A stretch of 64,000 nucleotides of DNA from Myxococcales bacterium. Lineage in GTDB: Bacteria; Myxococcota_A; UBA9042; JABWCM01; BTVJ01. Within the stretch, counting starts at the first letter, position 1; every line of letters starts with the position of its first letter. Position numbers and translations under genes: made by a program. The notes beneath the pieces were generated by a model. The model did not search any database and was not told the origin of the DNA. It saw only the letters and a program-made list of their open reading frames with translations. Shown one piece after another: positions 1-64,000 of this stretch. Location: NCBI GenBank assembly GCA_045863395.1, contig BTVJ01000029.1, positions 26,601-90,600 on the forward strand, read 5' to 3'.

Positions 1-346
1 GACTCTCAACCCCATGCCTCGCCGGCCCACCCCGTGGGGTACCCTGGAGACGACGCGCCGGGCAAACCTGCTCGGGGACGGGGACGGCTTCGACGGCGTG
101 GCTCCTGCTGGCAGCTTCCTAGCCGGACAGGGCCCATACGGCCACCTCGACCTGGCAGGCAATGTCGGAGAGTGGACGGCCACCCCCGTCGACGGCGCCG
201 ACCGCCACGGCATGCGCGTGATCCGAGGAGACTCCTGGGCCGACGACCCGCAGTTGGAGGGATACGTAGAGCCATTCCGCAACTCCCGGGACCCTCGCTA
301 CCTCTCGTTCGATCTGGGGGTCCGGTGTGCCGTGGACGGACCGTGA
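1..346 (+). CDS. Formylglycine-generating enzyme (FGE-sulfatase) domain protein, C-terminal part; 5' end lies outside the window
   Basis: PWG...AN, DLAGNVGEW, RVIRGDSW and LGVRC motifs; frame is open back to the window start. Confidence 0.85.
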   Translation, partial: TLNPMPRRPTPWGTLETTRRANLLGDGDGFDGVAPAGSFLAGQGPYGHLDLAGNVGEWTATPVDGADRHGMRVIRGDSWADDPQLEGYVEPFRNSRDPRYLSFDLGVRCAVDGP

Positions 347-439
347 AAGGGTATTGACGTCCAGTCCGTGGCATGCGACGTTCGACTCTTCCTAGGGTTC
401 TCAAACTACCAGATGGACCTGCCGAAGACGGAGGCGTCG

Positions 440-1198
440 ATGACCAACCCAGATCCCTATTATGGGAAGAGCGTGGTGATCACGGGCTACGACAGCCAGT
501 CCCGCGTGATCCAGATCTTCCTTCAGGACATTCGGGCGAACAGGACCGCCCTATGGGGTAACCGCAACGACATCTTGGACATGGATCCATCGAGCGCAAA
601 CCTATGCACCTACCCGCCGGTGATCTCCGAGGTGGGCGAGTACTTCATGGGGCGCGGCTGGTGCATCAACAACAGTGTCCCCATTACGGGCGAGACGAAG
701 CACCCGATCGCACTCCCGAAGGCCTACCCGACCCACAAGGTGGACGCGAGGGTGCAGGCCGTAGTTCCGGTCGTGCTGCTGCTGGAGGACACCAGCAACA
801 CGGGAGTGCCGGCGGGCGGCCTCCCCCCGTGGATCGGCCCCTTCGAGCTCGACCCCCTCGACAAGGACGTCACCGACCCCAATAAACAGATCGTGCCGAC
901 GGTGGGCACCAAGTTCACGGGCGCCCTGCTCAACGACATGTGGTTCATGAAGCGGGGGCTCCGCACTCAAGCACGCGGCCGGCAGTACATCTACTCTGGG
1001 CTGGTCGTGAGCCTCAACGTGACGCTTGCGTTCACCGGAGGCGCCTACGCCGGTCAGTCCGTAATGGTCAACCCCTTCAACTTGCGGCTCATCGCCCCGT
1101 CGCGAAAGTACGACCCGACGAGCCCCACGATGATCGATCTCGAGACGGTCGGCGCTCAGGGTGAGATCGCCATCGACGACACCTTCATCAACTCCTGA
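440..1198 (+). CDS. Hypothetical protein, 252 aa (276 aa if GTG 368 is used)
   Basis: GGAGG at 430-434 before ATG 440; globular-looking composition; no family recognised. Confidence 0.75.
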   Translation: MTNPDPYYGKSVVITGYDSQSRVIQIFLQDIRANRTALWGNRNDILDMDPSSANLCTYPPVISEVGEYFMGRGWCINNSVPITGETKHPIALPKAYPTHKVDARVQAVVPVVLLLEDTSNTGVPAGGLPPWIGPFELDPLDKDVTDPNKQIVPTVGTKFTGALLNDMWFMKRGLRTQARGRQYIYSGLVVSLNVTLAFTGGAYAGQSVMVNPFNLRLIAPSRKYDPTSPTMIDLETVGAQGEIAIDDTFINS

Positions 1199-1203
1199 GA
1201 CAC

Positions 1204-1238
1204 GCCCGCCACGCCGCGAGTCGCGGCGGCGTGCGGGC
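1204..1238. terminator. GC-rich hairpin between convergent genes, possible bidirectional terminator
   Basis: gcccgc-cacgccgcga / tcgcggcggcgtg-cgggc imperfect inverted repeat; no U-tract. Confidence 0.4.
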
Positions 1239-1246
1239 AGTCTGGG

Positions 1247-2179
1247 TCAGTCTCTTGTCGGGTGCGCCAGCATCTTGTGGAGGTTGGACACTCCCCTCCG
1301 CTTCCGATAGATGAGTCGCCAGGACGGGCCACGGACCGCCACGGCGAGGCCTCCCAGAGTGATCTCCAACCACCCCATCGCTCCGTCGGAGAATGTCAGC
1401 GGGAAGCTCATCAGAGGGAGATCGAGCGCGGAGGACCCATCATAGGGCTGGTCGCCCTCGACCGCTCGTCTCACGGTGTTGAGCAGGAAGTGCACCTCGA
1501 CCGCATTGACTTCACCAACCGCCCTGACGTCACGAAGGAGCTCGTCGAAGGATGCCGCGCCCACCGCAAGAGAGTCATCCGGTATGTCAATGAAGTCCGG
1601 TAGATCGATGCGGGGGGGGCAACCCCAGGGTTCGACCCTCGCCACGTCGATGCTCGCCTCCAGCGGGCCCACCGCATTGAAGGCCGATGCGCTGACGTAC
1701 CCTGTCGCGGCGACGACCGGGTGCCTCAACCATCGCGCGATGGACAACATGAGCAGCGGCCCGTCCTGGTTCTGATCATCGGGGTTGGAGCACGCCACGA
1801 GACATCCTACGAGCCAGATCTCGGCGTCAGGCTTCAGATAGGAGCCCTTGACCAACTGTAGGAGTGGGCGATAGCTGTCCACTCGCAGGCTGATGAGGTC
1901 AGCGCCAGAGTCTGATCCCCGCATGTTCAGGATCCCGGCATTGCCGTGACCGACGAGATACACCTTCGAGAGCCTGTCGAACTGACCGCGTGACCGGCAG
2001 TCCGCCGCCCAGGCGGCGACGCACTCTGTCCTGCTCTGCCGCGTTGCACCCTTTACCTTGGACATGACGAGGTTGATTGCGGGGTCCTGATCGCCAGGCG
2101 CTACGTTGGTCAGGACACTCGGGTCGGGTCGCGCGGCCTCCTCGTTGGGGAGCGGAAGACAATTTGCTGGCCAGGTCAC
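1247..2179 (-). CDS. DUF4347-like protein with putative His/Cys dyad and an unknown C-terminal domain
   Basis: VYLVGHGNAG...AEIWLVGCLVA...PVVAAT pattern; GGAGG upstream of the GTG start. Confidence 0.65.
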   Translation of the reverse strand: MTWPANCLPLPNEEAARPDPSVLTNVAPGDQDPAINLVMSKVKGATRQSRTECVAAWAADCRSRGQFDRLSKVYLVGHGNAGILNMRGSDSGADLISLRVDSYRPLLQLVKGSYLKPDAEIWLVGCLVACSNPDDQNQDGPLLMLSIARWLRHPVVAATGYVSASAFNAVGPLEASIDVARVEPWGCPPRIDLPDFIDIPDDSLAVGAASFDELLRDVRAVGEVNAVEVHFLLNTVRRAVEGDQPYDGSSALDLPLMSFPLTFSDGAMGWLEITLGGLAVAVRGPSWRLIYRKRRGVSNLHKMLAHPTRD

Positions 2180-2209
2180 GCTGCACCTCCGTTGGTTGGA
2201 TGGAATCCC

Positions 2210-5200
2210 CTACCCCTCCCTCTCCAGCCGCTCCAGGATCGCGATGGTCGGCGCATGGTTCCTGTCGATGCGCTGGAGCCTCTGAAGATAGTGCTTCGCC
2301 TTCGTCGTGTCACCAAGCTTGAGGCAGATCTGTCCCAAATTGAAGAAGATCTCGACCTTCACATCATCTGCGGCGTCGTGCTGCTGGAGCTGCATGGCCT
2401 GGTAGATGACCAGGGCCTGGTCGAAGAGCCCGAGGCGAATCAGGAGCCGCCCGTAGGAGAGCAGGTTCGGGAAGTACGTCGCGTCCTGCTTGTAGGCCCG
2501 TGCGTAAGACTGGAGCGCCTTGTCCCGCAGGCCGAGCTTCTCCTGGACGAGACCGAGCTGGTGGGCATACTTGGGGACGTGCTGGTGAAGGCGGCGCTGC
2601 TCCAGATAGCCGACGAACCACTCCAGCAGCGGCGCCACCTGCTCCCAGTCCTGGACCTGCTCGTAGAACGCGAGCATGGCCTTGACTGTCTCCGGGTCGT
2701 CCCGGCGCAGCTCGTAGGCCTTCTCGATGTTCTTGAGGAACAGGTCCTTGCGCCCGAAGCGGTCTCGCCAGATCAGCGCCTGCTCCCGGTAGAGGGCCGC
2801 CTTGTCCTTGTCTGTCTGGGCCCACTGGAGCTGGCGCTGGATCACCTCGACGAGCTCGGTCCACTTCTCGCGCCGCGCGTAGAGCGACCGCAGCGCCTCG
2901 TTGGCCCCGCGGTGGTTCGGGTCGAGGGCGATGACCTCCGTGTAGGCTGCCAGCGCGGCCTCCTCGTCGTCGCCCTGCTCCGCCTGGAGGCGACCAATCT
3001 TCACGAGCACGTCCAGCCGCTCGTCCGGGTCGTCGAGCTGGGGCAGGAGCTGCTCCAGGATCTCCAGGGCGTCCACCCAGTCCCCGTGCCGCTCCTTGAG
3101 ACGCGCGAGCACCCGCAGCGCGTAGATGTGCTCCGGCTCGTGCTCCAGCACCTCCTGGAGGTTGTCCATGGCCTTGTCCGGCTCGTCCAGGTGGCGCTCC
3201 CACAGCTCCGCAGACTTGACCAGCAGGCTGTTGCGCTCCGGCCCCCGAACCGTCAGCGCGATCTTCGCCTCGTACAGCTCCGCCAGCTCCCGCCAGCGCG
3301 CGTGCTTGTGGTACAAGCGCACCAGCTCGTTGATGGCGTCGGCGCTCCCCCGGTCCAGGTCGAAGACCCGCTGGTTGTACTCGATGGCCCCCTCCACGTC
3401 GCCGAGCTGGCGCTCATGGAGCCGCGCGAGCGCGTGCCATACGCCCATGCGCGCCTTGTCCGTGGTGGCCGCCTGCGCCTTGCGCTCCAGCACGGCCCGC
3501 AGCGGCTCCCACAGCTCCGCCGACGAGTAGAGCCGCTCCAGGGCCCCGAGGGCGTCCGTGTTGCCCGGCTGGAGCTCCGAGACCTCCTCCCACGCCTCCA
3601 TGGCGCCCTCTGGGTCGTGGAGCCTGTCCTCGCGCAGCCGCGCCAGCCGCAGTCTCAGCTCCACCAGCTCCCCGGCCGGGCGCCCCGGCACCGACGCCTC
3701 GCGCTCCAGCACCGTGGCCAGGCTCGCCCAGTCACCGGAGCTCTCGTAGAGCAGCTCCAGCATGCGCAGCGCCTCCGCATCGGCGCCATCCAGGTCCAGG
3801 ACGCGGCGGTAGGCGGAGACGGCCTTGTCCGTGTCCCGCAGCGCGCGGGCCGCGGTCGCCAGCTTCCCGTAGAGGCGGCGCTGCTCGTCGAAGGACAGCG
3901 GCAGCTCCGCGCGGCGCTCGCAGATCTCCACCAGGTCGGCATGCCTGCCGGCGCCCTCGTACAGGCGCTCCAGGGCTTCGAGGACGGCCGCGCTCTGGGG
4001 GTCGAGCTCCAGGGCGTGGCGCAGCCTCCTCTCGGCGCCGAGGACGTCGCCCAGCCGCTCCAGGCGCACCTCGCCGCTCCGGAGGAGCAGCGTGTGCTGC
4101 AGGCGCACGTCCATGAGCTGAGGCGCATCCACCGCCTGATCCAGCGCGTCGGCGAAGGCCCCCCAGCGGTCGAGGGACGCGGCCAGCTCGGAGAGCACCG
4201 GCAGCAGGGACGGGGCGCGGTTCGGGTCGTCCACCAGCGCGCGCCGCCACACGTCGAAGGCCGCCTCCGGGCGCCCGAGGCGGTCCCTGGTCAGGGCCCC
4301 GAGCGCCTCACCCAGCTCGCCACGCCGCACCGGGTCCCGCGTGGCCTGGATGCACAGGTCGAGGAGCTTCCCCATGTGGTCCCAGCGCTCCGTGCGCCGG
4401 TACACGGGCTCCAGCACGGCGAGCACGTCCTCGCGCATCTCCGGGTGGCGCCCTGCGAGCCGCTCCAACATCTGGAGGGCCTTGTCGCGTGTCGCGTCCT
4501 CGGACAGGAGCTCCGTCAGGAGGGCCAACGAGGCATCGGCGTCTCGCAGGCGATCGAGCAGGACCTCCGCGATGCCCAGGCGCAGCGCCTGTCGCTCTGA
4601 CGCCCCGGCGGCGGCCACCCTCCTCGCCAACAGGTCGACCAGGTCGCTCCAGCGCTCCTCCGCCACCAGAAGGCGCTCGAGGGCCGCGTGGGCCTCCGGG
4701 TGCAGCTCGTCGGCATCCAGGACCCTCCGGTAGCGCCGGATGGCCTCCTCCCGGTCCCCGGCTCGCTGCTCGGCCAGGCGCGCCAGCCACAGCGTCGCGT
4801 CGCGCCCCGGGTCCAGCTCCGGTGCCTCGTCGAGGAGCTCGCCGACCCGCTCCACCAACGTGCGCCAGCGCCCGTGGCGCTCCGCCACCCCGCAGAGGGC
4901 GGCGCGCACGTCCGCCGACGCGGTGTCCTCCCGGAGCGCGTGGGCCAGCGAGATGATCGCCTGGTCGGGCTCTGTCAGGCGGTGCTCCCACACCTCCGCG
5001 GCGCGCACGTGCAGAGCCGCCCGCTCGTCGGCCTCGGCGAAGTGCGGGAGCTGCATGGCGTACAGGCGCACGAGCTTGCGCCACTCCTGGGCGCCTTCAT
5101 ACAGGGGCTCGATGACCAGCGAGGCGTGGAAGTCGCCATCCCGGACCAGGTCCTCCAGGGCCTCCAGGGTCGGCGCGTGGTCGGGCTCCCACTCCACCAC

Positions 5201-8200
5201 CACCCGATAGAAGTCGAGCGCCTTCTCGGGGCTGCCCAGGTGGTCCTGCCACAGGCGGCCGATGGCGTGGTTGATGCCGATCTTGTCCCTGGGCGATGCG
5301 AACAGCTCGCGCTTGACGAGCAGCACGTCGAGCAGCTCGTGCCAGCCCTCGACCACGGGGTACAGGCGCTCCAGGCTCGTGACCGCGTAGAGGTTGTTCG
5401 GGTTGAGGTCGAAGATGGCGCGGTAGCACCCGACCGCCTCGTCGATGCGGCCCAGGTAGCGCTCGAAGATCTGCGCGAGGCGCGAGAGCACCTCCACCCT
5501 GCGCTCTGGCGCCTCCAGGTGCTCCAGGCGATCTTTGTAGATCGCGACCAGCCCGACCCAGTCCTTCTCGTCCGACGCGATGGCCTCCAGGCGCTCCGAG
5601 GCGTCCAGGTCCGCCGGGTTCAGGGCCAGGAGCGCGCGCAGGTGGTCGGCGGCGAGATCGCTCCGTCCAGTGCTCTGGCGCAGCTCGGCCGCCCGGCGGT
5701 GCAGGTCTCCCAGGGCGGTCGGGTCCTGCTCCCGCTCGATGCGGCGCTCCAGCAGACCGGCCAGCGCCTCGTCGTCCCCCTCCAGGTCGAGCTGCGCCTC
5801 CAGCGCCTGCTGGGCCCTCGGGTGCTCTGGGTGGCGCTCCGCGAGGCGCCCCCACAAGGGCAGCGCCCAGGCAGCGTCGCCGAGCTCCTCGGACAGCTCC
5901 GCCGCGCGCAGCAGGTAGCGATCCTGCAGGTCCGAATCCCCCACGCGGTCCGCCAGCCCCCGCCACAGATCGCGGAGCTGGGCCGCCAGCCCGGACCGCG
6001 TGGCCAGCGCGGCCACCTCGTCCTCCAGCCCCTCGTCCCCGGGAATCAGGGCAAGCGCCTCGCCCATTCGCTGGAGCGCGCTCTCCGGGTCGTCCGCCCT
6101 GTCCCGCAGGAGCTCCCCCAGGCGCAGGAGCAGGAGGGCCCGGGACTCCGAGTCGTCCGTGTGGGCGAGCTGGGCCTCGATGACCCGCGCCCACCGCTGC
6201 CACGGGGTCTCCTCCCCGTACTGCTCCTCGAGAAGAGTCGCCACGGTCGGCCGCTGGGAGTCCACGCCCTCGGGCAGCCGGTCGAGCAGGGACTCCAGCC
6301 AGCGCACGGCGGCGGCGTAGCCGGGGGCGGACTCGAACAGCAGCCGGACCTGCTCCAGCGCCTCCGCCAGGTCGTCCAGGTGCTCGGCGAGGAGGAAGGC
6401 CAGCTTGAAGCGCGTCTCCGTGGCGGCCACGGGGTCGGGCTCGGCGTCGATCCACGCCCGGTAGCAGTCCCCCAGATCCACGTAGTCGGCGCTGCGCAGG
6501 AGCGACCGCTCCAGCCGCGTGCGCGCCTCCTTGTTGCCCGGGTCGATCTCGAGCACCCGCCGCAGGTCGTCCGCGGCGCGCTCGGGCCGGCCGAGGAACT
6601 CGTCCCAGAGGTTGACGGCCTTCATGTAGAGAGCGACGCGCTCGCCCACGGCCTCGCTGATCAACGCCATGCGCTCGAACAGCTCGACCAGATCCTCCCA
6701 GCGCTCCAAGCGCCGGTACAGGCGCTCCAGGGACAGCGCCGCCTGTACGTCGCGCTCGTTGCGCCCGAGCACGTCGAGGTAGGCCCTGGCGGCGGCGGCG
6801 GGGTCGTCCAGGTGGCGCTCCCGCAGCTCGGCCAGACGCAGCCCGATGGACAGCTTGAGCTCCTCGCTGGCCACCTCCTGGAGCATCGCGGAGTAGAGCT
6901 TGTCGAGGTCGGACCAGGCGTCTCGCCTCCTGGCGGCCCGCTCCAGCTCGTCCAGGCGTGCGGGCGTGGGCGCGAGCCGCGCCGCGTCCCGCGCCGCCTG
7001 GAACCAGCCGTCCGCGTCGTGCAGCCGGTCCCGCTGGATGGCGGCGACCCGGTCCAGCGCCCCGGGGTCGGCCGTCTCCTCTGCGCGCTCCCGGAGCAGG
7101 GCGACCGCCTCGCTCCAGCGCCCGGCCCCCTCGTGGGCGGCGAGCAGCAGCTCCCCGACCCGCTCGGGCTCCACTCCGGCCGCCCACATGGCGCGGAGCA
7201 CCCGCTCCGCGGCCGGGTCCGCCGGGTCCTGGGAGACGAGCTCCCCCGCGAAGCCCAGGGCGAGGTCCACCTCGCCCCGCTTCTCCCAGAGCACCTCGCA
7301 GATGCGGCGCTTGAGGCGCAGCGCCTCCTCCTGCCGCTCCGGGTCGGGCTCGACGGCGTCCAGCGCCCGCACGAGGACGCGAGCGACGTCGTCCCACTGC
7401 TCGCTTCGGGCAAAGATCGCCTCCATCTGGGCGTAGGCGTCGGTCTCGCTGGGATCGAGCTGCAGGATGCGCTCATACAGCTCCAGGGCCTCCAGCTCCC
7501 GGTCGAGCGCCCCCTGGAGCAGGCTGCCCATCTGGTGAAGGACTGCGACCCGTTGCGCCGGGTCGTCCGTCGCGTCCACGACGCGCTCCAGCACCTGGAG
7601 GACCTTCTCCCAGTCGTCCATCCCGGCGTGGAGGTCCTCGAGCTGCTCCAGCGCAGCGAGGTTCCCTGGCTCGTCCTCCACCACCAGCCACAGCAGGGCG
7701 GCAGCCGTCTGGCCGTCGGCGAGCACGTCGCGGACGTGCCGCGCGGCCTGCCACGCGAGCGCCGCGCGCTGCCCCGCATCGTCGAGGCGGTCCCGCGCCT
7801 CCGCCACCAGATCGAGGAGCCTGGGCCCCGCGGACGGAGCGACGGCCACGGCGCAGAGCTCGGCCCACAGCGCGTCGTCGCCGGGCTGACGGGCGAAGGC
7901 CAGGGCCAGAAGCTCGAACGCGCGCTCCGGATCGCCGAGGCGGGTCGCAGCGAGGTGCGCCGCATGCCGCAGCCCGGCCACCGCGTCCGCCTGCTCGGGG
8001 AAGCGTTCCCCGCGCACGGTCTCCAGCTCGATGAGGCCCTCGGCGTCCCCCCGCTGCTCCAGAGCCTCGAGGAGGGCCTCGCTGGCCTCCCACCCCACGT
8101 CATCGCGGTTGACGAGGCGCCAGAGCTCGCGCACGGCGTCCCCGGCGGGGGCGGAGGACTGCCCCGCCACCTCGCGGTAGCCCTCCAAGGCGGCCGTCAC

Positions 8201-11200
8201 GTCATCGAGCTGGTCCTCCTGGAGGCGCGCCAGCGAGAGGATGAGGCCGTCGCGGAACGAGCCCGCTGGCTGAGCGCCGATCTGGTCTCGCAGGTGGGCG
8301 CCCAGGTCCTCCCACCGCCCCAGGGACTCCAAGAGGCGTCCGCGCGCCCTCAGCGATGAGTCATCGCCAGGATGCGCGCCGAGGACGCGGTCTACGACGG
8401 TCAGAGCCAGGTCGAGCTTCCCCAGGCGGTCCTCGTAGATCCCCGCCAGGGCGTAGAGCACCACGCGCTCCTGCTCCGGGTCCGCGAGCTCGGCCTTCCG
8501 GCGCAGGGCGGCCGCCGCCAGCTCCCAGCGCGCCGCATCGGTGGCGACGGCCTCCAGGGCCTCCAGGCTGTCCCAGGTGCGCCCCCGGCTCGCCGGATCC
8601 GCCGGCAGCGCCCGGAGGGCCTCGTCCCAGGCCTCGGGCGCCAGGGTGTCCATGAGCTCGGCCCAGCCGCCCGAGTCGGCGGCCAGCCCGATGAGCGCGC
8701 CGAGGGTCGCGGGGTCTCCGGGCCGGAGCGCCAGCGCGCGCTCCAGCGCCGCGCGGGCCTGCGCCTCGTCGCCGAGGCGGCTCCGGTGCAGCGCGGCGAT
8801 GTCCCGCAGCCCCTGGATCGCCTCGTCGAGGGTCGCCTCGCCGCCGTCCAGCGCGGCCTCGACCCGCAGCTCCTCCAGCAGAACCAGCTCCTCCGCGTCG
8901 GCCTCCAGGAGGGGGCGCAGCGCGGCGACCACCAGGGGGACGCTCCGGGGCCGGTCGGGCAGCGCGGGATCCTGGGCCATGGCGAGCAGCGCGTCCCGCG
9001 GAGCCGCGGCGCCGGGAACCGCCGCGGTGGCGGCCCGCAGGGCCAGGACGGCCCGCTCCACGTCGCTCAGGTGCTCCAGGAGGACGCCCGCAAGCTCCAA
9101 GTGGAGCCCGACCGTGTCCACCACGGCGGCATGGGCGATGCGGTGGCGGAGCAGCCCGGCCACGGCGTCCCAGTCCTCGGCGGCCCGCGCGAGGCGCAAG
9201 AGCTCGCCCACGATGTCGTCGTCGCCCCCATCCAGGGCCAGCGCCGCCTGGAGCAGCGCCGTGGCCTCGGCCGGCTGCTGCAGCTCGCTCTCCGCCACGG
9301 CAGCGGCCGAGCGCAGCAGCGCCTTGCGGCGGCGGCGCTCAGGCTCGATCTCGGCCTGCTTGCGCAGCACGAGGAGCAGGCACTCGTGATCACCGGTCTG
9401 GCGGTACAGGCGAGCCAGGGCAAGGAGCAGCTCGGGGTCGCTCGGCGTGTGCCCCAGGACCTCCTCGTAGCAGGCGATCGCGCCGTGGGCATCCCCGAGC
9501 CTGCGGTCCAGGATGTCGGCCTGGCGGCGAAGCAGCTCGAGGCGAGCCGGCTGGTCCTCCAGCGGGCGGGCGAGCGAGGCGTCGGCGACCCCGACGCCCG
9601 TGGCGGCCGCATACAGGGCGGCCAGAGGCGCCCAGAGGTCCGCGGCCTCCGCCGCCCGTGTCAAGCCACCCCACACGTCCGAGGACTCGGGGCGGTGCAG
9701 GAAGACCTCGCGGTGCAGATCGAAGGCCCGACCGGGGGCGTCCGCCTCGTGGAGCCGAGCAAGCTCCGCGAGCACGTCGAGGCGCACGTCCGGGTGCTCC
9801 TCCAGGGTCGCCCGCGTCTCCAGGGCGGCGAGGAGGGCGGCGGCGTCGCCGGTGCGCCGCGCGGCGGCCTCGAGGACCGTCGCCGCCTCCCGCTGCCTCA
9901 CCCCGCGGGCCACAAGCCCGGCCACGGCCGCCCGGGCGTCCACGTGGCCCGGGGCCTCCTCCAGCACGCGCGCCCACAGCGACAGCGCCCGCTCCGCCGA
10001 GCCCAGGTGGTCCCCGTGCAGCCGGCCCAGCTCCACCAGCAGCTCGTGGCGGTGCCCGAGATCCAGCTCGACGGCCACCGCGGCGGCGAGCAGCTCGGCC
10101 AGCTCCGCCCCCCTCCCCTGGCGCTCCAGCATGCGGCGCGCCCCCTCCAGCGCCGCCCGGTCCGCCGGGTCGAGCGCCCTGAGGCGCTGGTAGACCTCCA
10201 AGGCCCGGTCCGGGCGGTCCAGGAAGTCCTCGTACAGCTCGCCCAGGCGCAGGAGCCAGGTGCGGCTGTCGGGGCGCCCCTCCGCCGCGTGGACGCGCAG
10301 CCACAGCGTGCTCTCCAGGCGCCCCCAGTCGCTGCTCCGGATGGCGATCTCCTCCAGACCGGACAGCGCCTCGTCGCTGGTCGCGTCGATGGCAAGCGCC
10401 TGCTCGTAGAGCACCGCGGCCTCCTCCGGCCGCTGCATGCGCTCCCGGAGCACCCGCGCGTGGAGCAGCACGACCTGGAGGCGCGCGCCGTCTTGATCCC
10501 CGAGGAGCTCCGCGGCCTGGTGGCAAGCGGCGGCGAGGTCCTCGAAGCGGTCGGCCTCCTCGGCGAGGCTCACCAGGCGGAAGAGATCGCCCGCGCCGCC
10601 CTCCCGAGCCGCCGCCAGCACGGCGCGCACCGCCCAGGCAAAGGCGATGTCCGGCTCCCCGAGCCGCGCCCCGTGCAGCTCGACCAGGCGCTCCATCGCG
10701 CCGCGGGCCTCCGTCGGGTCGTCGGCGTGAGTCGCGATGACGGCCTGCACCTCCGCGAGCTTGCGCCAGGCCTTGCGCTCCTCGTAGCGCCGGGACAGGG
10801 CGCGGGCGGCCTGCACGTGGTCCGGCGCTGCCGCCAGGACCCCCTCCCAGCGCATCAGGGAGCGGCGAGGGTCATGGAGCTGATCATCGTAGAGGCGGGC
10901 CAGCTCGACGAGCATGTCGACGCGGTCCTCCGCGTCGCCCAGGTGTGCTGCGGCCTTCTCGATGACCGTGGCCCAGCCGCGCCAGTCGCCCCGGGCCGCG
11001 TGCTCGTCGCGCAGCTCCGCCCAGGAGCGGTCGTCCAGCGACAGGGCCTGGAGGCCGGCGCGAAGGTCGGCGCTGGCGGGCCTGGACTCCGCCAGCGCCT
11101 CCTGCGCCCGCGCCACGCCGCCCTCGTCGCCCAGACGCTCCTTGCGCAGCCGTGCCACCTCCTCCCACAGCGCGGCGCGCCGCTGCCGCGTGGGCGCGGT

Positions 11201-13399
11201 GCGGGCGCGGCGCTCCAGGATCCCGGCGAGCTCCTCCCAGCGCTCACCGGCCTCGTACAAGGTCGTCAGGGCCGACAGCGCCCGCTCGTTGTCCGGCTCC
11301 TCCGCCAGCACCTGCTCCCAGCAGCGGATGGCGGATTCCGGGTCCCCCATGCGGTCCCGGGCGAGGACCGCCAGCTCGACCAGGGCGGCGACGCGCTCCC
11401 GCCCGCGCAGCAGGTCCACCTCGCGGCCAAGCATGGCCACGAGCCCGCTGATGTCCTGCTGCGCCCGGTACACGCTCTTGAGGGATCGGATGGCGTCCAG
11501 GTCGTCGGGCGCCACCGCCAGCACGCCGAGCAGGTGGGGGACGGCGTCCACGGGACGCCCCAGGCGGCGCACGTACAGCGCGGCGAGGCGGCGCCGCGCG
11601 GCGAGGGCGTCGGCCGCCTCCGAGCTCCCCTCGATGCGCCGCTCCAGAGCGTCCGCCAGCTCGGTCCAACGGCCCGCGGCCTCCGCGCGGGCAGCGATCT
11701 CGTCGAGGAGGTCGAGCCTCGACGGCGTGATGGCGAGGACCCTCCAGAGGGTCTTGACCACCATCTCGTCCACCGGGAGGCGGGCTGGGTCACGGTAGAC
11801 GCCGGCGATCTCCTCGAGCAGGCGGACCTGCGTGTCGGGGTCGGCGCTCGCGATCCGCTCCTCGAGCAGCTCCAGCAGTGCGTGCCAGCGGCCCGCGCGT
11901 GCGAGGAGGGCCGTGAGCGTCGCCGCCACGTCCGCGGTGGGCTCCAGGGCGTACACGGCCCGCCACGCGTCGATGGCCTTGTCCGTCCCTTGGAGGTGCT
12001 CCTCCGCGAGGCGCGCTGCGCGGTGCGACAGCGCGAGCCTCTCTGCGGGCGTGTCCGCCAGCGCCGCGCGCTGCTCCACGGTGGCGACGGCGCGGCGCCA
12101 GTCCTGCCTCCGGGTGTACCAGTCGTCGTAGAATGCGAGGGCCACGGCGCTCTGGGCGTCGTTGCCGCGGATGCGCCGGAAGAGCCTCTCGGCCCCCTCG
12201 TGATCACCCAGGCGCAGCCATAGGACGCTCGCCATCTCCAGTTGGAGGGCGTGGTCCTCACGGCGACCCCGGGTGAGCGCCCGCTGGCGCTCCAGCGCGT
12301 CGACCAGGGCGCGCCAGTCCCCCTCGGCGCGAGCGACGGCGGCGAGTCCGGAGAGGGCCTCGGGGTCCGCCGGCTCGATGGCCAGCGCTGCACGCAGGTG
12401 CTCCCCCGCCTCACCCGGGCTGCCGGCCTGGAGCGCCAGGAGCCCGAGCCCCCGGTGCGCGCGCAGCAGCAGCGCGTCCTCCTCGGTGACCCGTAGGACG
12501 CCCTCCCAGACGCGGGCGAGGTCGTCGACGGCGTCGGCGCCGCGAAGCTCCCGCTCCAGGGCGTCCAGTGCCTCGACCGCCGCCGGCCCCGACGCGTCCT
12601 GGGCGATGGCCCCCTCCCAGGCGGCGCAGGCCTCCGCGCGCTCGTCGCGGCCAGGCTCCCCCCGCAGCAGCTCCGAGGCGAGCCGCACCAGGGCGCGCGC
12701 GCGGTCCGCCCCGAGCCTCGCGGCCTCCACCGCCTGGCGCAGCCCCTCGACGCGCCGCCGCCGCGCCGCGCTCAGGTCGCCGAGGCGCCCCTGCAGGGCC
12801 GCCGGTGCGTCGCCGGTCGCTCCCACCTCCTCGAGGAGCGCAGCAGCACGCCCCAGCGCCTCGTCGTCGATGGCCATGCCCGCGAGCCGCAGGAGCACCG
12901 CCCTCCGGTCCTCGGGCGTCGGCGCCACCTCCAGGCGGGCCTCGAGGAGCTCCCGGGCGAACGTGCGATCACCGATGCCCTCGACCAGCGCCAGCGCCTG
13001 ATCGAGCGCGCGCGGCTCCGGCACCGCGTGGAAGGCCTCGAGGTACCGGGCGGTCGCCTCCACGGGCCGGTTCAGGGGACCGGAGAGCAGGTCCCCGCAG
13101 CGGAGCAGCAGCGCGCTGGCAGTGGCAGGATCGCCGGACGCTCCGGCGTGGGACGCGAGCACGCGGGCGACGCGCTCCTGGAGCAGGGCGCGAGCCCCCT
13201 CGCCTGCGCCGCGGGCCAGCTCCTCGAAGACTCCGTAGAGCTGGTCCCAGTCGCCTCTCTGCCGGAGGGCCGCCTCGACCCGGTCGAGCCCCTCCAGGAC
13301 CTGCGCCCCCCCCGGATCCGCGCGGAGCGACCGGATCAGGTCCGCCAGATCGGGCAGGCCGTTGTGCTCGGACACGGGCACGCCAAGGGAGCCGCTCAT
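2210..13399 (-). CDS. Giant tetratricopeptide-repeat protein, 3729 aa (myxobacterial AgmK-like class)
   Basis: Repeating helical units (A...Y..VL..DP....AL..LE.LY....W..L) along the whole length; no signal peptide. Confidence 0.85.
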   Translation of the reverse strand: MSGSLGVPVSEHNGLPDLADLIRSLRADPGGAQVLEGLDRVEAALRQRGDWDQLYGVFEELARGAGEGARALLQERVARVLASHAGASGDPATASALLLRCGDLLSGPLNRPVEATARYLEAFHAVPEPRALDQALALVEGIGDRTFARELLEARLEVAPTPEDRRAVLLRLAGMAIDDEALGRAAALLEEVGATGDAPAALQGRLGDLSAARRRRVEGLRQAVEAARLGADRARALVRLASELLRGEPGRDERAEACAAWEGAIAQDASGPAAVEALDALERELRGADAVDDLARVWEGVLRVTEEDALLLRAHRGLGLLALQAGSPGEAGEHLRAALAIEPADPEALSGLAAVARAEGDWRALVDALERQRALTRGRREDHALQLEMASVLWLRLGDHEGAERLFRRIRGNDAQSAVALAFYDDWYTRRQDWRRAVATVEQRAALADTPAERLALSHRAARLAEEHLQGTDKAIDAWRAVYALEPTADVAATLTALLARAGRWHALLELLEERIASADPDTQVRLLEEIAGVYRDPARLPVDEMVVKTLWRVLAITPSRLDLLDEIAARAEAAGRWTELADALERRIEGSSEAADALAARRRLAALYVRRLGRPVDAVPHLLGVLAVAPDDLDAIRSLKSVYRAQQDISGLVAMLGREVDLLRGRERVAALVELAVLARDRMGDPESAIRCWEQVLAEEPDNERALSALTTLYEAGERWEELAGILERRARTAPTRQRRAALWEEVARLRKERLGDEGGVARAQEALAESRPASADLRAGLQALSLDDRSWAELRDEHAARGDWRGWATVIEKAAAHLGDAEDRVDMLVELARLYDDQLHDPRRSLMRWEGVLAAAPDHVQAARALSRRYEERKAWRKLAEVQAVIATHADDPTEARGAMERLVELHGARLGEPDIAFAWAVRAVLAAAREGGAGDLFRLVSLAEEADRFEDLAAACHQAAELLGDQDGARLQVVLLHARVLRERMQRPEEAAVLYEQALAIDATSDEALSGLEEIAIRSSDWGRLESTLWLRVHAAEGRPDSRTWLLRLGELYEDFLDRPDRALEVYQRLRALDPADRAALEGARRMLERQGRGAELAELLAAAVAVELDLGHRHELLVELGRLHGDHLGSAERALSLWARVLEEAPGHVDARAAVAGLVARGVRQREAATVLEAAARRTGDAAALLAALETRATLEEHPDVRLDVLAELARLHEADAPGRAFDLHREVFLHRPESSDVWGGLTRAAEAADLWAPLAALYAAATGVGVADASLARPLEDQPARLELLRRQADILDRRLGDAHGAIACYEEVLGHTPSDPELLLALARLYRQTGDHECLLLVLRKQAEIEPERRRRKALLRSAAAVAESELQQPAEATALLQAALALDGGDDDIVGELLRLARAAEDWDAVAGLLRHRIAHAAVVDTVGLHLELAGVLLEHLSDVERAVLALRAATAAVPGAAAPRDALLAMAQDPALPDRPRSVPLVVAALRPLLEADAEELVLLEELRVEAALDGGEATLDEAIQGLRDIAALHRSRLGDEAQARAALERALALRPGDPATLGALIGLAADSGGWAELMDTLAPEAWDEALRALPADPASRGRTWDSLEALEAVATDAARWELAAAALRRKAELADPEQERVVLYALAGIYEDRLGKLDLALTVVDRVLGAHPGDDSSLRARGRLLESLGRWEDLGAHLRDQIGAQPAGSFRDGLILSLARLQEDQLDDVTAALEGYREVAGQSSAPAGDAVRELWRLVNRDDVGWEASEALLEALEQRGDAEGLIELETVRGERFPEQADAVAGLRHAAHLAATRLGDPERAFELLALAFARQPGDDALWAELCAVAVAPSAGPRLLDLVAEARDRLDDAGQRAALAWQAARHVRDVLADGQTAAALLWLVVEDEPGNLAALEQLEDLHAGMDDWEKVLQVLERVVDATDDPAQRVAVLHQMGSLLQGALDRELEALELYERILQLDPSETDAYAQMEAIFARSEQWDDVARVLVRALDAVEPDPERQEEALRLKRRICEVLWEKRGEVDLALGFAGELVSQDPADPAAERVLRAMWAAGVEPERVGELLLAAHEGAGRWSEAVALLRERAEETADPGALDRVAAIQRDRLHDADGWFQAARDAARLAPTPARLDELERAARRRDAWSDLDKLYSAMLQEVASEELKLSIGLRLAELRERHLDDPAAAARAYLDVLGRNERDVQAALSLERLYRRLERWEDLVELFERMALISEAVGERVALYMKAVNLWDEFLGRPERAADDLRRVLEIDPGNKEARTRLERSLLRSADYVDLGDCYRAWIDAEPDPVAATETRFKLAFLLAEHLDDLAEALEQVRLLFESAPGYAAAVRWLESLLDRLPEGVDSQRPTVATLLEEQYGEETPWQRWARVIEAQLAHTDDSESRALLLLRLGELLRDRADDPESALQRMGEALALIPGDEGLEDEVAALATRSGLAAQLRDLWRGLADRVGDSDLQDRYLLRAAELSEELGDAAWALPLWGRLAERHPEHPRAQQALEAQLDLEGDDEALAGLLERRIEREQDPTALGDLHRRAAELRQSTGRSDLAADHLRALLALNPADLDASERLEAIASDEKDWVGLVAIYKDRLEHLEAPERRVEVLSRLAQIFERYLGRIDEAVGCYRAIFDLNPNNLYAVTSLERLYPVVEGWHELLDVLLVKRELFASPRDKIGINHAIGRLWQDHLGSPEKALDFYRVVVEWEPDHAPTLEALEDLVRDGDFHASLVIEPLYEGAQEWRKLVRLYAMQLPHFAEADERAALHVRAAEVWEHRLTEPDQAIISLAHALREDTASADVRAALCGVAERHGRWRTLVERVGELLDEAPELDPGRDATLWLARLAEQRAGDREEAIRRYRRVLDADELHPEAHAALERLLVAEERWSDLVDLLARRVAAAGASERQALRLGIAEVLLDRLRDADASLALLTELLSEDATRDKALQMLERLAGRHPEMREDVLAVLEPVYRRTERWDHMGKLLDLCIQATRDPVRRGELGEALGALTRDRLGRPEAAFDVWRRALVDDPNRAPSLLPVLSELAASLDRWGAFADALDQAVDAPQLMDVRLQHTLLLRSGEVRLERLGDVLGAERRLRHALELDPQSAAVLEALERLYEGAGRHADLVEICERRAELPLSFDEQRRLYGKLATAARALRDTDKAVSAYRRVLDLDGADAEALRMLELLYESSGDWASLATVLEREASVPGRPAGELVELRLRLARLREDRLHDPEGAMEAWEEVSELQPGNTDALGALERLYSSAELWEPLRAVLERKAQAATTDKARMGVWHALARLHERQLGDVEGAIEYNQRVFDLDRGSADAINELVRLYHKHARWRELAELYEAKIALTVRGPERNSLLVKSAELWERHLDEPDKAMDNLQEVLEHEPEHIYALRVLARLKERHGDWVDALEILEQLLPQLDDPDERLDVLVKIGRLQAEQGDDEEAALAAYTEVIALDPNHRGANEALRSLYARREKWTELVEVIQRQLQWAQTDKDKAALYREQALIWRDRFGRKDLFLKNIEKAYELRRDDPETVKAMLAFYEQVQDWEQVAPLLEWFVGYLEQRRLHQHVPKYAHQLGLVQEKLGLRDKALQSYARAYKQDATYFPNLLSYGRLLIRLGLFDQALVIYQAMQLQQHDAADDVKVEIFFNLGQICLKLGDTTKAKHYLQRLQRIDRNHAPTIAILERLEREG

Positions 13400-13509
13400 G
13401 GACCTCGTCTCTCCTCCGCCACCGCGGAGATCGGGGGTGCAGCGCGTGATCCTAGCCGAAGTGCCGTTTCCTGGCTACCCGCGTGGTGTTACCAGCCCGC
13501 CCGGTGGGC

Positions 13510-15039
13510 TCAGGAGTCCAGCAGGCCCTTCAGGTGCCGCTGGTCGTGAGCCGCCCGCATGGCCACCTCCCGTGAGATCCGCCCGGCACGGACCAGGTCC
13601 GCCAGGGAGCGGTCCATGGGCACCATCCCCTCCTCGCGGCCGGTCTGGATCTGGGAGTTGATCTGGTGGTTCTTGTGCTCACGAATCAGGTTTGCGATCG
13701 CGTAGTTGACCTTCAGGATCTCAATCGCCGGCACACGCTTCCGGGGCGTGGAGCTCGGCAGCAGACGCTGGGTGACGACCCCTCGCAGGACGTCGGCGAG
13801 CTGGGTGCGGATCTGGGACTGCTGGTACTCCGGGAACACGTCCACGATGCGATCGATGGCCATGGTCGCGCTGCCGCTGTGGAGCGTGGAGAGCACCAGG
13901 TGGCCGGTCTCTGCGGCGGTGATGGCGGCCGAGATGGTGTCCAGGTCCCGCATCTCGCCGACCAGGATCACGTCCGGGCTCTCCCGCAGCGCGGAGCGGA
14001 GCCCGGTGGCGAAGGAGTCGACGTGGATCCCCACCTCCCGCTGATGGACCACGCTGCGCTTGCGCTTGTAGAGGTACTCGATGGGGTCCTCGAGCGTGAT
14101 GATGTGCCGCGCCCGCGTCCTGTTGATGTGCTCGATGAGCACGGCGAGGGTCGTCGACTTGCCGCTCCCCGTGGGGCCCGTCAGCAAGACGAGTCCATGG
14201 GGCAGCTCCGCCAGCTCCCGGATGGACTCGGGCAGGTTGAGCTGCTCCAGGGTGGGCACGTCGTCCCAGATGGGGCGGAAGGCCGCAGCGAGCCCGCCTA
14301 TCTGCCGGAACACGTTCACCCGGAACCGGCGCCCGCGCTCACTGCCCGGCTCCCGCAGCTCATAGGCCAGATCCACGTTGCCGGTGCGCTCGAGCTCCGC
14401 CCTGCGCGGCGCCGTGAGGACCGAGGCAAGAGAGCCGAGGATCTGCTCGTCCGTGAACCGGGTGCCAGGGATCTCCGTAACCTCTCCGGTCATGCGCATG
14501 GCGGCGTTGTAGCCGGTGGACACGATTAGATCGGAGGCGTGCTCCAGGACCACCCGCCACAGGAGCTCCTCGAGCGCGGTCGAGGCGATTGGCTCAATCG
14601 GTGCGAGCCGGTCCCCGCAGAGAGGCACCGGTCGCTCAGCCTCGGCGGCCGCCACCGGGCGCTCGCCCATCGGGGCGAGGGCACCCGCCGGAGGGGTCGC
14701 GGGCTCCCCGCTGGGGCTGGGCTCGACCGGCGCGCCGTTGCCTGGCCGGAAGGACACGCTCAGCCCCTCGCCGGCGGTCTGGGCGGCGACCTGGAACAGC
14801 CCGGCGCGCTCCGAGCGGTAGACCGACCGTAGGACACCCGCACCGCGCAGCTCCTCCATGGCCTCGTCGCCGACCACCTCCGCCAGGAACTTGGCGATCA
14901 GGTCAGAGCCCAGAGGGGGCATGGACAGCGCCCGCGCCGCGCCGCCGAAGATGAGCGCGGGCGGCCGCTGGGGCTCCAGGCGGAGGCCGTCGGCGCGCTG
15001 GGAGTCGATGAACTTGAGCAGGGCGTCTACAGCGGCCAT
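13510..15039 (-). CDS. pilT: PilT-family retraction ATPase with a duplicated N-terminal domain
   Basis: GPTGSGKST, TLEDPIE, ILVGEMRD, STLH, AIANLIRE; GGGAG before ATG 15039. Confidence 0.88.
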   Translation of the reverse strand: MAAVDALLKFIDSQRADGLRLEPQRPPALIFGGAARALSMPPLGSDLIAKFLAEVVGDEAMEELRGAGVLRSVYRSERAGLFQVAAQTAGEGLSVSFRPGNGAPVEPSPSGEPATPPAGALAPMGERPVAAAEAERPVPLCGDRLAPIEPIASTALEELLWRVVLEHASDLIVSTGYNAAMRMTGEVTEIPGTRFTDEQILGSLASVLTAPRRAELERTGNVDLAYELREPGSERGRRFRVNVFRQIGGLAAAFRPIWDDVPTLEQLNLPESIRELAELPHGLVLLTGPTGSGKSTTLAVLIEHINRTRARHIITLEDPIEYLYKRKRSVVHQREVGIHVDSFATGLRSALRESPDVILVGEMRDLDTISAAITAAETGHLVLSTLHSGSATMAIDRIVDVFPEYQQSQIRTQLADVLRGVVTQRLLPSSTPRKRVPAIEILKVNYAIANLIREHKNHQINSQIQTGREEGMVPMDRSLADLVRAGRISREVAMRAAHDQRHLKGLLDS

Positions 15040-15081
15040 GATCTCCCTGGGGACTGGTTCAGAACACGGCAGGGTGGTGGC

Positions 15082-16032
15082 ATGAGCAGGGATACTACAC
15101 CAACCATCGCCCGGGCGCTCCTCGCGTTGCTGGTGGGGCTTGGGAGCTGCGCGACGGGCAGACCGGAGCGCGCAGCCTATGACGCGCTCGTCCCGGCCTT
15201 CGCGGACGGCCAGCGCATCGTGGACGTGGCGACCGGCCGACCCCTCGCCGCCGAGGAGGCCGTCTCTCGCCTCCTCGAGGCGCGCGTGATCTACATCGGG
15301 GAGGAGGCGCCCATTCCCTGGCACCGGGAGGTGGCGGCGCAGATCGTGGGGGAGCTTGCCGCGCGGGACCCCGGCCTGCGGGTCGCCCTCGCGGCGGTCC
15401 CGGCGAGCGCGCAGCGGCTGCTCGACGGGTGGCTGGACGGTGCCGTGGACGACGCGACGCTGTCCATCGCAATACGGGGCTCTGGTTCCGAAATCGATGT
15501 CTTTGCGGGGTTGCAGCCTGTCTTGTCGCTGTGCAGGCGCGCGAAGGTCCCCATCCTCGCGGTGGGGCCCGATCCCGCCCTCGTGGATGCTGCGCTCCGC
15601 GGCGATGGAGCGCCACCGGAGCGCCCTGATGAGTGGGCCGACCTCGTCCGTCACCGGGTGGAGGCCCACGGCCAGGCATCGGGTCCGGCCGCGGAGCGTC
15701 AGGTGGCCGCCTGGGCCGTGCGCGCGGCCGCGGTCCAGAGCCACGTGGCGGGGGCGACGGGGCGCCTCGTGGTGTTGGCAGAGCACGTCCTCGTCGACCG
15801 GGGCCTCGGCGTCCCCCTCCCCGTCTTCGCGGCCAACCGCGCGTCGTTCCGGGTCGTGCTCCCCGTGACCCGGGGCCACCTGCGCCGCCACGACGGGTCG
15901 CTGGGGCGCCTCGCGTTTCCGGACAAGCGCGCGGATCTGCTGTGGGAGTCGCCGACGGACCCCCACCGGCGCGGTGGACCCGCCCCGGATGAGGCCAACC
16001 GTGGCGTCCTTCGCCGTCGATTGAATTCCTGA
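15082..16032 (+). CDS. ChaN-like lipoprotein with degenerate motifs
   Basis: Lipobox LGSC; RIVD..TG...LLEARVIYIGE pattern. Confidence 0.6.
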   Translation: MSRDTTPTIARALLALLVGLGSCATGRPERAAYDALVPAFADGQRIVDVATGRPLAAEEAVSRLLEARVIYIGEEAPIPWHREVAAQIVGELAARDPGLRVALAAVPASAQRLLDGWLDGAVDDATLSIAIRGSGSEIDVFAGLQPVLSLCRRAKVPILAVGPDPALVDAALRGDGAPPERPDEWADLVRHRVEAHGQASGPAAERQVAAWAVRAAAVQSHVAGATGRLVVLAEHVLVDRGLGVPLPVFAANRASFRVVLPVTRGHLRRHDGSLGRLAFPDKRADLLWESPTDPHRRGGPAPDEANRGVLRRRLNS

Positions 16033-16048
16033 CGCACAAGGCTACAAT
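16021..16048 (+). promoter_or_regulatory. Putative sigma70-type promoter
   Basis: TTGAAT-16 nt-TACAAT upstream of AGGAGG and ATG 16087. Confidence 0.4.
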
Positions 16049-16086
16049 GGCCGACCGGTTCCACGCCCGGTAACAGGAGGAGCTCC

Positions 16087-16536
16087 ATGACGGCCCTGTC
16101 GATCCACCCCATCCCGATCCTGCTGGTCGAGGACAACCCCCAAGACGTCGAGCTCACGCGCATCGCTCTGCAGCAGGGGAGGATCCTGAACCCCGTGTTC
16201 GTGGTCCGAGACGGCCAGGAGGCGCTGGACTTCCTGAGGCACGAGGGCGAGTACACCGACGCGCCGCGGGCCCCCCGACCCGGCCTGATCCTCCTGGACA
16301 TCAACCTCCCACGGCTCAACGGCCACGAGGTGCTGCGCACGCTCAAGACCGACGAGAGCCTGCGCGACATCCCGGTCATCATGCTCACCGTCAGCCAGCG
16401 CGACGAGGACATCATCAAGAGCTACCAGTGGGGCGGCAGCGTCTACATCCAGAAGCCCGTCGACTTCCGCAACCTCCTCGACATCATCACCGGCCTCAGC
16501 GGGTACGGCATCTATATCACTGACAGCCGGGCCTGA
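16087..16536 (+). CDS. Single-domain response regulator (Rcp1-like)
   Basis: ILLVEDN, DGQEALDFL, LILLDINLP (phospho-Asp), IPVIMLT, YIQKP. Confidence 0.92.
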   Translation: MTALSIHPIPILLVEDNPQDVELTRIALQQGRILNPVFVVRDGQEALDFLRHEGEYTDAPRAPRPGLILLDINLPRLNGHEVLRTLKTDESLRDIPVIMLTVSQRDEDIIKSYQWGGSVYIQKPVDFRNLLDIITGLSGYGIYITDSRA

Positions 16537-16539
16537 CAG

Positions 16540-17673
16540 GTGTGCGAGGCGGCACTGCGGAGCACCCTGGCGCTGCTCGCCCTGGTGGCCGGGTGCCGCG
16601 GCGGGACGGCGCACGGGCGCGAGGACTCGCCTGTGGTCGAGGCCGTGAGACCGGCCGCGCGGGCCGCGTTGCCAGGCGCGCAGCGAGCCGCGCCGTCGGA
16701 CGCGGCGCAGGGGGGACCGCCAGGCGCGGGGGCGCCGGCCGAGGCTCCGGCTCCGGTGACCTCCCCCGATCTCGAGGCGCCCAAGGACGCAGCCGAGATC
16801 GAGCAGCCTGCGTTGGTCCTCGCCCTGGCCGGCTCCGACGCAGACGTACGGCGCACCGCGGCGGAGGCCCTCGCGCGCCTGGGAACCCCAGCGGCGGCAG
16901 CGGCGCTGGCGCCCCACGCCGTCCCGGGAGACCCCCTCGAGGCCGTGGCCGTCGCCGGCCTGGGGTGGGCCGGCGGGCACGCCGACCGCCTGCTGGCCGC
17001 GCTCCGCTCCGCGGACGCGGAGGCCCGCAACGCCGCAGCCGTCGCGGTGGGAGCGGCGGCGACGGCCCACTGGGACCGCCCGCTGGCCTTCGCGCTCCAG
17101 GTGGACCGGCCCGAGGTGAAGGTCGCGGCGCTCGTGGCCATCGGCCTCGCGGGGCGCACCACGCTGCTGCCCGACGTGGCGCGGCTGAGCCGCGACCCTG
17201 ATCCCGCCGTGCGCGAGGCGGCCTTCGACGCCCTCCGGCGCCTGCCGCTGCGCGGCGCGGCCCTCCTGCTGGCGGAGGCCGGTCAGCCTCCTGCGCCGCC
17301 GCCCGCCGAGGGCGAGGCCCCACCCCCGTGCCCCCCCATGCCCTCGGACTCCGCCGCGCTGGAGGCCCTCCTGGCCAACCCGTCGGCGCCCATCGTCGAG
17401 CGCGCGCTCGCGGCGGTCGCGTTGGGCCGCCAGGGCCGGACGGCCCCGCTCTCCGTCGCGGGAGCCGCGTGGCCGCGCCTCGTCCGAGCAGCGGCGCTCC
17501 TCGCCCGCCACGGCGCCGGCGACCTGATCCCCCCCGAGGACGTGGCGCTCGAGCGCCGCGCCCTGGAGGTCGGCCGGCTGGCGCATTCCGCCCTCGCGCA
17601 CCCACTCGACGCCTGCCTCCGCTTCGGAGACCGAGGCGCCCCCCCGGGTGCCGTCCCCAAGGAGGAGCCATGA
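16540..17673 (+). CDS. HEAT-repeat lipoprotein
   Basis: Lipobox VAGC; repeats such as DADVRRTAAEALARLG and DPDPAVREAAFDAL. Confidence 0.7.
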   Translation: MCEAALRSTLALLALVAGCRGGTAHGREDSPVVEAVRPAARAALPGAQRAAPSDAAQGGPPGAGAPAEAPAPVTSPDLEAPKDAAEIEQPALVLALAGSDADVRRTAAEALARLGTPAAAAALAPHAVPGDPLEAVAVAGLGWAGGHADRLLAALRSADAEARNAAAVAVGAAATAHWDRPLAFALQVDRPEVKVAALVAIGLAGRTTLLPDVARLSRDPDPAVREAAFDALRRLPLRGAALLLAEAGQPPAPPPAEGEAPPPCPPMPSDSAALEALLANPSAPIVERALAAVALGRQGRTAPLSVAGAAWPRLVRAAALLARHGAGDLIPPEDVALERRALEVGRLAHSALAHPLDACLRFGDRGAPPGAVPKEEP

Positions 17674-18959
17674 GCGGCAGAGCGCTCGTCCTGGCAGCGG
17701 TCCTCGCCATCGCCTCCCCCGCGGCGGCGCAGATCCCTAACTCCAGCATGCACGTAGGCCTGTTCGGCGGCTACCACCTGATCAGCAGCGACGCGGACCT
17801 CCGCGTCGGCCTGGATGGGACCCTGACCGGCGGCGGCGACTTCGGCGCCCGCATCGGCTTCAACTTCAACTGGCTGGTGGGCGCGGAGCTCCAGGTCGAG
17901 GACGCGGTGGGGTCGAGCTCCCTGGGCGGCTCAGTCCATGCCCTGAACTTCCGGGCCCTGCTCACCTTCCACTGGCTCCAGCACAGCCGCGTCGCCCTCC
18001 CCTTCGCCGTGGCCGGCGGCGGCCTCTACTCGTCCTACAGCGACACCCTCGGCGACGACATCGACTACCTGATCACCTACGGCGTCGGCCTCAAGCTGCT
18101 GCTCGCGGAGTGGGTCGCCTTCCGGCTCCAGGTGGACCACGTGATCCTCGGCGACGGCATCGAGGGCTCGGTTGCTCACAACTTCGACTTCACGGGGGGC
18201 TTCGACTTCATCGTGCTGTTCACGACCCCGGAGGTCCCTCCCCCGCCCCCGCCGCCCGACCGGGACCAGGACGGCACACCCGACGACCAGGACCGCTGCC
18301 CCTACGAGGCCGGGGCCCCCGCCCTGCGCGGCTGCCCCGACACGGACGGCGACGGCATCCCCGACATCGACGACCAGTGCGTGACGGAGAAGGGCCCGGC
18401 CCTGCACGCGGGCTGCCCGGACACCGACGGCGACGGCCTCCCCGACAAGATCGACCTCTGCCCCAAGGAGCCCGGCGGCGCCCTGGTGGGCGGCTGCCCC
18501 GACACGGACGGTGACGGCATCCCCGACAACCGGGACAAGTGCCCCCTCAAGGCGGGAGTCCCCGAGGAGGAGGGCTGCCCGGCGCCGGAACCCAAGCCGG
18601 CGCTCGACCGGTTCACGGGCGTCATGCGGGGCATCACCTTCGACACGGGGAAGGCGACCATCCGGGCGTCCAGCTTCGGCGTCCTCGAAGAAGCCTACGC
18701 CGCGCTCCAGGCCTACCCGCAGGTGCGCCTGATCGTCGAGGGGCACACCGACTCGGTGGGCAGCGACTCCCGCAACCTGACCCTCAGCCAGGCCCGCGCC
18801 GAGGCGGTCCGGGTGTGGTTCATCCAGCGCGGGATCGCGCCGGACCGCCTGACGGCCCTGGGATACGGAGAGTCCCAGCCCATGGCCGACAATGGGACCA
18901 CCTGGGGCCGCGCCGAGAACCGGCGCATCGAGTTTCGCATCATCCAGCCCGCCCAGTGA
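17670..18959 (+). CDS. OmpA-family outer membrane protein (beta-barrel, thrombospondin type-3 repeats, OmpA C-terminal domain)
   Basis: Signal peptide; DxDGDGIPD..D.CP repeats; EGHTDS...N..LS..RA...NRRIEF. Confidence 0.92.
   Translation: MSGRALVLAAVLAIASPAAAQIPNSSMHVGLFGGYHLISSDADLRVGLDGTLTGGGDFGARIGFNFNWLVGAELQVEDAVGSSSLGGSVHALNFRALLTFHWLQHSRVALPFAVAGGGLYSSYSDTLGDDIDYLITYGVGLKLLLAEWVAFRLQVDHVILGDGIEGSVAHNFDFTGGFDFIVLFTTPEVPPPPPPPDRDQDGTPDDQDRCPYEAGAPALRGCPDTDGDGIPDIDDQCVTEKGPALHAGCPDTDGDGLPDKIDLCPKEPGGALVGGCPDTDGDGIPDNRDKCPLKAGVPEEEGCPAPEPKPALDRFTGVMRGITFDTGKATIRASSFGVLEEAYAALQAYPQVRLIVEGHTDSVGSDSRNLTLSQARAEAVRVWFIQRGIAPDRLTALGYGESQPMADNGTTWGRAENRRIEFRIIQPAQ
18330..18528 (+). repeat. 81-bp-period coding repeat (TSP3 Ca-binding units)
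   Basis: Near-identical ggctgccccgacacggacggcgacggcatccccgaca copies at 18330, 18411 and 18492. Confidence 0.85.
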
Positions 18960-18991
18960 CCCGCCCAGCGCGTCCGACCCGGAGGTCCCCC

Positions 18992-20119
18992 GTGCGCTCG
19001 CTCGCGCTGCTCCTCACGCTGCTCGCTGCCTGCTCCCGCCACGCGCCGCCTCCGGTCGTGGTCCAGGAGATCCCCCTGGTGGATGCGCCTCCCCTCGGGC
19101 CGTCCGACACGCGGGTCCGCGTCACCTTCGTGGACGTGGGCCAGGGCGACGCCATCCTCATCGAGACGCCCTGCGGCGCCGCGCTGATCGACGCGGGGGG
19201 CGAGGACACGCCCGGCTTCAACGGGGCGCGCCGCCTGACCCGCTACCTGGACGCCTGGTTCGCCGCGCGCCCCCACCTGGACCGCACCCTGGAGCTGGTG
19301 GTCCTGACCCACCCGCACATCGACCACATCCGCGGGGCGCCGGAGGTGCTCTCCTCCTTCCGCGTCAAGCGGCTCATCGACAACGGCCAGCCCGGCCGGG
19401 ACGTTGCGGAGCGCCCCATGCGGCTCATCGCCCGCGCCCTGGCTCGGGACCCTGGCATCGCCCGTGCGTCCATCGCGCTGGCTGACATCCCCCCGGAGGG
19501 CCTCACGGGCGACACGGTGGACCCCTTCCTGTGCGATGGGCTCGACCCCCAGCTCCGGGTGCTCTGGGCCCGGGTTGGGGCCGACCCCGGCTGGGGCAGC
19601 TCGTACGGCGTCCCTCGCTTCGACAACGAGAACAACCACAGCGTCGTGCTGCGCCTGGACGTTGGCGAGTCCTCCTTCCTGTTCACCGGCGACCTGGAGG
19701 ACGCCGCGCTGGACGATCTGGTCGCGCGGTACCACGGCACGGGGCTCCTGGACGTGGACGTGGTCAAGGTCGGCCACCACGGCTCCCACAACGGGACCAC
19801 CAAGGGGCTCGTCGACGCGATGAGCCCCGCCATGGCGGTGATCACCATGGGCGCGCCCCAGCGGCAGGCGAGCTGGTCCGCGTGGGCCTTCGGCCACCCC
19901 CGCTGGAAGGCCGTGGAGCTGCTGCTGGCGGGCCTCGGGTGCCCCCGCCCGGCCACCGAGGGCGCGGTCGCGTCCCGCCCGCGTGCCTTCCAGCCCGCGA
20001 CGGTCGAGCGCGCCCTCTATGGCACGGGCTGGGACGGCACGGTCATCCTGGAGGCGAGCGCCGCGGGCGACGTGCGGGTGCTGGCCCCTCCAGTAGACGG
20101 GGTGTGCGACGTGCGGTGA
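18992..20119 (+). CDS. ComEC/Rec2-type metallo-beta-lactamase-fold hydrolase, lipoprotein
   Basis: Lipobox LAAC; DVGQGDA, THPHIDH, NNHSVV, FTGD, KVGHHGS, FGHP; GGAGG at 18981. Confidence 0.85.
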   Translation: MRSLALLLTLLAACSRHAPPPVVVQEIPLVDAPPLGPSDTRVRVTFVDVGQGDAILIETPCGAALIDAGGEDTPGFNGARRLTRYLDAWFAARPHLDRTLELVVLTHPHIDHIRGAPEVLSSFRVKRLIDNGQPGRDVAERPMRLIARALARDPGIARASIALADIPPEGLTGDTVDPFLCDGLDPQLRVLWARVGADPGWGSSYGVPRFDNENNHSVVLRLDVGESSFLFTGDLEDAALDDLVARYHGTGLLDVDVVKVGHHGSHNGTTKGLVDAMSPAMAVITMGAPQRQASWSAWAFGHPRWKAVELLLAGLGCPRPATEGAVASRPRAFQPATVERALYGTGWDGTVILEASAAGDVRVLAPPVDGVCDVR

Positions 20120-20363
20120 CGCGCCGCCTCGTGATCACCCCGGAGTCGGACCCACGTACACGGACCTCCAGGGGGGATGCTCCAGCGGCCGTATGCACAG
20201 GTACCTTCGGCCCGGGCCCCTACCCTGCCGCCCACCGCCCGCTTGCCCCTCCTTTGGCGCTGCCTACGATGAGACTGATTGGCCTGTCGAATGATTGGCG
20301 GGCCAGCGGCGCTCGTCGATCCATCGCGGAGGCCGTCGTGGGGCGAGCGAGGAGGACTTTCAA

Positions 20364-21218
20364 ATGAGAGTGAACGCACTGATACGATCCCTCGTGATCG
20401 GGTGCTCAATCATGGCGCTCGGACTCACGGAGGCGTGCAAGGGAGACCAGAGCTCAGGCTACCCGGAGGGCGCTCCGTCCACGACGGCGCGACAGGGGAC
20501 CATTGAGACTGGCGACATGACCGCAGAGCAGTGGCTCGACCGAATCGCTCAGCAGGATGTCATGATCGTGGCCCTCGCCAAGCTGGGCGTGGAGAGAGCC
20601 ACCGACGCAAGGCTGGGGGTCTTCGCGAACACGGTGCTCATGGAGCACGCCCGGCTGGCCGTGGAGATTCGGATGCTCAGCGACAGGACTCGAGTCGATC
20701 TCGAAGACAGGATCTCCATGGCTCTCCGCGAGGTGTCGGAGGGCTGGAGCGAGCAATCCGCGTCTGTGGGGACCCCCGCCGAGTCGGTCGCGGCAGCAGA
20801 GTCACACGAGGGCCACGAGGCGGAGCGCGTGTTCGAGCGTGAGTTTCCCGGTGTGGCCCATGAGCCCGAATCCTTCGAAGAGAGCCAGGCGCCTGAAGAG
20901 GGGGGGGAACCACCCCACGGACAGTCGTCCGTAAGGCCCGCAGATCCCCTCGTCGGCCTTCCCATCGAGGCGCTGACCAAGCGGCTCGATACGCAGCACA
21001 GGTCTACGGTCGACGCGCTCCAGCGCGCCGACCGAGGGGCTGCATTCGACAGGGTGTTCGTCACCACGATGGTCGCCCAGCACGAGGCGACGGTGAAGTT
21101 GTTCGAGGCCACGGCCGCGGGGGTGAAGAACGCCCAGATTGAGCGCTTCGCCGTAGAGAGTCTACCGATGGCCCGCCGCCACCTTGAGATGGCGAGGGCG
21201 CTGTCTGTTGGTGACTGA
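20364..21218 (+). CDS. DUF4142-like (ferritin-like) exported protein with an acidic insertion
   Basis: LAKLGVERA...FA...EH and FDRVFV..MV..HE...FA...LP...HL..AR patterns; AGGAGG RBS; possible lipid-anchor Cys. Confidence 0.65.
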   Translation: MRVNALIRSLVIGCSIMALGLTEACKGDQSSGYPEGAPSTTARQGTIETGDMTAEQWLDRIAQQDVMIVALAKLGVERATDARLGVFANTVLMEHARLAVEIRMLSDRTRVDLEDRISMALREVSEGWSEQSASVGTPAESVAAAESHEGHEAERVFEREFPGVAHEPESFEESQAPEEGGEPPHGQSSVRPADPLVGLPIEALTKRLDTQHRSTVDALQRADRGAAFDRVFVTTMVAQHEATVKLFEATAAGVKNAQIERFAVESLPMARRHLEMARALSVGD

Positions 21219-21537
21219 CGCGGGTGGACAGGGACCAGGCCGAGCGGTCATGGCAACCGCTGCGGCGTCTGGCCCCGCAGCGCCCGAAGTTCCACTCCGG
21301 CTCGCACCTCACTGCCACGCGGGCTGTCAGTGCCCCGGCGCCTACGGAAGAGCGAGGCCCCGCCTGCGCTCCCGCCGAACCGCCAGCGGGGCGCAGCGGC
21401 GCCCTCCGTGGATCACGTCGTTAGCCGTGGGTCGAGGCGGACGGGTGCGCCCCAGCGAAGTTCCCGCTCAGGTTCCCCTGTGCTCCTCCCGATGTACCAT
21501 CGGTGACGCGCGGAGGCCTGGACCCGGGAGTGGAGAG

Positions 21538-22248
21538 ATGGGCGTCAAGGAGCTGCTACCCATGTCCGTGCGCCTGGGCTACAGGCGCAGCCGGGATACG
21601 GCCCGCATTGCGTGGCGCAACCTCCGCTGCCGCGGGCTCACGGAGGCGGACGTGGCCGCGCTGTACGAGCGGACCTACCACGACGAGCGTGGCTACACGG
21701 CGTCCTCTGAGCACGAGCGGGCCATCAAGGACGCACACGCGGAGTTCATCGTGCGCAACACGACGCCTGCCAAGGTGCTCGTGGCCGGGTGCAGCGCGGG
21801 CGACCTGCTGGTCGCGCTGGAGGAGCGCGGGGTCGAGGCGTGGGGCTTCGACATCTCGCCGGACCTCGACGCCCTGTGCCTGCCCGCGGTCCGCGACCGG
21901 CTCCGCCACGGCTCCATGACGGCAATCCCCTACTCCCCGGAGGACCGCTTCGACGCGGTGGTCGCCACCGACGTGTTCGAGCACGTGCCGCGGCGCAGCA
22001 TCCCGGGCATGGTGGCGGAGCTCGCGCGCCTGAACGCGCCGCACCTGGTCACCTTGATCGATCACGTCTCCCTGCTGGACCCGGGCCACGTGACCCTCAT
22101 GCCCCTGTCATGGTGGCGGGCCCGCCTCCAGGGCGTCTATGCGCTGCGCCCTGAGCGAGCGCTCCGGCGAGACCCTCCCCTCGGTCTGTACGGCCTGGAT
22201 CCGGCCAACCCGAACCAGCTCCTGCGCGTCTGGGATCGGGCGCGCTGA
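21538..22248 (+). CDS. Class I SAM-dependent methyltransferase
   Basis: VLVAGCSAG, WGFDIS, FDAVVATDVFEH; alternative start at 21562. Confidence 0.8.
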   Translation: MGVKELLPMSVRLGYRRSRDTARIAWRNLRCRGLTEADVAALYERTYHDERGYTASSEHERAIKDAHAEFIVRNTTPAKVLVAGCSAGDLLVALEERGVEAWGFDISPDLDALCLPAVRDRLRHGSMTAIPYSPEDRFDAVVATDVFEHVPRRSIPGMVAELARLNAPHLVTLIDHVSLLDPGHVTLMPLSWWRARLQGVYALRPERALRRDPPLGLYGLDPANPNQLLRVWDRAR

Positions 22249-22258
22249 CCCTCGGCAC

Positions 22259-24121
22259 CTACTCCAGGACGCCGACGATCGGGGCGGCCACTGCGTTGAC
22301 CTTGAACCCGACGGAGTAGGCGTCCTTGGCGCCGTCCCCGTCGGTGTCCATGTCCAGCGTGAGGAGCGTCTCCACCAGGCCCACGAGCTGATCCGCCGGC
22401 AGGATCAGGAGCCACGGCGGGATCGCGTACAGCGCAGCGAAGAACTCGTCCTGCCGCACGGCTCCCCCGATCACACCGGCGAACGTGGACGGCTTGCCCC
22501 CGGCGCTGGTGACGAGCTTCCCGTACAGGGCGGCAGCGTACATGGTGATCTCGATGTTGGCGCCATCGACGATGGGCAGCGACAAGGGGAAGGTGTAGCT
22601 CGGCCCTCCAGCGGCGAGCATCCCCTTCTCATAGGTGGCGTTGCCGAAGAGGGTGGTCGCGCTGCACGTGTCGGTGTCGACCATGGTCGGGTAGACCAGG
22701 TAGGAGCAGGCGCCGGTACCTGGCGCGCACCCGGGGACGGAGGGCTCACCCACGTAGATGCTGAGCGCGAAGGGCCCGACGGGGGCGCCCAGCGGCCAGT
22801 CCAGCTCCATGAGATACGCCACGTCGCCGCTCTGGACGGCGCTGCCCAGGTTGTCGTTGATCAGCGTCCCAAGCAGGGCAGCCGCGTTGTCGATCCCAGC
22901 TGAGCAGCTCCCCGCGGGGGCGCAGGTCAGAGGGTCCAGGTCCACGTCGAGCCCGTTGGTCGGGTGGCCGTCGGCGCCGATGAGCAGGTTGCTGGCCACC
23001 ATGGAGGTGGGCTCGAAGGTGGGGACGCAGGGCCCGCAGTCCACGGGCGTCCCCTTGCACTTGCCGCTCCCCTGGCAGGCGTCGTCCTGGGTGCAGGCGA
23101 CGCCGTCGTCGCACGGGACCCCCTCGGGCCCCACGGTCACCACGCAGCCGGTGCCCGGAGCGCACCCGTCGAGGGTGCAGGGGTTCCCGTCGTCGCAGGG
23201 GAGCGCGCCCCCACCCGGAACGCACCCGCCCGCCGCGCACGCATCGCCCACGGTGCAGGCGTTGCCATCCTCGCAGGGCGCTCCGTCCGCAGAAGCCGAA
23301 TGCTCGCAGCCGCCCTCCTTGCACGTGTCCGCGGTGCAGGGGTCCCCGTCGTCGCAGGCGCCGTCCGTCGGCAGGTGGACGCAGCCCGAGAACGGGTTGC
23401 AGGCGTCCGCCGTGCACGGGTCCCCGTCGTCGCAGAGCTCCTCGATCGCGGGCAGGCACGCTCCCCCCTGGCACGCCTCGTCCTCGGTGCAGGCATCCCC
23501 GTCGTCGCAGGGGGCGCCATCCGCGTCGAGGTGGGCGCACCCGGTCGCCGCGTCGCAGGCGTCCGCGGTGCACTGGTGCCCGTCGTCGCAGTCCGCCGGC
23601 CCCCCACCCACACACGCGCCGCCCTCACAGGAGTCCCCGATCGTGCAGGCATCTCCGTCCTCACAGGAGCCATCCACAGGGGCGTGCGAGCACCCGCTCG
23701 CGGGGATGCACGAGTCGGCGGTGCATCCGTCTCCATCGTCGCAGTCCCGGGGCTCGCCGGTGCACTCCCCCGCCTTGCACAGCGCCACGACGCAGGCGTG
23801 GGCCGCGGTGCACGGTGCGCCATCGGCGGCCGCCACGAGGGTGCCACCCTTCCCGTCCGCCGCGCAGATTCGGCAGGGGTCGGCGGGGTCGGGAGCCCCG
23901 TCGTCCAGGCACGCGTCGCCCACCACGCAGCCTCCGCAGCCCGCATCGCCGTCATCTGCCGGTTGCGCGCCCACGTCCGGCTCACCGCCCCCCTGGTCCG
24001 GCGAGATCGCGACGTCTGGCACGACCACGACGTCCGCCACGCCGCCATCTGGCCCCGGCTGACCGCTCTCGCTTCCGCACGCGGCCAACAGGGCGACCCC
24101 GAGCGCTCCGATCCAACGCAT
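22259..24121 (-). CDS. Cys-rich repeat lipoprotein (CDDGxxCTxDxC repeats) with a C-terminal globular domain
   Basis: Lipobox LAAC; about 9-10 CTDC-type repeats; AGGAG/AAGGA RBS. Confidence 0.85.
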   Translation of the reverse strand: MRWIGALGVALLAACGSESGQPGPDGGVADVVVVPDVAISPDQGGGEPDVGAQPADDGDAGCGGCVVGDACLDDGAPDPADPCRICAADGKGGTLVAAADGAPCTAAHACVVALCKAGECTGEPRDCDDGDGCTADSCIPASGCSHAPVDGSCEDGDACTIGDSCEGGACVGGGPADCDDGHQCTADACDAATGCAHLDADGAPCDDGDACTEDEACQGGACLPAIEELCDDGDPCTADACNPFSGCVHLPTDGACDDGDPCTADTCKEGGCEHSASADGAPCEDGNACTVGDACAAGGCVPGGGALPCDDGNPCTLDGCAPGTGCVVTVGPEGVPCDDGVACTQDDACQGSGKCKGTPVDCGPCVPTFEPTSMVASNLLIGADGHPTNGLDVDLDPLTCAPAGSCSAGIDNAAALLGTLINDNLGSAVQSGDVAYLMELDWPLGAPVGPFALSIYVGEPSVPGCAPGTGACSYLVYPTMVDTDTCSATTLFGNATYEKGMLAAGGPSYTFPLSLPIVDGANIEITMYAAALYGKLVTSAGGKPSTFAGVIGGAVRQDEFFAALYAIPPWLLILPADQLVGLVETLLTLDMDTDGDGAKDAYSVGFKVNAVAAPIVGVLE

Positions 24122-24159
24122 GTCCTTGCTCCTGCGGGCGCCTCGGGCGCCCCGGGTGG

Positions 24160-25308
24160 TCAGAACGTCCCCGAAGCCCCCAGCACGGCGCCGCCCTCGG
24201 GCATGGGGAAGAGGCTCATCTGGAAGGGCGAGGGCCGTGGGTCCTGCCACGCAGCGCTCGGGTCGGCCATGGGGGGGTCGACGAACAGCCAGATGCTCAC
24301 TCCCGCCAGCGCGCCTCCCACGCTGAGCAGCGCGATGCCGACGTCGTCCTTGCTGGTCTCGATGCCCAGGTTCTGGTCCTTCGCCTCCTGGACGTCGCTG
24401 TAGTAAGAGACGACGAGGAACACGCCGACACCCGTGCTCGCGAGGGCCCCTGAGAGGGTCACCCACGCCCAGGTGTAGTCGGCGGCGGGCTGCACGTCGA
24501 ACTCGGCGAAGTTGCACCGCGCCTCCACCACGTCGTCCTGGACGGCCTGGACCTGCACGACGTAGGTGCGATAGCCCGGGAAGCTGCAGGCGACCGTGTG
24601 CTGCCCTGCCGCGACGGGCCGCGCCTCGGTCCAGTTGGCGAGGCGCTCCTTGTCGCTGAGCTCAATGGGGCGGTCGTCGATGGTGATCGTGTGGGACGCC
24701 AGGCTCCCCCGATCAGTCGCCACGACGATGAAGCCGGACGACGGCTCCAGCTCCAGCGTCGCCACGTGGGGCTGCGTGCCGCGCAGCACCACGGTCATCG
24801 GACGGCTCCTGTAGCCCTCCATGCGACCCTCGATGGTGTGCTGCCCTCGGCGGAGCATGACGCGCACCGGCGCAGACCCGACGGGCGCTCCGTCGACGAG
24901 CACCTCGGCCCCCGCCACGTTGGCGACGACCGACAGCTCGATGGGCTGGGCGAGCACCTGGGCGAGGGCCGCGCGGGCGGTCTCGATGCGGCCGAGGTCC
25001 CCGGGGTCCTTCTCCGTCGCCGCGGCGATGTCATAGATGTCGAGGGCGTCCTCGGGCTGGTCGAGCTGCTCCAGGCACTCCGCCTTCTTGACCAGGATGA
25101 TCGACTTGGGGAACAGGGCGTAGGCCTTGTCCAGCACCACGATGGCGTCCTGGTAGCGGCCCGCCTTGAACAGGTCGCGTGCCTGGACATACAGCTTGTG
25201 CGCCTCGCGCTCGTGCTTCGGCGCGGCGCCCGCGGGGGAGCCCGCCAGAGCCACGACCATGAGGAGGAGGAGCACCCGGCGGCACGCCGGGAGGAGGTTG
25301 GGGATCAC
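24160..25308 (-). CDS. TPR + PEGA domain exported/membrane protein
   Basis: Signal peptide; TPR (LFKAGRYQDAI...AY); PEGA (GAEVLVDG...G.HTI...GY); two C-terminal hydrophobic helices. Confidence 0.82.
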   Translation of the reverse strand: MIPNLLPACRRVLLLLMVVALAGSPAGAAPKHEREAHKLYVQARDLFKAGRYQDAIVVLDKAYALFPKSIILVKKAECLEQLDQPEDALDIYDIAAATEKDPGDLGRIETARAALAQVLAQPIELSVVANVAGAEVLVDGAPVGSAPVRVMLRRGQHTIEGRMEGYRSRPMTVVLRGTQPHVATLELEPSSGFIVVATDRGSLASHTITIDDRPIELSDKERLANWTEARPVAAGQHTVACSFPGYRTYVVQVQAVQDDVVEARCNFAEFDVQPAADYTWAWVTLSGALASTGVGVFLVVSYYSDVQEAKDQNLGIETSKDDVGIALLSVGGALAGVSIWLFVDPPMADPSAAWQDPRPSPFQMSLFPMPEGGAVLGASGTF

Positions 25309-25314
25309 GGATGG

Positions 25315-27441
25315 CTACCAGTCCTTCCACTCCATGTCGCCACCCTTGGACTTCCCGGAGGGCTTCTTGCCCTCGCTTGCGGTGCCCTTCGTGCCCTTCT
25401 GGGCGGGTGGCTTCTTCGGAGTCTCGCCTTTGATGGTCTTCGGGCCTCTTCCAGCGCTCTTCGAGCCGTCGGATGCAGCGCCCTTCTCAGGAACGGCCTC
25501 GGCCTTCGCGCCCGCGGTGTCAGGCGCAGGCGGGTCCACGGCAGGCACCACGGCGGTGAGCTTCACCTCGATGCGCCCGCCGGACGGGACGACCGCCGGA
25601 TCGACCAGCAGCACCTCGTCCTTGTGACCGTCCAACCTCACGACGAGGTTGCGCGCCTCGCCCTGGCCTGGGACCGGCAGCTCGAACGGCGTCGTGCCGA
25701 TGACCTCCGAGCCGTCGAGCACCTCTGCACCCTCCGGCTGCGTGGCGATCAAGACGGACGCCATCTCCGCCGCCTCCGCCGGAGCGGGCTGCGCGGGCTG
25801 CGATGCACCATCCCCACCTGGCGCTGGCGCCGACGGTGGTGCCTCCGCCTTGGCGCCGCCAGGACCGGCCTGCCGCGGCTCGGCCGCCAGGCCCTGCGGG
25901 GGCGCCGCCGGGAGGGAGGCTGCACCCGCTCGGGAGTCTCCGGCCACGCTCGCGGCGAGCTCTGCCAACTCCGTCGCCGCCGAGGCGCCCGGGCTCGGGT
26001 GCAGCCAGTCCGTCAGGAAGTAGATGCTCGCGCCCCCACCGAGCAACACCACCGCGGCGGCGGCCCACAGCCAGGAGCGGCCGGTCCCGCTCGCCGCCTC
26101 GGGCACGCCCGAGGTGGTCGCGTCCTGGCGGAGCTCGTCGCGCGTGAACACCCGCGTCTCCTCTTCCATGGAGGACACGTCCGAGGGCACGGGCAGGAAC
26201 TCGGTGCGGTCAGGGTCGTGCTGCGCCAGGCCGTCGGCCGACAGCAGCATGGTGCGCTCGTCCCAGTCGTCGTCTTGACATGCCGCAGGCGGCGGCGCCG
26301 GGGGCCCGCTCCAGCGCTCGGGGATCGCCTCGGTGCGGGCCCCCTCGCTGCGCTCCCCTTCCTCCTGGAGCATGCTGGGGTCCGGGAGCTGATCCGCCGG
26401 CAGGTACATGGTGGGCCGCGCGTTCAGGTGCATGGACACCACGCGCCCGGCCACGCGCTGTGGCGCCGCCATCAGCGTCATGTCCCCCGGATCGTCGGCC
26501 TCGCGGCGAGGCGGAGGCCGCGGGGGCCCTCCCCGTCTCATGCGCGGCATCTCAGGTGAGCTCAGCAGGTCCTCGATGGTCGCCCCGACCTCCTCGGAGG
26601 AGCCGGGCCGGCGCCCCGGATCCTTCTCGAGCAGCCGCATGACCAGGTGCTCCAGGCCCCCGGGGACGTTGACCGACGGATCCATGGTGCGAAACGGCAG
26701 CACCGGCTCGTGGATGTGCTTCATCACGACGCCGATGGGCGTGTCGGCGCGGAAGGGCGTGACGCCCACCAGCATCTCGTAGAGGATGATCCCCAGGCTG
26801 TAGAGGTCGGTGCGATGGTCCAGGTTCTTCGCCAGGCCCTGCTCCGGCGACAGGTACAGCGGCGTCCCGCAGATGAAGCCGGTCTGGGTCAGCGTCTCCT
26901 GCGTCCCCTCGGTCACGAACTTCGCGATGCCGAAGTCGAGCACCTTCACGAAGTCGCGCTCGCCGTAGATGTCCGACAGGAATACGTTGTCCGGCTTCAG
27001 GTCGCGGTGCACGATGCCCGCCCGGTGCGCCTCTGCCAGCGACTTGCACACCTGCCGCGCGATCTTGCAGGTGCGCAGCGGGTCCATCGGCGCGTCGGTC
27101 CGGATCACCTGGCCCAGCGTGCGCCCCTCGAGGAGCTCCATGGCCAGGAACAGGTGCCCGTCATCCGACTGGCCGTAGTCGAAGACCTTGATCGTGTTCG
27201 GGTGCCGGAGACGGCTCGACGCGAGCGCCTCCTGGTTGAAGCGCTGAAGCAGCCGCTCGTCCTCGGCCAGGGAGCGGGCCATGACCTTGATGGCCACGGT
27301 CTTCCCCATGCTGAGCTGGATCGCCTTGTACACCGCGCTCATGCCGCCGCGACCGATCAGCTCGACGATCTGGTAGCGATTGTCGAAGACCCGCCCGATG
27401 AGCTTTCCCGTATCGGACAGGTTGCTGCTGCTCTGTCGCAA
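25315..27441 (-). CDS. Membrane-spanning Ser/Thr protein kinase with an extracytoplasmic PEGA domain
   Basis: GRGGMS, VAIK, HRDLKPDN, DFG, GTPLYLSPE, DLYSLG; TM helix; GGAGG before TTG 27441. Confidence 0.93.
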   Translation of the reverse strand: MRQSSSNLSDTGKLIGRVFDNRYQIVELIGRGGMSAVYKAIQLSMGKTVAIKVMARSLAEDERLLQRFNQEALASSRLRHPNTIKVFDYGQSDDGHLFLAMELLEGRTLGQVIRTDAPMDPLRTCKIARQVCKSLAEAHRAGIVHRDLKPDNVFLSDIYGERDFVKVLDFGIAKFVTEGTQETLTQTGFICGTPLYLSPEQGLAKNLDHRTDLYSLGIILYEMLVGVTPFRADTPIGVVMKHIHEPVLPFRTMDPSVNVPGGLEHLVMRLLEKDPGRRPGSSEEVGATIEDLLSSPEMPRMRRGGPPRPPPRREADDPGDMTLMAAPQRVAGRVVSMHLNARPTMYLPADQLPDPSMLQEEGERSEGARTEAIPERWSGPPAPPPAACQDDDWDERTMLLSADGLAQHDPDRTEFLPVPSDVSSMEEETRVFTRDELRQDATTSGVPEAASGTGRSWLWAAAAVVLLGGGASIYFLTDWLHPSPGASAATELAELAASVAGDSRAGAASLPAAPPQGLAAEPRQAGPGGAKAEAPPSAPAPGGDGASQPAQPAPAEAAEMASVLIATQPEGAEVLDGSEVIGTTPFELPVPGQGEARNLVVRLDGHKDEVLLVDPAVVPSGGRIEVKLTAVVPAVDPPAPDTAGAKAEAVPEKGAASDGSKSAGRGPKTIKGETPKKPPAQKGTKGTASEGKKPSGKSKGGDMEWKDW

Positions 27442-27747
27442 GGAGCCTCCCACGTGCGCGCGCACGGCGGCCGCGAGCGTACCGGTGACGCTCCGATTGT
27501 AGGGGCGCCCCCGTGATTTTGCAAACCAATCTCCCCCTCACCCCGCGACGTCGCACGCTGCGAAACCGGTCACGCGGGGGCGGTTACACAACGCGCGGGG
27601 TGGCGCGGGGATCTTCCGCGCTCCTGCGTCTTCGTGACGCAGCCGACGCGGGCGACCCGGGACGTCGAGGTCTGCTTGCGCGTACCGGCACAATCGATCT
27701 AGCCTGTGCCCTCGACGAGCCACCACCCCCTGTCCTGGAGTCTCCCC

Positions 27748-29382
27748 ATGCCGCGCTGGAAGATCCTCGCCGTCGTGATCGCCGGCTTGGCCCTGGCCGC
27801 CCTGTCGGGCGCCGGGCCGGCTCGTGCCGACGTGGTCGCACCCACGGTTGGACCTGCCGCCTCCGCGGCCGCCTCGCCCGACGACACGGCCTCCGCACGC
27901 CCCGCCGAGGCGAGCGCGGCGGCGGCATCGCCCGGGGCCGGCCAGCCTGCGGCGGAGGTGTGCACTCCCAAGCCACCGAAGAAGCCGAACTGGGGAGAGC
28001 AGATCCCCCCCATCCTGGTCCTGCTGCTCGTCATCGGGGTGGTGATCGCGCGCCTCCCGCGCCAGGACCTGGGCCACTCCATGGCCTTCCGGCGGCGGCG
28101 GGTCCTCAACTGGCTGCCGCTCGGCCTGACCTACTCGTTCCTCTACATGGCCCGCTACAACCTCAACGCTGCGAAGCTCGCCCTGGAGTGCACCGTCACC
28201 GTGGACGACTTCAGCGCCATCTTCGCGGCCGGCACGGTGACCTACGGCATCTCCTTCCTGATCAACGGCCCGCTGACGGACCGCATCGGCGGGAAGCTGG
28301 CCATCCTGATCGGAGCCATCGGCGCGGCGATCATGAACATAGCGATGGGCCTCGCCATCGACCTGGACCTGGGCACGGGCATCGTGCCCCTCTACATGGT
28401 CCTCTACTCCGCCAACATGTACTTCCAGAGCTTCGGCGCCGTCGCCATCGTCAAGGTCAACGCGCCCTGGTTCCACGTACGAGAGCGCGGCACCTTCGGC
28501 GCCATCTTCGGGATCCTGATCTCGCTGGGCCTCTACTTCGCCTACGACTGGGGCGGGGTCATCACGAGCGTCCTTCCGACCCAGTGGGTCTTCTACATCC
28601 CGGCTGCCATCTTGCTGGTCTTCGCGGCCCTGGACGCCGCCTTCGTGCGGGACAGCCCGGGGCAGGCCGGCCACGCCGACTTCGACACGGCGGACGCCTC
28701 GTCGGGCGACGACGGGCCCCGGCTGCCGGTGGTCAAGGTCTTCAAGATGCTGCTGGGCAACCCCGTGATCCTGACCATCGCCTTCATCGAGTTCTGCAGC
28801 GGGTTCCTGCGGCAGGCCATCATGCAGTACTACAAGATCTACGCGAAGGCCATCGGGCAGGCGAGCGGCTGGATCTACGACAACTGGGGACTGATCCTGT
28901 GCATCGCCGGCGTCCTCGGCGGGACGGTCGCGGGTCTGATCAGCGACAGGGTGTTCGGCTCCCGGCGCGGGCCCGTGGCGGCGCTCCTCTATGCGGTGAT
29001 GCTCGTCGGGTCCCTCATCGCGCTCATGCTGCTCGGCAACCCGTTGATCGGCGTGCTCATGAGCGTCATGTCCATGGCGATCATCGGCGTGCACGGAATG
29101 CTCTCGGGCACCGCCAGCATGGACTTCGGCGGGCGGCGCAACGCGGGGGTCGCGGTCGGCATCATCGACGGCTTCGTCTACCTCGGGACGGGCTTCATGT
29201 CGGCCCTCTACTTCGCCGTCCTCCCCGGCAAGGACGCCGAGGGCGACCCCGCCGCGTGGATCGCGTGGCCGCTGGCCATGGTGCCCATGGCCCTGTTGGG
29301 GCTCGTGCTGGCACGTCGCATCTGGCACGCCATGCCCAAGGGCAAGGGCCCCGCCGCTCCGCAACCAGGGAAGGCCGGGTGA
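27748..29382 (+). CDS. MFS transporter (GlpT/OPA-like) with an N-terminal extension
   Basis: About 12 TM helices; GPLTDRIGGK, WF..RERG.F, SDRVFGSRRGP, AVGIIDGFVYLG. Confidence 0.88.
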   Translation: MPRWKILAVVIAGLALAALSGAGPARADVVAPTVGPAASAAASPDDTASARPAEASAAAASPGAGQPAAEVCTPKPPKKPNWGEQIPPILVLLLVIGVVIARLPRQDLGHSMAFRRRRVLNWLPLGLTYSFLYMARYNLNAAKLALECTVTVDDFSAIFAAGTVTYGISFLINGPLTDRIGGKLAILIGAIGAAIMNIAMGLAIDLDLGTGIVPLYMVLYSANMYFQSFGAVAIVKVNAPWFHVRERGTFGAIFGILISLGLYFAYDWGGVITSVLPTQWVFYIPAAILLVFAALDAAFVRDSPGQAGHADFDTADASSGDDGPRLPVVKVFKMLLGNPVILTIAFIEFCSGFLRQAIMQYYKIYAKAIGQASGWIYDNWGLILCIAGVLGGTVAGLISDRVFGSRRGPVAALLYAVMLVGSLIALMLLGNPLIGVLMSVMSMAIIGVHGMLSGTASMDFGGRRNAGVAVGIIDGFVYLGTGFMSALYFAVLPGKDAEGDPAAWIAWPLAMVPMALLGLVLARRIWHAMPKGKGPAAPQPGKAG

Positions 29383-30992
29383 GTCGGCTCCCGCTCGCCG
29401 TGACCCTTGCTCTCTGCCTCGTCGGGGGCCGGGCAACGGCATGGCAGCCCCTGCGGGCGGCCACCACGGGTGTGCCGGCCCACTGGGAGACCCAGTTCAT
29501 CCCCTGGGAGCGCGCCAACGACCCTGCGGAGCTCCCCACCGAAGACGCCGAGCGCCTCATCCGCCAGGCCTTCGCCGCCTGGCAGGCCGTCCCATGCCAC
29601 CTCCTGAGCTTCGTGGAGCTCCCCCCCGGGCAAGGCCAGGGCCTCACCGTCGACGGCCACAACCGCGTCCGCTTCGTCCGGGTAGGCTGGTTCGGCTCGC
29701 CCGCGGAGGTCGCCATCGCCTCGACCACCATCCACGACGAGACGGGGCGGATCATCGACGCGGACCTTGCCCTCAACGACGAGGGGTTCGAGCTCGTCGA
29801 CGGGGTGGGCCGCTCTCCGGATGCGGTGGACCTGGGCGGCGTGCTCACCCACGAGCTCGGCCACTTCCTGGGCCTCGGGCACTCAGGCGCCGGAGACGCC
29901 ACCATGCGCACCTATCTGCCCGGGTCGGGTGTCGCGGACCTGGCCACCCTGGCGCCGGACGACGTGGTAGGGCTGTGCTCGCTCTATGAACCGGCGGCGC
30001 CCCTGCCCGAGGAGGGGCGTGCGCCGGCCGGGATCCCTCCCGGGGCCCCCCTGATGCTGGCGGGCGTCGGCCTCGCGCTGGTAGGGACGCGGCGCCGCGC
30101 CGGCGTCGCGCTGGCGGTGGCCGTCGCAAGCGCCTCCCCCCGGTGCGCGGGTCCCGGAGAGGATCCGATGCCGTTCGCCGACGCCGTGGACGCCGCGCAA
30201 GACGTTGGCCCGGCGCCTGGCGACTCGGCAGCCCCCCCCGACGTGGGGGCCGACGTGGCCACCGCAGACGCGACCGCAGACGCCAACGCAGACGCCGGCT
30301 CCGTCGTCGCGGAGGCCCTGCTCCTCTCCGAGACCGCGTGGGTGGTCACGGGCTTCGAGACCCTGGAGGAGCCGGGCTTCCCCGCCGACACGGCCCTGGA
30401 GCTCCCTGCCTCCGGCGCCCCGCTGCTCTCGTTCCTGGCCGACGGCAGGGTCATCCGCGCCCGGGCCGGCGACGGCTCGACGAGCTGCGCCTCCCTGGGC
30501 ACGTGGGAGGCGTCCGGCGACACCGTCTCGTGGCGCTTCCCCACGGAGGCCCGCTTCTGTCCGTCCGCCGCGCCGACCCACGCGGAGACCCTCCGCGTCA
30601 CCCTGGATCCCGAGACGGGCGCCCCGGCGCTGCTCTTGCTCGACAGTACCACGCCCATCGGGACCAGCGGCCGCACGATCCGCCCGTACCGAGCGACGCT
30701 GGCGCCGGCGAGCGTGGCCCCGGACCCTGCCATGTGCCCGGCGCCGCACAGCCCCGCGCCGTGCACCCTGAGCTGCTGGGAGGAGGGTGAGGGTCTGGCC
30801 CGCGTCCCGATGTATGCCCTGGGCTGCGGCACCGAGGCGCCTGTCTGCTCCGTGCTCACCGACGCCGTGACGGGCCTGGTCACGCGGCGCCAGTGCCAGG
30901 ACGGCTGCCAGACGGTCACCTGCGACCTGACGGACGACGGAGGCGCCTGCGCGGCCGAGCCGGCGGGCGCGAAGTGCGCGTGGGGCCCGTGA
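29379..30992 (+). CDS. Matrixin (M10) zinc metalloprotease fused to a lipocalin-like/Cys-rich module
   Basis: HELGHFLGLGHS, Met-turn ATM, DDVVGLCSLY; GTG overlaps the MFS stop codon. Confidence 0.85.
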   Translation: MSRLPLAVTLALCLVGGRATAWQPLRAATTGVPAHWETQFIPWERANDPAELPTEDAERLIRQAFAAWQAVPCHLLSFVELPPGQGQGLTVDGHNRVRFVRVGWFGSPAEVAIASTTIHDETGRIIDADLALNDEGFELVDGVGRSPDAVDLGGVLTHELGHFLGLGHSGAGDATMRTYLPGSGVADLATLAPDDVVGLCSLYEPAAPLPEEGRAPAGIPPGAPLMLAGVGLALVGTRRRAGVALAVAVASASPRCAGPGEDPMPFADAVDAAQDVGPAPGDSAAPPDVGADVATADATADANADAGSVVAEALLLSETAWVVTGFETLEEPGFPADTALELPASGAPLLSFLADGRVIRARAGDGSTSCASLGTWEASGDTVSWRFPTEARFCPSAAPTHAETLRVTLDPETGAPALLLLDSTTPIGTSGRTIRPYRATLAPASVAPDPAMCPAPHSPAPCTLSCWEEGEGLARVPMYALGCGTEAPVCSVLTDAVTGLVTRRQCQDGCQTVTCDLTDDGGACAAEPAGAKCAWGP

Positions 30993-31032
30993 TGAGAGGT
31001 GACTGGGGGATCGCAGACCCGGGGGATGGGGC

Positions 31033-32628
31033 ATGGAGCAGCGGCTGATCCTGACCGCGATCCTCCTCGCGGCGGCTATCGGGTGCCTGGTGTTTCGCAT
31101 GCGCCGCACGCGCGACCCCGGGCGCTTTGCGGGCGCACTCCTGGTCGCCGGCCTGTCCGGACTTGCCCTGCACCTGGACGGGGCGCCTGTCCCGTCTGCC
31201 ATCGCCATCGGCACCTTCCTCGCCTTCGTGGTGCTGCCCCAGGTCGCTGCACGCGCCGCGCAAGCCAGCCCTGGCGTAGCCTCGCTGGCGACCGCGGTCC
31301 TCCCGCTCGTCTGGTGGGGCCGCGGGGGCCGCGCCATCCGGGACGCCGCGCGGGCCCAGCTCCAGGCATCCCGAGGCAACCTGGCAAGTGCCTCGTCTCT
31401 GCTCGACGCCTGGGGCAGCGACCTCCCGCCCTTCGCACGGGCGGCCGTGGGCTCCGCCCGGGCGACCGTGGCGCTGCACAAGCGGTGCTGGGACGAGGTC
31501 GTGCGCATCGCCGACGAGGTGGCACCCTCCTCAGACCCGGTCCAGCTCCACGCGGCGCGGGCGGAGGCAGAGCTCGGGCGACCCGCCGACGCCTTCGTGC
31601 GCGCGGGCCGGGCCTTGAGGGCCTCACCAGGCACCTGGGACCCGACCGCGCTGGCCGTCGCCGAGGCCGCGGCCTGCGCCACCGCCGGCGACCTGGATCA
31701 CCTCGACCGCGCTCTGGATCGCCCCGAGGGGCGCGCCATGGAGTCCGCCCTCCCGGGGACCGCCGACTATTGGCGCGGTCGCTGCCTCCTGTCCTCGGGC
31801 GACGTGCCGGGGGCTTCCGATGCGCTCAGGCGGGCCCTCGCGACCATCCCGGCCTCCCAGGAGCGCGCCCGTGACGTGGTGCGGGGTACGCTGGACGGCA
31901 CGCTGCGGCACGCCACGGGGCGTCAGCCTGGCTACGAGCAGGCCCGCGACCGCTTCGAGGGGCTCCTGGATGGGATGCTGCCGTGGGCCCGCTTCCTTGG
32001 CGGTCGCGGAGCCATCCCCGTGACCTCGGCCGTGGTCCTGCTCAGCGCGCTGGCCTTGGCACCGCGCTACACGGGGCACGAGGCACTCTGGGGTGAGCTG
32101 CTGGCCCGCTTCGCCAACGTGGGCTCCCTGGTGGTCGAGGAGGGCGAGCACTGGCGCCTCGTCACGGCACTCTTCCTGCACGCCAACCTGTTCCACCTCG
32201 GCTTCAACGCGGCCGCCCTGCTCCTCTTCGGCGGCCCGGTCGAGCGCCTGTGGGGCCCGCTGCGCATGGCCGCCGTCTTCCTCGTCACCGGCCTGCTCGG
32301 CCACCTGGCCAGCGCGCTGTGGCACGGCGCGGACAGCACGGCCGTCGGCGCCAGCACGGGCGTCTATGGAGTCATCGCCGTCTACATCGCCACCCTCCTG
32401 CAGCTCCCGGGGCGCGAGCTGCGCCGCTTCCGGGTGCGGCGCGCCACGCTGCTCCTGGTGGTGGTCGCCTTCGACGTGCTGTTCTCGTTGGTGGAGCCGC
32501 GCATCGACACGGCGGGGCACGTCGGCGGCTTCCTCGCAGGGGCAGCCCTCGCAGGGCTGTGGCTGGCCGTCCGGCGCGCGTCGGCGCCCGCGCCGCCGGC
32601 TCGCCCCCCGGGAGTTGCGGGCGCCTGA
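31033..32628 (+). CDS. Rhomboid intramembrane serine protease with N-terminal TM and TPR-like regions
   Basis: WRLVTALFLH...HLGFN, VGAST (Ser), GHVGG (His). Confidence 0.88.
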   Translation: MEQRLILTAILLAAAIGCLVFRMRRTRDPGRFAGALLVAGLSGLALHLDGAPVPSAIAIGTFLAFVVLPQVAARAAQASPGVASLATAVLPLVWWGRGGRAIRDAARAQLQASRGNLASASSLLDAWGSDLPPFARAAVGSARATVALHKRCWDEVVRIADEVAPSSDPVQLHAARAEAELGRPADAFVRAGRALRASPGTWDPTALAVAEAAACATAGDLDHLDRALDRPEGRAMESALPGTADYWRGRCLLSSGDVPGASDALRRALATIPASQERARDVVRGTLDGTLRHATGRQPGYEQARDRFEGLLDGMLPWARFLGGRGAIPVTSAVVLLSALALAPRYTGHEALWGELLARFANVGSLVVEEGEHWRLVTALFLHANLFHLGFNAAALLLFGGPVERLWGPLRMAAVFLVTGLLGHLASALWHGADSTAVGASTGVYGVIAVYIATLLQLPGRELRRFRVRRATLLLVVVAFDVLFSLVEPRIDTAGHVGGFLAGAALAGLWLAVRRASAPAPPARPPGVAGA

Positions 32629-33018
32629 CTATCGGACATTCAGCAGGCGCAGGATGGACGCCGCCTCCTCGAGCTGGCGCGCGCGCCTCTGCCATTGCTC
32701 TCGCACCTCGGTGTCGGCCGCGCCTCCCGGGTGATCGAGCCGGCTCATGTCATCCCGCACCACCTCAGTCAGCTCGCGATACCGCACCCGGGCGATGTCG
32801 TAGAGCCCTCTCTTCACGTCGCGCTCCGCCGCACGCCGGCTCTCCTCGATCTGCGTATCCAGCCCCTGGGACTGTCGCAGGGCCTCGTCGAGGGCCCCAT
32901 CGCTCGGCTCCGTGAGCTCGACCTGTGGAGCGTCCTCACCCGGGACCTCTGCCCGTGCGGCTGGTGCCAGGGCGCCCACGACGAAGGCGCAGAGCAGCAC
33001 GATGCGACCGATCCTCAT
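32629..33018 (-). CDS. Small secreted helical protein
   Basis: Signal peptide MRIGRIVLLCAFVVGALAPAARA; GAGGAG RBS. Confidence 0.7.
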   Translation of the reverse strand: MRIGRIVLLCAFVVGALAPAARAEVPGEDAPQVELTEPSDGALDEALRQSQGLDTQIEESRRAAERDVKRGLYDIARVRYRELTEVVRDDMSRLDHPGGAADTEVREQWQRRARQLEEAASILRLLNVR

Positions 33019-33246
33019 GACCCAGCTCCTCTGGGGCCTGCTTCTGGAACGTCCCGCCTCGGCGCTCCACGGCCCCATGGCAACTCCCATCGGGCTCCAG
33101 GTCCGCCCCCATGAGCCCTTTGTCACCCTCGTGCGGGCGCCCCCCGACCTGCGGTCCGTGAATACCGTTGACGCTCCCCCGTCGCTGGCGGCCGTGACCG
33201 ATGTCGCAACCGCGCGACAGGATTCAAGATACAAGTGGAGGACCCC

Positions 33247-33705
33247 ATGAAGCAGCTCAACCACCCCGGACTCCGCCGACTCCTACGAGGGCTTCTTCTC
33301 TTCACGGCGTTCGTCGCCCTCAGCGCATCCCGAGCGAGCTGCGAGCTCAGCGGCCCCGACGTCGTGGTCGTCGATCACTCACCGGCTTACGTCCCCGGTC
33401 CACCCGTCATCTATAGCGGCGACGTCTCCATCACCTACGACTTCGGCGGCTGGTCCTGCCAGGACGTCGGGGTCTGGGGCATCGACTTCAGCGTGAGCGA
33501 GGGCGGTCCGAGCGGGCCGGTGTGGGTGGAGGACTGGGCCATCGCCTGCGACCCGTGGGGCGAGATCTACATCCCCGATCTGCCGCTCGGCCGCTACTTC
33601 CTGACGCTGGTGGCAAGGGACCCGTGGGGCGGCGAGGTGTTCTGGTACGACGCGTGGGTCTACCACGAGGCGCCATACACCTCCGTCGACGTCTCCCTCT
33701 ACTGA
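33247..33705 (+). CDS. Hypothetical exported beta-rich protein
   Basis: GGAGG RBS; N-terminal hydrophobic segment; aromatic-rich strands. Confidence 0.7.
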   Translation: MKQLNHPGLRRLLRGLLLFTAFVALSASRASCELSGPDVVVVDHSPAYVPGPPVIYSGDVSITYDFGGWSCQDVGVWGIDFSVSEGGPSGPVWVEDWAIACDPWGEIYIPDLPLGRYFLTLVARDPWGGEVFWYDAWVYHEAPYTSVDVSLY

Positions 33706-34469
33706 TCCGCAGTGCCTCCTGGCACACCTCGCGGCAGAGGCTCGTCGTCTCCCCGGCTCAGCACCTCCCACACCTGTCGCGCGGCCTCCTGCTCCGCATC
33801 CTTCTTCGTGCGGCCCACGCCCGTCGCGCACGACACCCCTGTGATGCTCACCTCCGCGTGGAAGGTCTTCTCGTGGTCCGGGCCGCGCTCCTCCACGATG
33901 CGATAGGTCGGGACCGCCTGGAAGCGGCGCTGTGACAGCTCCTGGAGCTGCGTCTTGAAGTCCGACTGCTGGCTGTGGCGTGGGATCTGGGCGATGCGAG
34001 CCGCGAAGTGGCGCTGGATGATGGTCCGCGCCATCTCGAAGCCGCGGTCCAGGTAGACCGCGCCGATGAGCGCCTCGTACAGGTCCGCAAGGAGGGAGGC
34101 CTTGTTGGAGCCACCCGTGAGCTCCTCCCCGCGGCCCAACAACATGAAGGGACCCAGGTTGAGCTCGCGGGCGACCGCGGCGAGGCCCTCCTCGCTGACG
34201 AGGAGGGCACGATAGCGCGTGAGCATCCCCTCCGGCTCCTCGGCGAAGTGCTCGCAGAGGAGGTGGGCGATCACGCAGCCGAGCACCGAGTCGCCAAGAA
34301 ACTCCAGGCGCTGGTTGTCGGCGTCCACCGAGCCGTGCTCGTTCCGGTAGGACGTGTGGGTCAGCGCCTCTCTGAGCAGGCGTCGGTCCTCGAACGTCAC
34401 CTCCAGCAGCGCCTCGACCCCGTCGAGCAGCGGCGCCAGGGCTGCGTCGGTGTCCATCACGCCTGACAT
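33699..34469 (-). CDS. rnc: Ribonuclease III
   Basis: ALTH.SY, NQRLEFLGDSVL, LADLYEALIGA, C-terminal dsRBD (DFKTQLQE...GPDH...KKDAEQ). Confidence 0.96.
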   Translation of the reverse strand: MSGVMDTDAALAPLLDGVEALLEVTFEDRRLLREALTHTSYRNEHGSVDADNQRLEFLGDSVLGCVIAHLLCEHFAEEPEGMLTRYRALLVSEEGLAAVARELNLGPFMLLGRGEELTGGSNKASLLADLYEALIGAVYLDRGFEMARTIIQRHFAARIAQIPRHSQQSDFKTQLQELSQRRFQAVPTYRIVEERGPDHEKTFHAEVSITGVSCATGVGRTKKDAEQEAARQVWEVLSRGDDEPLPRGVPGGTADQ

Positions 34470-35785
34470 TCGCTCCCTCCCGTCTGTGCTGGCTCGTCCA
34501 GCACTCCCAGCGCCAGCGCCCCCTCGGCGCCGACGATGCGCGCCCGGACCAGCCGATCCGACAGGCGCCCTGCCACCTCGACCTGCACGTAGTTCTCCGA
34601 GGTGCCCCGGCGCCCGACGCCAGCAGGCCCCTCGACGAGCACCTCCACGGTGCGGCCCACCTGCGCACGGGTGAAGGCGCGCCGCCGCTCCTCCGAGAGG
34701 GCGCGGAGCAGGTCCCCGCGGTCCCTCTTCTCTTCGGGGCTCACGTGATCCGGGAGGGCGGCCGCCTCCGTCCCCGCGCGAGGCGAGTAGGGGAAGACGT
34801 GCAGGTACGTGAAGTCCGTGTCCCGCAGGAGGCGCACCGTCTGCTGGAAGTGCTCGGCGGTCTCGCCGGGGAAACCCACGATGACGTCGATGCCGATGGC
34901 CGCGTGGGGGAGGCGCGCCCGGATGGCCCCCATCAGCGCGACGTAGGCGCTCGCCGTGTAGACGCGGCGCATGCGTCGCAGCACCTCGTCGCTGCCGCTC
35001 TGGAGCGGGACGTGGAAGTGGGGACACACCGTGGGCGTACTCGCGGCGAAGTTCAGCATGTCGACGCGCAGCTCGTTGGGCTCGATGCTGGAGATTCGCA
35101 CCCGGGGGACCAGGCGCTCGGCGTCGATGGCCCGGAGCAGCTCGAGCAGGGTGCGGCGGGGGCGCAGGTCGCGCCCGAAGTGACCTACGTGGATGCCGGT
35201 GAGCACCACCTCCTGGGCCCCGAGGGCGGCGTAGCGCCGGATGCCGTCGAGGACCTCCTCGAAGGGGACGCTGCGGTTTCTGCCCCGGGCACGCGGGATG
35301 ATGCAGAAGGAGCACCCGTAGTCGCAGCCGTCCTGCACCTTGACGAAGGGGCGGGTGCGCCCGGCCGGGAGGCGCCGGATCTGGCTCGTGTCCCGCAAGG
35401 ACGGTGCCCAGTCCCTTGCGCGGCGGCTCTCGACGGGCGGGAGGCCCGCCAGGTCCCGCAGCAGGGCCGGCAGGCGCGCCTTGTCCGCGTTGCCGAGCAC
35501 GTGGGTGACCTCGGGCATGGCGCGCACCTCGTCGCCTGCCACCTGCGCGTAGCAGCCCGTGACGACGATGGCAGCCCCGGGGCTCGTGCGGCGGAGCTGG
35601 CGGATGATCTGGCGGGCGTCGCTGTCCGCCGTGTGGGTCACCGTGCAGGTGTTCACCACGCAGATGTCGGCCGGGTCGCGCGGGCCGACGAGCTGCACGG
35701 GGCCGTCCGACAGGGCCTCGGCGAGCATCGCCGAGTCCGCCTGGTTGGCCTTGCAGCCGAGGGTGAGCAGGGCGACGCGGGTCAC
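34457..35785 (-). CDS. mtaB: tRNA t6A37 methylthiotransferase MtaB
   Basis: TLGCKAN, NTCTVT, VTGCYAQ, CDYGCSFC radical SAM motif, LHVFPYSPR.GT. Confidence 0.92.
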   Translation of the reverse strand: MTRVALLTLGCKANQADSAMLAEALSDGPVQLVGPRDPADICVVNTCTVTHTADSDARQIIRQLRRTSPGAAIVVTGCYAQVAGDEVRAMPEVTHVLGNADKARLPALLRDLAGLPPVESRRARDWAPSLRDTSQIRRLPAGRTRPFVKVQDGCDYGCSFCIIPRARGRNRSVPFEEVLDGIRRYAALGAQEVVLTGIHVGHFGRDLRPRRTLLELLRAIDAERLVPRVRISSIEPNELRVDMLNFAASTPTVCPHFHVPLQSGSDEVLRRMRRVYTASAYVALMGAIRARLPHAAIGIDVIVGFPGETAEHFQQTVRLLRDTDFTYLHVFPYSPRAGTEAAALPDHVSPEEKRDRGDLLRALSEERRRAFTRAQVGRTVEVLVEGPAGVGRRGTSENYVQVEVAGRLSDRLVRARIVGAEGALALGVLDEPAQTGGSECQA

Positions 35786-36873
35786 GGGAGCGCCTCCTGG
35801 ATCACCCCGCCTCCGAGGACGCGATCCCCCTCATAGAGAACCACCGTCTGCCCGGGGGTCACGGCGCGGGCCGGCGCGTCGAACTGCACGGTGGCAGAGC
35901 CGAGCTCGCAGGCCAGCAGGCGCCCCGGGGCGGCTGGGGTGCGATAGCGGATCTTGACCTCGACGGGTGAACCGGGCGGAGGCGGGGCCCCCACCCAGCG
36001 CACCTCCCGCGCCCGCAGCCCCGTCGCGGTCAGGTCGGCGGCCCCGCCGACGACGACCCGGTTCCGCTCGGCGTCCACCCGGACCACGTAGCGCGGCTCG
36101 GGGCCCGGGACCCCCAGGCCCTTGCGCTGGCCGACCGTGTAGTGGTGGTGGCCGCCATGGCGGCCCAGGGAGAGCCCGTCCACGGAGACGAGGGCGCCCT
36201 CCCCGGGAAGGCGTTCCGCCGCGTGGCGCTCCATGAAGCCGCGGTAGCTCTCCCCGGCGATGAAGCACACGTCCTGGCTCTCGCCCTTCTCCGCCGTGGC
36301 CAGGCCGAAGCGCCGGGCGTGCGCCCGCACCTCGTCCTTCGTGAGCCCCCCGAGGGGGAAGCGCACGGTGGCGAGCTGCTCCTGGTCCATGCAGTAGACG
36401 AAGTAGGACTGGTCCTTCGCCAGGTCCACTCCCCTGCGCAGGGTCCACTCCCCCCGCGCCTCGTCCCGCTCGATGCGGGCGTAGTGGCCCGTCGCGAGGA
36501 TCTCGCCGCCCAGGGCCTGGGCGCGGCGCAGCAGCAGGCGGAACTTCATGACGTCGTTGCAGCGCACACAGGGGTTGGGCGTGCGCCCGGCCAGGTAGCC
36601 GTCCACGAGGTCGTCGACGACGGCTGCGCGGAACTGCTCCTGGAAGTTCGCCACGTAGAAAGGGATGCCGAGCTGGGTGGCCACCCGGCGCGCATCCTGG
36701 ACGTCGTCGAGGCTGCAGCAGGTGCCGGCGCGCTCCACCGGGGCGTCGCCGTGATCCCAGAGCTGCATGGTGACGCCGACGACGTCCCAGCCCGCCTCCA
36801 GGAGCAGGGCGGCCGCGACCGACGAGTCCACGCCGCCGGACATGGCGACGACCGCGCGGGGTCTGGTGCTCAT
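35782..36873 (-). CDS. mnmA: tRNA-specific 2-thiouridylase MnmA
   Basis: AMSGGVDS, TPNPC, TGHYA, KDQSY, ESQDVCF, TVGQRKGL, TPGQ. Confidence 0.96.
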   Translation of the reverse strand: MSTRPRAVVAMSGGVDSSVAAALLLEAGWDVVGVTMQLWDHGDAPVERAGTCCSLDDVQDARRVATQLGIPFYVANFQEQFRAAVVDDLVDGYLAGRTPNPCVRCNDVMKFRLLLRRAQALGGEILATGHYARIERDEARGEWTLRRGVDLAKDQSYFVYCMDQEQLATVRFPLGGLTKDEVRAHARRFGLATAEKGESQDVCFIAGESYRGFMERHAAERLPGEGALVSVDGLSLGRHGGHHHYTVGQRKGLGVPGPEPRYVVRVDAERNRVVVGGAADLTATGLRAREVRWVGAPPPPGSPVEVKIRYRTPAAPGRLLACELGSATVQFDAPARAVTPGQTVVLYEGDRVLGGGVIQEALP

Positions 36874-38042
36874 GGGCTCTGGTTCCTTCGTGGAGACAGG
36901 CCACGAGTGCGGGCCACGATGTCGGGGAGCAGCGACAGCACGCGGTCGATCTCTTCGGCGGTGGTGCCGCGCCCCAGGCTGAAGCGAACGGCGGCGCGGG
37001 CCCGCTCCCGCGAGAGGCCCATGGCGAGCAGGACGTGGGAGGGCTCCAGGCTGCCGGCCGTGCAGGCGGAGCCGGACGACACGCTGACGCCCGCCAGATC
37101 GAGGCTGGCGAGCACCACCTCGCCCTCGGTGCCGTCGACGCTGACGTTGAGGGTGTTCGGGAGGCAGCGCTCCGGGTCACCGTTGCGGTGGGCGCCCATG
37201 GCCTCGAGGCCGCGCCAGAGGCGGTCGCGGAGCGCGGCGATGCGCGCGGGCTCTGCGGCGGCCCGGGCGGCCACCCGCGCCGCCACGCCGAAGCCGACGA
37301 TGCCAGGGACGTTCTCCGTGCCACCGCGGCGCCCGCGCTCCTGGTGGCCCCCGAGGAGCAGGGGCGCGGGCTTCAGGCCCCGGCGGACCCAGAGGGCGCC
37401 CACGCCCTTCGGACCGTGGAGCTTGTGGGCAGACAGGGTCAGCAGGTCCGCCCCGAGGGTCGCCACGTCGAGCGGCAGCTTCCCCGCGGCCTGCACCGCG
37501 TCCACATGCACGATGGCACCTGCTTCATGGGCGGCGCCGGCGATGTCGCCCACCGGGTAGACGTTGCCGGTCTCGTTGTTGGCGAGCATCACCGACACGA
37601 CCGTGGGCCGCCCCGGTGTGAGCAGGCGAGTGACCGCGTCCGGGTCCAGCCGGCCGAGGGAGTCGACGGGGGCCGTTCGCACCTCCACCCCGTGGGACGC
37701 CAGCCAGGCGACGGGCCCGAGGACCGACGGGTGCTCCACTGGAGTGGTCAGCACCATGGCATCGCCGTGGGCGCGCCGGAGCCACTCGACCATACCGCGC
37801 AGGGCCGCGTTGTTGGCCTCGGTCGCGCAGGACGTAAAGACCAGGTCCGCGGGCTGGGCCCCGATGAGGGCTGCGACGGCGGCCCGGGCCTCGTCCACCA
37901 GGGCGCGGGCAGCCCGCCCGTCCTCGTGCACGGACGAGGCGTTGCCGGACGTCTCCCGCAGGCACCGCGCAATGGCGTCGATCACCTGGGGATCCACTGG
38001 CGTGGTGGCGTTGTGATCGAGGTAGATGCGGGCGTCCTGCAT
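36870..38042 (-). CDS. iscS: Cysteine desulfurase (IscS/NifS group I)
   Basis: YLDHNATTP, NNETG, HVDAVQ, SAHK (PLP Lys), SSGSAC. Confidence 0.9.
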   Translation of the reverse strand: MQDARIYLDHNATTPVDPQVIDAIARCLRETSGNASSVHEDGRAARALVDEARAAVAALIGAQPADLVFTSCATEANNAALRGMVEWLRRAHGDAMVLTTPVEHPSVLGPVAWLASHGVEVRTAPVDSLGRLDPDAVTRLLTPGRPTVVSVMLANNETGNVYPVGDIAGAAHEAGAIVHVDAVQAAGKLPLDVATLGADLLTLSAHKLHGPKGVGALWVRRGLKPAPLLLGGHQERGRRGGTENVPGIVGFGVAARVAARAAAEPARIAALRDRLWRGLEAMGAHRNGDPERCLPNTLNVSVDGTEGEVVLASLDLAGVSVSSGSACTAGSLEPSHVLLAMGLSRERARAAVRFSLGRGTTAEEIDRVLSLLPDIVARTRGLSPRRNQSP

Positions 38043-38173
38043 CGCGGTCCACAGCGGGGTTCATCGGTGGCCCGGCGGGGCCTCGCCGGCCGGCAGGAGG
38101 CGTTGGGGCCAGCATGGGAGCAGCCCAAGGGTAGCGGCCGGGAGGAGAGCGGTCAACGGGGGGGCGAGCGCGC

Positions 38174-38419
38174 CTACATCTGCATGTCGTTGCCGGGCTT
38201 GCCGTCGCCGGGCTTCTTGGGGTCCTTGGCGGCATCGCTGCCCTTCTGCTTCTTGGGCGGGGTCTTCGGCGCCTTGCCCTTCGTGGGGGTGCCCTTCGGG
38301 ACGGGGGTGGTCGTCGGGGGGACCTTCGGGCCGGCGTCCGTGGCGGCCAGCGCGGGGGCGGCGAGGCCCAGGGCGCCGGCGATCATCAGGCTGCGGGCGA
38401 TGCGCATCATCGAGGTCAT
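38174..38419 (-). CDS. Small secreted Lys/Pro-rich protein
   Basis: AAGGAG RBS; signal peptide ending APALA; low-complexity K/P tail. Confidence 0.7.
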   Translation of the reverse strand: MTSMMRIARSLMIAGALGLAAPALAATDAGPKVPPTTTPVPKGTPTKGKAPKTPPKKQKGSDAAKDPKKPGDGKPGNDMQM

Positions 38420-38509
38420 CGGGAGACTCCTTCGGTGTGGGGGTGACGGGACCGGCGCCCGTCGACGAAGACCCGGGAAGCATATTCACCCACGCCCGCG
38501 AGGTCCAGG

Positions 38510-40024
38510 CTACCGGGTCAGATCGATGGCGCCAGCGTCCCAGGTCTTGCCTTCCTGCATCTCGGAGCAGCAGTCGGAGAGGGTGATCGTCCACTTCTCG
38601 TCAGGCTTCAGGGCGAAGCGATACGTTCCCAGAGGGACCCCGTCGAAGGTGAAGGCGCCGTCCGCTCCCGTCCGGCCCGTCGCCTTGAAGGGCGCATCGT
38701 CGCACGGGGACTTGCGAAACATCATGGAGGGGCGGTTGCACATCTCCACCTCGATGTCGGCCACGCCCACCCCGCTGCGGATGACCTTCCCTGTCACCGC
38801 CCCCTTGGCCTGCTCGCCGGGCGCCGGGAGCGCGGGGCCACCTGCGGTCACATGGAGCGCCTCCACCGAGTCGGTCAACGCCCGCATGGTGCCGGGGAGC
38901 CACTCGACGACCGTGCCCCCGGCGTCGATGATCACCATGCCGTTGTCCGTGGAGGCCCAGGTGCGACCCGCCGCGTCCGCTGCGAAGGCGTTGATGGACT
39001 TCGCCTTGAAGGACCCCGTCTTGGCCGAGTACTGGCGGGGTGTGCCCCCCGGTGGCACCACGATGATCGCGCCGAGGGACGCGACGTGGATGGTGTCGCC
39101 GGGGCTGACGGCCAGGCCGCTGATGCTGAAGAAGCCAGCGCCGAGCGGAACCTCCGAGACCGTGTCCCCCTCGATCTTGAGCACGCCGCCGGCGTGTGAG
39201 GCATACAGCGCGCCCGAGGGCCCGACCTCCAGGTCTTTGAAGAAGAGCTTCTGGGCGTCGGCGCCCCGCGTGTCCACCGTGCGCCAGGCCCCCGCCTCCC
39301 GCACGTGGAGGGCGTTGGCAGACGCCACCCAGAGACGACCCGTGCGATCCACCGCCACGTCGTTGAGCAGGGTCACGTCGGCGCCCAGCGCCGCCTTCTC
39401 TTCGCTGGTCCAGGTCTTGCCGTCCCAGGCGGACAGGCCCTGGAAGCTCGTGGCGTGCAGCGTCCCGTCCGGCGCCACCGCCAGGTGGTCCACGCTGCCC
39501 GGCTCGCGGAAGTCCCCGATCTGCGCCGCCTTGTCTGCGCGCAGCGAGTGGACCGCGCCGATGCTCGCCACGTACAGAGTGCCGTCGGGCGCCGCGACGA
39601 TGTCACGCACGGACTTGAGGCCGGGGATCGCCGTCCGGAAGGCTCCGGTGAGCATGATGAGCCCGGCGTTGCGCGTGCCGAACCAGGCCGCGCCCCGGGT
39701 TGCGTCTGCGGGCGTCGGATCCGAGGTGGGCTGCGCGTCGGTGGGAGGCGCCGCATCCTGGCTCGGCAGCGCGTCGGTGCCGGAGACCGCGTCCTGGGCA
39801 GGCGCCTGGGAGTCCGGGGAGGCCGCCCGCGCGTCGGCGGCCGGCGCCCGCACATCGGCGGCTGGCGCCTTCGCGTCCGGGCCAGGCTCCTGCGCCACAG
39901 GGGCGGGCGTCGCCTCCCTGGCAGGCGCGGCGGGACCAGGGGGCGCAGGGGGCGCGTCCTTGGCGCACCCGACCGCCCATACGACCGCCAGCACCACCCC
40001 CGAGAACCGCAAACGAACGTTCAT
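38510..40024 (-). CDS. Lipoprotein with a beta-propeller and a C-terminal carboxypeptidase-regulatory-like domain
   Basis: Lipobox AVGC; blades such as LAVAPDGTL and VAVDRTGRLWV; TGADGAFTFDGVPLGTY. Confidence 0.78.
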   Translation of the reverse strand: MNVRLRFSGVVLAVVWAVGCAKDAPPAPPGPAAPAREATPAPVAQEPGPDAKAPAADVRAPAADARAASPDSQAPAQDAVSGTDALPSQDAAPPTDAQPTSDPTPADATRGAAWFGTRNAGLIMLTGAFRTAIPGLKSVRDIVAAPDGTLYVASIGAVHSLRADKAAQIGDFREPGSVDHLAVAPDGTLHATSFQGLSAWDGKTWTSEEKAALGADVTLLNDVAVDRTGRLWVASANALHVREAGAWRTVDTRGADAQKLFFKDLEVGPSGALYASHAGGVLKIEGDTVSEVPLGAGFFSISGLAVSPGDTIHVASLGAIIVVPPGGTPRQYSAKTGSFKAKSINAFAADAAGRTWASTDNGMVIIDAGGTVVEWLPGTMRALTDSVEALHVTAGGPALPAPGEQAKGAVTGKVIRSGVGVADIEVEMCNRPSMMFRKSPCDDAPFKATGRTGADGAFTFDGVPLGTYRFALKPDEKWTITLSDCCSEMQEGKTWDAGAIDLTR

Positions 40025-40219
40025 CTGGACCTCTCCGTGTCGCGCGGCGCCCGACCGCCCCGCTGGCCGCCTCATAGCACGACTCCACGCCACGTCAAAG
40101 CGAGACCTCAGGCCCGTTCACTCCCCATGCGAGTCCGGGTGCGCGGACGGTTGCGCTTCGAGATGGACTGGGCCTATCCTTGGCCGCACTTTGACACGAC
40201 CAGACACCGAGGCGAGCAA

Positions 40220-42175
40220 ATGGAGATCGTCGACTTCCTGAGGCGGGTCAACCTGTTCACGGGGCTCCCACCGCAAGTGTTGGAGCAGATCTCCCGCATC
40301 ACGGTGCCAAACACCGTGCCGGCGGGGCACGTGCTCTTCTACGAGGGCGAGCCGGGGGACGCGCTGTACATCGTTGGCGCGGGGTCCATCGAGGTCTACC
40401 TGACGGACCGGGACACGGGGGTGGACATCCCGCTGCGCCGCTTCAAGCCCTCCGAGTACCTGGGAGAGATGGCGCTGATCGCGGAGGAGCCGCGCTCGGC
40501 ATCCGCGCGCGCCGTCTCGGAGTCGACGGTGCTCGTGCTGACGCGGGAGGCCTTCCTGCGCATCGTCGCGCACGTGCCCGCCGTGGGCCTCGCGCTGGCG
40601 CAGGAGCTGTCCCGGCGGCTGCGCGAGTCCAACAAGCGCCAGGGGGTGAGCTTCGTCGACCTGTCGCGCTACCGTTTCGATGGGGCGGCCTACGCTCTCG
40701 TACCGCGCCGCATCCTGGAGATGCACCGCTGCATCCCGCTGCGACGCACCGACGAGGTCCTGACGGTCGCCATGGTGGACGCGGCGGACCTCGTCGCCAT
40801 GGACGACCTGCGCCGTGGCTCCGGGGGCCTGACCATCGAGCCCCTGGCCGTCACGCTGGAGGACTACGAGGCCTTCCTGCAGAAGCACGTGGGGCGGCTC
40901 CCGCCCGCGGCGGTGCAGCGGGCCGAGCGCAAGGCTCAGCTCCCGTTCAAGTACGCCGGGTTTGGCGACGACGGGGCGCCGGAGCTGCGACGAAGAGACG
41001 CGCTCGGGACCGACATCGTACAGATGCTCGACGGCGTCCTCGGCGAGGCCATCGATCACGGCGCCAGCGACGTGCACATCGAGCCTCGCGCGGACCGGCT
41101 GGAGATCCGCTACCGGGTGGACGGGCGCCTGCGCCGGCGCACGCCGCCGTCCTCGCCCGAGCTGGCGGCGCCCCTGGTGAGCCGCGTCAAGGTGCTCGCA
41201 AAGATGGACATCTCCGAGAACCGGCTGCCGCAGGACGGCCGCTTCACCGCACACCGAGGGCGGCAGAAGGTGGACTTCCGCGTGTCCACCCTGCCGAGCA
41301 TGTATGGCGAGAAGGCGGTGCTCCGGGTGCTCGACCCGGCCATGCTCACCACCGGCCTCGACACCATCATCATGGCGACCCGCGTGTGCGAGATGGCCCG
41401 CGAGATGGTGCGTCAGCCCTTCGGGCTCGTGCTCGCGACCGGGCCCACGAGCAGCGGCAAGACCACCACGCTGTACTCGCTGCTCAACGAGATTGACCGA
41501 GAGACGCGCAACGTGGTCACGGTCGAGGACCCCATCGAGTACGACGTGGGCAACACGACCCAGACCCAGGTCAACTACGCGATCAAGCTGGGCTTCTCGG
41601 ACATGGTGCGGTCCATCCTGCGGCAGAACCCCGACGTGGTGCTGATCGGGGAGACCCGGGACCCCGCGACCGCCGAGGCGACCATCGAGGCGGCGCTCAC
41701 GGGGCACCTCGTGCTGTCGAGCATGCACACCAACGACGCGGTCGGGACCATCGCGCGGCTCATGGACATGGGCATCGAGCCCTTCCTGATCGCCAGCTCC
41801 CTCATCGGCGTGCTCAACCAGCGGCTCGTGCGGCGCATCTGCACCGGCTGCCGCGAGGTGGTGGAGCTGGAGCCGCGCCGCGCCGAGCTGCTGCGGGAGG
41901 CCATCGGGCCCGACTACCGCGTGGAGAAGGTCTACGAGGGGCGGGGCTGCGACGCGTGCTTCGGCAGCGGCTACCGGGGCCAGGTGGCGGCCTTCGAGGT
42001 CCTGCGGGTGACGGACACCCTGAAGCAGCTCATCTCGTCGCGGGCCTCGCTGGTCGAGCTCCGGGCGGCGGCGGTGACTGGCGGGCTCGTGCCCATGCGC
42101 GCCTACGCCGGCTTCCTGGTGGCCCGCGGGTTGACCACGTCGGTCGAGGCAATCCGCATCCTGAGCTCCGAGTGA
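40220..42175 (+). CDS. cNMP-binding domain fused to a PilB/GspE-family assembly ATPase
   Basis: LFYEGEPGD.LY, GEMAL...PRSASA; ASDVHIEP, RLPQDGR, GPTSSGKTTT, VEDPIE, LRQNPD...GETRD, CxxC...CxxC. Confidence 0.9.
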   Translation: MEIVDFLRRVNLFTGLPPQVLEQISRITVPNTVPAGHVLFYEGEPGDALYIVGAGSIEVYLTDRDTGVDIPLRRFKPSEYLGEMALIAEEPRSASARAVSESTVLVLTREAFLRIVAHVPAVGLALAQELSRRLRESNKRQGVSFVDLSRYRFDGAAYALVPRRILEMHRCIPLRRTDEVLTVAMVDAADLVAMDDLRRGSGGLTIEPLAVTLEDYEAFLQKHVGRLPPAAVQRAERKAQLPFKYAGFGDDGAPELRRRDALGTDIVQMLDGVLGEAIDHGASDVHIEPRADRLEIRYRVDGRLRRRTPPSSPELAAPLVSRVKVLAKMDISENRLPQDGRFTAHRGRQKVDFRVSTLPSMYGEKAVLRVLDPAMLTTGLDTIIMATRVCEMAREMVRQPFGLVLATGPTSSGKTTTLYSLLNEIDRETRNVVTVEDPIEYDVGNTTQTQVNYAIKLGFSDMVRSILRQNPDVVLIGETRDPATAEATIEAALTGHLVLSSMHTNDAVGTIARLMDMGIEPFLIASSLIGVLNQRLVRRICTGCREVVELEPRRAELLREAIGPDYRVEKVYEGRGCDACFGSGYRGQVAAFEVLRVTDTLKQLISSRASLVELRAAAVTGGLVPMRAYAGFLVARGLTTSVEAIRILSSE

Positions 42176-42189
42176 CACGGGAGGTCCTC

Positions 42190-43062
42190 ATGTGGCGCCT
42201 TGTATGTGCAGGAATTCTGGCGGTCTCGGCGGCGGCCCCCGCTGCTGCGTCTCCGGGCCAAAAGACAGTGTTTACCGGGTGTGGTGCCCCGTCACCCGCT
42301 CGCGAGGAGCCGCTGCCGCTCCCCGAGCCCGCAGTCGGGATCTCTCGCGACCGGCCGCCCGCGCTGCCGCCGCTGCTGGAGGGGCCGGCGCCGGCCAGCG
42401 TGACGGTGACCGTGCGCAACCGGGGGAGCGCGACCCTCAAGACCCACCTGGAGGTGTCGTTCTGCCGCTTCGGCGGCGCGTGCGACACCAAAGGGGCGCG
42501 GGTGCTCGGGTCCGGTGGCGTGTGGCCCATGGGGCCGGGTGACGAGCGGGTCGCCGTGGTCACCTCGAAGCCCCTGGACTGGGGGACCTGGGTGGTGCAC
42601 GTGGCGCTCGTCCAGGACAGCGCCGTGCTCGACAGGTGGTCCGGGCGCATCCGCGTCGGCGAGCCCAAGCTCGTGCTGGAGGGCGTGCGGACACCTGGGC
42701 GCGGCGGTTCGGCGCCCTGGGACGGCGGCCCCGTCACCCTCGACGTCCTGGTCGGCAACCAGGGCAACGCACCGGACCAGGCCCAGGTCGCGTTCGTCGT
42801 GTCCTCGGTGCTCGGAGTGAGCTCCTGCGTCACCGAGATCTATGCGGCTCCGGTGGAGATCCCTGCCGGCGCCACCCGCGTCCCCGTCGCGGTGACGTGG
42901 CAGCCGCCGCTGGGGGGCCCGAAGTCGGTCACCGTTCGGCTCTTCGACGCTGGCGGGCAGGAGCGGGGGGTCTCCGTGGCCAACCGCTTCTCGTTGTCCC
43001 TGGACGCGGGGGCGCAGGTACAGTCGGACGTGCGCTGCCCGCCAGCGCACGTGGCCCGGTGA
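42190..43062 (+). CDS. Secreted protein with two Ig-like (CARDB-like) domains
   Basis: GGGAGG RBS; signal peptide; VTVRNRGS and VLVGNQGN strand motifs. Confidence 0.65.
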   Translation: MWRLVCAGILAVSAAAPAAASPGQKTVFTGCGAPSPAREEPLPLPEPAVGISRDRPPALPPLLEGPAPASVTVTVRNRGSATLKTHLEVSFCRFGGACDTKGARVLGSGGVWPMGPGDERVAVVTSKPLDWGTWVVHVALVQDSAVLDRWSGRIRVGEPKLVLEGVRTPGRGGSAPWDGGPVTLDVLVGNQGNAPDQAQVAFVVSSVLGVSSCVTEIYAAPVEIPAGATRVPVAVTWQPPLGGPKSVTVRLFDAGGQERGVSVANRFSLSLDAGAQVQSDVRCPPAHVAR

Positions 43063-43886
43063 CCGCGGTGCGCGTCCACCACCTCAACTGCGGCACCATG
43101 CGCCCGATCGGCGGGCGCCTCGTGTCGGGGCAGCCAGGCGTGGCGGGGCACATGGTCTGCCACTGCCTGCTCATCGAGACGGACGCCGGCCTCGTGCTCG
43201 TGGACAGCGGCCTGGGCCTCGGCGACATCGACGCCGCCAACGAGCGCCTGGGCCGGCTCTTCGTGAAGGCGCTGCGCCCGGCGCTCGACCCCGAGGAGAC
43301 CGCCGTCCGCCAGGTGCAACGCCTCGGCTACTCCGCCGACGACGTGCGGCACGTGGTGCTCACGCACCTGGACCTGGACCACGCGGGCGGGCTCGGCGAC
43401 TTCCCCAAGGCGAAGGTCCACGTGCTGCTCGCAGAACACGAGGCGGCCACCAACCCCAGGCTCAAGGAGCGCGCCCGGTATCGGGCGGCCCAGTGGCGCC
43501 ACGGCCCCCGGTGGGTGCTCTACCGCCACGATCAGGGCGAACCCTGGTTCGGCTTCCAGGCGGTGCGCGCCTTGGACGGTCTCCCCGACGACCTGTTGAT
43601 GGTCCCGTTGCTCGGCCACACCCGAGGCCACGCCGGCGTCGCCGTGCGCAGCCCGGAGGGGTGGCTCCTGCATGGGGGCGACGCGTGGTTCAGCCACCAC
43701 GAGGTGGGCCCCGAGCCCCACCGCTGCCCCTCTGCCCTGCGGACGTTCCAGACGCTGGTGCAGATGGACGGGCGGCTCCGCCACCAGAACCAGGAGCGCC
43801 TGCGCGTGCTGGTGCGCGACCACGGCGAGGAGGTGCGGGTGTTCAGCGCCCACGACCCCTTCGAGCTGGAGGCCGCCCTGCCCTAG
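43059..43886 (+). CDS. Metallo-beta-lactamase-fold hydrolase
   Basis: HHLNCG, LVDSG, THLDLDHAGG, GHTRGH, GDA, SAHD; GTG overlaps the upstream stop codon. Confidence 0.9.
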   Translation: MTAVRVHHLNCGTMRPIGGRLVSGQPGVAGHMVCHCLLIETDAGLVLVDSGLGLGDIDAANERLGRLFVKALRPALDPEETAVRQVQRLGYSADDVRHVVLTHLDLDHAGGLGDFPKAKVHVLLAEHEAATNPRLKERARYRAAQWRHGPRWVLYRHDQGEPWFGFQAVRALDGLPDDLLMVPLLGHTRGHAGVAVRSPEGWLLHGGDAWFSHHEVGPEPHRCPSALRTFQTLVQMDGRLRHQNQERLRVLVRDHGEEVRVFSAHDPFELEAALP

Positions 43887-46800
43887 AGCCCCGCGAGGGC
43901 CTCCTCGGCGCGCGCCCGGTCCCCCTCCATGCCCAGCTTGCCGAAGAGGTCGCGAGCGCGGCTCAGGTGGGCACGGGCCCTGGCGCGCAGCGCGCCGTCG
44001 CCGCCCTGGGGGACGCGGAGCAGAGACGCCGCGAAGTGGTAGAGCGACTTGCCGAGGAGCACCTCGCTGCCGAGGCTCGTGAACAGGGCCTCTGCGCGGT
44101 GCAGGTGGGCCTCGGCATCTTCCAGCGCGCCCCCCTCCGCGAGGGTCACCTGCCCGAGGAAGCGCTCCGCCTCCGCCGCAAAGCTCTTCTCGCCGGTCTC
44201 CTGCGCCATCGCGAGGGCCCGCTCGCCGCACTCCCTGGCGCCGGCGACGTCGCCGCCGTGCAGGCGCACCTCCCCGAGGAGCCGCCAGGTGTCACTGACC
44301 TGGTTGCGCACCCCGAGCACGCTGCAGAGGGTGATGGAGCGCTCCAGCGGCTCGACCGCCTCCTCGCGGCGATCCAGCTCCAGCAGCAGCTCCCCGAGGT
44401 TGTTGTGGCACATGCGCGCCGTGTGGAGGTCGCCGAGGCGCTCGGCGCCCTTCCGCGTGCGGTCGTAGGCCTCGATGGCCTTGTCCGCCTCGCCGCGCAG
44501 GTTGTGGAGGTTGCCCTGCATCAGCGTCATGCGGCCGGTGAGCAGCTCGTCCCCGAGGGACCTCGCGATGCCGAGGGCCTCGCTGACGCACCGCTGGGAC
44601 GCCTCCAGCTCGCCGCGGCGGATGCGCACCATGGAGAGGGTGCGCAGGGTCTGCGCCCGCAGCCGAGCGCCGGGGCGGGCGCGCAGGGCCTCCTCGCACC
44701 GCTGGAGCGCCGGCTCGTAGTCGCCGCGATAGAACGAGGCGCGGCCCAGCAGCTCCAAGGCGCGGGCGCGCACGTCCCCGCCGGCGAGGTCCACGACCAG
44801 CGACAGGGCGGCCTGCCCCTCACGCCGCGCCGCCTCCAGGTCGCCGCGACGCACCTGGACGTCGCCGAGCCCACACCGCAGGGCCGCCCGCTCCTCGGGG
44901 GTCGCCGCGGCGGCATCGCACAGGGCCAGCGCCCGCTCGAAGGCCGCCGTCGCGTCGTCGTAGGCGGCGGCCAGATCGCCCACCTCGCCCATGCTCTGGA
45001 GCAGCGCGAGCTGAGAGCGCGCGTCCACCTGGTCGGCGGCCGTCTCCAGCAGGGCCACCGCCGCACGCAGCAGCTCCAGCGCCTCGCCGTTGGCGTACTG
45101 CGCGCGGGCCCTCTCCGCGGCCGCCGCGTAGGCGCGCAGGGCGTCGGAGGGACGCCCCGCCCGCTCCAGGTGGAGGGCGTAGCGCGGGAAGGTGCGCGCG
45201 CGATCCGGGCCGACGGCGCCCTCCAGCCACTCGGCGGCCTGGGCGTGCATGGGGCGGCGGTCCCGATGGAGGATGCGGTCGTAGACCACCTCGTGGAGCA
45301 GCGCGTTGCGGAACTGGAGCTCCTCGTCGCCGGGGACCGCCGTCGCCTCCCGCCCCACGCACAGGTCGCGGTCCCGCAGCGAGTCGACGGCCTGCGCGAC
45401 GTCCTTGCCCGCCAGGCGCGCCACGGCGCCGGACCAGAACACACGGCCGACGACCGCCGCAGCCTGGAGCACGGCGCGCTCCGCCCGCGGGAGCGCGTCG
45501 ACGCGCGACTGGATCAGCCCATGGATGGACGCCGGGATGTCGAGGTGCTCCGCCCAGTCGTCGGCCAGCGTCCATGGTTCGCCGCCACCGCGGCGCAGGA
45601 CCCCGGTCTCCAGCATGACCTTGACCAGCTCCTCCAGGTAGTAGGGGTTGCCGCCGGCGCGCCCCACCACCGCGTCCACGAGCGCGGGGGGAACCCGCTC
45701 GACCCGGTGGAGGATCAGGAGCAGCAGCTCGGACGCGGCCTCCTCCGTGAGCGGGCGCACGTCGATGCGGAGCTGGTGGGCCTTGTCCGCCCACAGGCGC
45801 CGCCGCTCGAAGAGCTCGGGGCGGGAGAGGCAGAGCAGCAGGACCGGCAGCTCCAGCGTGGCCCCCAGGTGATCGATGAAGTCCAGCACGGCGTCCGGCG
45901 CCCAGTGGATGTCCTCACAGACCACGATGGTGGGGCCCGAGGCTGCGCGCCGCTCCAGCAGGACGCGCGTCGCACGGAGCGCGCGGGCGAGCTGGAGCTC
46001 CCGCTCGGCCGGATCCTCCGGCGACACGCCGCCCAGGAGCAGGGCGAGGGCCTGCGCGTCCGTCCCGGCGGCGCCCGCGGCCTCCGCCCGATCTGCGAGC
46101 ACGTCGGCCGCCGGATCGTCCAGCAGATCGTTGGCCAGGTCGCGCAACAGGTTCAGGGGGGCGCCGGACCCGGGCGGCAGCACCCGCCCCTTGAGCAGGT
46201 TCAGGGCCGGCTCCCCTCGCACCCAGCGCAGGGAGGCCTCCGCCACCAGGCGGCTCTTGCCGATGCCGCCCTGCCCGGTCACGGTGACCACGCGCGCCCT
46301 CCCCTCGCGCTGCACGGCGGCGTAGCACTCCTGGAGGGCCCGCAGCTCCTGCTCGCGGCCTACCATGGGCACGTCGATGCCCTCGATGCCGCGCATGCCG
46401 AGCGCGCTCGGCCGCAGGCGCTCCTGGACGGCCCGGTACACGCGCAGGGGCTTGTCCTTGCCCTTGACCTTGATCGGGGGCAGCTCCACCAGCTCGAACC
46501 AGCCGCGCACGGCCAGGTACGTGTCGTGGCTGATGAGCACGGTCCCCGTCTCTGCCGCGTGCTCCAGCCGCGACGCGGTGTTCACCGTGTCCCCGTAGAT
46601 GGTGAAGTCCTTGTGGCCCTCGCCGCCCACGAGGCCCGCCAGGACCTTCCCGGTGTTGAGGCCGATGCGCATGGAGAGGGTCAGCCCGTGCCGCTGCTCC
46701 AGCTCGCGGGAGAAGGCCCCGAGGGCGGCCAGCATGCCCAGCGCCGCCCGGACGGCCTGGGGCGCGTCGTCCTCGTGGGCGACTGGCACGCCGAAGTAGG

Positions 46801-47335
46801 CCATGACCGCGTCGCCGATGTACTTGTCGATGGTGCCGCCGCGGCTGACTATCTCGCGGGTCAGCCGCTCGAAGCACTGGTCCATGATGTCGCGGACCTG
46901 CTCCGGGTCGAGCCGCTCGCTCATGGCCGTGAAGCCCGAGACGTCGGCGAAGAGCACGGTGACGAGCTTGCGCTCCTCCTCGGCGGCGGGGAGCTCATCA
47001 CGCGGCGGAGCCGGTGGGGGCGCGGTGCGTGGCGCCCGCGCGGCGGTGACGAGCGGCGCGGGGCGCTCCGGGGGCGCGCCGTGCACTGCCGTGCCGCAGG
47101 AGGCGCAGAACCGATCCGAGGGACGCAGCATCGCCTCACAGGCGCAGCACTGGTCCGGCCCCGGCGGGCGCGGCAGGCGGGATCCGCACGCGGCGCAGAA
47201 GCGGGCTCCCGGGCGCCCCTGGTGGCCGCACGCGGTGCAGTCGCACCAGGCGACTGCGAGCTCGCCGCCGCAGGCCTCGCACCAGGCGGATCCAGCCGGA
47301 TTGTCGTGGGAACAGGCGGTGCACTTCGTGTCCAT
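43883..47335 (-). CDS. Class III adenylate/guanylate cyclase with zinc ribbons, P-loop ATPase and TPR domains
   Basis: Six CxxC; LFADVSGFT, DKYIGDAVMA, GDTVNTASRLE; GQGGIGKS; EDIHWA; GGNPYYLEE; C-terminal TPRs. Confidence 0.93.
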   Translation of the reverse strand: MDTKCTACSHDNPAGSAWCEACGGELAVAWCDCTACGHQGRPGARFCAACGSRLPRPPGPDQCCACEAMLRPSDRFCASCGTAVHGAPPERPAPLVTAARAPRTAPPPAPPRDELPAAEEERKLVTVLFADVSGFTAMSERLDPEQVRDIMDQCFERLTREIVSRGGTIDKYIGDAVMAYFGVPVAHEDDAPQAVRAALGMLAALGAFSRELEQRHGLTLSMRIGLNTGKVLAGLVGGEGHKDFTIYGDTVNTASRLEHAAETGTVLISHDTYLAVRGWFELVELPPIKVKGKDKPLRVYRAVQERLRPSALGMRGIEGIDVPMVGREQELRALQECYAAVQREGRARVVTVTGQGGIGKSRLVAEASLRWVRGEPALNLLKGRVLPPGSGAPLNLLRDLANDLLDDPAADVLADRAEAAGAAGTDAQALALLLGGVSPEDPAERELQLARALRATRVLLERRAASGPTIVVCEDIHWAPDAVLDFIDHLGATLELPVLLLCLSRPELFERRRLWADKAHQLRIDVRPLTEEAASELLLLILHRVERVPPALVDAVVGRAGGNPYYLEELVKVMLETGVLRRGGGEPWTLADDWAEHLDIPASIHGLIQSRVDALPRAERAVLQAAAVVGRVFWSGAVARLAGKDVAQAVDSLRDRDLCVGREATAVPGDEELQFRNALLHEVVYDRILHRDRRPMHAQAAEWLEGAVGPDRARTFPRYALHLERAGRPSDALRAYAAAAERARAQYANGEALELLRAAVALLETAADQVDARSQLALLQSMGEVGDLAAAYDDATAAFERALALCDAAAATPEERAALRCGLGDVQVRRGDLEAARREGQAALSLVVDLAGGDVRARALELLGRASFYRGDYEPALQRCEEALRARPGARLRAQTLRTLSMVRIRRGELEASQRCVSEALGIARSLGDELLTGRMTLMQGNLHNLRGEADKAIEAYDRTRKGAERLGDLHTARMCHNNLGELLLELDRREEAVEPLERSITLCSVLGVRNQVSDTWRLLGEVRLHGGDVAGARECGERALAMAQETGEKSFAAEAERFLGQVTLAEGGALEDAEAHLHRAEALFTSLGSEVLLGKSLYHFAASLLRVPQGGDGALRARARAHLSRARDLFGKLGMEGDRARAEEALAGL

Positions 47336-47387
47336 GGGGCCTCCCGGGCGCCGAGTCTAGCCTGCTTTCCAAGCCGCTTCCAGGCGG

Positions 47388-47417
47388 TTGACTCCCCCGC
47401 CCCGCCGCGGCTACAGT
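47388..47417 (+). promoter_or_regulatory. Putative sigma70-type promoter for the lol-bamA cluster
   Basis: TTGACT-18 nt-TACAGT in the divergent intergenic gap. Confidence 0.4.
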
Positions 47418-47462
47418 GCGCCGCCGGCCACCCCCGGCGCCACCGCTTCCACCGGGTCACCG

Positions 47463-49829
47463 TTGCTGCAGAAGACCTACACCGTCCTGCTGGCCCTCGC
47501 CGCCGCGTTCGTCGCGGCGCGCGCGTGGTTCCGCATCGTGGGGCCGGAGGCCGCCTACTATGCGACGACCGCAGGACTGCTGGTCGCGATCATCGTCGGC
47601 GTGGTGTTGGTGTTCGTCGTGGTCTCCCACCTGGCCATCCGCCTGTTCGGATGGATGTTCCAAGGTGCGCTCCGCCGCTCGTACATCCTCTTCCTTGGCT
47701 GGAACCTGCTGCGGAGCCACCGCAGCGTCGTGCTGCTGTCCGCGCAGCTCGGGGGTGTGCTCCATGACGTGCTGCCGCGCACGCGGCTCCTGCGGACGAG
47801 CCTCCTGTCCCTGCCGGCGGCCGCGGCCCTCATCGTGGGCGCATGGGTGGTCGCCCGGCAAGCAGACCCCGCCCACGCCATCCCCGCGGCCTTCGTGGAG
47901 CTGTTCGCCCTCGCCATGGCGCTGGGGGGCGGGCTCCTCGGGCTGCGGGGACTGCTGGGACTCGCCGTGCGCGCGAAGTGGCTGCGCCCGCTGGACGTGA
48001 CCGACCCCAACGCGCGCCTGCCGATGCACATGCGCTCCGGCGTGACGGTCCCCAACTTCATCTCCATGGTCGGCGTCGGCATCGGCGTCTGGGCGCTGAT
48101 CATGGTCCTCAGCGTCATGAGCGGCTTCGAGGCAGACCTGCGCGACAAGATCCTCGCGACCAACGCGCACGTCATCGTCCAGCCCAAGGACCACACGGGC
48201 GTCATCGACGACTACGCGGCGACGGCGGACCGCATCGCCGCGCTCGACGGCGTCGACGCCGCCTGGCCCTTCGCGGAGGGCGAGGTGATGATCTCGTCGC
48301 CCTTCAACACCAGCGTCAACCTGACCGTGCGCGGCCTGACCCAAGAGGGCGCGGCGGGGCTCGACCTGCACATGGACTCGGGGGACGTCGCCTGGCTCGA
48401 GCGGCCGGAGCTGCTGCTCTCCGACGCCTCCTGGGAGCTGACCCGGCGACGAAAGGCCGCCCCGCAGCCCGAGCCCGCCTTCGACGGCGCCATCGAGCTG
48501 CCGCCCATCCCCGGCGGGGCGCCGGGCGGCGCACCCGAGGAGCCCTCCGACGGCATCACCATGCCCCCCATCCCGGGCGCGGCCGAGCCCGCCACCCAAG
48601 GGGACCGCCTGCCCGGCCTGCTGATCACCCAGGCCCAGGCGCGGGATCTCCAGGCCGTGGTCGGCGACGTGGTGCTCGCCATGAGGCGCACCGGCGACGA
48701 CGGCGCACCGAGCGCCGGCGTCACCGTCGAGGCGCTCCAGGTGCTCGGCGTGTACCGCAAGGGGCGCGAGGACGCCGACCGCCCCGACGGGTACGTGCTG
48801 CCCGCCGCGCTGCGCCGCCTGCGGCAGGACGGGCAGCGCGCACTGGTGATGCTCTCCGCAGATGGTGATCGGGAGGTGCCCGCATTTCTCGCGCCCTTCG
48901 ATCCTGCGCTGCCCGATGTCGCCGCCCTGTCCCAGGAGCTGGTCGCCGGGTCCCTGGAGGCGCTGGCCGACCGCGGCGTTCCTGACAGGGCCGGCCCCTC
49001 GCCGTCCCCCCTGCCCTTCATGGGCGCGGCGGCGGCTCGGGTCCACCCGGCCGTGCTGCTCGGCCGCGAGCTCGCCGGATCGCTCCGCGTCGAGGTCGGC
49101 CACGAGGTCCGCCTGATCTCTCCCGACGGCGAGGTGGGCCCGACGGGCGTCCGCCCCAAGGCCAGCACCTTCGTCGTCGCAGGCATCTTCTCGACGGGCA
49201 TGTACGAGTTCGATCTGAAGCTCGCCTACGTCCAGCTCGCCGACGCCCAGCGCTTCTTCAACATGGGCGCCTCGCTCAATCGCATCGAGGTGCGCGTCGC
49301 CGACCCCACCCTGACCTCCGAGGTCGTCGAGCGTATCACTGCGGTCGTACCCCCGGATCTCGAGGCCCTGGACTGGAAGGTGATGAACCGCAACCTCTTC
49401 AGCGCGCTGAAGCTGGAGAAGATCGCCATGTTCTTCATCCTCGGCTTCATCATCCTGGTCGCGAGCTTCAACATCCTGGCCTCCCTCGCGATGCTCATCC
49501 AAGAGAAGTCGAGCGAGATCGCCATCTTGAAGTCCATGGGGGCCACGAACCAGGGGGTGATGCGGTCCTTCCTCGTGCTCGGCCTGTTCCTCGGGGTCAT
49601 CGGCGCCTTCTGCGGCATCGGCATGGGCCTCGGCCTGTGCTTGGTGCTGGAGGTGGTGGGCATCCCGCTGCCCAAGGAGTACTACATCGAGATGATCCCG
49701 GTGCAGGTCAACTGGTTGGAGGTGCTCGCCGCCGCCGCCGCCGCCCTCGGGATCTGCCTCCTGGCGACCATCTACCCATCGAGGACGGCTTCGCGCTTGC
49801 ACCCCGTAGAGGGGCTGCGCTATGAGTAG
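47463..49829 (+). CDS. Lipoprotein-releasing ABC permease, LolC/E family, enlarged; start uncertain
   Basis: VLSVMSGFE, GIFSTGMYEFD, ALKLEK, VASFNI, EIAILKSMGA, PVEGLRYE; directly upstream of lolD. Confidence 0.88.
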   Translation: MLQKTYTVLLALAAAFVAARAWFRIVGPEAAYYATTAGLLVAIIVGVVLVFVVVSHLAIRLFGWMFQGALRRSYILFLGWNLLRSHRSVVLLSAQLGGVLHDVLPRTRLLRTSLLSLPAAAALIVGAWVVARQADPAHAIPAAFVELFALAMALGGGLLGLRGLLGLAVRAKWLRPLDVTDPNARLPMHMRSGVTVPNFISMVGVGIGVWALIMVLSVMSGFEADLRDKILATNAHVIVQPKDHTGVIDDYAATADRIAALDGVDAAWPFAEGEVMISSPFNTSVNLTVRGLTQEGAAGLDLHMDSGDVAWLERPELLLSDASWELTRRRKAAPQPEPAFDGAIELPPIPGGAPGGAPEEPSDGITMPPIPGAAEPATQGDRLPGLLITQAQARDLQAVVGDVVLAMRRTGDDGAPSAGVTVEALQVLGVYRKGREDADRPDGYVLPAALRRLRQDGQRALVMLSADGDREVPAFLAPFDPALPDVAALSQELVAGSLEALADRGVPDRAGPSPSPLPFMGAAAARVHPAVLLGRELAGSLRVEVGHEVRLISPDGEVGPTGVRPKASTFVVAGIFSTGMYEFDLKLAYVQLADAQRFFNMGASLNRIEVRVADPTLTSEVVERITAVVPPDLEALDWKVMNRNLFSALKLEKIAMFFILGFIILVASFNILASLAMLIQEKSSEIAILKSMGATNQGVMRSFLVLGLFLGVIGAFCGIGMGLGLCLVLEVVGIPLPKEYYIEMIPVQVNWLEVLAAAAAALGICLLATIYPSRTASRLHPVEGLRYE

Positions 49830-49907
49830 CACCCCGTCGCGCCATCGCGAGCACTGCGGAGAGCCCACCCGGGGTCAAAAGGGGAGTGAGTGACCGGAGC
49901 CGAACGC

Positions 49908-50641
<734 letters not shown>

Positions 50642-50645
<4 letters not shown>

Positions 50646-52963
50646 ACCGCCTGCTTGTCGTGCTGGGCCTGCTGCTGGCTGCGCCCGCTCTGTCTGCCGA
50701 CCCTCCTGGCGATGCCACGGCTCCGGCCGCGGCTCCAGTCGTCCGGGAGGTGCGCGTCGAGGGCCTCTACCGGGTCAGCGAGGAGAGCGTGCTCCGCCAC
50801 GTCCTGACGGCCGTCGGCCAGCCCCTGGCGCCCGGCACGGTCAGCGAGGACATCAAGCGCATCTACAAGATGGGGTTCTTCGACGACGTGCGCGTGGGCG
50901 AGCGAATGCGCGACGACGGCGGGGTCAGCCTGGTCTACCAGGTGCTGGAGCGCCCGACCATCAACGAGGTCAAGTACGTGGGCAACGACGGCCTCGACCA
51001 GGAGGACCTGGAGAAGGTCGTCGACATCCGCCGCTTCTCCATCCTGTCGGTGCCCCAGATCCAGCGCAACATCCAGAAGATGAAGGAGCTGTACGTCGAC
51101 GAGGGCTACTACCTGGTCAACATCTCCTACGAGCTGACCCCCCTGGCCCAGAACCTGGTGGACCTCACCTTCACCTTCGAGGAGAGCGACGAGATCGAGG
51201 TCAAGTCGGTCACCTTCCTCGGCAACCGCCGGGTGAGCGACGATGACCTGCGGGGCAGCATGTTCACCCGCGAGGGCCACTGGTTCTCGTTCCTCGACAA
51301 GGCGGGCCAGTTCAAGCGGGAGGCCTTCGCCCTCGACCTGCAGCGAATCCAGTTCGTCTACCTGAGCCGCGGGTTCATCCACGCCAAGGTGGACGACCCA
51401 GTGGTGACGCTCGGGCGCGACAAGCGGTACATGCACATCACCATCCGCGTGGACGAGGGCGAGCAGTACTCGACAGGCGCGGTGGACATCACGGGCGACT
51501 TCCTGCCGGACCACCCGAAGGAAGAGCTGTTCGCAGAGCTGGGCCTGAAGAAGGGGGACGTGTTCTCCCGCGAGGTCGTGCTCAAGGACACCATCGCCGT
51601 CGGCAACGTCTACAAGGACGCGGGCTACGCCAACGTCTCCGTGTCCAACACGAGCAAGGTGGACGAGAAGAACCGCATCGTCGACTTCACCTACGTGGTG
51701 CAGAAGGGCGAGAAGGTCTACTTCGGGCTGATCACCATCGAGGGCAACAAGACCACGCGAGACAAGGTCATCCGGCGAGAGCTGACCATCAGCGAGGGCG
51801 ACCTCTACTCGGAGACGGGCCTGAAGGAGTCCAAGGCGGAGGCCATGCGCCTCGGCTTCTTCGAGGACGTGCAGCTCAAGACCCGCCAGGGGGCGACGCC
51901 GGACACCATGGACGTGGTCGTCACCGTGAAGGAGCGAGACACGGGCACCTTCCAGGTGGGCGCGGGCTTCTCGTCCATCGAGAACTTCATCCTGACGGCG
52001 CAGATCGCCAAGCAGAACCTGTTCGGGCGGGCGCAGACCCTGTCATTCCAGGCGACGCTGTCGTCGATCCGCACCATGTTCAACATCTCGTTCTTCGACC
52101 CGTACTTCTTCGACAGCGACTTCACGTTCGGCTTCGAGCTGTTCAACTACGACTCGGACTTCAACGACTTCACGCGCGACTCCATGGGCGGGAGCCTCAC
52201 CTGGGGCTACCGCTTCACCCGGGACCTCAACGCCGCGATCACGTACAAGATCGAGGACGTCAACGTGTCCATCGGCGGGCGGACGGGCCGGTCGACCATC
52301 CCCATCGCCAACCTGTTCCAGTCGGGCCTCACGTCGTCGCTGCGGTTCACGTTCACCCACGACAGCCGCGACAACCGCCTCTTCCCCACCAGCGGCTGGT
52401 TCAACCAGGTCAGCGTCGAGTGGGCGGACGACGTCATCGGCAGCGAGAACGAGTTCGTGCGCCTCCAGGCCAACTCGCGGTTCTACGTGCCCCTGCCACT
52501 GGACCTGGTGTTCAAGGTCTGGGCGCGGCTCGGATACATCACGTCCATCGGCGAGAAGCCCGTGCCCATCTTCGAGCGCTTCTTCGTGGGCGGCATCTTC
52601 ACTGTGCGCGGCTTCGACCGCAACACGCTCGGGCCGGAGCTGGCCGTCGCGTCCATCCGGGACCCGGACACCACGCTCTCCGGATTCAACATCGGCGGCA
52701 ACAAGCAGGTCATCCTCAACACCGAGGTGGAGATCCCCATCTTCACCCAGGTGGGCATCCGCGGTGTCGTGTTCCTGGACACGGGCCAGGCCTACGACGA
52801 CGGCAAGCCCATCGACCTGGCGGAGCTGCGCTACTCGGCAGGCTTCGGCGTGCGCTGGTGGAGCCCGGTCGGGCCGCTGCGGTTCGAGTGGGGCTTCCCC
52901 CTCGACAGAAAGCCAGGGGAGGACCCGGTGGTGTTCGAGTTCACCATCGGCAACAGCTTCTAG
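50642..52963 (+). CDS. bamA: Outer membrane protein assembly factor BamA
   Basis: Signal peptide; POTRA repeats (GN..TRDKVIRRE); VRGF; SPVGPLRF; C-terminal FEFTIGNSF. Confidence 0.96.
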
Positions 52964-53082
52964 TGTCGTAGAACATCGGGCCGCGGCCGCCGTCCGCCCG
53001 GACACCTCGACGCACCCCGGAGGGGGTGCAAACGCGCCCCGGCCAGGGACGCTTCCAGACCCACAGGGAGCCACAGAGAGCC

Positions 53083-53586
53083 ATGAAGAAGATCGGAGCC
53101 TTGGTTGTTCTCGTCGCGCTGCTCATGGCGGCGCCCGTCCTCGCGGAGCAGAAGATCGGCTTCGTCGACGTCCAGCGCGCCGTGATGAGCGTCAACGACG
53201 GCAAGTCGGTCAAGCAGAAGCTGGAGTCCTTCGCCAAGAAGAAGAAGGCGGAGCTGGAGAAGGCCCAGGAGGACCTCAAAGCCATGAAGGAGGAGCTCGA
53301 GAAGCAGGCGTCGCTGCTGAAGGACGACGTCAAGCGCAAGAAGGCCCTCGAGTTCCAGCAGAAGGTCGCGGAGTTCCAGGAGGCGTACCTCAAGTCGGAG
53401 AAGGAGCTGGCCTCGAAGCAGGCGGAGCTCTCGAAGCCGATCCTCGAGAAGCTGGAGCGCATCATCAACGCGGTCGCCAAGGAGCAGAACTACGACGTGA
53501 TCCTGGAGAAGGCCGCGGTCCTGTTCGCCAAGAGCAACTATGACCTGACCGACGAGATCATCGGCAGGTACAACGCCGGGAAGTAG
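53083..53586 (+). CDS. skp: Periplasmic chaperone Skp/OmpH
   Basis: Signal peptide; KIGFVDVQ; coiled coil; YDVIL...DLTDEII; follows bamA. Confidence 0.93.
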   Translation: MKKIGALVVLVALLMAAPVLAEQKIGFVDVQRAVMSVNDGKSVKQKLESFAKKKKAELEKAQEDLKAMKEELEKQASLLKDDVKRKKALEFQQKVAEFQEAYLKSEKELASKQAELSKPILEKLERIINAVAKEQNYDVILEKAAVLFAKSNYDLTDEIIGRYNAGK

Positions 53587-53588
53587 CC

Positions 53589-55223
53589 GTGGCGCGGTGT
53601 CATGTCGGGGCGCGAGGCTTCGCGGGGGTGCTCGCGCTGGTCGTGCTCGCCGTCGCCTGCAAGACCGACCCGCCCGCCGCGCCCGAGGGGCCCCTCAGCG
53701 GGGAGCCCGGCGATCCCGGTGTGGGGGAGCCGGGTCCCCTCCGTCCGGGCCCCGAGAAGGTCGCGCCGGTGAAGCCTCCCAGCGCGGAGGTGGAGCCCAA
53801 CGACACCCCGAAGCAGGCCATGCCCGTGCGCGCCGCAGAGCCCGTCGAGGCCACGATCTCCTCTGCCAAGGACGTGGACTGGTACCGGGTGGACCCGGAG
53901 GGCGCGGTGCGCACCCTGCGCGCAGAGATCACGGGCGCTGCGGGGACCGACCTGGAGCTTGCCCTGCTGGACGGGGCCGGAAAGGCCGTCATCCGCAGCA
54001 TCGACAACGGGGGACCCGGCGAGGGGGAGGTCATCACCAACATGCAGGTCGACAAGCCGTCGCTCCTGCGGGTGAGGGTCAAGAAGCGGATCCAGCCCGG
54101 CGCCTCCTACACCCTGGTCGTCTCGCTCTCGCCGACGGACCCGGGCGCCGAGCTGGAGCCCAACGGGGCGGCCAAGAGGGCGACGCCTCTCCCCCTCGGC
54201 ACGGAGCGCGAGGGGTGGTTCAACAACGCGGAGGACCGGGACGTGTTCCGCCTCGAAGGCGGAGCGTTCGCCCCCCTGGAGCTCGAGCTGGCGGGAGCTC
54301 CCGGCGTAGAGGGGGAGCTGCGCCTCTACCGCGCCGACCCGGCGGCGACCAGCGTCGTTCCCTTTGGGGCCGGCGAGCACCTCACGGTGCGCATCGCGCC
54401 GCCGGGGGAGGCACCTCTCTTTGCGGAGCTGCGCGCGCGCAAGGGCTTCAACGTCTCGGACCGCTACCGCCTGGCTCTTCGTGACGCGGGGGCCGGCCCG
54501 GACGCAGACCCCGAGCCCAACGACGCCCCGTCCCTTGCTGCGCCGCTTGCGTCGGAGGGACCCACCGTCGGGATCATCGGGTGGCCCGGAGACGCCGACT
54601 GGTTCACCTTCGACGGGGCCGGAGAGGCCGTCGCCCGGGTGGAGACGGACAGCGTGCCGGGGCTGACCTTGTCGGTGGCGGTGGCCGGGGCCGACGGCAA
54701 GATCGCGCAGCAGGCCACCGGCGCAGAGGCAGGGGCGCGCGTGCTCCTGCCCAACGCGCCGCTGCCGGGAGGGCGGAGGCTGATCCGGGTGTCCGCCGGC
54801 AAGGGGGAGCGGGAGCCGTCCGCGCCCTACCGCCTGACGGTGACGATCCGCGACGCGGCCGGAGAGGAGCGGGAGCCCAATGACCGGCGGGACGACGCCG
54901 GGTTGTCTCCGCTGGACGTGGGGTTTGCGCGACGCGGCTACGTGAGCCATGCGGAGGACGTGGACTGGTTCCGCCTCGACCTCTCGGCGCTGGCCTCGGG
55001 GCGCATCCTCACGCTGCGAGCGAAGGCGCCGGACGGCGTGCGGCTCGTGGTGAAGGTGGAGGACGCGGCGGGGGACCAGGCCGCCACCTTCGAGGACGTG
55101 CCCGCCGGGGAGGAGAGGACCGCCACGTCCTTCTTCAACCCGGGTATCTACTACGTCCAGGTGACGTCGCCGGACCGCAACACCAGCACGGGCGCTCCCT
55201 ATACGTTGAGCGTGATCCCGTGA
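53589..55223 (+). CDS. Lipoprotein with four PPC-like repeat domains
   Basis: Lipobox AVAC; (E/D)xEPN starts at 53787, 54150, 54507, 54867, each followed by D.D(W/V)(Y/F). Confidence 0.78.
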   Translation: MARCHVGARGFAGVLALVVLAVACKTDPPAAPEGPLSGEPGDPGVGEPGPLRPGPEKVAPVKPPSAEVEPNDTPKQAMPVRAAEPVEATISSAKDVDWYRVDPEGAVRTLRAEITGAAGTDLELALLDGAGKAVIRSIDNGGPGEGEVITNMQVDKPSLLRVRVKKRIQPGASYTLVVSLSPTDPGAELEPNGAAKRATPLPLGTEREGWFNNAEDRDVFRLEGGAFAPLELELAGAPGVEGELRLYRADPAATSVVPFGAGEHLTVRIAPPGEAPLFAELRARKGFNVSDRYRLALRDAGAGPDADPEPNDAPSLAAPLASEGPTVGIIGWPGDADWFTFDGAGEAVARVETDSVPGLTLSVAVAGADGKIAQQATGAEAGARVLLPNAPLPGGRRLIRVSAGKGEREPSAPYRLTVTIRDAAGEEREPNDRRDDAGLSPLDVGFARRGYVSHAEDVDWFRLDLSALASGRILTLRAKAPDGVRLVVKVEDAAGDQAATFEDVPAGEERTATSFFNPGIYYVQVTSPDRNTSTGAPYTLSVIP

Positions 55224-55228
55224 GGGGT

Positions 55229-55960
55229 ATGGAGCAGGTGTCGTTCCGCATGCCGCTCACGCCGGCGGTCAAGGCGATCATGGCCTCGGCCTTCGCCGTG
55301 TGGCTCCTCTTCGTCATCGCCATCCAGTGGGTCGGGTCGACGGGGGCGGGCGAGCTGTATGTCGGTGCGATGCTGCACCCGGCGACGGCGGACCCGTCCT
55401 CCGTGTGGGATGGGCGGCTCTGGCAGCTCGTCACCTACGCCTGGCTGCACGACCTCGCGACGCCGTTCCACCTCCTGTTCAACCTCCTCGTGCTGTACTT
55501 CTTCGGCGGAACCTTCGAGCAGCGCTGGGGGACGCGTTGGTTCGTCCAGTTCTATCTGATCTGCGCGGCCGGCGCGGCCGTGGTGTCCGGCCTCGCCGCC
55601 GTCGTGGCGCCGAGCCTGTTCGGGGCGCCGGTGGTCGGCGCGTCTGGAGCGGTCCTGGGGCTCATCGCGGCCTTCGCCACGCTCTTCCCCGAGCAGCAGA
55701 TCTACCTCTTCATGATGCTGCCGCTGAGGGGCAAGTACTTGATCCCGCTGGTCATCGGCATCGACCTGCTCATGTTCCTGCCGCAGACCTCCAGCGTCGC
55801 CTTCGCCGCGCACCTGGGCGGCCTGCTCACCGGATGGCTGCTGGTGACCGGCTTCTGGCGGCCGCGCCGCCTGATCGCTATGATCCGCAGCCGGAGCCTC
55901 CGCGCACGCCACCGCCGGGGTCTCCGGGTCGTCGGCAAGGACGACCGCTGGATCCACTGA
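55229..55960 (+). CDS. Rhomboid intramembrane serine protease
   Basis: WQLVTYAWLH...HLLFN, VGASG, AHLGG. Confidence 0.9.
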   Translation: MEQVSFRMPLTPAVKAIMASAFAVWLLFVIAIQWVGSTGAGELYVGAMLHPATADPSSVWDGRLWQLVTYAWLHDLATPFHLLFNLLVLYFFGGTFEQRWGTRWFVQFYLICAAGAAVVSGLAAVVAPSLFGAPVVGASGAVLGLIAAFATLFPEQQIYLFMMLPLRGKYLIPLVIGIDLLMFLPQTSSVAFAAHLGGLLTGWLLVTGFWRPRRLIAMIRSRSLRARHRRGLRVVGKDDRWIH

Positions 55961-55973
55961 CGGCGCGGGGTTC

Positions 55974-56933
55974 ATGAGAGCACCTTCTGTGATGGCATCC
56001 TTGGCCCTGCTGGCGTTCGCCTGCGACGCGGGGGACCTGTCCGTCGAGACCGCCTCGGGCAGCTCGGTCGGGGACGCGGCCTTCGGCGGGCCGGACCTCG
56101 CGGTCGCAGACGATCCAGACGGTGGACAGGACGCCACGGCGGAGGACGCGGGAGCAGAGGACGCCCCTGACCAGGGCGCCGTAGCACCGGACGCCGCCGG
56201 CGGAGGCCCCATCGAGGGGGGCGTTCTGATCTTCGAGGTGGACACGGGGTACGCGAGCGCCGACCGAGGCAACGCGGCGGCCTCCTTCGGGCCTCCTGCG
56301 GCGGAGTCGCCACCTTCCTACGTCGCGGGACCCTGCGAGGTGCGGTGGCACGGCACCGAGGCCCCGCCGGGCCCGAGCGCCGACGCGGGGGTCATCCAGA
56401 TCACGGGCACGGCGGTCCCCGTGGACCTTCAGCGCGCGCCCGAGAGCGGCGTGTACCGCTCGTCGCTGCCCGACACCAATGCGGACATCTTCGCCAAAGG
56501 CGGGGGACCCATCCACGTGGCGTCGACCGGGGGCGCCGAGGTCCCGCCCTTCTCGGGAGACCTGCCGGCGCCGGCCCCGGTGCAGATCACGGCGCCCGCC
56601 CTGGGGCTGACCTCCTTCGTCTCGACCTCTGAGCCCATGACCGTCACGTGGACTGCCGATGCCCCTGGCAAGGTGGCCCGGACGCTCGTCGGCGTGTCGG
56701 CCGTGGGCCTCGACTTCAAGCCGATCAGCGGCGACGCCGTGGTGTGCACCGTGCCCGGCGACGCGATCACCGTCACCGTGCCCAAGGAGGCCATGGCTGC
56801 GCTGCCCGGCACCTTTGGCACCCGCCTCGTCGTCAGCGTCACGCGGGTCGTGGAGGCCCACGTGAGCGCCGGCGGCGTCCCCGTCACCCTCGCTGCCACC
56901 GCCTCCTTCGGGGGGGTCGCCAGCGCGAAGTAG
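55974..56933 (+). CDS. Hypothetical lipoprotein
   Basis: Lipobox AFAC; acidic linker; beta-rich domain. Confidence 0.72.
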   Translation: MRAPSVMASLALLAFACDAGDLSVETASGSSVGDAAFGGPDLAVADDPDGGQDATAEDAGAEDAPDQGAVAPDAAGGGPIEGGVLIFEVDTGYASADRGNAAASFGPPAAESPPSYVAGPCEVRWHGTEAPPGPSADAGVIQITGTAVPVDLQRAPESGVYRSSLPDTNADIFAKGGGPIHVASTGGAEVPPFSGDLPAPAPVQITAPALGLTSFVSTSEPMTVTWTADAPGKVARTLVGVSAVGLDFKPISGDAVVCTVPGDAITVTVPKEAMAALPGTFGTRLVVSVTRVVEAHVSAGGVPVTLAATASFGGVASAK

Positions 56934-56943
56934 CCGATACTCC

Positions 56944-58221
56944 ATGAAGAAACAAGCCACCCTCGTCCTCAAGGGCCTCTGCATGGGCACCGCCGACGTC
57001 ATCCCGGGCGTCAGCGGCGGCACCATGGCCCTGATCCTGGGCATCTATGAGCGCCTGGTCGCCGCCATCCGTCTGATGGACCTGCGCACCCTGCGGCTGA
57101 TGCTCGTGGCGTCGTCCTGGCGGCGCCTGTTCACGCTGCTCGCCAACCCGGACGCCGAGAAGCTCGGCGACAGGGACGACCACCACATCGGCGCGGCGGC
57201 GTTCCTGCTCACGCTGGGCACTGGGATCATCGCCGCCGTGCTGACAGGCGTCCGCGTGATCCCCGTGCTCATGGAGCGCTACCCGTCGCAGACCGCCGGC
57301 TTCTTCTTCGGGCTCATCCTGGCGTCCATCGTGGTGCCCTGGCGCATGATGGAGCGGCGGGGGCTCGTCCAGCTCCTCGCCCTCGCCGCTGTGGCCGCCG
57401 GCACGTTCGTCCTCGTCGGCCTGCCGACGGACAGCGGGCGCTTCGCCCACGGAGAGGTGACCCTCGCCGGCTCGGCGGGGGAGGCACGCACCCTGCCGGC
57501 GGCGACCACGCTGTTCGTCGCCGTGCGGGACGGCGCTCTGAAGGACGGCAAGGTCTCGAGGGGCGCCCTCACCTTCCGGCCCACCCACGACGTGGTGTGG
57601 CCGGCCGGCCAGAGCGAGCTCACCGTCAAGGTGGTGGCGACCCGGTCGGGGGCGGACGCCAACGTCGCTGCCGGCACGATCTCGACCACCGTCGAGCCCA
57701 TCGCCGGGGTGTCCGAGGTGCGCCAGGCAGCGGCGATGAGCGGCGGCGAGGCCACCGCGCTCTGGTATCTGTTCCTCTGCGGTGCCATCGCCATCTGCGC
57801 CATGATCCTGCCGGGCATCAGCGGCTCCTTCCTGCTCCTGCTGTTGGGGCAATATGGCTACGTGCTGTTCCAGGTGCACCGCCTCGTCTACGAGCGCAAC
57901 GGCGACGCCATGGTGGCGGTCGGGGTCTTCATCGCGGGCATCGTGGTCGGGATCCTCGCGTTCAGCCGCCTGCTCAACTGGCTGCTGGTCAACGCCCACT
58001 CCACGACGATGGCGGCCCTCATCGGGCTCATGGTGGGGTCGCTGCGCAAGGTGTGGCCCTTCCAGATCACGACGCCGGAGGGCACCGAGAACGTGCTGCC
58101 CGCCGGCTTCGACGGCGTCGTCGGGGCGACCGCCCTGGCGTGCGCCGTCGGCATCGCCATCGTGGCGACCATGACCATCGTCGGGGCGCGCAAGGCCGCG
58201 GCGCGCCCGGCGGCTGCGTGA
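56944..58221 (+). CDS. DUF368 family membrane protein (undecaprenyl-phosphate translocase family) with an inserted soluble domain
   Basis: MGTADVIPGVSGGTMA..LGIY and AMILPGISGS.LLLLLG.Y; GSL...WP. Confidence 0.9.
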   Translation: MKKQATLVLKGLCMGTADVIPGVSGGTMALILGIYERLVAAIRLMDLRTLRLMLVASSWRRLFTLLANPDAEKLGDRDDHHIGAAAFLLTLGTGIIAAVLTGVRVIPVLMERYPSQTAGFFFGLILASIVVPWRMMERRGLVQLLALAAVAAGTFVLVGLPTDSGRFAHGEVTLAGSAGEARTLPAATTLFVAVRDGALKDGKVSRGALTFRPTHDVVWPAGQSELTVKVVATRSGADANVAAGTISTTVEPIAGVSEVRQAAAMSGGEATALWYLFLCGAIAICAMILPGISGSFLLLLLGQYGYVLFQVHRLVYERNGDAMVAVGVFIAGIVVGILAFSRLLNWLLVNAHSTTMAALIGLMVGSLRKVWPFQITTPEGTENVLPAGFDGVVGATALACAVGIAIVATMTIVGARKAAARPAAA

Positions 58222-58269
58222 GACGGCAGTTTCCGCGCGCGGGCGTTCTCCGTTATCATCCGGGGCGAC

Positions 58270-58785
58270 ATGAACGCTGCTCGTCCCCTGCTCGCCCTCG
58301 CCCTGACCCTCGCGGCCTGCGCGCAGGAGCCCGACAGCCGTGTGCCCTTCACCGGCTCGTGGGTGATCAAGGGGGGCGCGCCGCCATCGACCACCGTTTC
58401 GCAAGGTGGGAGCGTCGAGGCTGCCCCGCCGGAGGACCCGGGCGGCAGCGTCACCCCGACGGAGGGAGGCTGCGAGGGCATCCCGGAGGGTGGCACCTGC
58501 GCCGGCAGCAGCCTCCGCATCTGCGTGGGCGACAAGGTGGTGGAGCTGTCCTGCGCCGATGGCGGCGGCTTCTGCGTGGTCAACAAGGTCGCGGAGCAGG
58601 CCACCTGCATCTACCCCGAGGGGGGCAACCCCTGCACGGCGATGAAAGAGCCCAGCACCTGCAAGGGCGACGTGGTGCTCTGGTGCGACGACGGCGTGCT
58701 CAAGGCCGCCGACTGCACGACGGTCGGCAAGGTGTGCGCCTACGATGACTCCCAGGGCTTCGACGCGTGCGTGACCCCGCCCTGA
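58270..58785 (+). CDS. Cys-rich lipoprotein
   Basis: Lipobox LAAC; two six-Cys repeats (C.G..L..C......C). Confidence 0.75.
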   Translation: MNAARPLLALALTLAACAQEPDSRVPFTGSWVIKGGAPPSTTVSQGGSVEAAPPEDPGGSVTPTEGGCEGIPEGGTCAGSSLRICVGDKVVELSCADGGGFCVVNKVAEQATCIYPEGGNPCTAMKEPSTCKGDVVLWCDDGVLKAADCTTVGKVCAYDDSQGFDACVTPP

Positions 58786-58810
58786 CCAGCCCCGAAGGAT
58801 GCTCCCCGAC

Positions 58811-61384
58811 ATGCAGCGCTCTCTCCTCGTGGCCCTCGCGGTCATCACCTCGCTCGCCTCGCGCAGCGCCGCCGCCCAGGTCGCCGGCGCCCCCACCCAC
58901 GGCGTCGCGTTCCCCCTGGAGCTCGTGACCGGCATGGACGGCGCCGCCTCCCTGGAGGTGAACCCCGCGGGCCTCGGCTTCCTGAGCGGCTGGGACTTCG
59001 TGCTCCAGCACGCGGAGACCAGCAGCGGCGTCGGGCGCGGGACGGGGCTGCTCGGCGGCTTCAAGGTCCTTGGGCCCCTCGTGGCAGGCGCGGACGCCCA
59101 GTACCTGCGGCCCCGCGGCATGGCCGACGCCTTCAAGGGGGGCTTCGGGGTCGCGCTGGCGCCGGACCCGACCTTTTCGATCGGCCTCGCCTGGCACGGC
59201 TACGTGGCGGACGGCGACGAGGAGCTGGACTCCATGAGCACCTTGGACCTCGGGCTCATGTGGCGGCCCATCCAGTGGCTGTCGCTGGGCTTCGCGGTCC
59301 ACGACGTCAACACGCCGACGCTGCATGGCGCCGTGATCCCGCGGGCGTATGACATCGGGATCGCCGCGCGCCCCGGCACGACCCGGATGACCCTGGAGGC
59401 TGCCGTGCGCATCGACGAGCAGAGCGGCGCGGCGGACCCGTCGCTGCGGCTCCTGTTCGACCCCGCGGAGGGGTTCCACGTCGGCCTCGGCGCGCGCGCG
59501 ACGGGCCTCGACGGCACGGTGGGGCTCGACCTGACCGCCTCGCTCGGCTTCGACGTGTCGGTGCTGGGCGTCGAGGCGGGCGTCCTCGCCGACAGCGCCC
59601 CGGAGCGCGGCGACTTCGACTACGCCGGCGTGACCGCGGGGCTGCGGGTGACCAACGAGCCACGCCTGTCGGTGGGCAGGCCCGGCGGCGTGTGGGTGGA
59701 GGTCGCGCTGGACGGCTCCCCGTCGGAGGCTCCGAACCCCGGCGTGCTCGGCGGCGGCCGCATGACCTTCACGAGCTTCGTCGTCTACCTGGAGCGCCTG
59801 CGCGCGGACGACCACGTCGACGGGGTGGTGGTGAGGCTCCGCAGCTTCGACGCCGGGTGGTCCCAGGTGGAGGAGCTCCGGGCCTCGGTCAAGCGGCTCC
59901 GGGAGGCCGGCAAGCGGGTGTACTTCCATCTGGGTGAGGCCGGGACCCGCAGCTACTGGCTGGCGACGGCCGGCGACGGCATCTGGGTGGACCCGCCGGG
60001 GGGGATGTGGCTCACGGGCCTCTACCGCAGCGTGACCTACTACGAGGAGCTGTTCGGCAAGCTCGGGGTCAAGGCCCAGTTCGTGAAGATCGGCGACTAC
60101 AAGTCCTTCCCGGAGGCGTTCACGGGACGTGGGCCCACCGAGGCGTCGAGCGCCATGCAGGAGTGGCTCCTCGACGGCCTGTGGAACGACGTGGTGGCCG
60201 GCATCGCGGAGGGGCGCGGCAAGACGCCCGAGGAGGTGCGCGCGCTCGTGGACAAGGGGCCCTTCACGTCGAAGGACGCCTTTGACGCGGGCCTGGTGGA
60301 CGGCGCCGTCTACTGGGACCAGATGAGCGACACGGTCGGTGAGAAGGTCGGGCGGGGCGTCGCGTTCCGGCGCGGCTACGTCCCCGAGTCGCCGCTCTGG
60401 CCGGTCTGGGGCATCCCGGACCGCGTCGCGGTCATCGCCATCGAGGGCTCCATTACGGACGGCACGTCGGCGACCATTCCCCTGCTCGGGATGCAGATCG
60501 CCGGCGCCCGCACCATCGAGGCGGCCATCGACGCGGCCGTCGGTGACCCCACGGTCCGCGCCATCGTGCTGCGCATCGACAGCCCCGGAGGCGCGTCCCT
60601 CGGCGCGGACCACGTGTGGCGCAAGGTGGTGGAGGCGAAGAAGGCCAAGCCCATCGTCGTGTCCATGGGCGACGTGTGCGCGTCGGGCGGCTACTACATC
60701 GCGGCGGGCGCCACGAAGGTCCTCGCCGACCGCACGACGTACACGGGCTCCATCGGCATCTTCACTGGCAAGTTCTCGGTGCGGGGCCTCTTCGACCTGG
60801 TGGGGCTCGACACCCACGCCTGGCAGCGCGGCACCAACGCGGACCTCCTGTCGTGGGACGTGCCGTGGACGGCGGCGCAGGAGTCCATGGTGCTGAAGAA
60901 GCTGGAGTTCTACTACGGGCAGTTCCTCGACGCGGTGGCGAGCGGGCGCGGCATGACGGCGGACGAGGTGGACGCCGTCGCGCAGGGCCGCGTCTGGCTC
61001 GGGTCCCAGGCCCACGAGCGGAGGCTGGTCGACGGGATCGGAGGCGTGTACGACGCGATCAACGTGGCCAAGAGCGAGGCGGGGCTCGCGGCGGACCACC
61101 CGGTCGCCATCCGCATGTTGCCGGAGAGGTCGTTCCTGGAGCGGCTGATCGGCGAGGTCGTGCCCACTCTGCCGGTCTACAGCGAAGTAGGGGCGCCGCC
61201 CGAGGGGGGCGCGGCCGCGGGGAGCTCAGGGACCATCGAGGCTGAGGCCCTGCTCGCCCCGCTGGTGCGACGCCAGCTCGGGGGAGCGGCCAGCCTGGTG
61301 CCCTTCGCCTCAGGCGAGCCCCTGTTCCTGCTGCCCTTCCACGTGGAGTGGGCGCCCGAGCTGCCCGCGGGAGGCGTCCGATGA
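58811..61384 (+). CDS. sppA: Signal peptide peptidase SppA (67K type, S49) with an N-terminal beta-rich domain
   Basis: GDYKS (Lys), RIDSPGG, SMGDVCASGGY (Ser), TGSIGI, AQGRVWLG..A. Confidence 0.9.
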   Translation: MQRSLLVALAVITSLASRSAAAQVAGAPTHGVAFPLELVTGMDGAASLEVNPAGLGFLSGWDFVLQHAETSSGVGRGTGLLGGFKVLGPLVAGADAQYLRPRGMADAFKGGFGVALAPDPTFSIGLAWHGYVADGDEELDSMSTLDLGLMWRPIQWLSLGFAVHDVNTPTLHGAVIPRAYDIGIAARPGTTRMTLEAAVRIDEQSGAADPSLRLLFDPAEGFHVGLGARATGLDGTVGLDLTASLGFDVSVLGVEAGVLADSAPERGDFDYAGVTAGLRVTNEPRLSVGRPGGVWVEVALDGSPSEAPNPGVLGGGRMTFTSFVVYLERLRADDHVDGVVVRLRSFDAGWSQVEELRASVKRLREAGKRVYFHLGEAGTRSYWLATAGDGIWVDPPGGMWLTGLYRSVTYYEELFGKLGVKAQFVKIGDYKSFPEAFTGRGPTEASSAMQEWLLDGLWNDVVAGIAEGRGKTPEEVRALVDKGPFTSKDAFDAGLVDGAVYWDQMSDTVGEKVGRGVAFRRGYVPESPLWPVWGIPDRVAVIAIEGSITDGTSATIPLLGMQIAGARTIEAAIDAAVGDPTVRAIVLRIDSPGGASLGADHVWRKVVEAKKAKPIVVSMGDVCASGGYYIAAGATKVLADRTTYTGSIGIFTGKFSVRGLFDLVGLDTHAWQRGTNADLLSWDVPWTAAQESMVLKKLEFYYGQFLDAVASGRGMTADEVDAVAQGRVWLGSQAHERRLVDGIGGVYDAINVAKSEAGLAADHPVAIRMLPERSFLERLIGEVVPTLPVYSEVGAPPEGGAAAGSSGTIEAEALLAPLVRRQLGGAASLVPFASGEPLFLLPFHVEWAPELPAGGVR

Positions 61385-61857
61385 GCGAGCACGCCCCCAT
61401 CGTGGTGCCGGAGCCCGGCTGGCGCCCGATCACGACGCCGGTCAAGACGCCCCGAGCCCCCGCCTTCCTGCGCGGCGGCCCCGCCGCCGGGCGCCTCCGC
61501 GTCGCCTGGTTCGAGCGCGACGACGGCGCGGTGGTGGGCCGCGTCTGGTTCGGCCCCGGCACGGAGGGCCCCCCGGGCCACGCCCACGGCGGCAGCATCG
61601 CCGCGGTCCTCGACGAGGCCATGGGCGCGGCGGTCTGGCACGCAGGCCACCCCGTCGTCGCGGCCAATCTGAGCGTCGACTTCCGCCGCATGTTGCCCCT
61701 CGGCACGGACGCCACCTTCGAGTGCCACATCACGAGCATCGAGGGCCGCAAGGTGCGCACGCGGGGACGGCTCTTGGGGAGCAACGGGGAGCTGTTCGCG
61801 GAAGGAGCGGGGCTCTACGTCATGCTGACCCCGGAGCAGGCGGCGATGCTGGGCTGA
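61381..61857 (+). CDS. PaaI-family hotdog thioesterase
   Basis: EGPPGHAHGGSIAAVLDE, LSVDFR, EGRK. Confidence 0.88.
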   Translation: MSEHAPIVVPEPGWRPITTPVKTPRAPAFLRGGPAAGRLRVAWFERDDGAVVGRVWFGPGTEGPPGHAHGGSIAAVLDEAMGAAVWHAGHPVVAANLSVDFRRMLPLGTDATFECHITSIEGRKVRTRGRLLGSNGELFAEGAGLYVMLTPEQAAMLG

Positions 61858-61892
61858 GGCCCCATCGGTTACAGGGGGTCAGCGCCCCGCTC

Positions 61893-61922
61893 GTGACCCT
61901 CACGGCGGGGGAGGCGTACAAT
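61893..61922 (+). promoter_or_regulatory. Putative sigma70-type promoter
   Basis: GTGACC-18 nt-TACAAT upstream of GAGGAG and TTG 61952. Confidence 0.35.
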
Positions 61923-61951
61923 CCGCGGCGGGTTCATCGAGGAGCCTCCCG

Positions 61952-62347
61952 TTGGGAAACACCGCACGACGCATCCTCCGTCCGACCGACCTCGCCCTCG
62001 CAGGGGCGCTCGCGCTGCTGCTGCTCGGCGGTGCGGCCGCGGCGGCGCAGTCCACGGAGCCGTGCTGGGCGCCGGCGGACCTGCACCCCGAGACCGGGGA
62101 GGCGCCCCACCCTGTCTGCGCCCTCTCGCCGACCCTCGCGAGCCTGGAGGCGCCTCCATTCCGCGGGGTGGCCGAACCCGACACCCGCTCCCAGCACCGC
62201 TGCACCAGCCCCCGCGCGGCTCGCTCGACCCCTGCGAGCGCCCTGGCGGCTGCCTTCCACGCCCCACCGTGCTGCACGGCGGGGCCCGCCTCGCGCCGCT
62301 CGTGGCTCGTTCACCTCTCCGAAGACTCCGAAGCCGACCCCCACTGA
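61952..62347 (+). CDS. Hypothetical secreted, probably unstructured protein (candidate leader)
   Basis: GAGGAG at 61939; signal peptide LALAGALALLLLGGAAAAA. Confidence 0.55.
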   Translation: MGNTARRILRPTDLALAGALALLLLGGAAAAAQSTEPCWAPADLHPETGEAPHPVCALSPTLASLEAPPFRGVAEPDTRSQHRCTSPRAARSTPASALAAAFHAPPCCTAGPASRRSWLVHLSEDSEADPH

Positions 62348-62560
62348 CGACTCCCAGCAGTGACGGCAGCCCGAAGCTCACGCCGGCGGAGGGCTCTCCA
62401 CGGACCGTGGAGGGCATCGAACGTCCGGCGGACTGCCGTCGCCGAGTCACAGTCGACGTCAGGCTTTCAAGGAGCGCGCCGGTCGAAGTGCGGCTGGCGT
62501 GTCGGCCAAGGTCGAGGAGCGCACGTCCCGCGGGAGCGGGCAGCGCAAGGAGAGAATCCC

Positions 62561-62686
62561 ATGTCCATCGAGCTCGGAGGGTTGTTGGCGACCGTGATCC
62601 TGGTCTTCGTCGGTGGCGGCGCCATCCTGCTGAAGCACCTGTCACAGACGCGCAAGTTCAACGCCACAGGCACAGACAAGAAGTGA
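62561..62686 (+). CDS. 41-aa single-pass membrane protein
   Basis: AAGGAG at 62547; MSIELGGLLATVILVFVGGGAILLKHLSQTRKFNATGTDKK. Confidence 0.7.
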   Translation: MSIELGGLLATVILVFVGGGAILLKHLSQTRKFNATGTDKK

Positions 62687-62859
62687 CCCGCGCCGGGGAG
62701 CACCCGGTCCCCCCCCGCACCGCCGCTCGGCCAGGCTGAGCCCGGCTCCCTCCCGACGGTCCGCAGACTGCCCACCCCCCGAGAACGTCCTGTCGGCCCT
62801 TGAGCAGTGCCGATCACGGGTGTAGCCTGCCACTCCCCTTGCGGATTCGGAGGCTCCGG

Positions 62860-63903
62860 ATGGCTCGTGTCGTGGGCGTTCTCTGCATCTCACTGGTGCT
62901 CGTCGGTTGTGAGTCGGACAGGGGCGGCGGCGGCACCGGCGGCACCACGGGCACGAGCTTCTGCGCCGTGCTCGCCATGGCGGCCACCTGCCAGAGCGCG
63001 GGCCCGGAGTGCGAGAAGGTCCTCACGGTGGACGCGGCGGCCGACGACACGTGCCTCGCCGAGCGCGACACCTTCCTGAACTGCATCTCGGCGGAGTCCC
63101 TGGTCTGCGCCTCCGAGACGCTGCTCTACGCGGGCCCGAACGCCGCCTCGGGCTCGTCGTACAGCCTCGGCAACTACACGGTGCAGACCTCGTCGGGCTG
63201 CACGGTCCAGGGCGACGCGTGGCAGAGCTGCCTGCGGTGCAAGGAGCGCTTCGCGGCGGTCCGGCAGGCGGCCGAGGGCTGGTTCACGCCGAGCGAGGGT
63301 GCGCCATCGTGCGACGAGGCGCGCGAAGCCTTCCTGGCCTGCGCGCTCCCCGCGGGAGCGACGTGCCCCCTGGACGCGGTCATCGAGGCGGGCGCGACGG
63401 CGGCGACGGGCCGCACCTTCGCGGAGACCCTCGCCGGGGTGTCCATCCATGCGACAGAGGACTGCGCGAAGAAGGGCGACGCCTGGCTGAGCTGCGGGTA
63501 CTGTGGGGCGGGCCTCGGCCATGGCAAACCGGGCAAGGACGTGGGCGACCCCTGCGGAGCCACGGACGAGTGTGCGAAGGGGCTCACCTGCAAGCTCCAG
63601 CACTGCACGGCCCCATGCGACAGCGTGGGCCACGGCGCCCAGCAGGACTACTGCACCGGGCGCACCTGGAAGGACGGCGCCTGCCGCAACGACTCCGGCG
63701 CGACCCCGTCGTGCAGCAGCATCCTGAAGGCCTGCGTCACGAGCTGCGACGGCAACGACGACTGCGAGGCCATCCAGTCGGACGGCTTCTGCCCGGGCAA
63801 CGGCGCCACCCTGCTCACGGACGACTGGTCGGTGGAGTACGGCAAGTGCTTCTTCGGGCCGTGCACGGACGAGGGCTGCAAGGCGACCGACCCCTTCCCC
63901 TGA
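62860..63903 (+). CDS. Cys-rich lipoprotein with an internal repeat
   Basis: GGAGG RBS; lipobox LVGC; repeated C...R..FL.C...C...GDAW.SC..C unit. Confidence 0.78.
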   Translation: MARVVGVLCISLVLVGCESDRGGGGTGGTTGTSFCAVLAMAATCQSAGPECEKVLTVDAAADDTCLAERDTFLNCISAESLVCASETLLYAGPNAASGSSYSLGNYTVQTSSGCTVQGDAWQSCLRCKERFAAVRQAAEGWFTPSEGAPSCDEAREAFLACALPAGATCPLDAVIEAGATAATGRTFAETLAGVSIHATEDCAKKGDAWLSCGYCGAGLGHGKPGKDVGDPCGATDECAKGLTCKLQHCTAPCDSVGHGAQQDYCTGRTWKDGACRNDSGATPSCSSILKACVTSCDGNDDCEAIQSDGFCPGNGATLLTDDWSVEYGKCFFGPCTDEGCKATDPFP

Positions 63904-64000
63904 CGGTGACTGCGAGGCCGACACCTTTCACAGGGTCAGCAACACATATGGGCGCGGCCCTCATGCGCCGAGTTCGCGGCGGATCGGCCTCGGCCAACCC

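Follow-up and report, generated by a model that had tools for sequence, protein, structure and literature searches.

An open reading frame on the + strand of the window (the whole stretch of DNA analysed, 64,000 nucleotides from a Myxococcales bacterium) runs from an ATG at 40220 to a TGA at 42175, uninterrupted by stops, and encodes a protein of 651 residues (P0001). The features of this gene and of the genes downstream are:

40209 to 40212, + strand: Shine-Dalgarno-like GAGG, 7 bases 5' of the ATG, a predicted ribosome-binding site (sequence)
40220 to 42175, + strand: CNB-N1D-PilB-type ATPase gene, 651 residues (ORF translation, Pfam, NCBIfam)
40220 to 40639, + strand: cyclic nucleotide-binding (CNB) domain, residues 1-140, with a long terminal C-helix at 120-140 (Pfam PF00027, model, structural match)
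40463 to 40501, + strand: phosphate-binding cassette, G82-E83...R92-S93-A94 (sequence, family conservation)
40640 to 40894, + strand: MshEN_C/N1D (ND1) alpha/beta subdomain, residues 141-225, predicted to dock on PilM/GspL (PF05157; PDB matches to PilB/PilF N-domains)
40895 to 41005, + strand: flexible linker, residues 226-262 (low pLDDT, lowest conservation)
41006 to 42172, + strand: N2D and RecA-like ATPase core (Pfam PF00437, Foldseek)
41441 to 41464, + strand: Walker A, GPTSSGKT, residues 408-415 (sequence)
41519 to 41542, + strand: Asp box, TVEDPIEY (sequence)
41633 to 41653, + strand: Walker B, E478 (sequence)
41705 to 41728, + strand: His box, H496/H503 (sequence)
41840 to 41851 and 41948 to 41959, + strand: tetracysteine motif, C541/C544/C577/C580 (sequence)
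42190 to 43062, + strand: co-oriented exported protein with predicted Ig/CARDB-like domains (Pfam-negative)
43059 to 43886, + strand: metallo-beta-lactamase-fold hydrolase, overlapping the preceding stop (Pfam PF00753)
43883 to 47335, - strand: convergent class III nucleotide cyclase, zinc ribbon-cyclase-AAA-TPR (Pfam PF00211)

The domains that the initial annotation had read from the letters were recovered by a domain-architecture search, each above its Pfam cut-off: cNMP_binding at residues 32-117 (76.1 bits, cut-off 27.5), the C-terminal half of MshEN at residues 142-225 (PF05157, whose model spans the C-terminal alpha/beta subdomain; 56.1 bits, cut-off 23.1) and T2SSE at residues 266-645 (378.1 bits, cut-off 24.9). 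The phosphate-binding cassette is intact (G82-E83-M-A-L...P91-R92-S93-A94), the ATPase is complete, with its catalytic motifs, the N2D arginines and the four Cys, and inspection of the sequence bears out that an RLGxxL-type motif is missing from the protein. The whole-protein AlphaFold model (pLDDT 78.7) has a PilF/PilB-like fold, with Thermus PilF (5oiu) and Geobacter PilB (5tsh) as the top Foldseek matches (TM by target 0.88-0.90); the linker falls below pLDDT 50 at residues 226-259 and is the least conserved part of the protein (22-62% identity). T2SSE score, fold, motifs and N1D subdomain place P0001 among the broad PilB/GspE (PulE-type) secretion ATPases, and it scores under the NCBIfam cut-offs for the PilB equivalog (TIGR02538, 444.4, cut-off 675.65), the GspE equivalog (TIGR02533, 455.5, cut-off 630.25) and TfpB (NF053534, 389.4, cut-off 850). 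The Ser in Walker A, singled out earlier as unusual, is real and carries little weight: GPTSSGKT fits GxxxxGK[ST], and at Walker A position 4 Ser is found in 6 of 114 family members vs Gly in 108, so it is a local variant and is rejected as a family trait.

Residues 1-140 are modelled as a CRP-type CNB domain (beta-barrel with C-helix, passing PF00027 and containing the G-E...R-S/T-A cassette), not as the four-helix MshEN_N with RLGxxL...Q of the MshE/MshEN c-di-GMP receptors. The model of residues 1-233 has a pLDDT of 94.3, and its CNB domain matches Thermus CRP (4ev0), with 133 residues aligned at VIA Z 20.6 and rmsd 1.6. None of the 82 CNB-ATPases screened fits the MshEN pattern in the relaxed form of Wang 2016. 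Judged from its sequence, the gene product is a PilB-type ATPase with a CNB domain fused where the c-di-GMP-binding MshEN_N bundle normally sits, and the motor may be under direct cAMP/cGMP control, as the initial annotation proposed.

The gene is covered by gap-free contigs from other runs (X6, 40203-42417; X8, 40201-46926; X14, 40478-41569). The metagenomes that contain it are labelled as sludge, wastewater, bioreactor and aquatic. Both domain joins are spanned by these independent contigs, four relatives at 74-88% identity have the identical whole architecture, and all 10 strain differences inside the gene are synonymous; the architecture is not chimeric. A contig from an RNA library shows even coverage of genes on both strands and may be DNA, and is therefore uninformative on expression. 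A promoter and terminator scan of the locus found none.

As first reported, the flanks hold no copy of pilC, pilin or secretin genes. The divergent neighbour is a beta-propeller protein, and downstream lie the exported protein, the metallo-beta-lactamase-fold hydrolase and the cyclase-AAA-TPR protein. The exported-protein gene (Atlas leads of 0.89-0.90 only) follows the CNB-ATPase gene after a 14-base gap, and the two are possibly co-transcribed. The convergent cyclase carries K/T/N/R residues, which we take to be an adenylate-type signature, making it a possible source of cAMP. None of these neighbours is a conserved partner at the other loci that encode the CNB-N1D cassette: homologues of the exported protein and of the hydrolase are missing there, so that a conserved operon is rejected, as is a conserved cyclase partner (4 of 83 such loci contain a cyclase). 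Other CNB genes also occur in 4 of the 83. Ser/Thr kinases occur in 11 and GGDEF-type genes in 5, figures that carry no background control; the recurrent neighbours are mostly lineage synteny (e.g. glycine cleavage/folD, 10 loci).

The host genome (8.77 Mb, 97% complete, 186 contigs) contains a canonical pilB-pilT-pilC-pilS/R-pilA region at C1:355-365 kb (pilB-pilT-pilC cluster, G000:C1:361-365 kb), pilM at C1:138.4-139.5 kb, pilQ and minor pilins. It also encodes a full T2SS at C26:22-37 kb, including a true GspE that retains the RLG motif and a PilM-like GspL (C26:32.9-33.8 kb), as well as two additional PilB-like ATPases and several PilT-like ones. The CNB-ATPase gene lies outside both the pilT/pilC cluster and the gspD-E-F operon, and is an extra orphan paralogue beside the house PilB. 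Nine cyclase-domain matches and 22 CNB matches were found in the genome. Lys at the purine-selecting position marks adenylate cyclases; among eight cyclase domains read, six have this Lys and lack Glu, and the remaining two are degenerate. The extra paralogue therefore belongs to a cell where cAMP signalling is plausible. Gene order and the Atlas taxa point to Myxococcota as the phylum of the organism.

The architecture is that of a large family, mostly in Myxococcota. A search with the N-terminal part found eight full-length relatives among the best 120 of 192 matches. A set of 158 proteins (the best 150 from a 50%-identity library plus seeds) contains 88 with CNB and ATPase, 62 of them single-CNB and 26 double-CNB; G-E...R is kept in 43 of the 62 single-CNB forms vs 2 of 52 domains of the double-CNB (tandem) forms. 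After further search, 114 distinct single-CNB PilB-type proteins were collected, 91 of them with G, E and R all kept and 23 with a degenerate phosphate-binding cassette. Walker K, Asp-box E, Walker B E and His2 are all kept in 111/114, the tetracysteine in 112-113, and sensor cassette and catalytic residues together in 89. These sets were gathered with query-built profiles and are therefore biased towards intact, query-like members. In close relatives the CNB domain is as conserved as the ATPase (74-89% vs 76-92% identity). The ESM Atlas holds four cNMP/MshEN/T2SSE clusters (1307, 339, 169 and 57 members) in which Myxococcota is the commonest phylum, and among the named members are MAGs of Deltaproteobacteria and Planctomycetes. 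A genome scan gave five CNB fusions among the best 80 of at least 606 candidates, including Polyangiaceae, Terriglobia and another Acidobacteriota, while in a metagenome scan for the closest relatives (P0002-P0005) the 80 loci among the matches listed encode ordinary ATPases, 36-49% identical.

The initial annotation had held that the sensor was swapped. In structure this is supported: the CNB C-helix (residues 120-140) passes directly into N1D, and its end coincides with the MshEN_N/MshEN_C boundary, Wang et al. placing c-di-GMP binding in MshEN_N (residues 1-64), ahead of the alpha/beta MshEN_C, in the available part of PMC5013675. The junction KRQGVSFVDL aligns with KQYGVPSINL at the end of the N-terminal helical bundle of Geobacter and Myxococcus PilB, and with QYGVSFVDL of one CNB-free relative. 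An IQ-TREE quick search on 61 ATPase domains, with SH-aLRT as the only support measure, places the query within a 20-row CNB clade (support 100). This clade belongs to a 34-row group (support 98) together with cyanobacterial and Melainabacteria-type PilB1 and six CNB-PilB, two of them from Acidobacteriota; in this group L..LG is replaced by L..L(I/V), and a C-terminal Tyr is shared. The sister PilB1-type proteins begin with an MshEN_N-type bundle, and this retention of the bundle by the closest CNB-free relatives supports the swap, though it does not prove it. Descent from a bundle-bearing PilB is likely, not proven, and the affinity to cyanobacterial PilB1 is not decisive, as an alternative topology that joins the CNB clade to PilB of Deltaproteobacteria, though worse by 24 log units, is not rejected (AU p of 0.077). 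In 23 sister proteins inspected, the relaxed c-di-GMP motif is full in one, two more have the RLG start and most are degenerate, so the ancestor may not itself have bound c-di-GMP. CNB domains have been acquired by ATPases more than once. A single origin of all CNB-ATPases is not supported: FastTree unites the main clade with the tandem-CNB forms, IQ-TREE does not, and other positions are taken by P0198 and P0246 and by the PilT-type forms described below.

A profile of CNB plus N1D has full-length matches in at least 64 of 301 genomes of the phylum, including the window's own (a lower bound, with 9 candidates scored per genome). In 84 loci we classified 80 cassette genes: 26 complete PilB-type, 45 PilT-type (two examples pass TIGR01420) and 9 others, namely three PilB-type genes cut at contig ends, five stand-alone CNB-N1D genes without ATPase and one CNB-N1D-FHA-TadA-like gene. 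Among 68 carrier genomes (a set that includes 5 from a separate selection), 33 have PilT-type forms only, 20 PilB-type only, 11 both, 3 stand-alone only and 1 PilB plus TadA; the window's genome has the PilB-type form only. The cassette tree divides by ATPase class (support 100). The phosphate-binding cassette is intact in 34/45 PilT-type genes, in 10/26 complete PilB-type genes (degenerate in 16/26) and in all five stand-alone genes, which come from 3 genomes. In one genome (G293), a PilT-type cassette gene and a PilB-type one are arranged in tandem, and a pilin gene and a pair of small CNB genes face them. Neither pilC nor secretin genes occur in any of the 84 loci and a pilin gene in only one, so that a genomic link to the pilus is lacking. 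A PilM orthologue is present in all 68 carrier genomes searched; as PilM is probably near-universal in the phylum, this co-occurrence discriminates little.

Our preferred reading, to which we give a probability of about one half, is that the protein serves the type IVa pilus as an accessory extension motor and that cAMP switches its docking on PilM. The CNB-ATPase would form a PilB-like hexamer hydrolysing ATP, and cAMP would bind the CNB domain. The CNB C-helix is continuous with N1D, and ligand binding would therefore move N1D, the shift of the cAMP-bound helix exposing or stabilising a PilM-docking face. Once docked, the hexamer would engage PilC in trans, either together with the house PilB or in its stead; the corresponding retraction motors would be the PilT-type proteins that carry this cassette. 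By analogy with MshE, the switch is predicted to be on with cAMP. N1D is put forward as the part contacting PilM on the basis of the structures of EpsE-EpsL and GspE-GspL: in the portions of PMC8389850 and PMC11656802 available, ND1/MshEN_C is the EpsL/GspL-binding surface in crystals, and N1D is said to separate extension from retraction ATPases. A search of the PDB with the N1D profile returned 10 sequences, all of them pilus ATPases (PilF, PilB, MshE; best E 2e-17); T2SS N1 domains are missing from these 10 matches, and GspL binding is still compatible with them. The house PilB already present in the genome is a point against an accessory motor.

The protein might instead be a cAMP-responsive regulator, forming mixed hexamers with PilB, occupying PilM and so blocking the house motor, or signalling onward; PilB signals to exopolysaccharide in M. 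xanthus. The occurrence of the cassette without ATPase indicates that it can act motor-free, all five stand-alone genes are intact, and the CNB-ATPase gene is always an orphan. Selection on motor activity is nevertheless argued by the near-complete retention of catalytic residues and tetracysteine (111/114 and 112-113/114), and we regard a purely regulatory role as unlikely.

Structural matches of the CNB model include cAMP-, cGMP- and cUMP-bound domains, and a cUMP-bound PycTIR CNB and cGMP-bound domains come no more than 1-2 Z away from the CRP matches, so the fold leaves the ligand unfixed. The domain might thus report another ligand (cGMP, cUMP/cCMP or something else), or might be a dimerising or protein-contact domain that replaces MshEN_N structurally, which would suit the frequent loss of the phosphate-binding cassette in whole subclades. 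Against this, P0001 and its closest eight relatives among the matches listed retain every one of G, E, R, S and A, and the intact cyclases of the genome look adenylate-type; we therefore consider such a role rather unlikely.

A further possibility is an alternative GspE whose cAMP-gated docking on GspL would time the secretion of hydrolytic enzymes by the T2SS. The GspE equivalog score is slightly above that for PilB (455.5 vs 444.4), a full T2SS including a PilM-like GspL is encoded in the genome, an exported protein is encoded downstream, and Vibrio GspE/EpsE likewise has the N1D subdomain only, as described in the available part of PMC8389850. However, the tree places the query with PilB1 and not with GspE, and the best N1D matches are pilus ATPases. 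The cassette also caps PilT-type ATPases, and we know of no T2SS with such ATPases. A second PilM-like (GspL) match was found in no more than about half of the 68 carrier genomes. We hold this alternative to be improbable. An assembly chimera or decaying gene, for which nothing was found beyond an assembly in 186 contigs, is refuted by a family of more than 100 members, by the independent contigs across both joins and by the exclusively synonymous strain differences.

To return to the cAMP-switched accessory motor, the finding that a sensor-plus-docking cassette also caps retraction-type motors of related bacteria makes it likely that cAMP would act directly on a second set of pilus motors. 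A wider and more tentative proposal, which we think somewhat doubtful as a whole, is that CNB-N1D is a portable cAMP-gated docking cassette, used by a second motor set and by free-standing decoys that would share the PilM socket. It would span extension motors, retraction motors and one Tad motor in many uncultured Myxococcota-type bacteria, and cAMP would choose the motor occupying the pilus, a kind of regulation so far described solely for c-di-GMP acting on extension motors, with no known case in PilT. The PilT-type fusions violate the rule that retraction ATPases are without N1D. A soluble CNB-N1D cassette of 230 residues, seen fused, in tandem and alone, opens direct cAMP gating of motors to ordinary biochemistry, and makes a second question testable: whether sensors at this position act via N1D docking on PilM.

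Comparison with known systems draws in part on PMC5013675 and PMC11656802, each cited for the portion available. V. cholerae MshE, M. xanthus PilB, C. perfringens PilB2 and Thermus PilF share with the query the ATPase core and MshEN_C/N1D, and MshE and MshEN-bearing PilB likewise have a second-messenger sensor directly N-terminal to N1D (PMC5013675, PMC11656802); there the sensor is a four-helix MshEN_N with RLGxxL, whereas the query has a CRP-like CNB domain in its place and is an orphan extra paralogue. Cyanobacterial and Melainabacteria PilB1, the nearest CNB-free lineage, have in common with it L..L(I/V), the C-terminal Tyr and the QYGV-FVDL junction; unlike the query, they have the MshEN_N bundle and usually C-terminal zinc ribbons, are without CNB, and in cyanobacterial loci stand directly before pilT. 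Desulfotalea psychrophila DP2226, known here as an entry in Supplementary Table 4 of PMC5013675 only, also fuses a cNMP domain to a PilB/GspE ATPase, but in the order MshEN-T2SSE-cNMPbind, with the cNMP domain C-terminal and the full MshEN kept; in the query (cNMP-MshEN_C-ATPase) it is N-terminal and replaces MshEN_N. Glov_1971 (GAF-MshEN-T2SSE) and Gmet_3473 (REC-MshEN-T2SSE) resemble the query in having an N-terminal sensor on a pilus or secretion ATPase, of other types and added ahead of MshEN (PMC5013675). The N-terminal cNMP form is not among the fusions in that Supplementary Table 4, and a publication on the CNB-N1D-ATPase architecture was not found in the full-text literature, a scope with most subscription journals outside it. 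The architecture, an N-terminal CNB domain at the place of MshEN_N in a PilB/GspE-type ATPase, is real and, within the same scope, apparently undescribed.

Acinetobacter baylyi TfpB, a second extension ATPase, is a precedent for one type IVa pilus being served by two different extension motors; the query scores 389 on NF053534 (cut-off 850), and no CNB domain is reported for TfpB in the available part of PMC11656802. The direct second-messenger control of pilus motors described in that part is of c-di-GMP on the N-domain of extension ATPases. P. aeruginosa Pil-Chp, CyaB and Vfr resemble the present proposal in that cAMP input reaches the pili through a CNB domain (PMC11656802). In CRP/Vfr-type control, cAMP acts on transcription (PMC11656802), whereas in the query the CNB domain lies within the motor polypeptide.

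Among the 84 fetched loci, only L062 (G293:C8:69000-85000) links the cassette, a cyclic-nucleotide-binding (CNB) domain followed by the MshEN_C docking subdomain (N1D), to a pilin. At 4131-10625 of this locus, a same-strand gene pair encodes a CNB-N1D-PilT and then a CNB-N1D-PilB protein, and faces a prepilin gene and two small CNB-only genes.

The other genes of the window include:
13510-15966, - strand, PilT/PilU-family ATPase of 818 aa, with a TIGR01420 score exceeding the cut-off
42190-43062, + strand, exported protein of 290 aa with predicted Ig/CARDB-like domains
43883-47335, - strand, zinc ribbon-class III cyclase-AAA-TPR protein, converging on the gene run of the ATPase under study

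The PilT/PilU-family protein has a long N-terminal extension, and its gene lies immediately upstream of that for a 3729-aa TPR protein (2210-13399) and is divergent from a receiver gene. The exported protein has no Pfam match, and no homologue was found in the rest of the genome or in the other loci compared. In the cyclase, the adenylate-type residues are intact. Elsewhere in this genome (G000), a single open frame (C27:73142-76009, + strand) combines a CNB domain with a domain of the class III cyclase type. Cyclases also lie near CNB genes in other genomes: in L021 (G032:C139, 6336-11245) a CNB-N1D-PilT gene is convergent with an operon encoding a dCache-HAMP-cyclase and two small CNB proteins, and a comparable cyclase with two CNB genes is close to the CNB-PilT gene of L070.

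Further pilus-type genes of G000 include a PilT-like ATPase fused to a long helical-repeat protein (HEAT-like by eye; C83:19860-24483, + strand), which is followed by another PilT-like gene. The region C1:196343-203024 (- strand) encodes a PilQ of ~1500 aa, preceded by one more orphan PilB-like ATPase, while pilM is ~58 kb away. Two pilA genes, one at C1:355 kb and the other at C4:152 kb, have N-termini that are near-identical.

CNB-N1D proteins without the ATPase (~240-280 aa) are encoded in L027, L059, L081, L123 and L093, and keep the phosphate-binding motif of the CNB domain (G-E...R) intact; a cyclase-domain gene is nearby in two of the five, and a Ser/Thr kinase gene adjoins three. A (CNB-N1D)2 head on the ATPase is present in P0168, P0177, P0179, P0188 and ~20 other proteins (total ~890-910 aa). 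In these tandem proteins, G-E...R is absent from 50 of the 52 CNB domains, and cassette 1 bears a degenerate motif of its own, conserved among them. Among the matches listed, P0026, P0028, P0031, P0033 and P0036 comprise a complete MshEN, a long linker and a C-terminal CNB domain, with no ATPase (source name of one, Candidatus Hydrogenedens). Two tandem PilB-type ATPase domains per protein (~1000 aa) are found in P0125-P0160 and P0291-P0334, two of these proteins bearing the name Candidatus Moraniibacteriota.

In L121 (G041:C54), a gene at 5654-7831 (- strand) encodes a CNB-N1D-FHA-TadA/CpaF-like ATPase; here the cassette is carried by a Tad-type motor.
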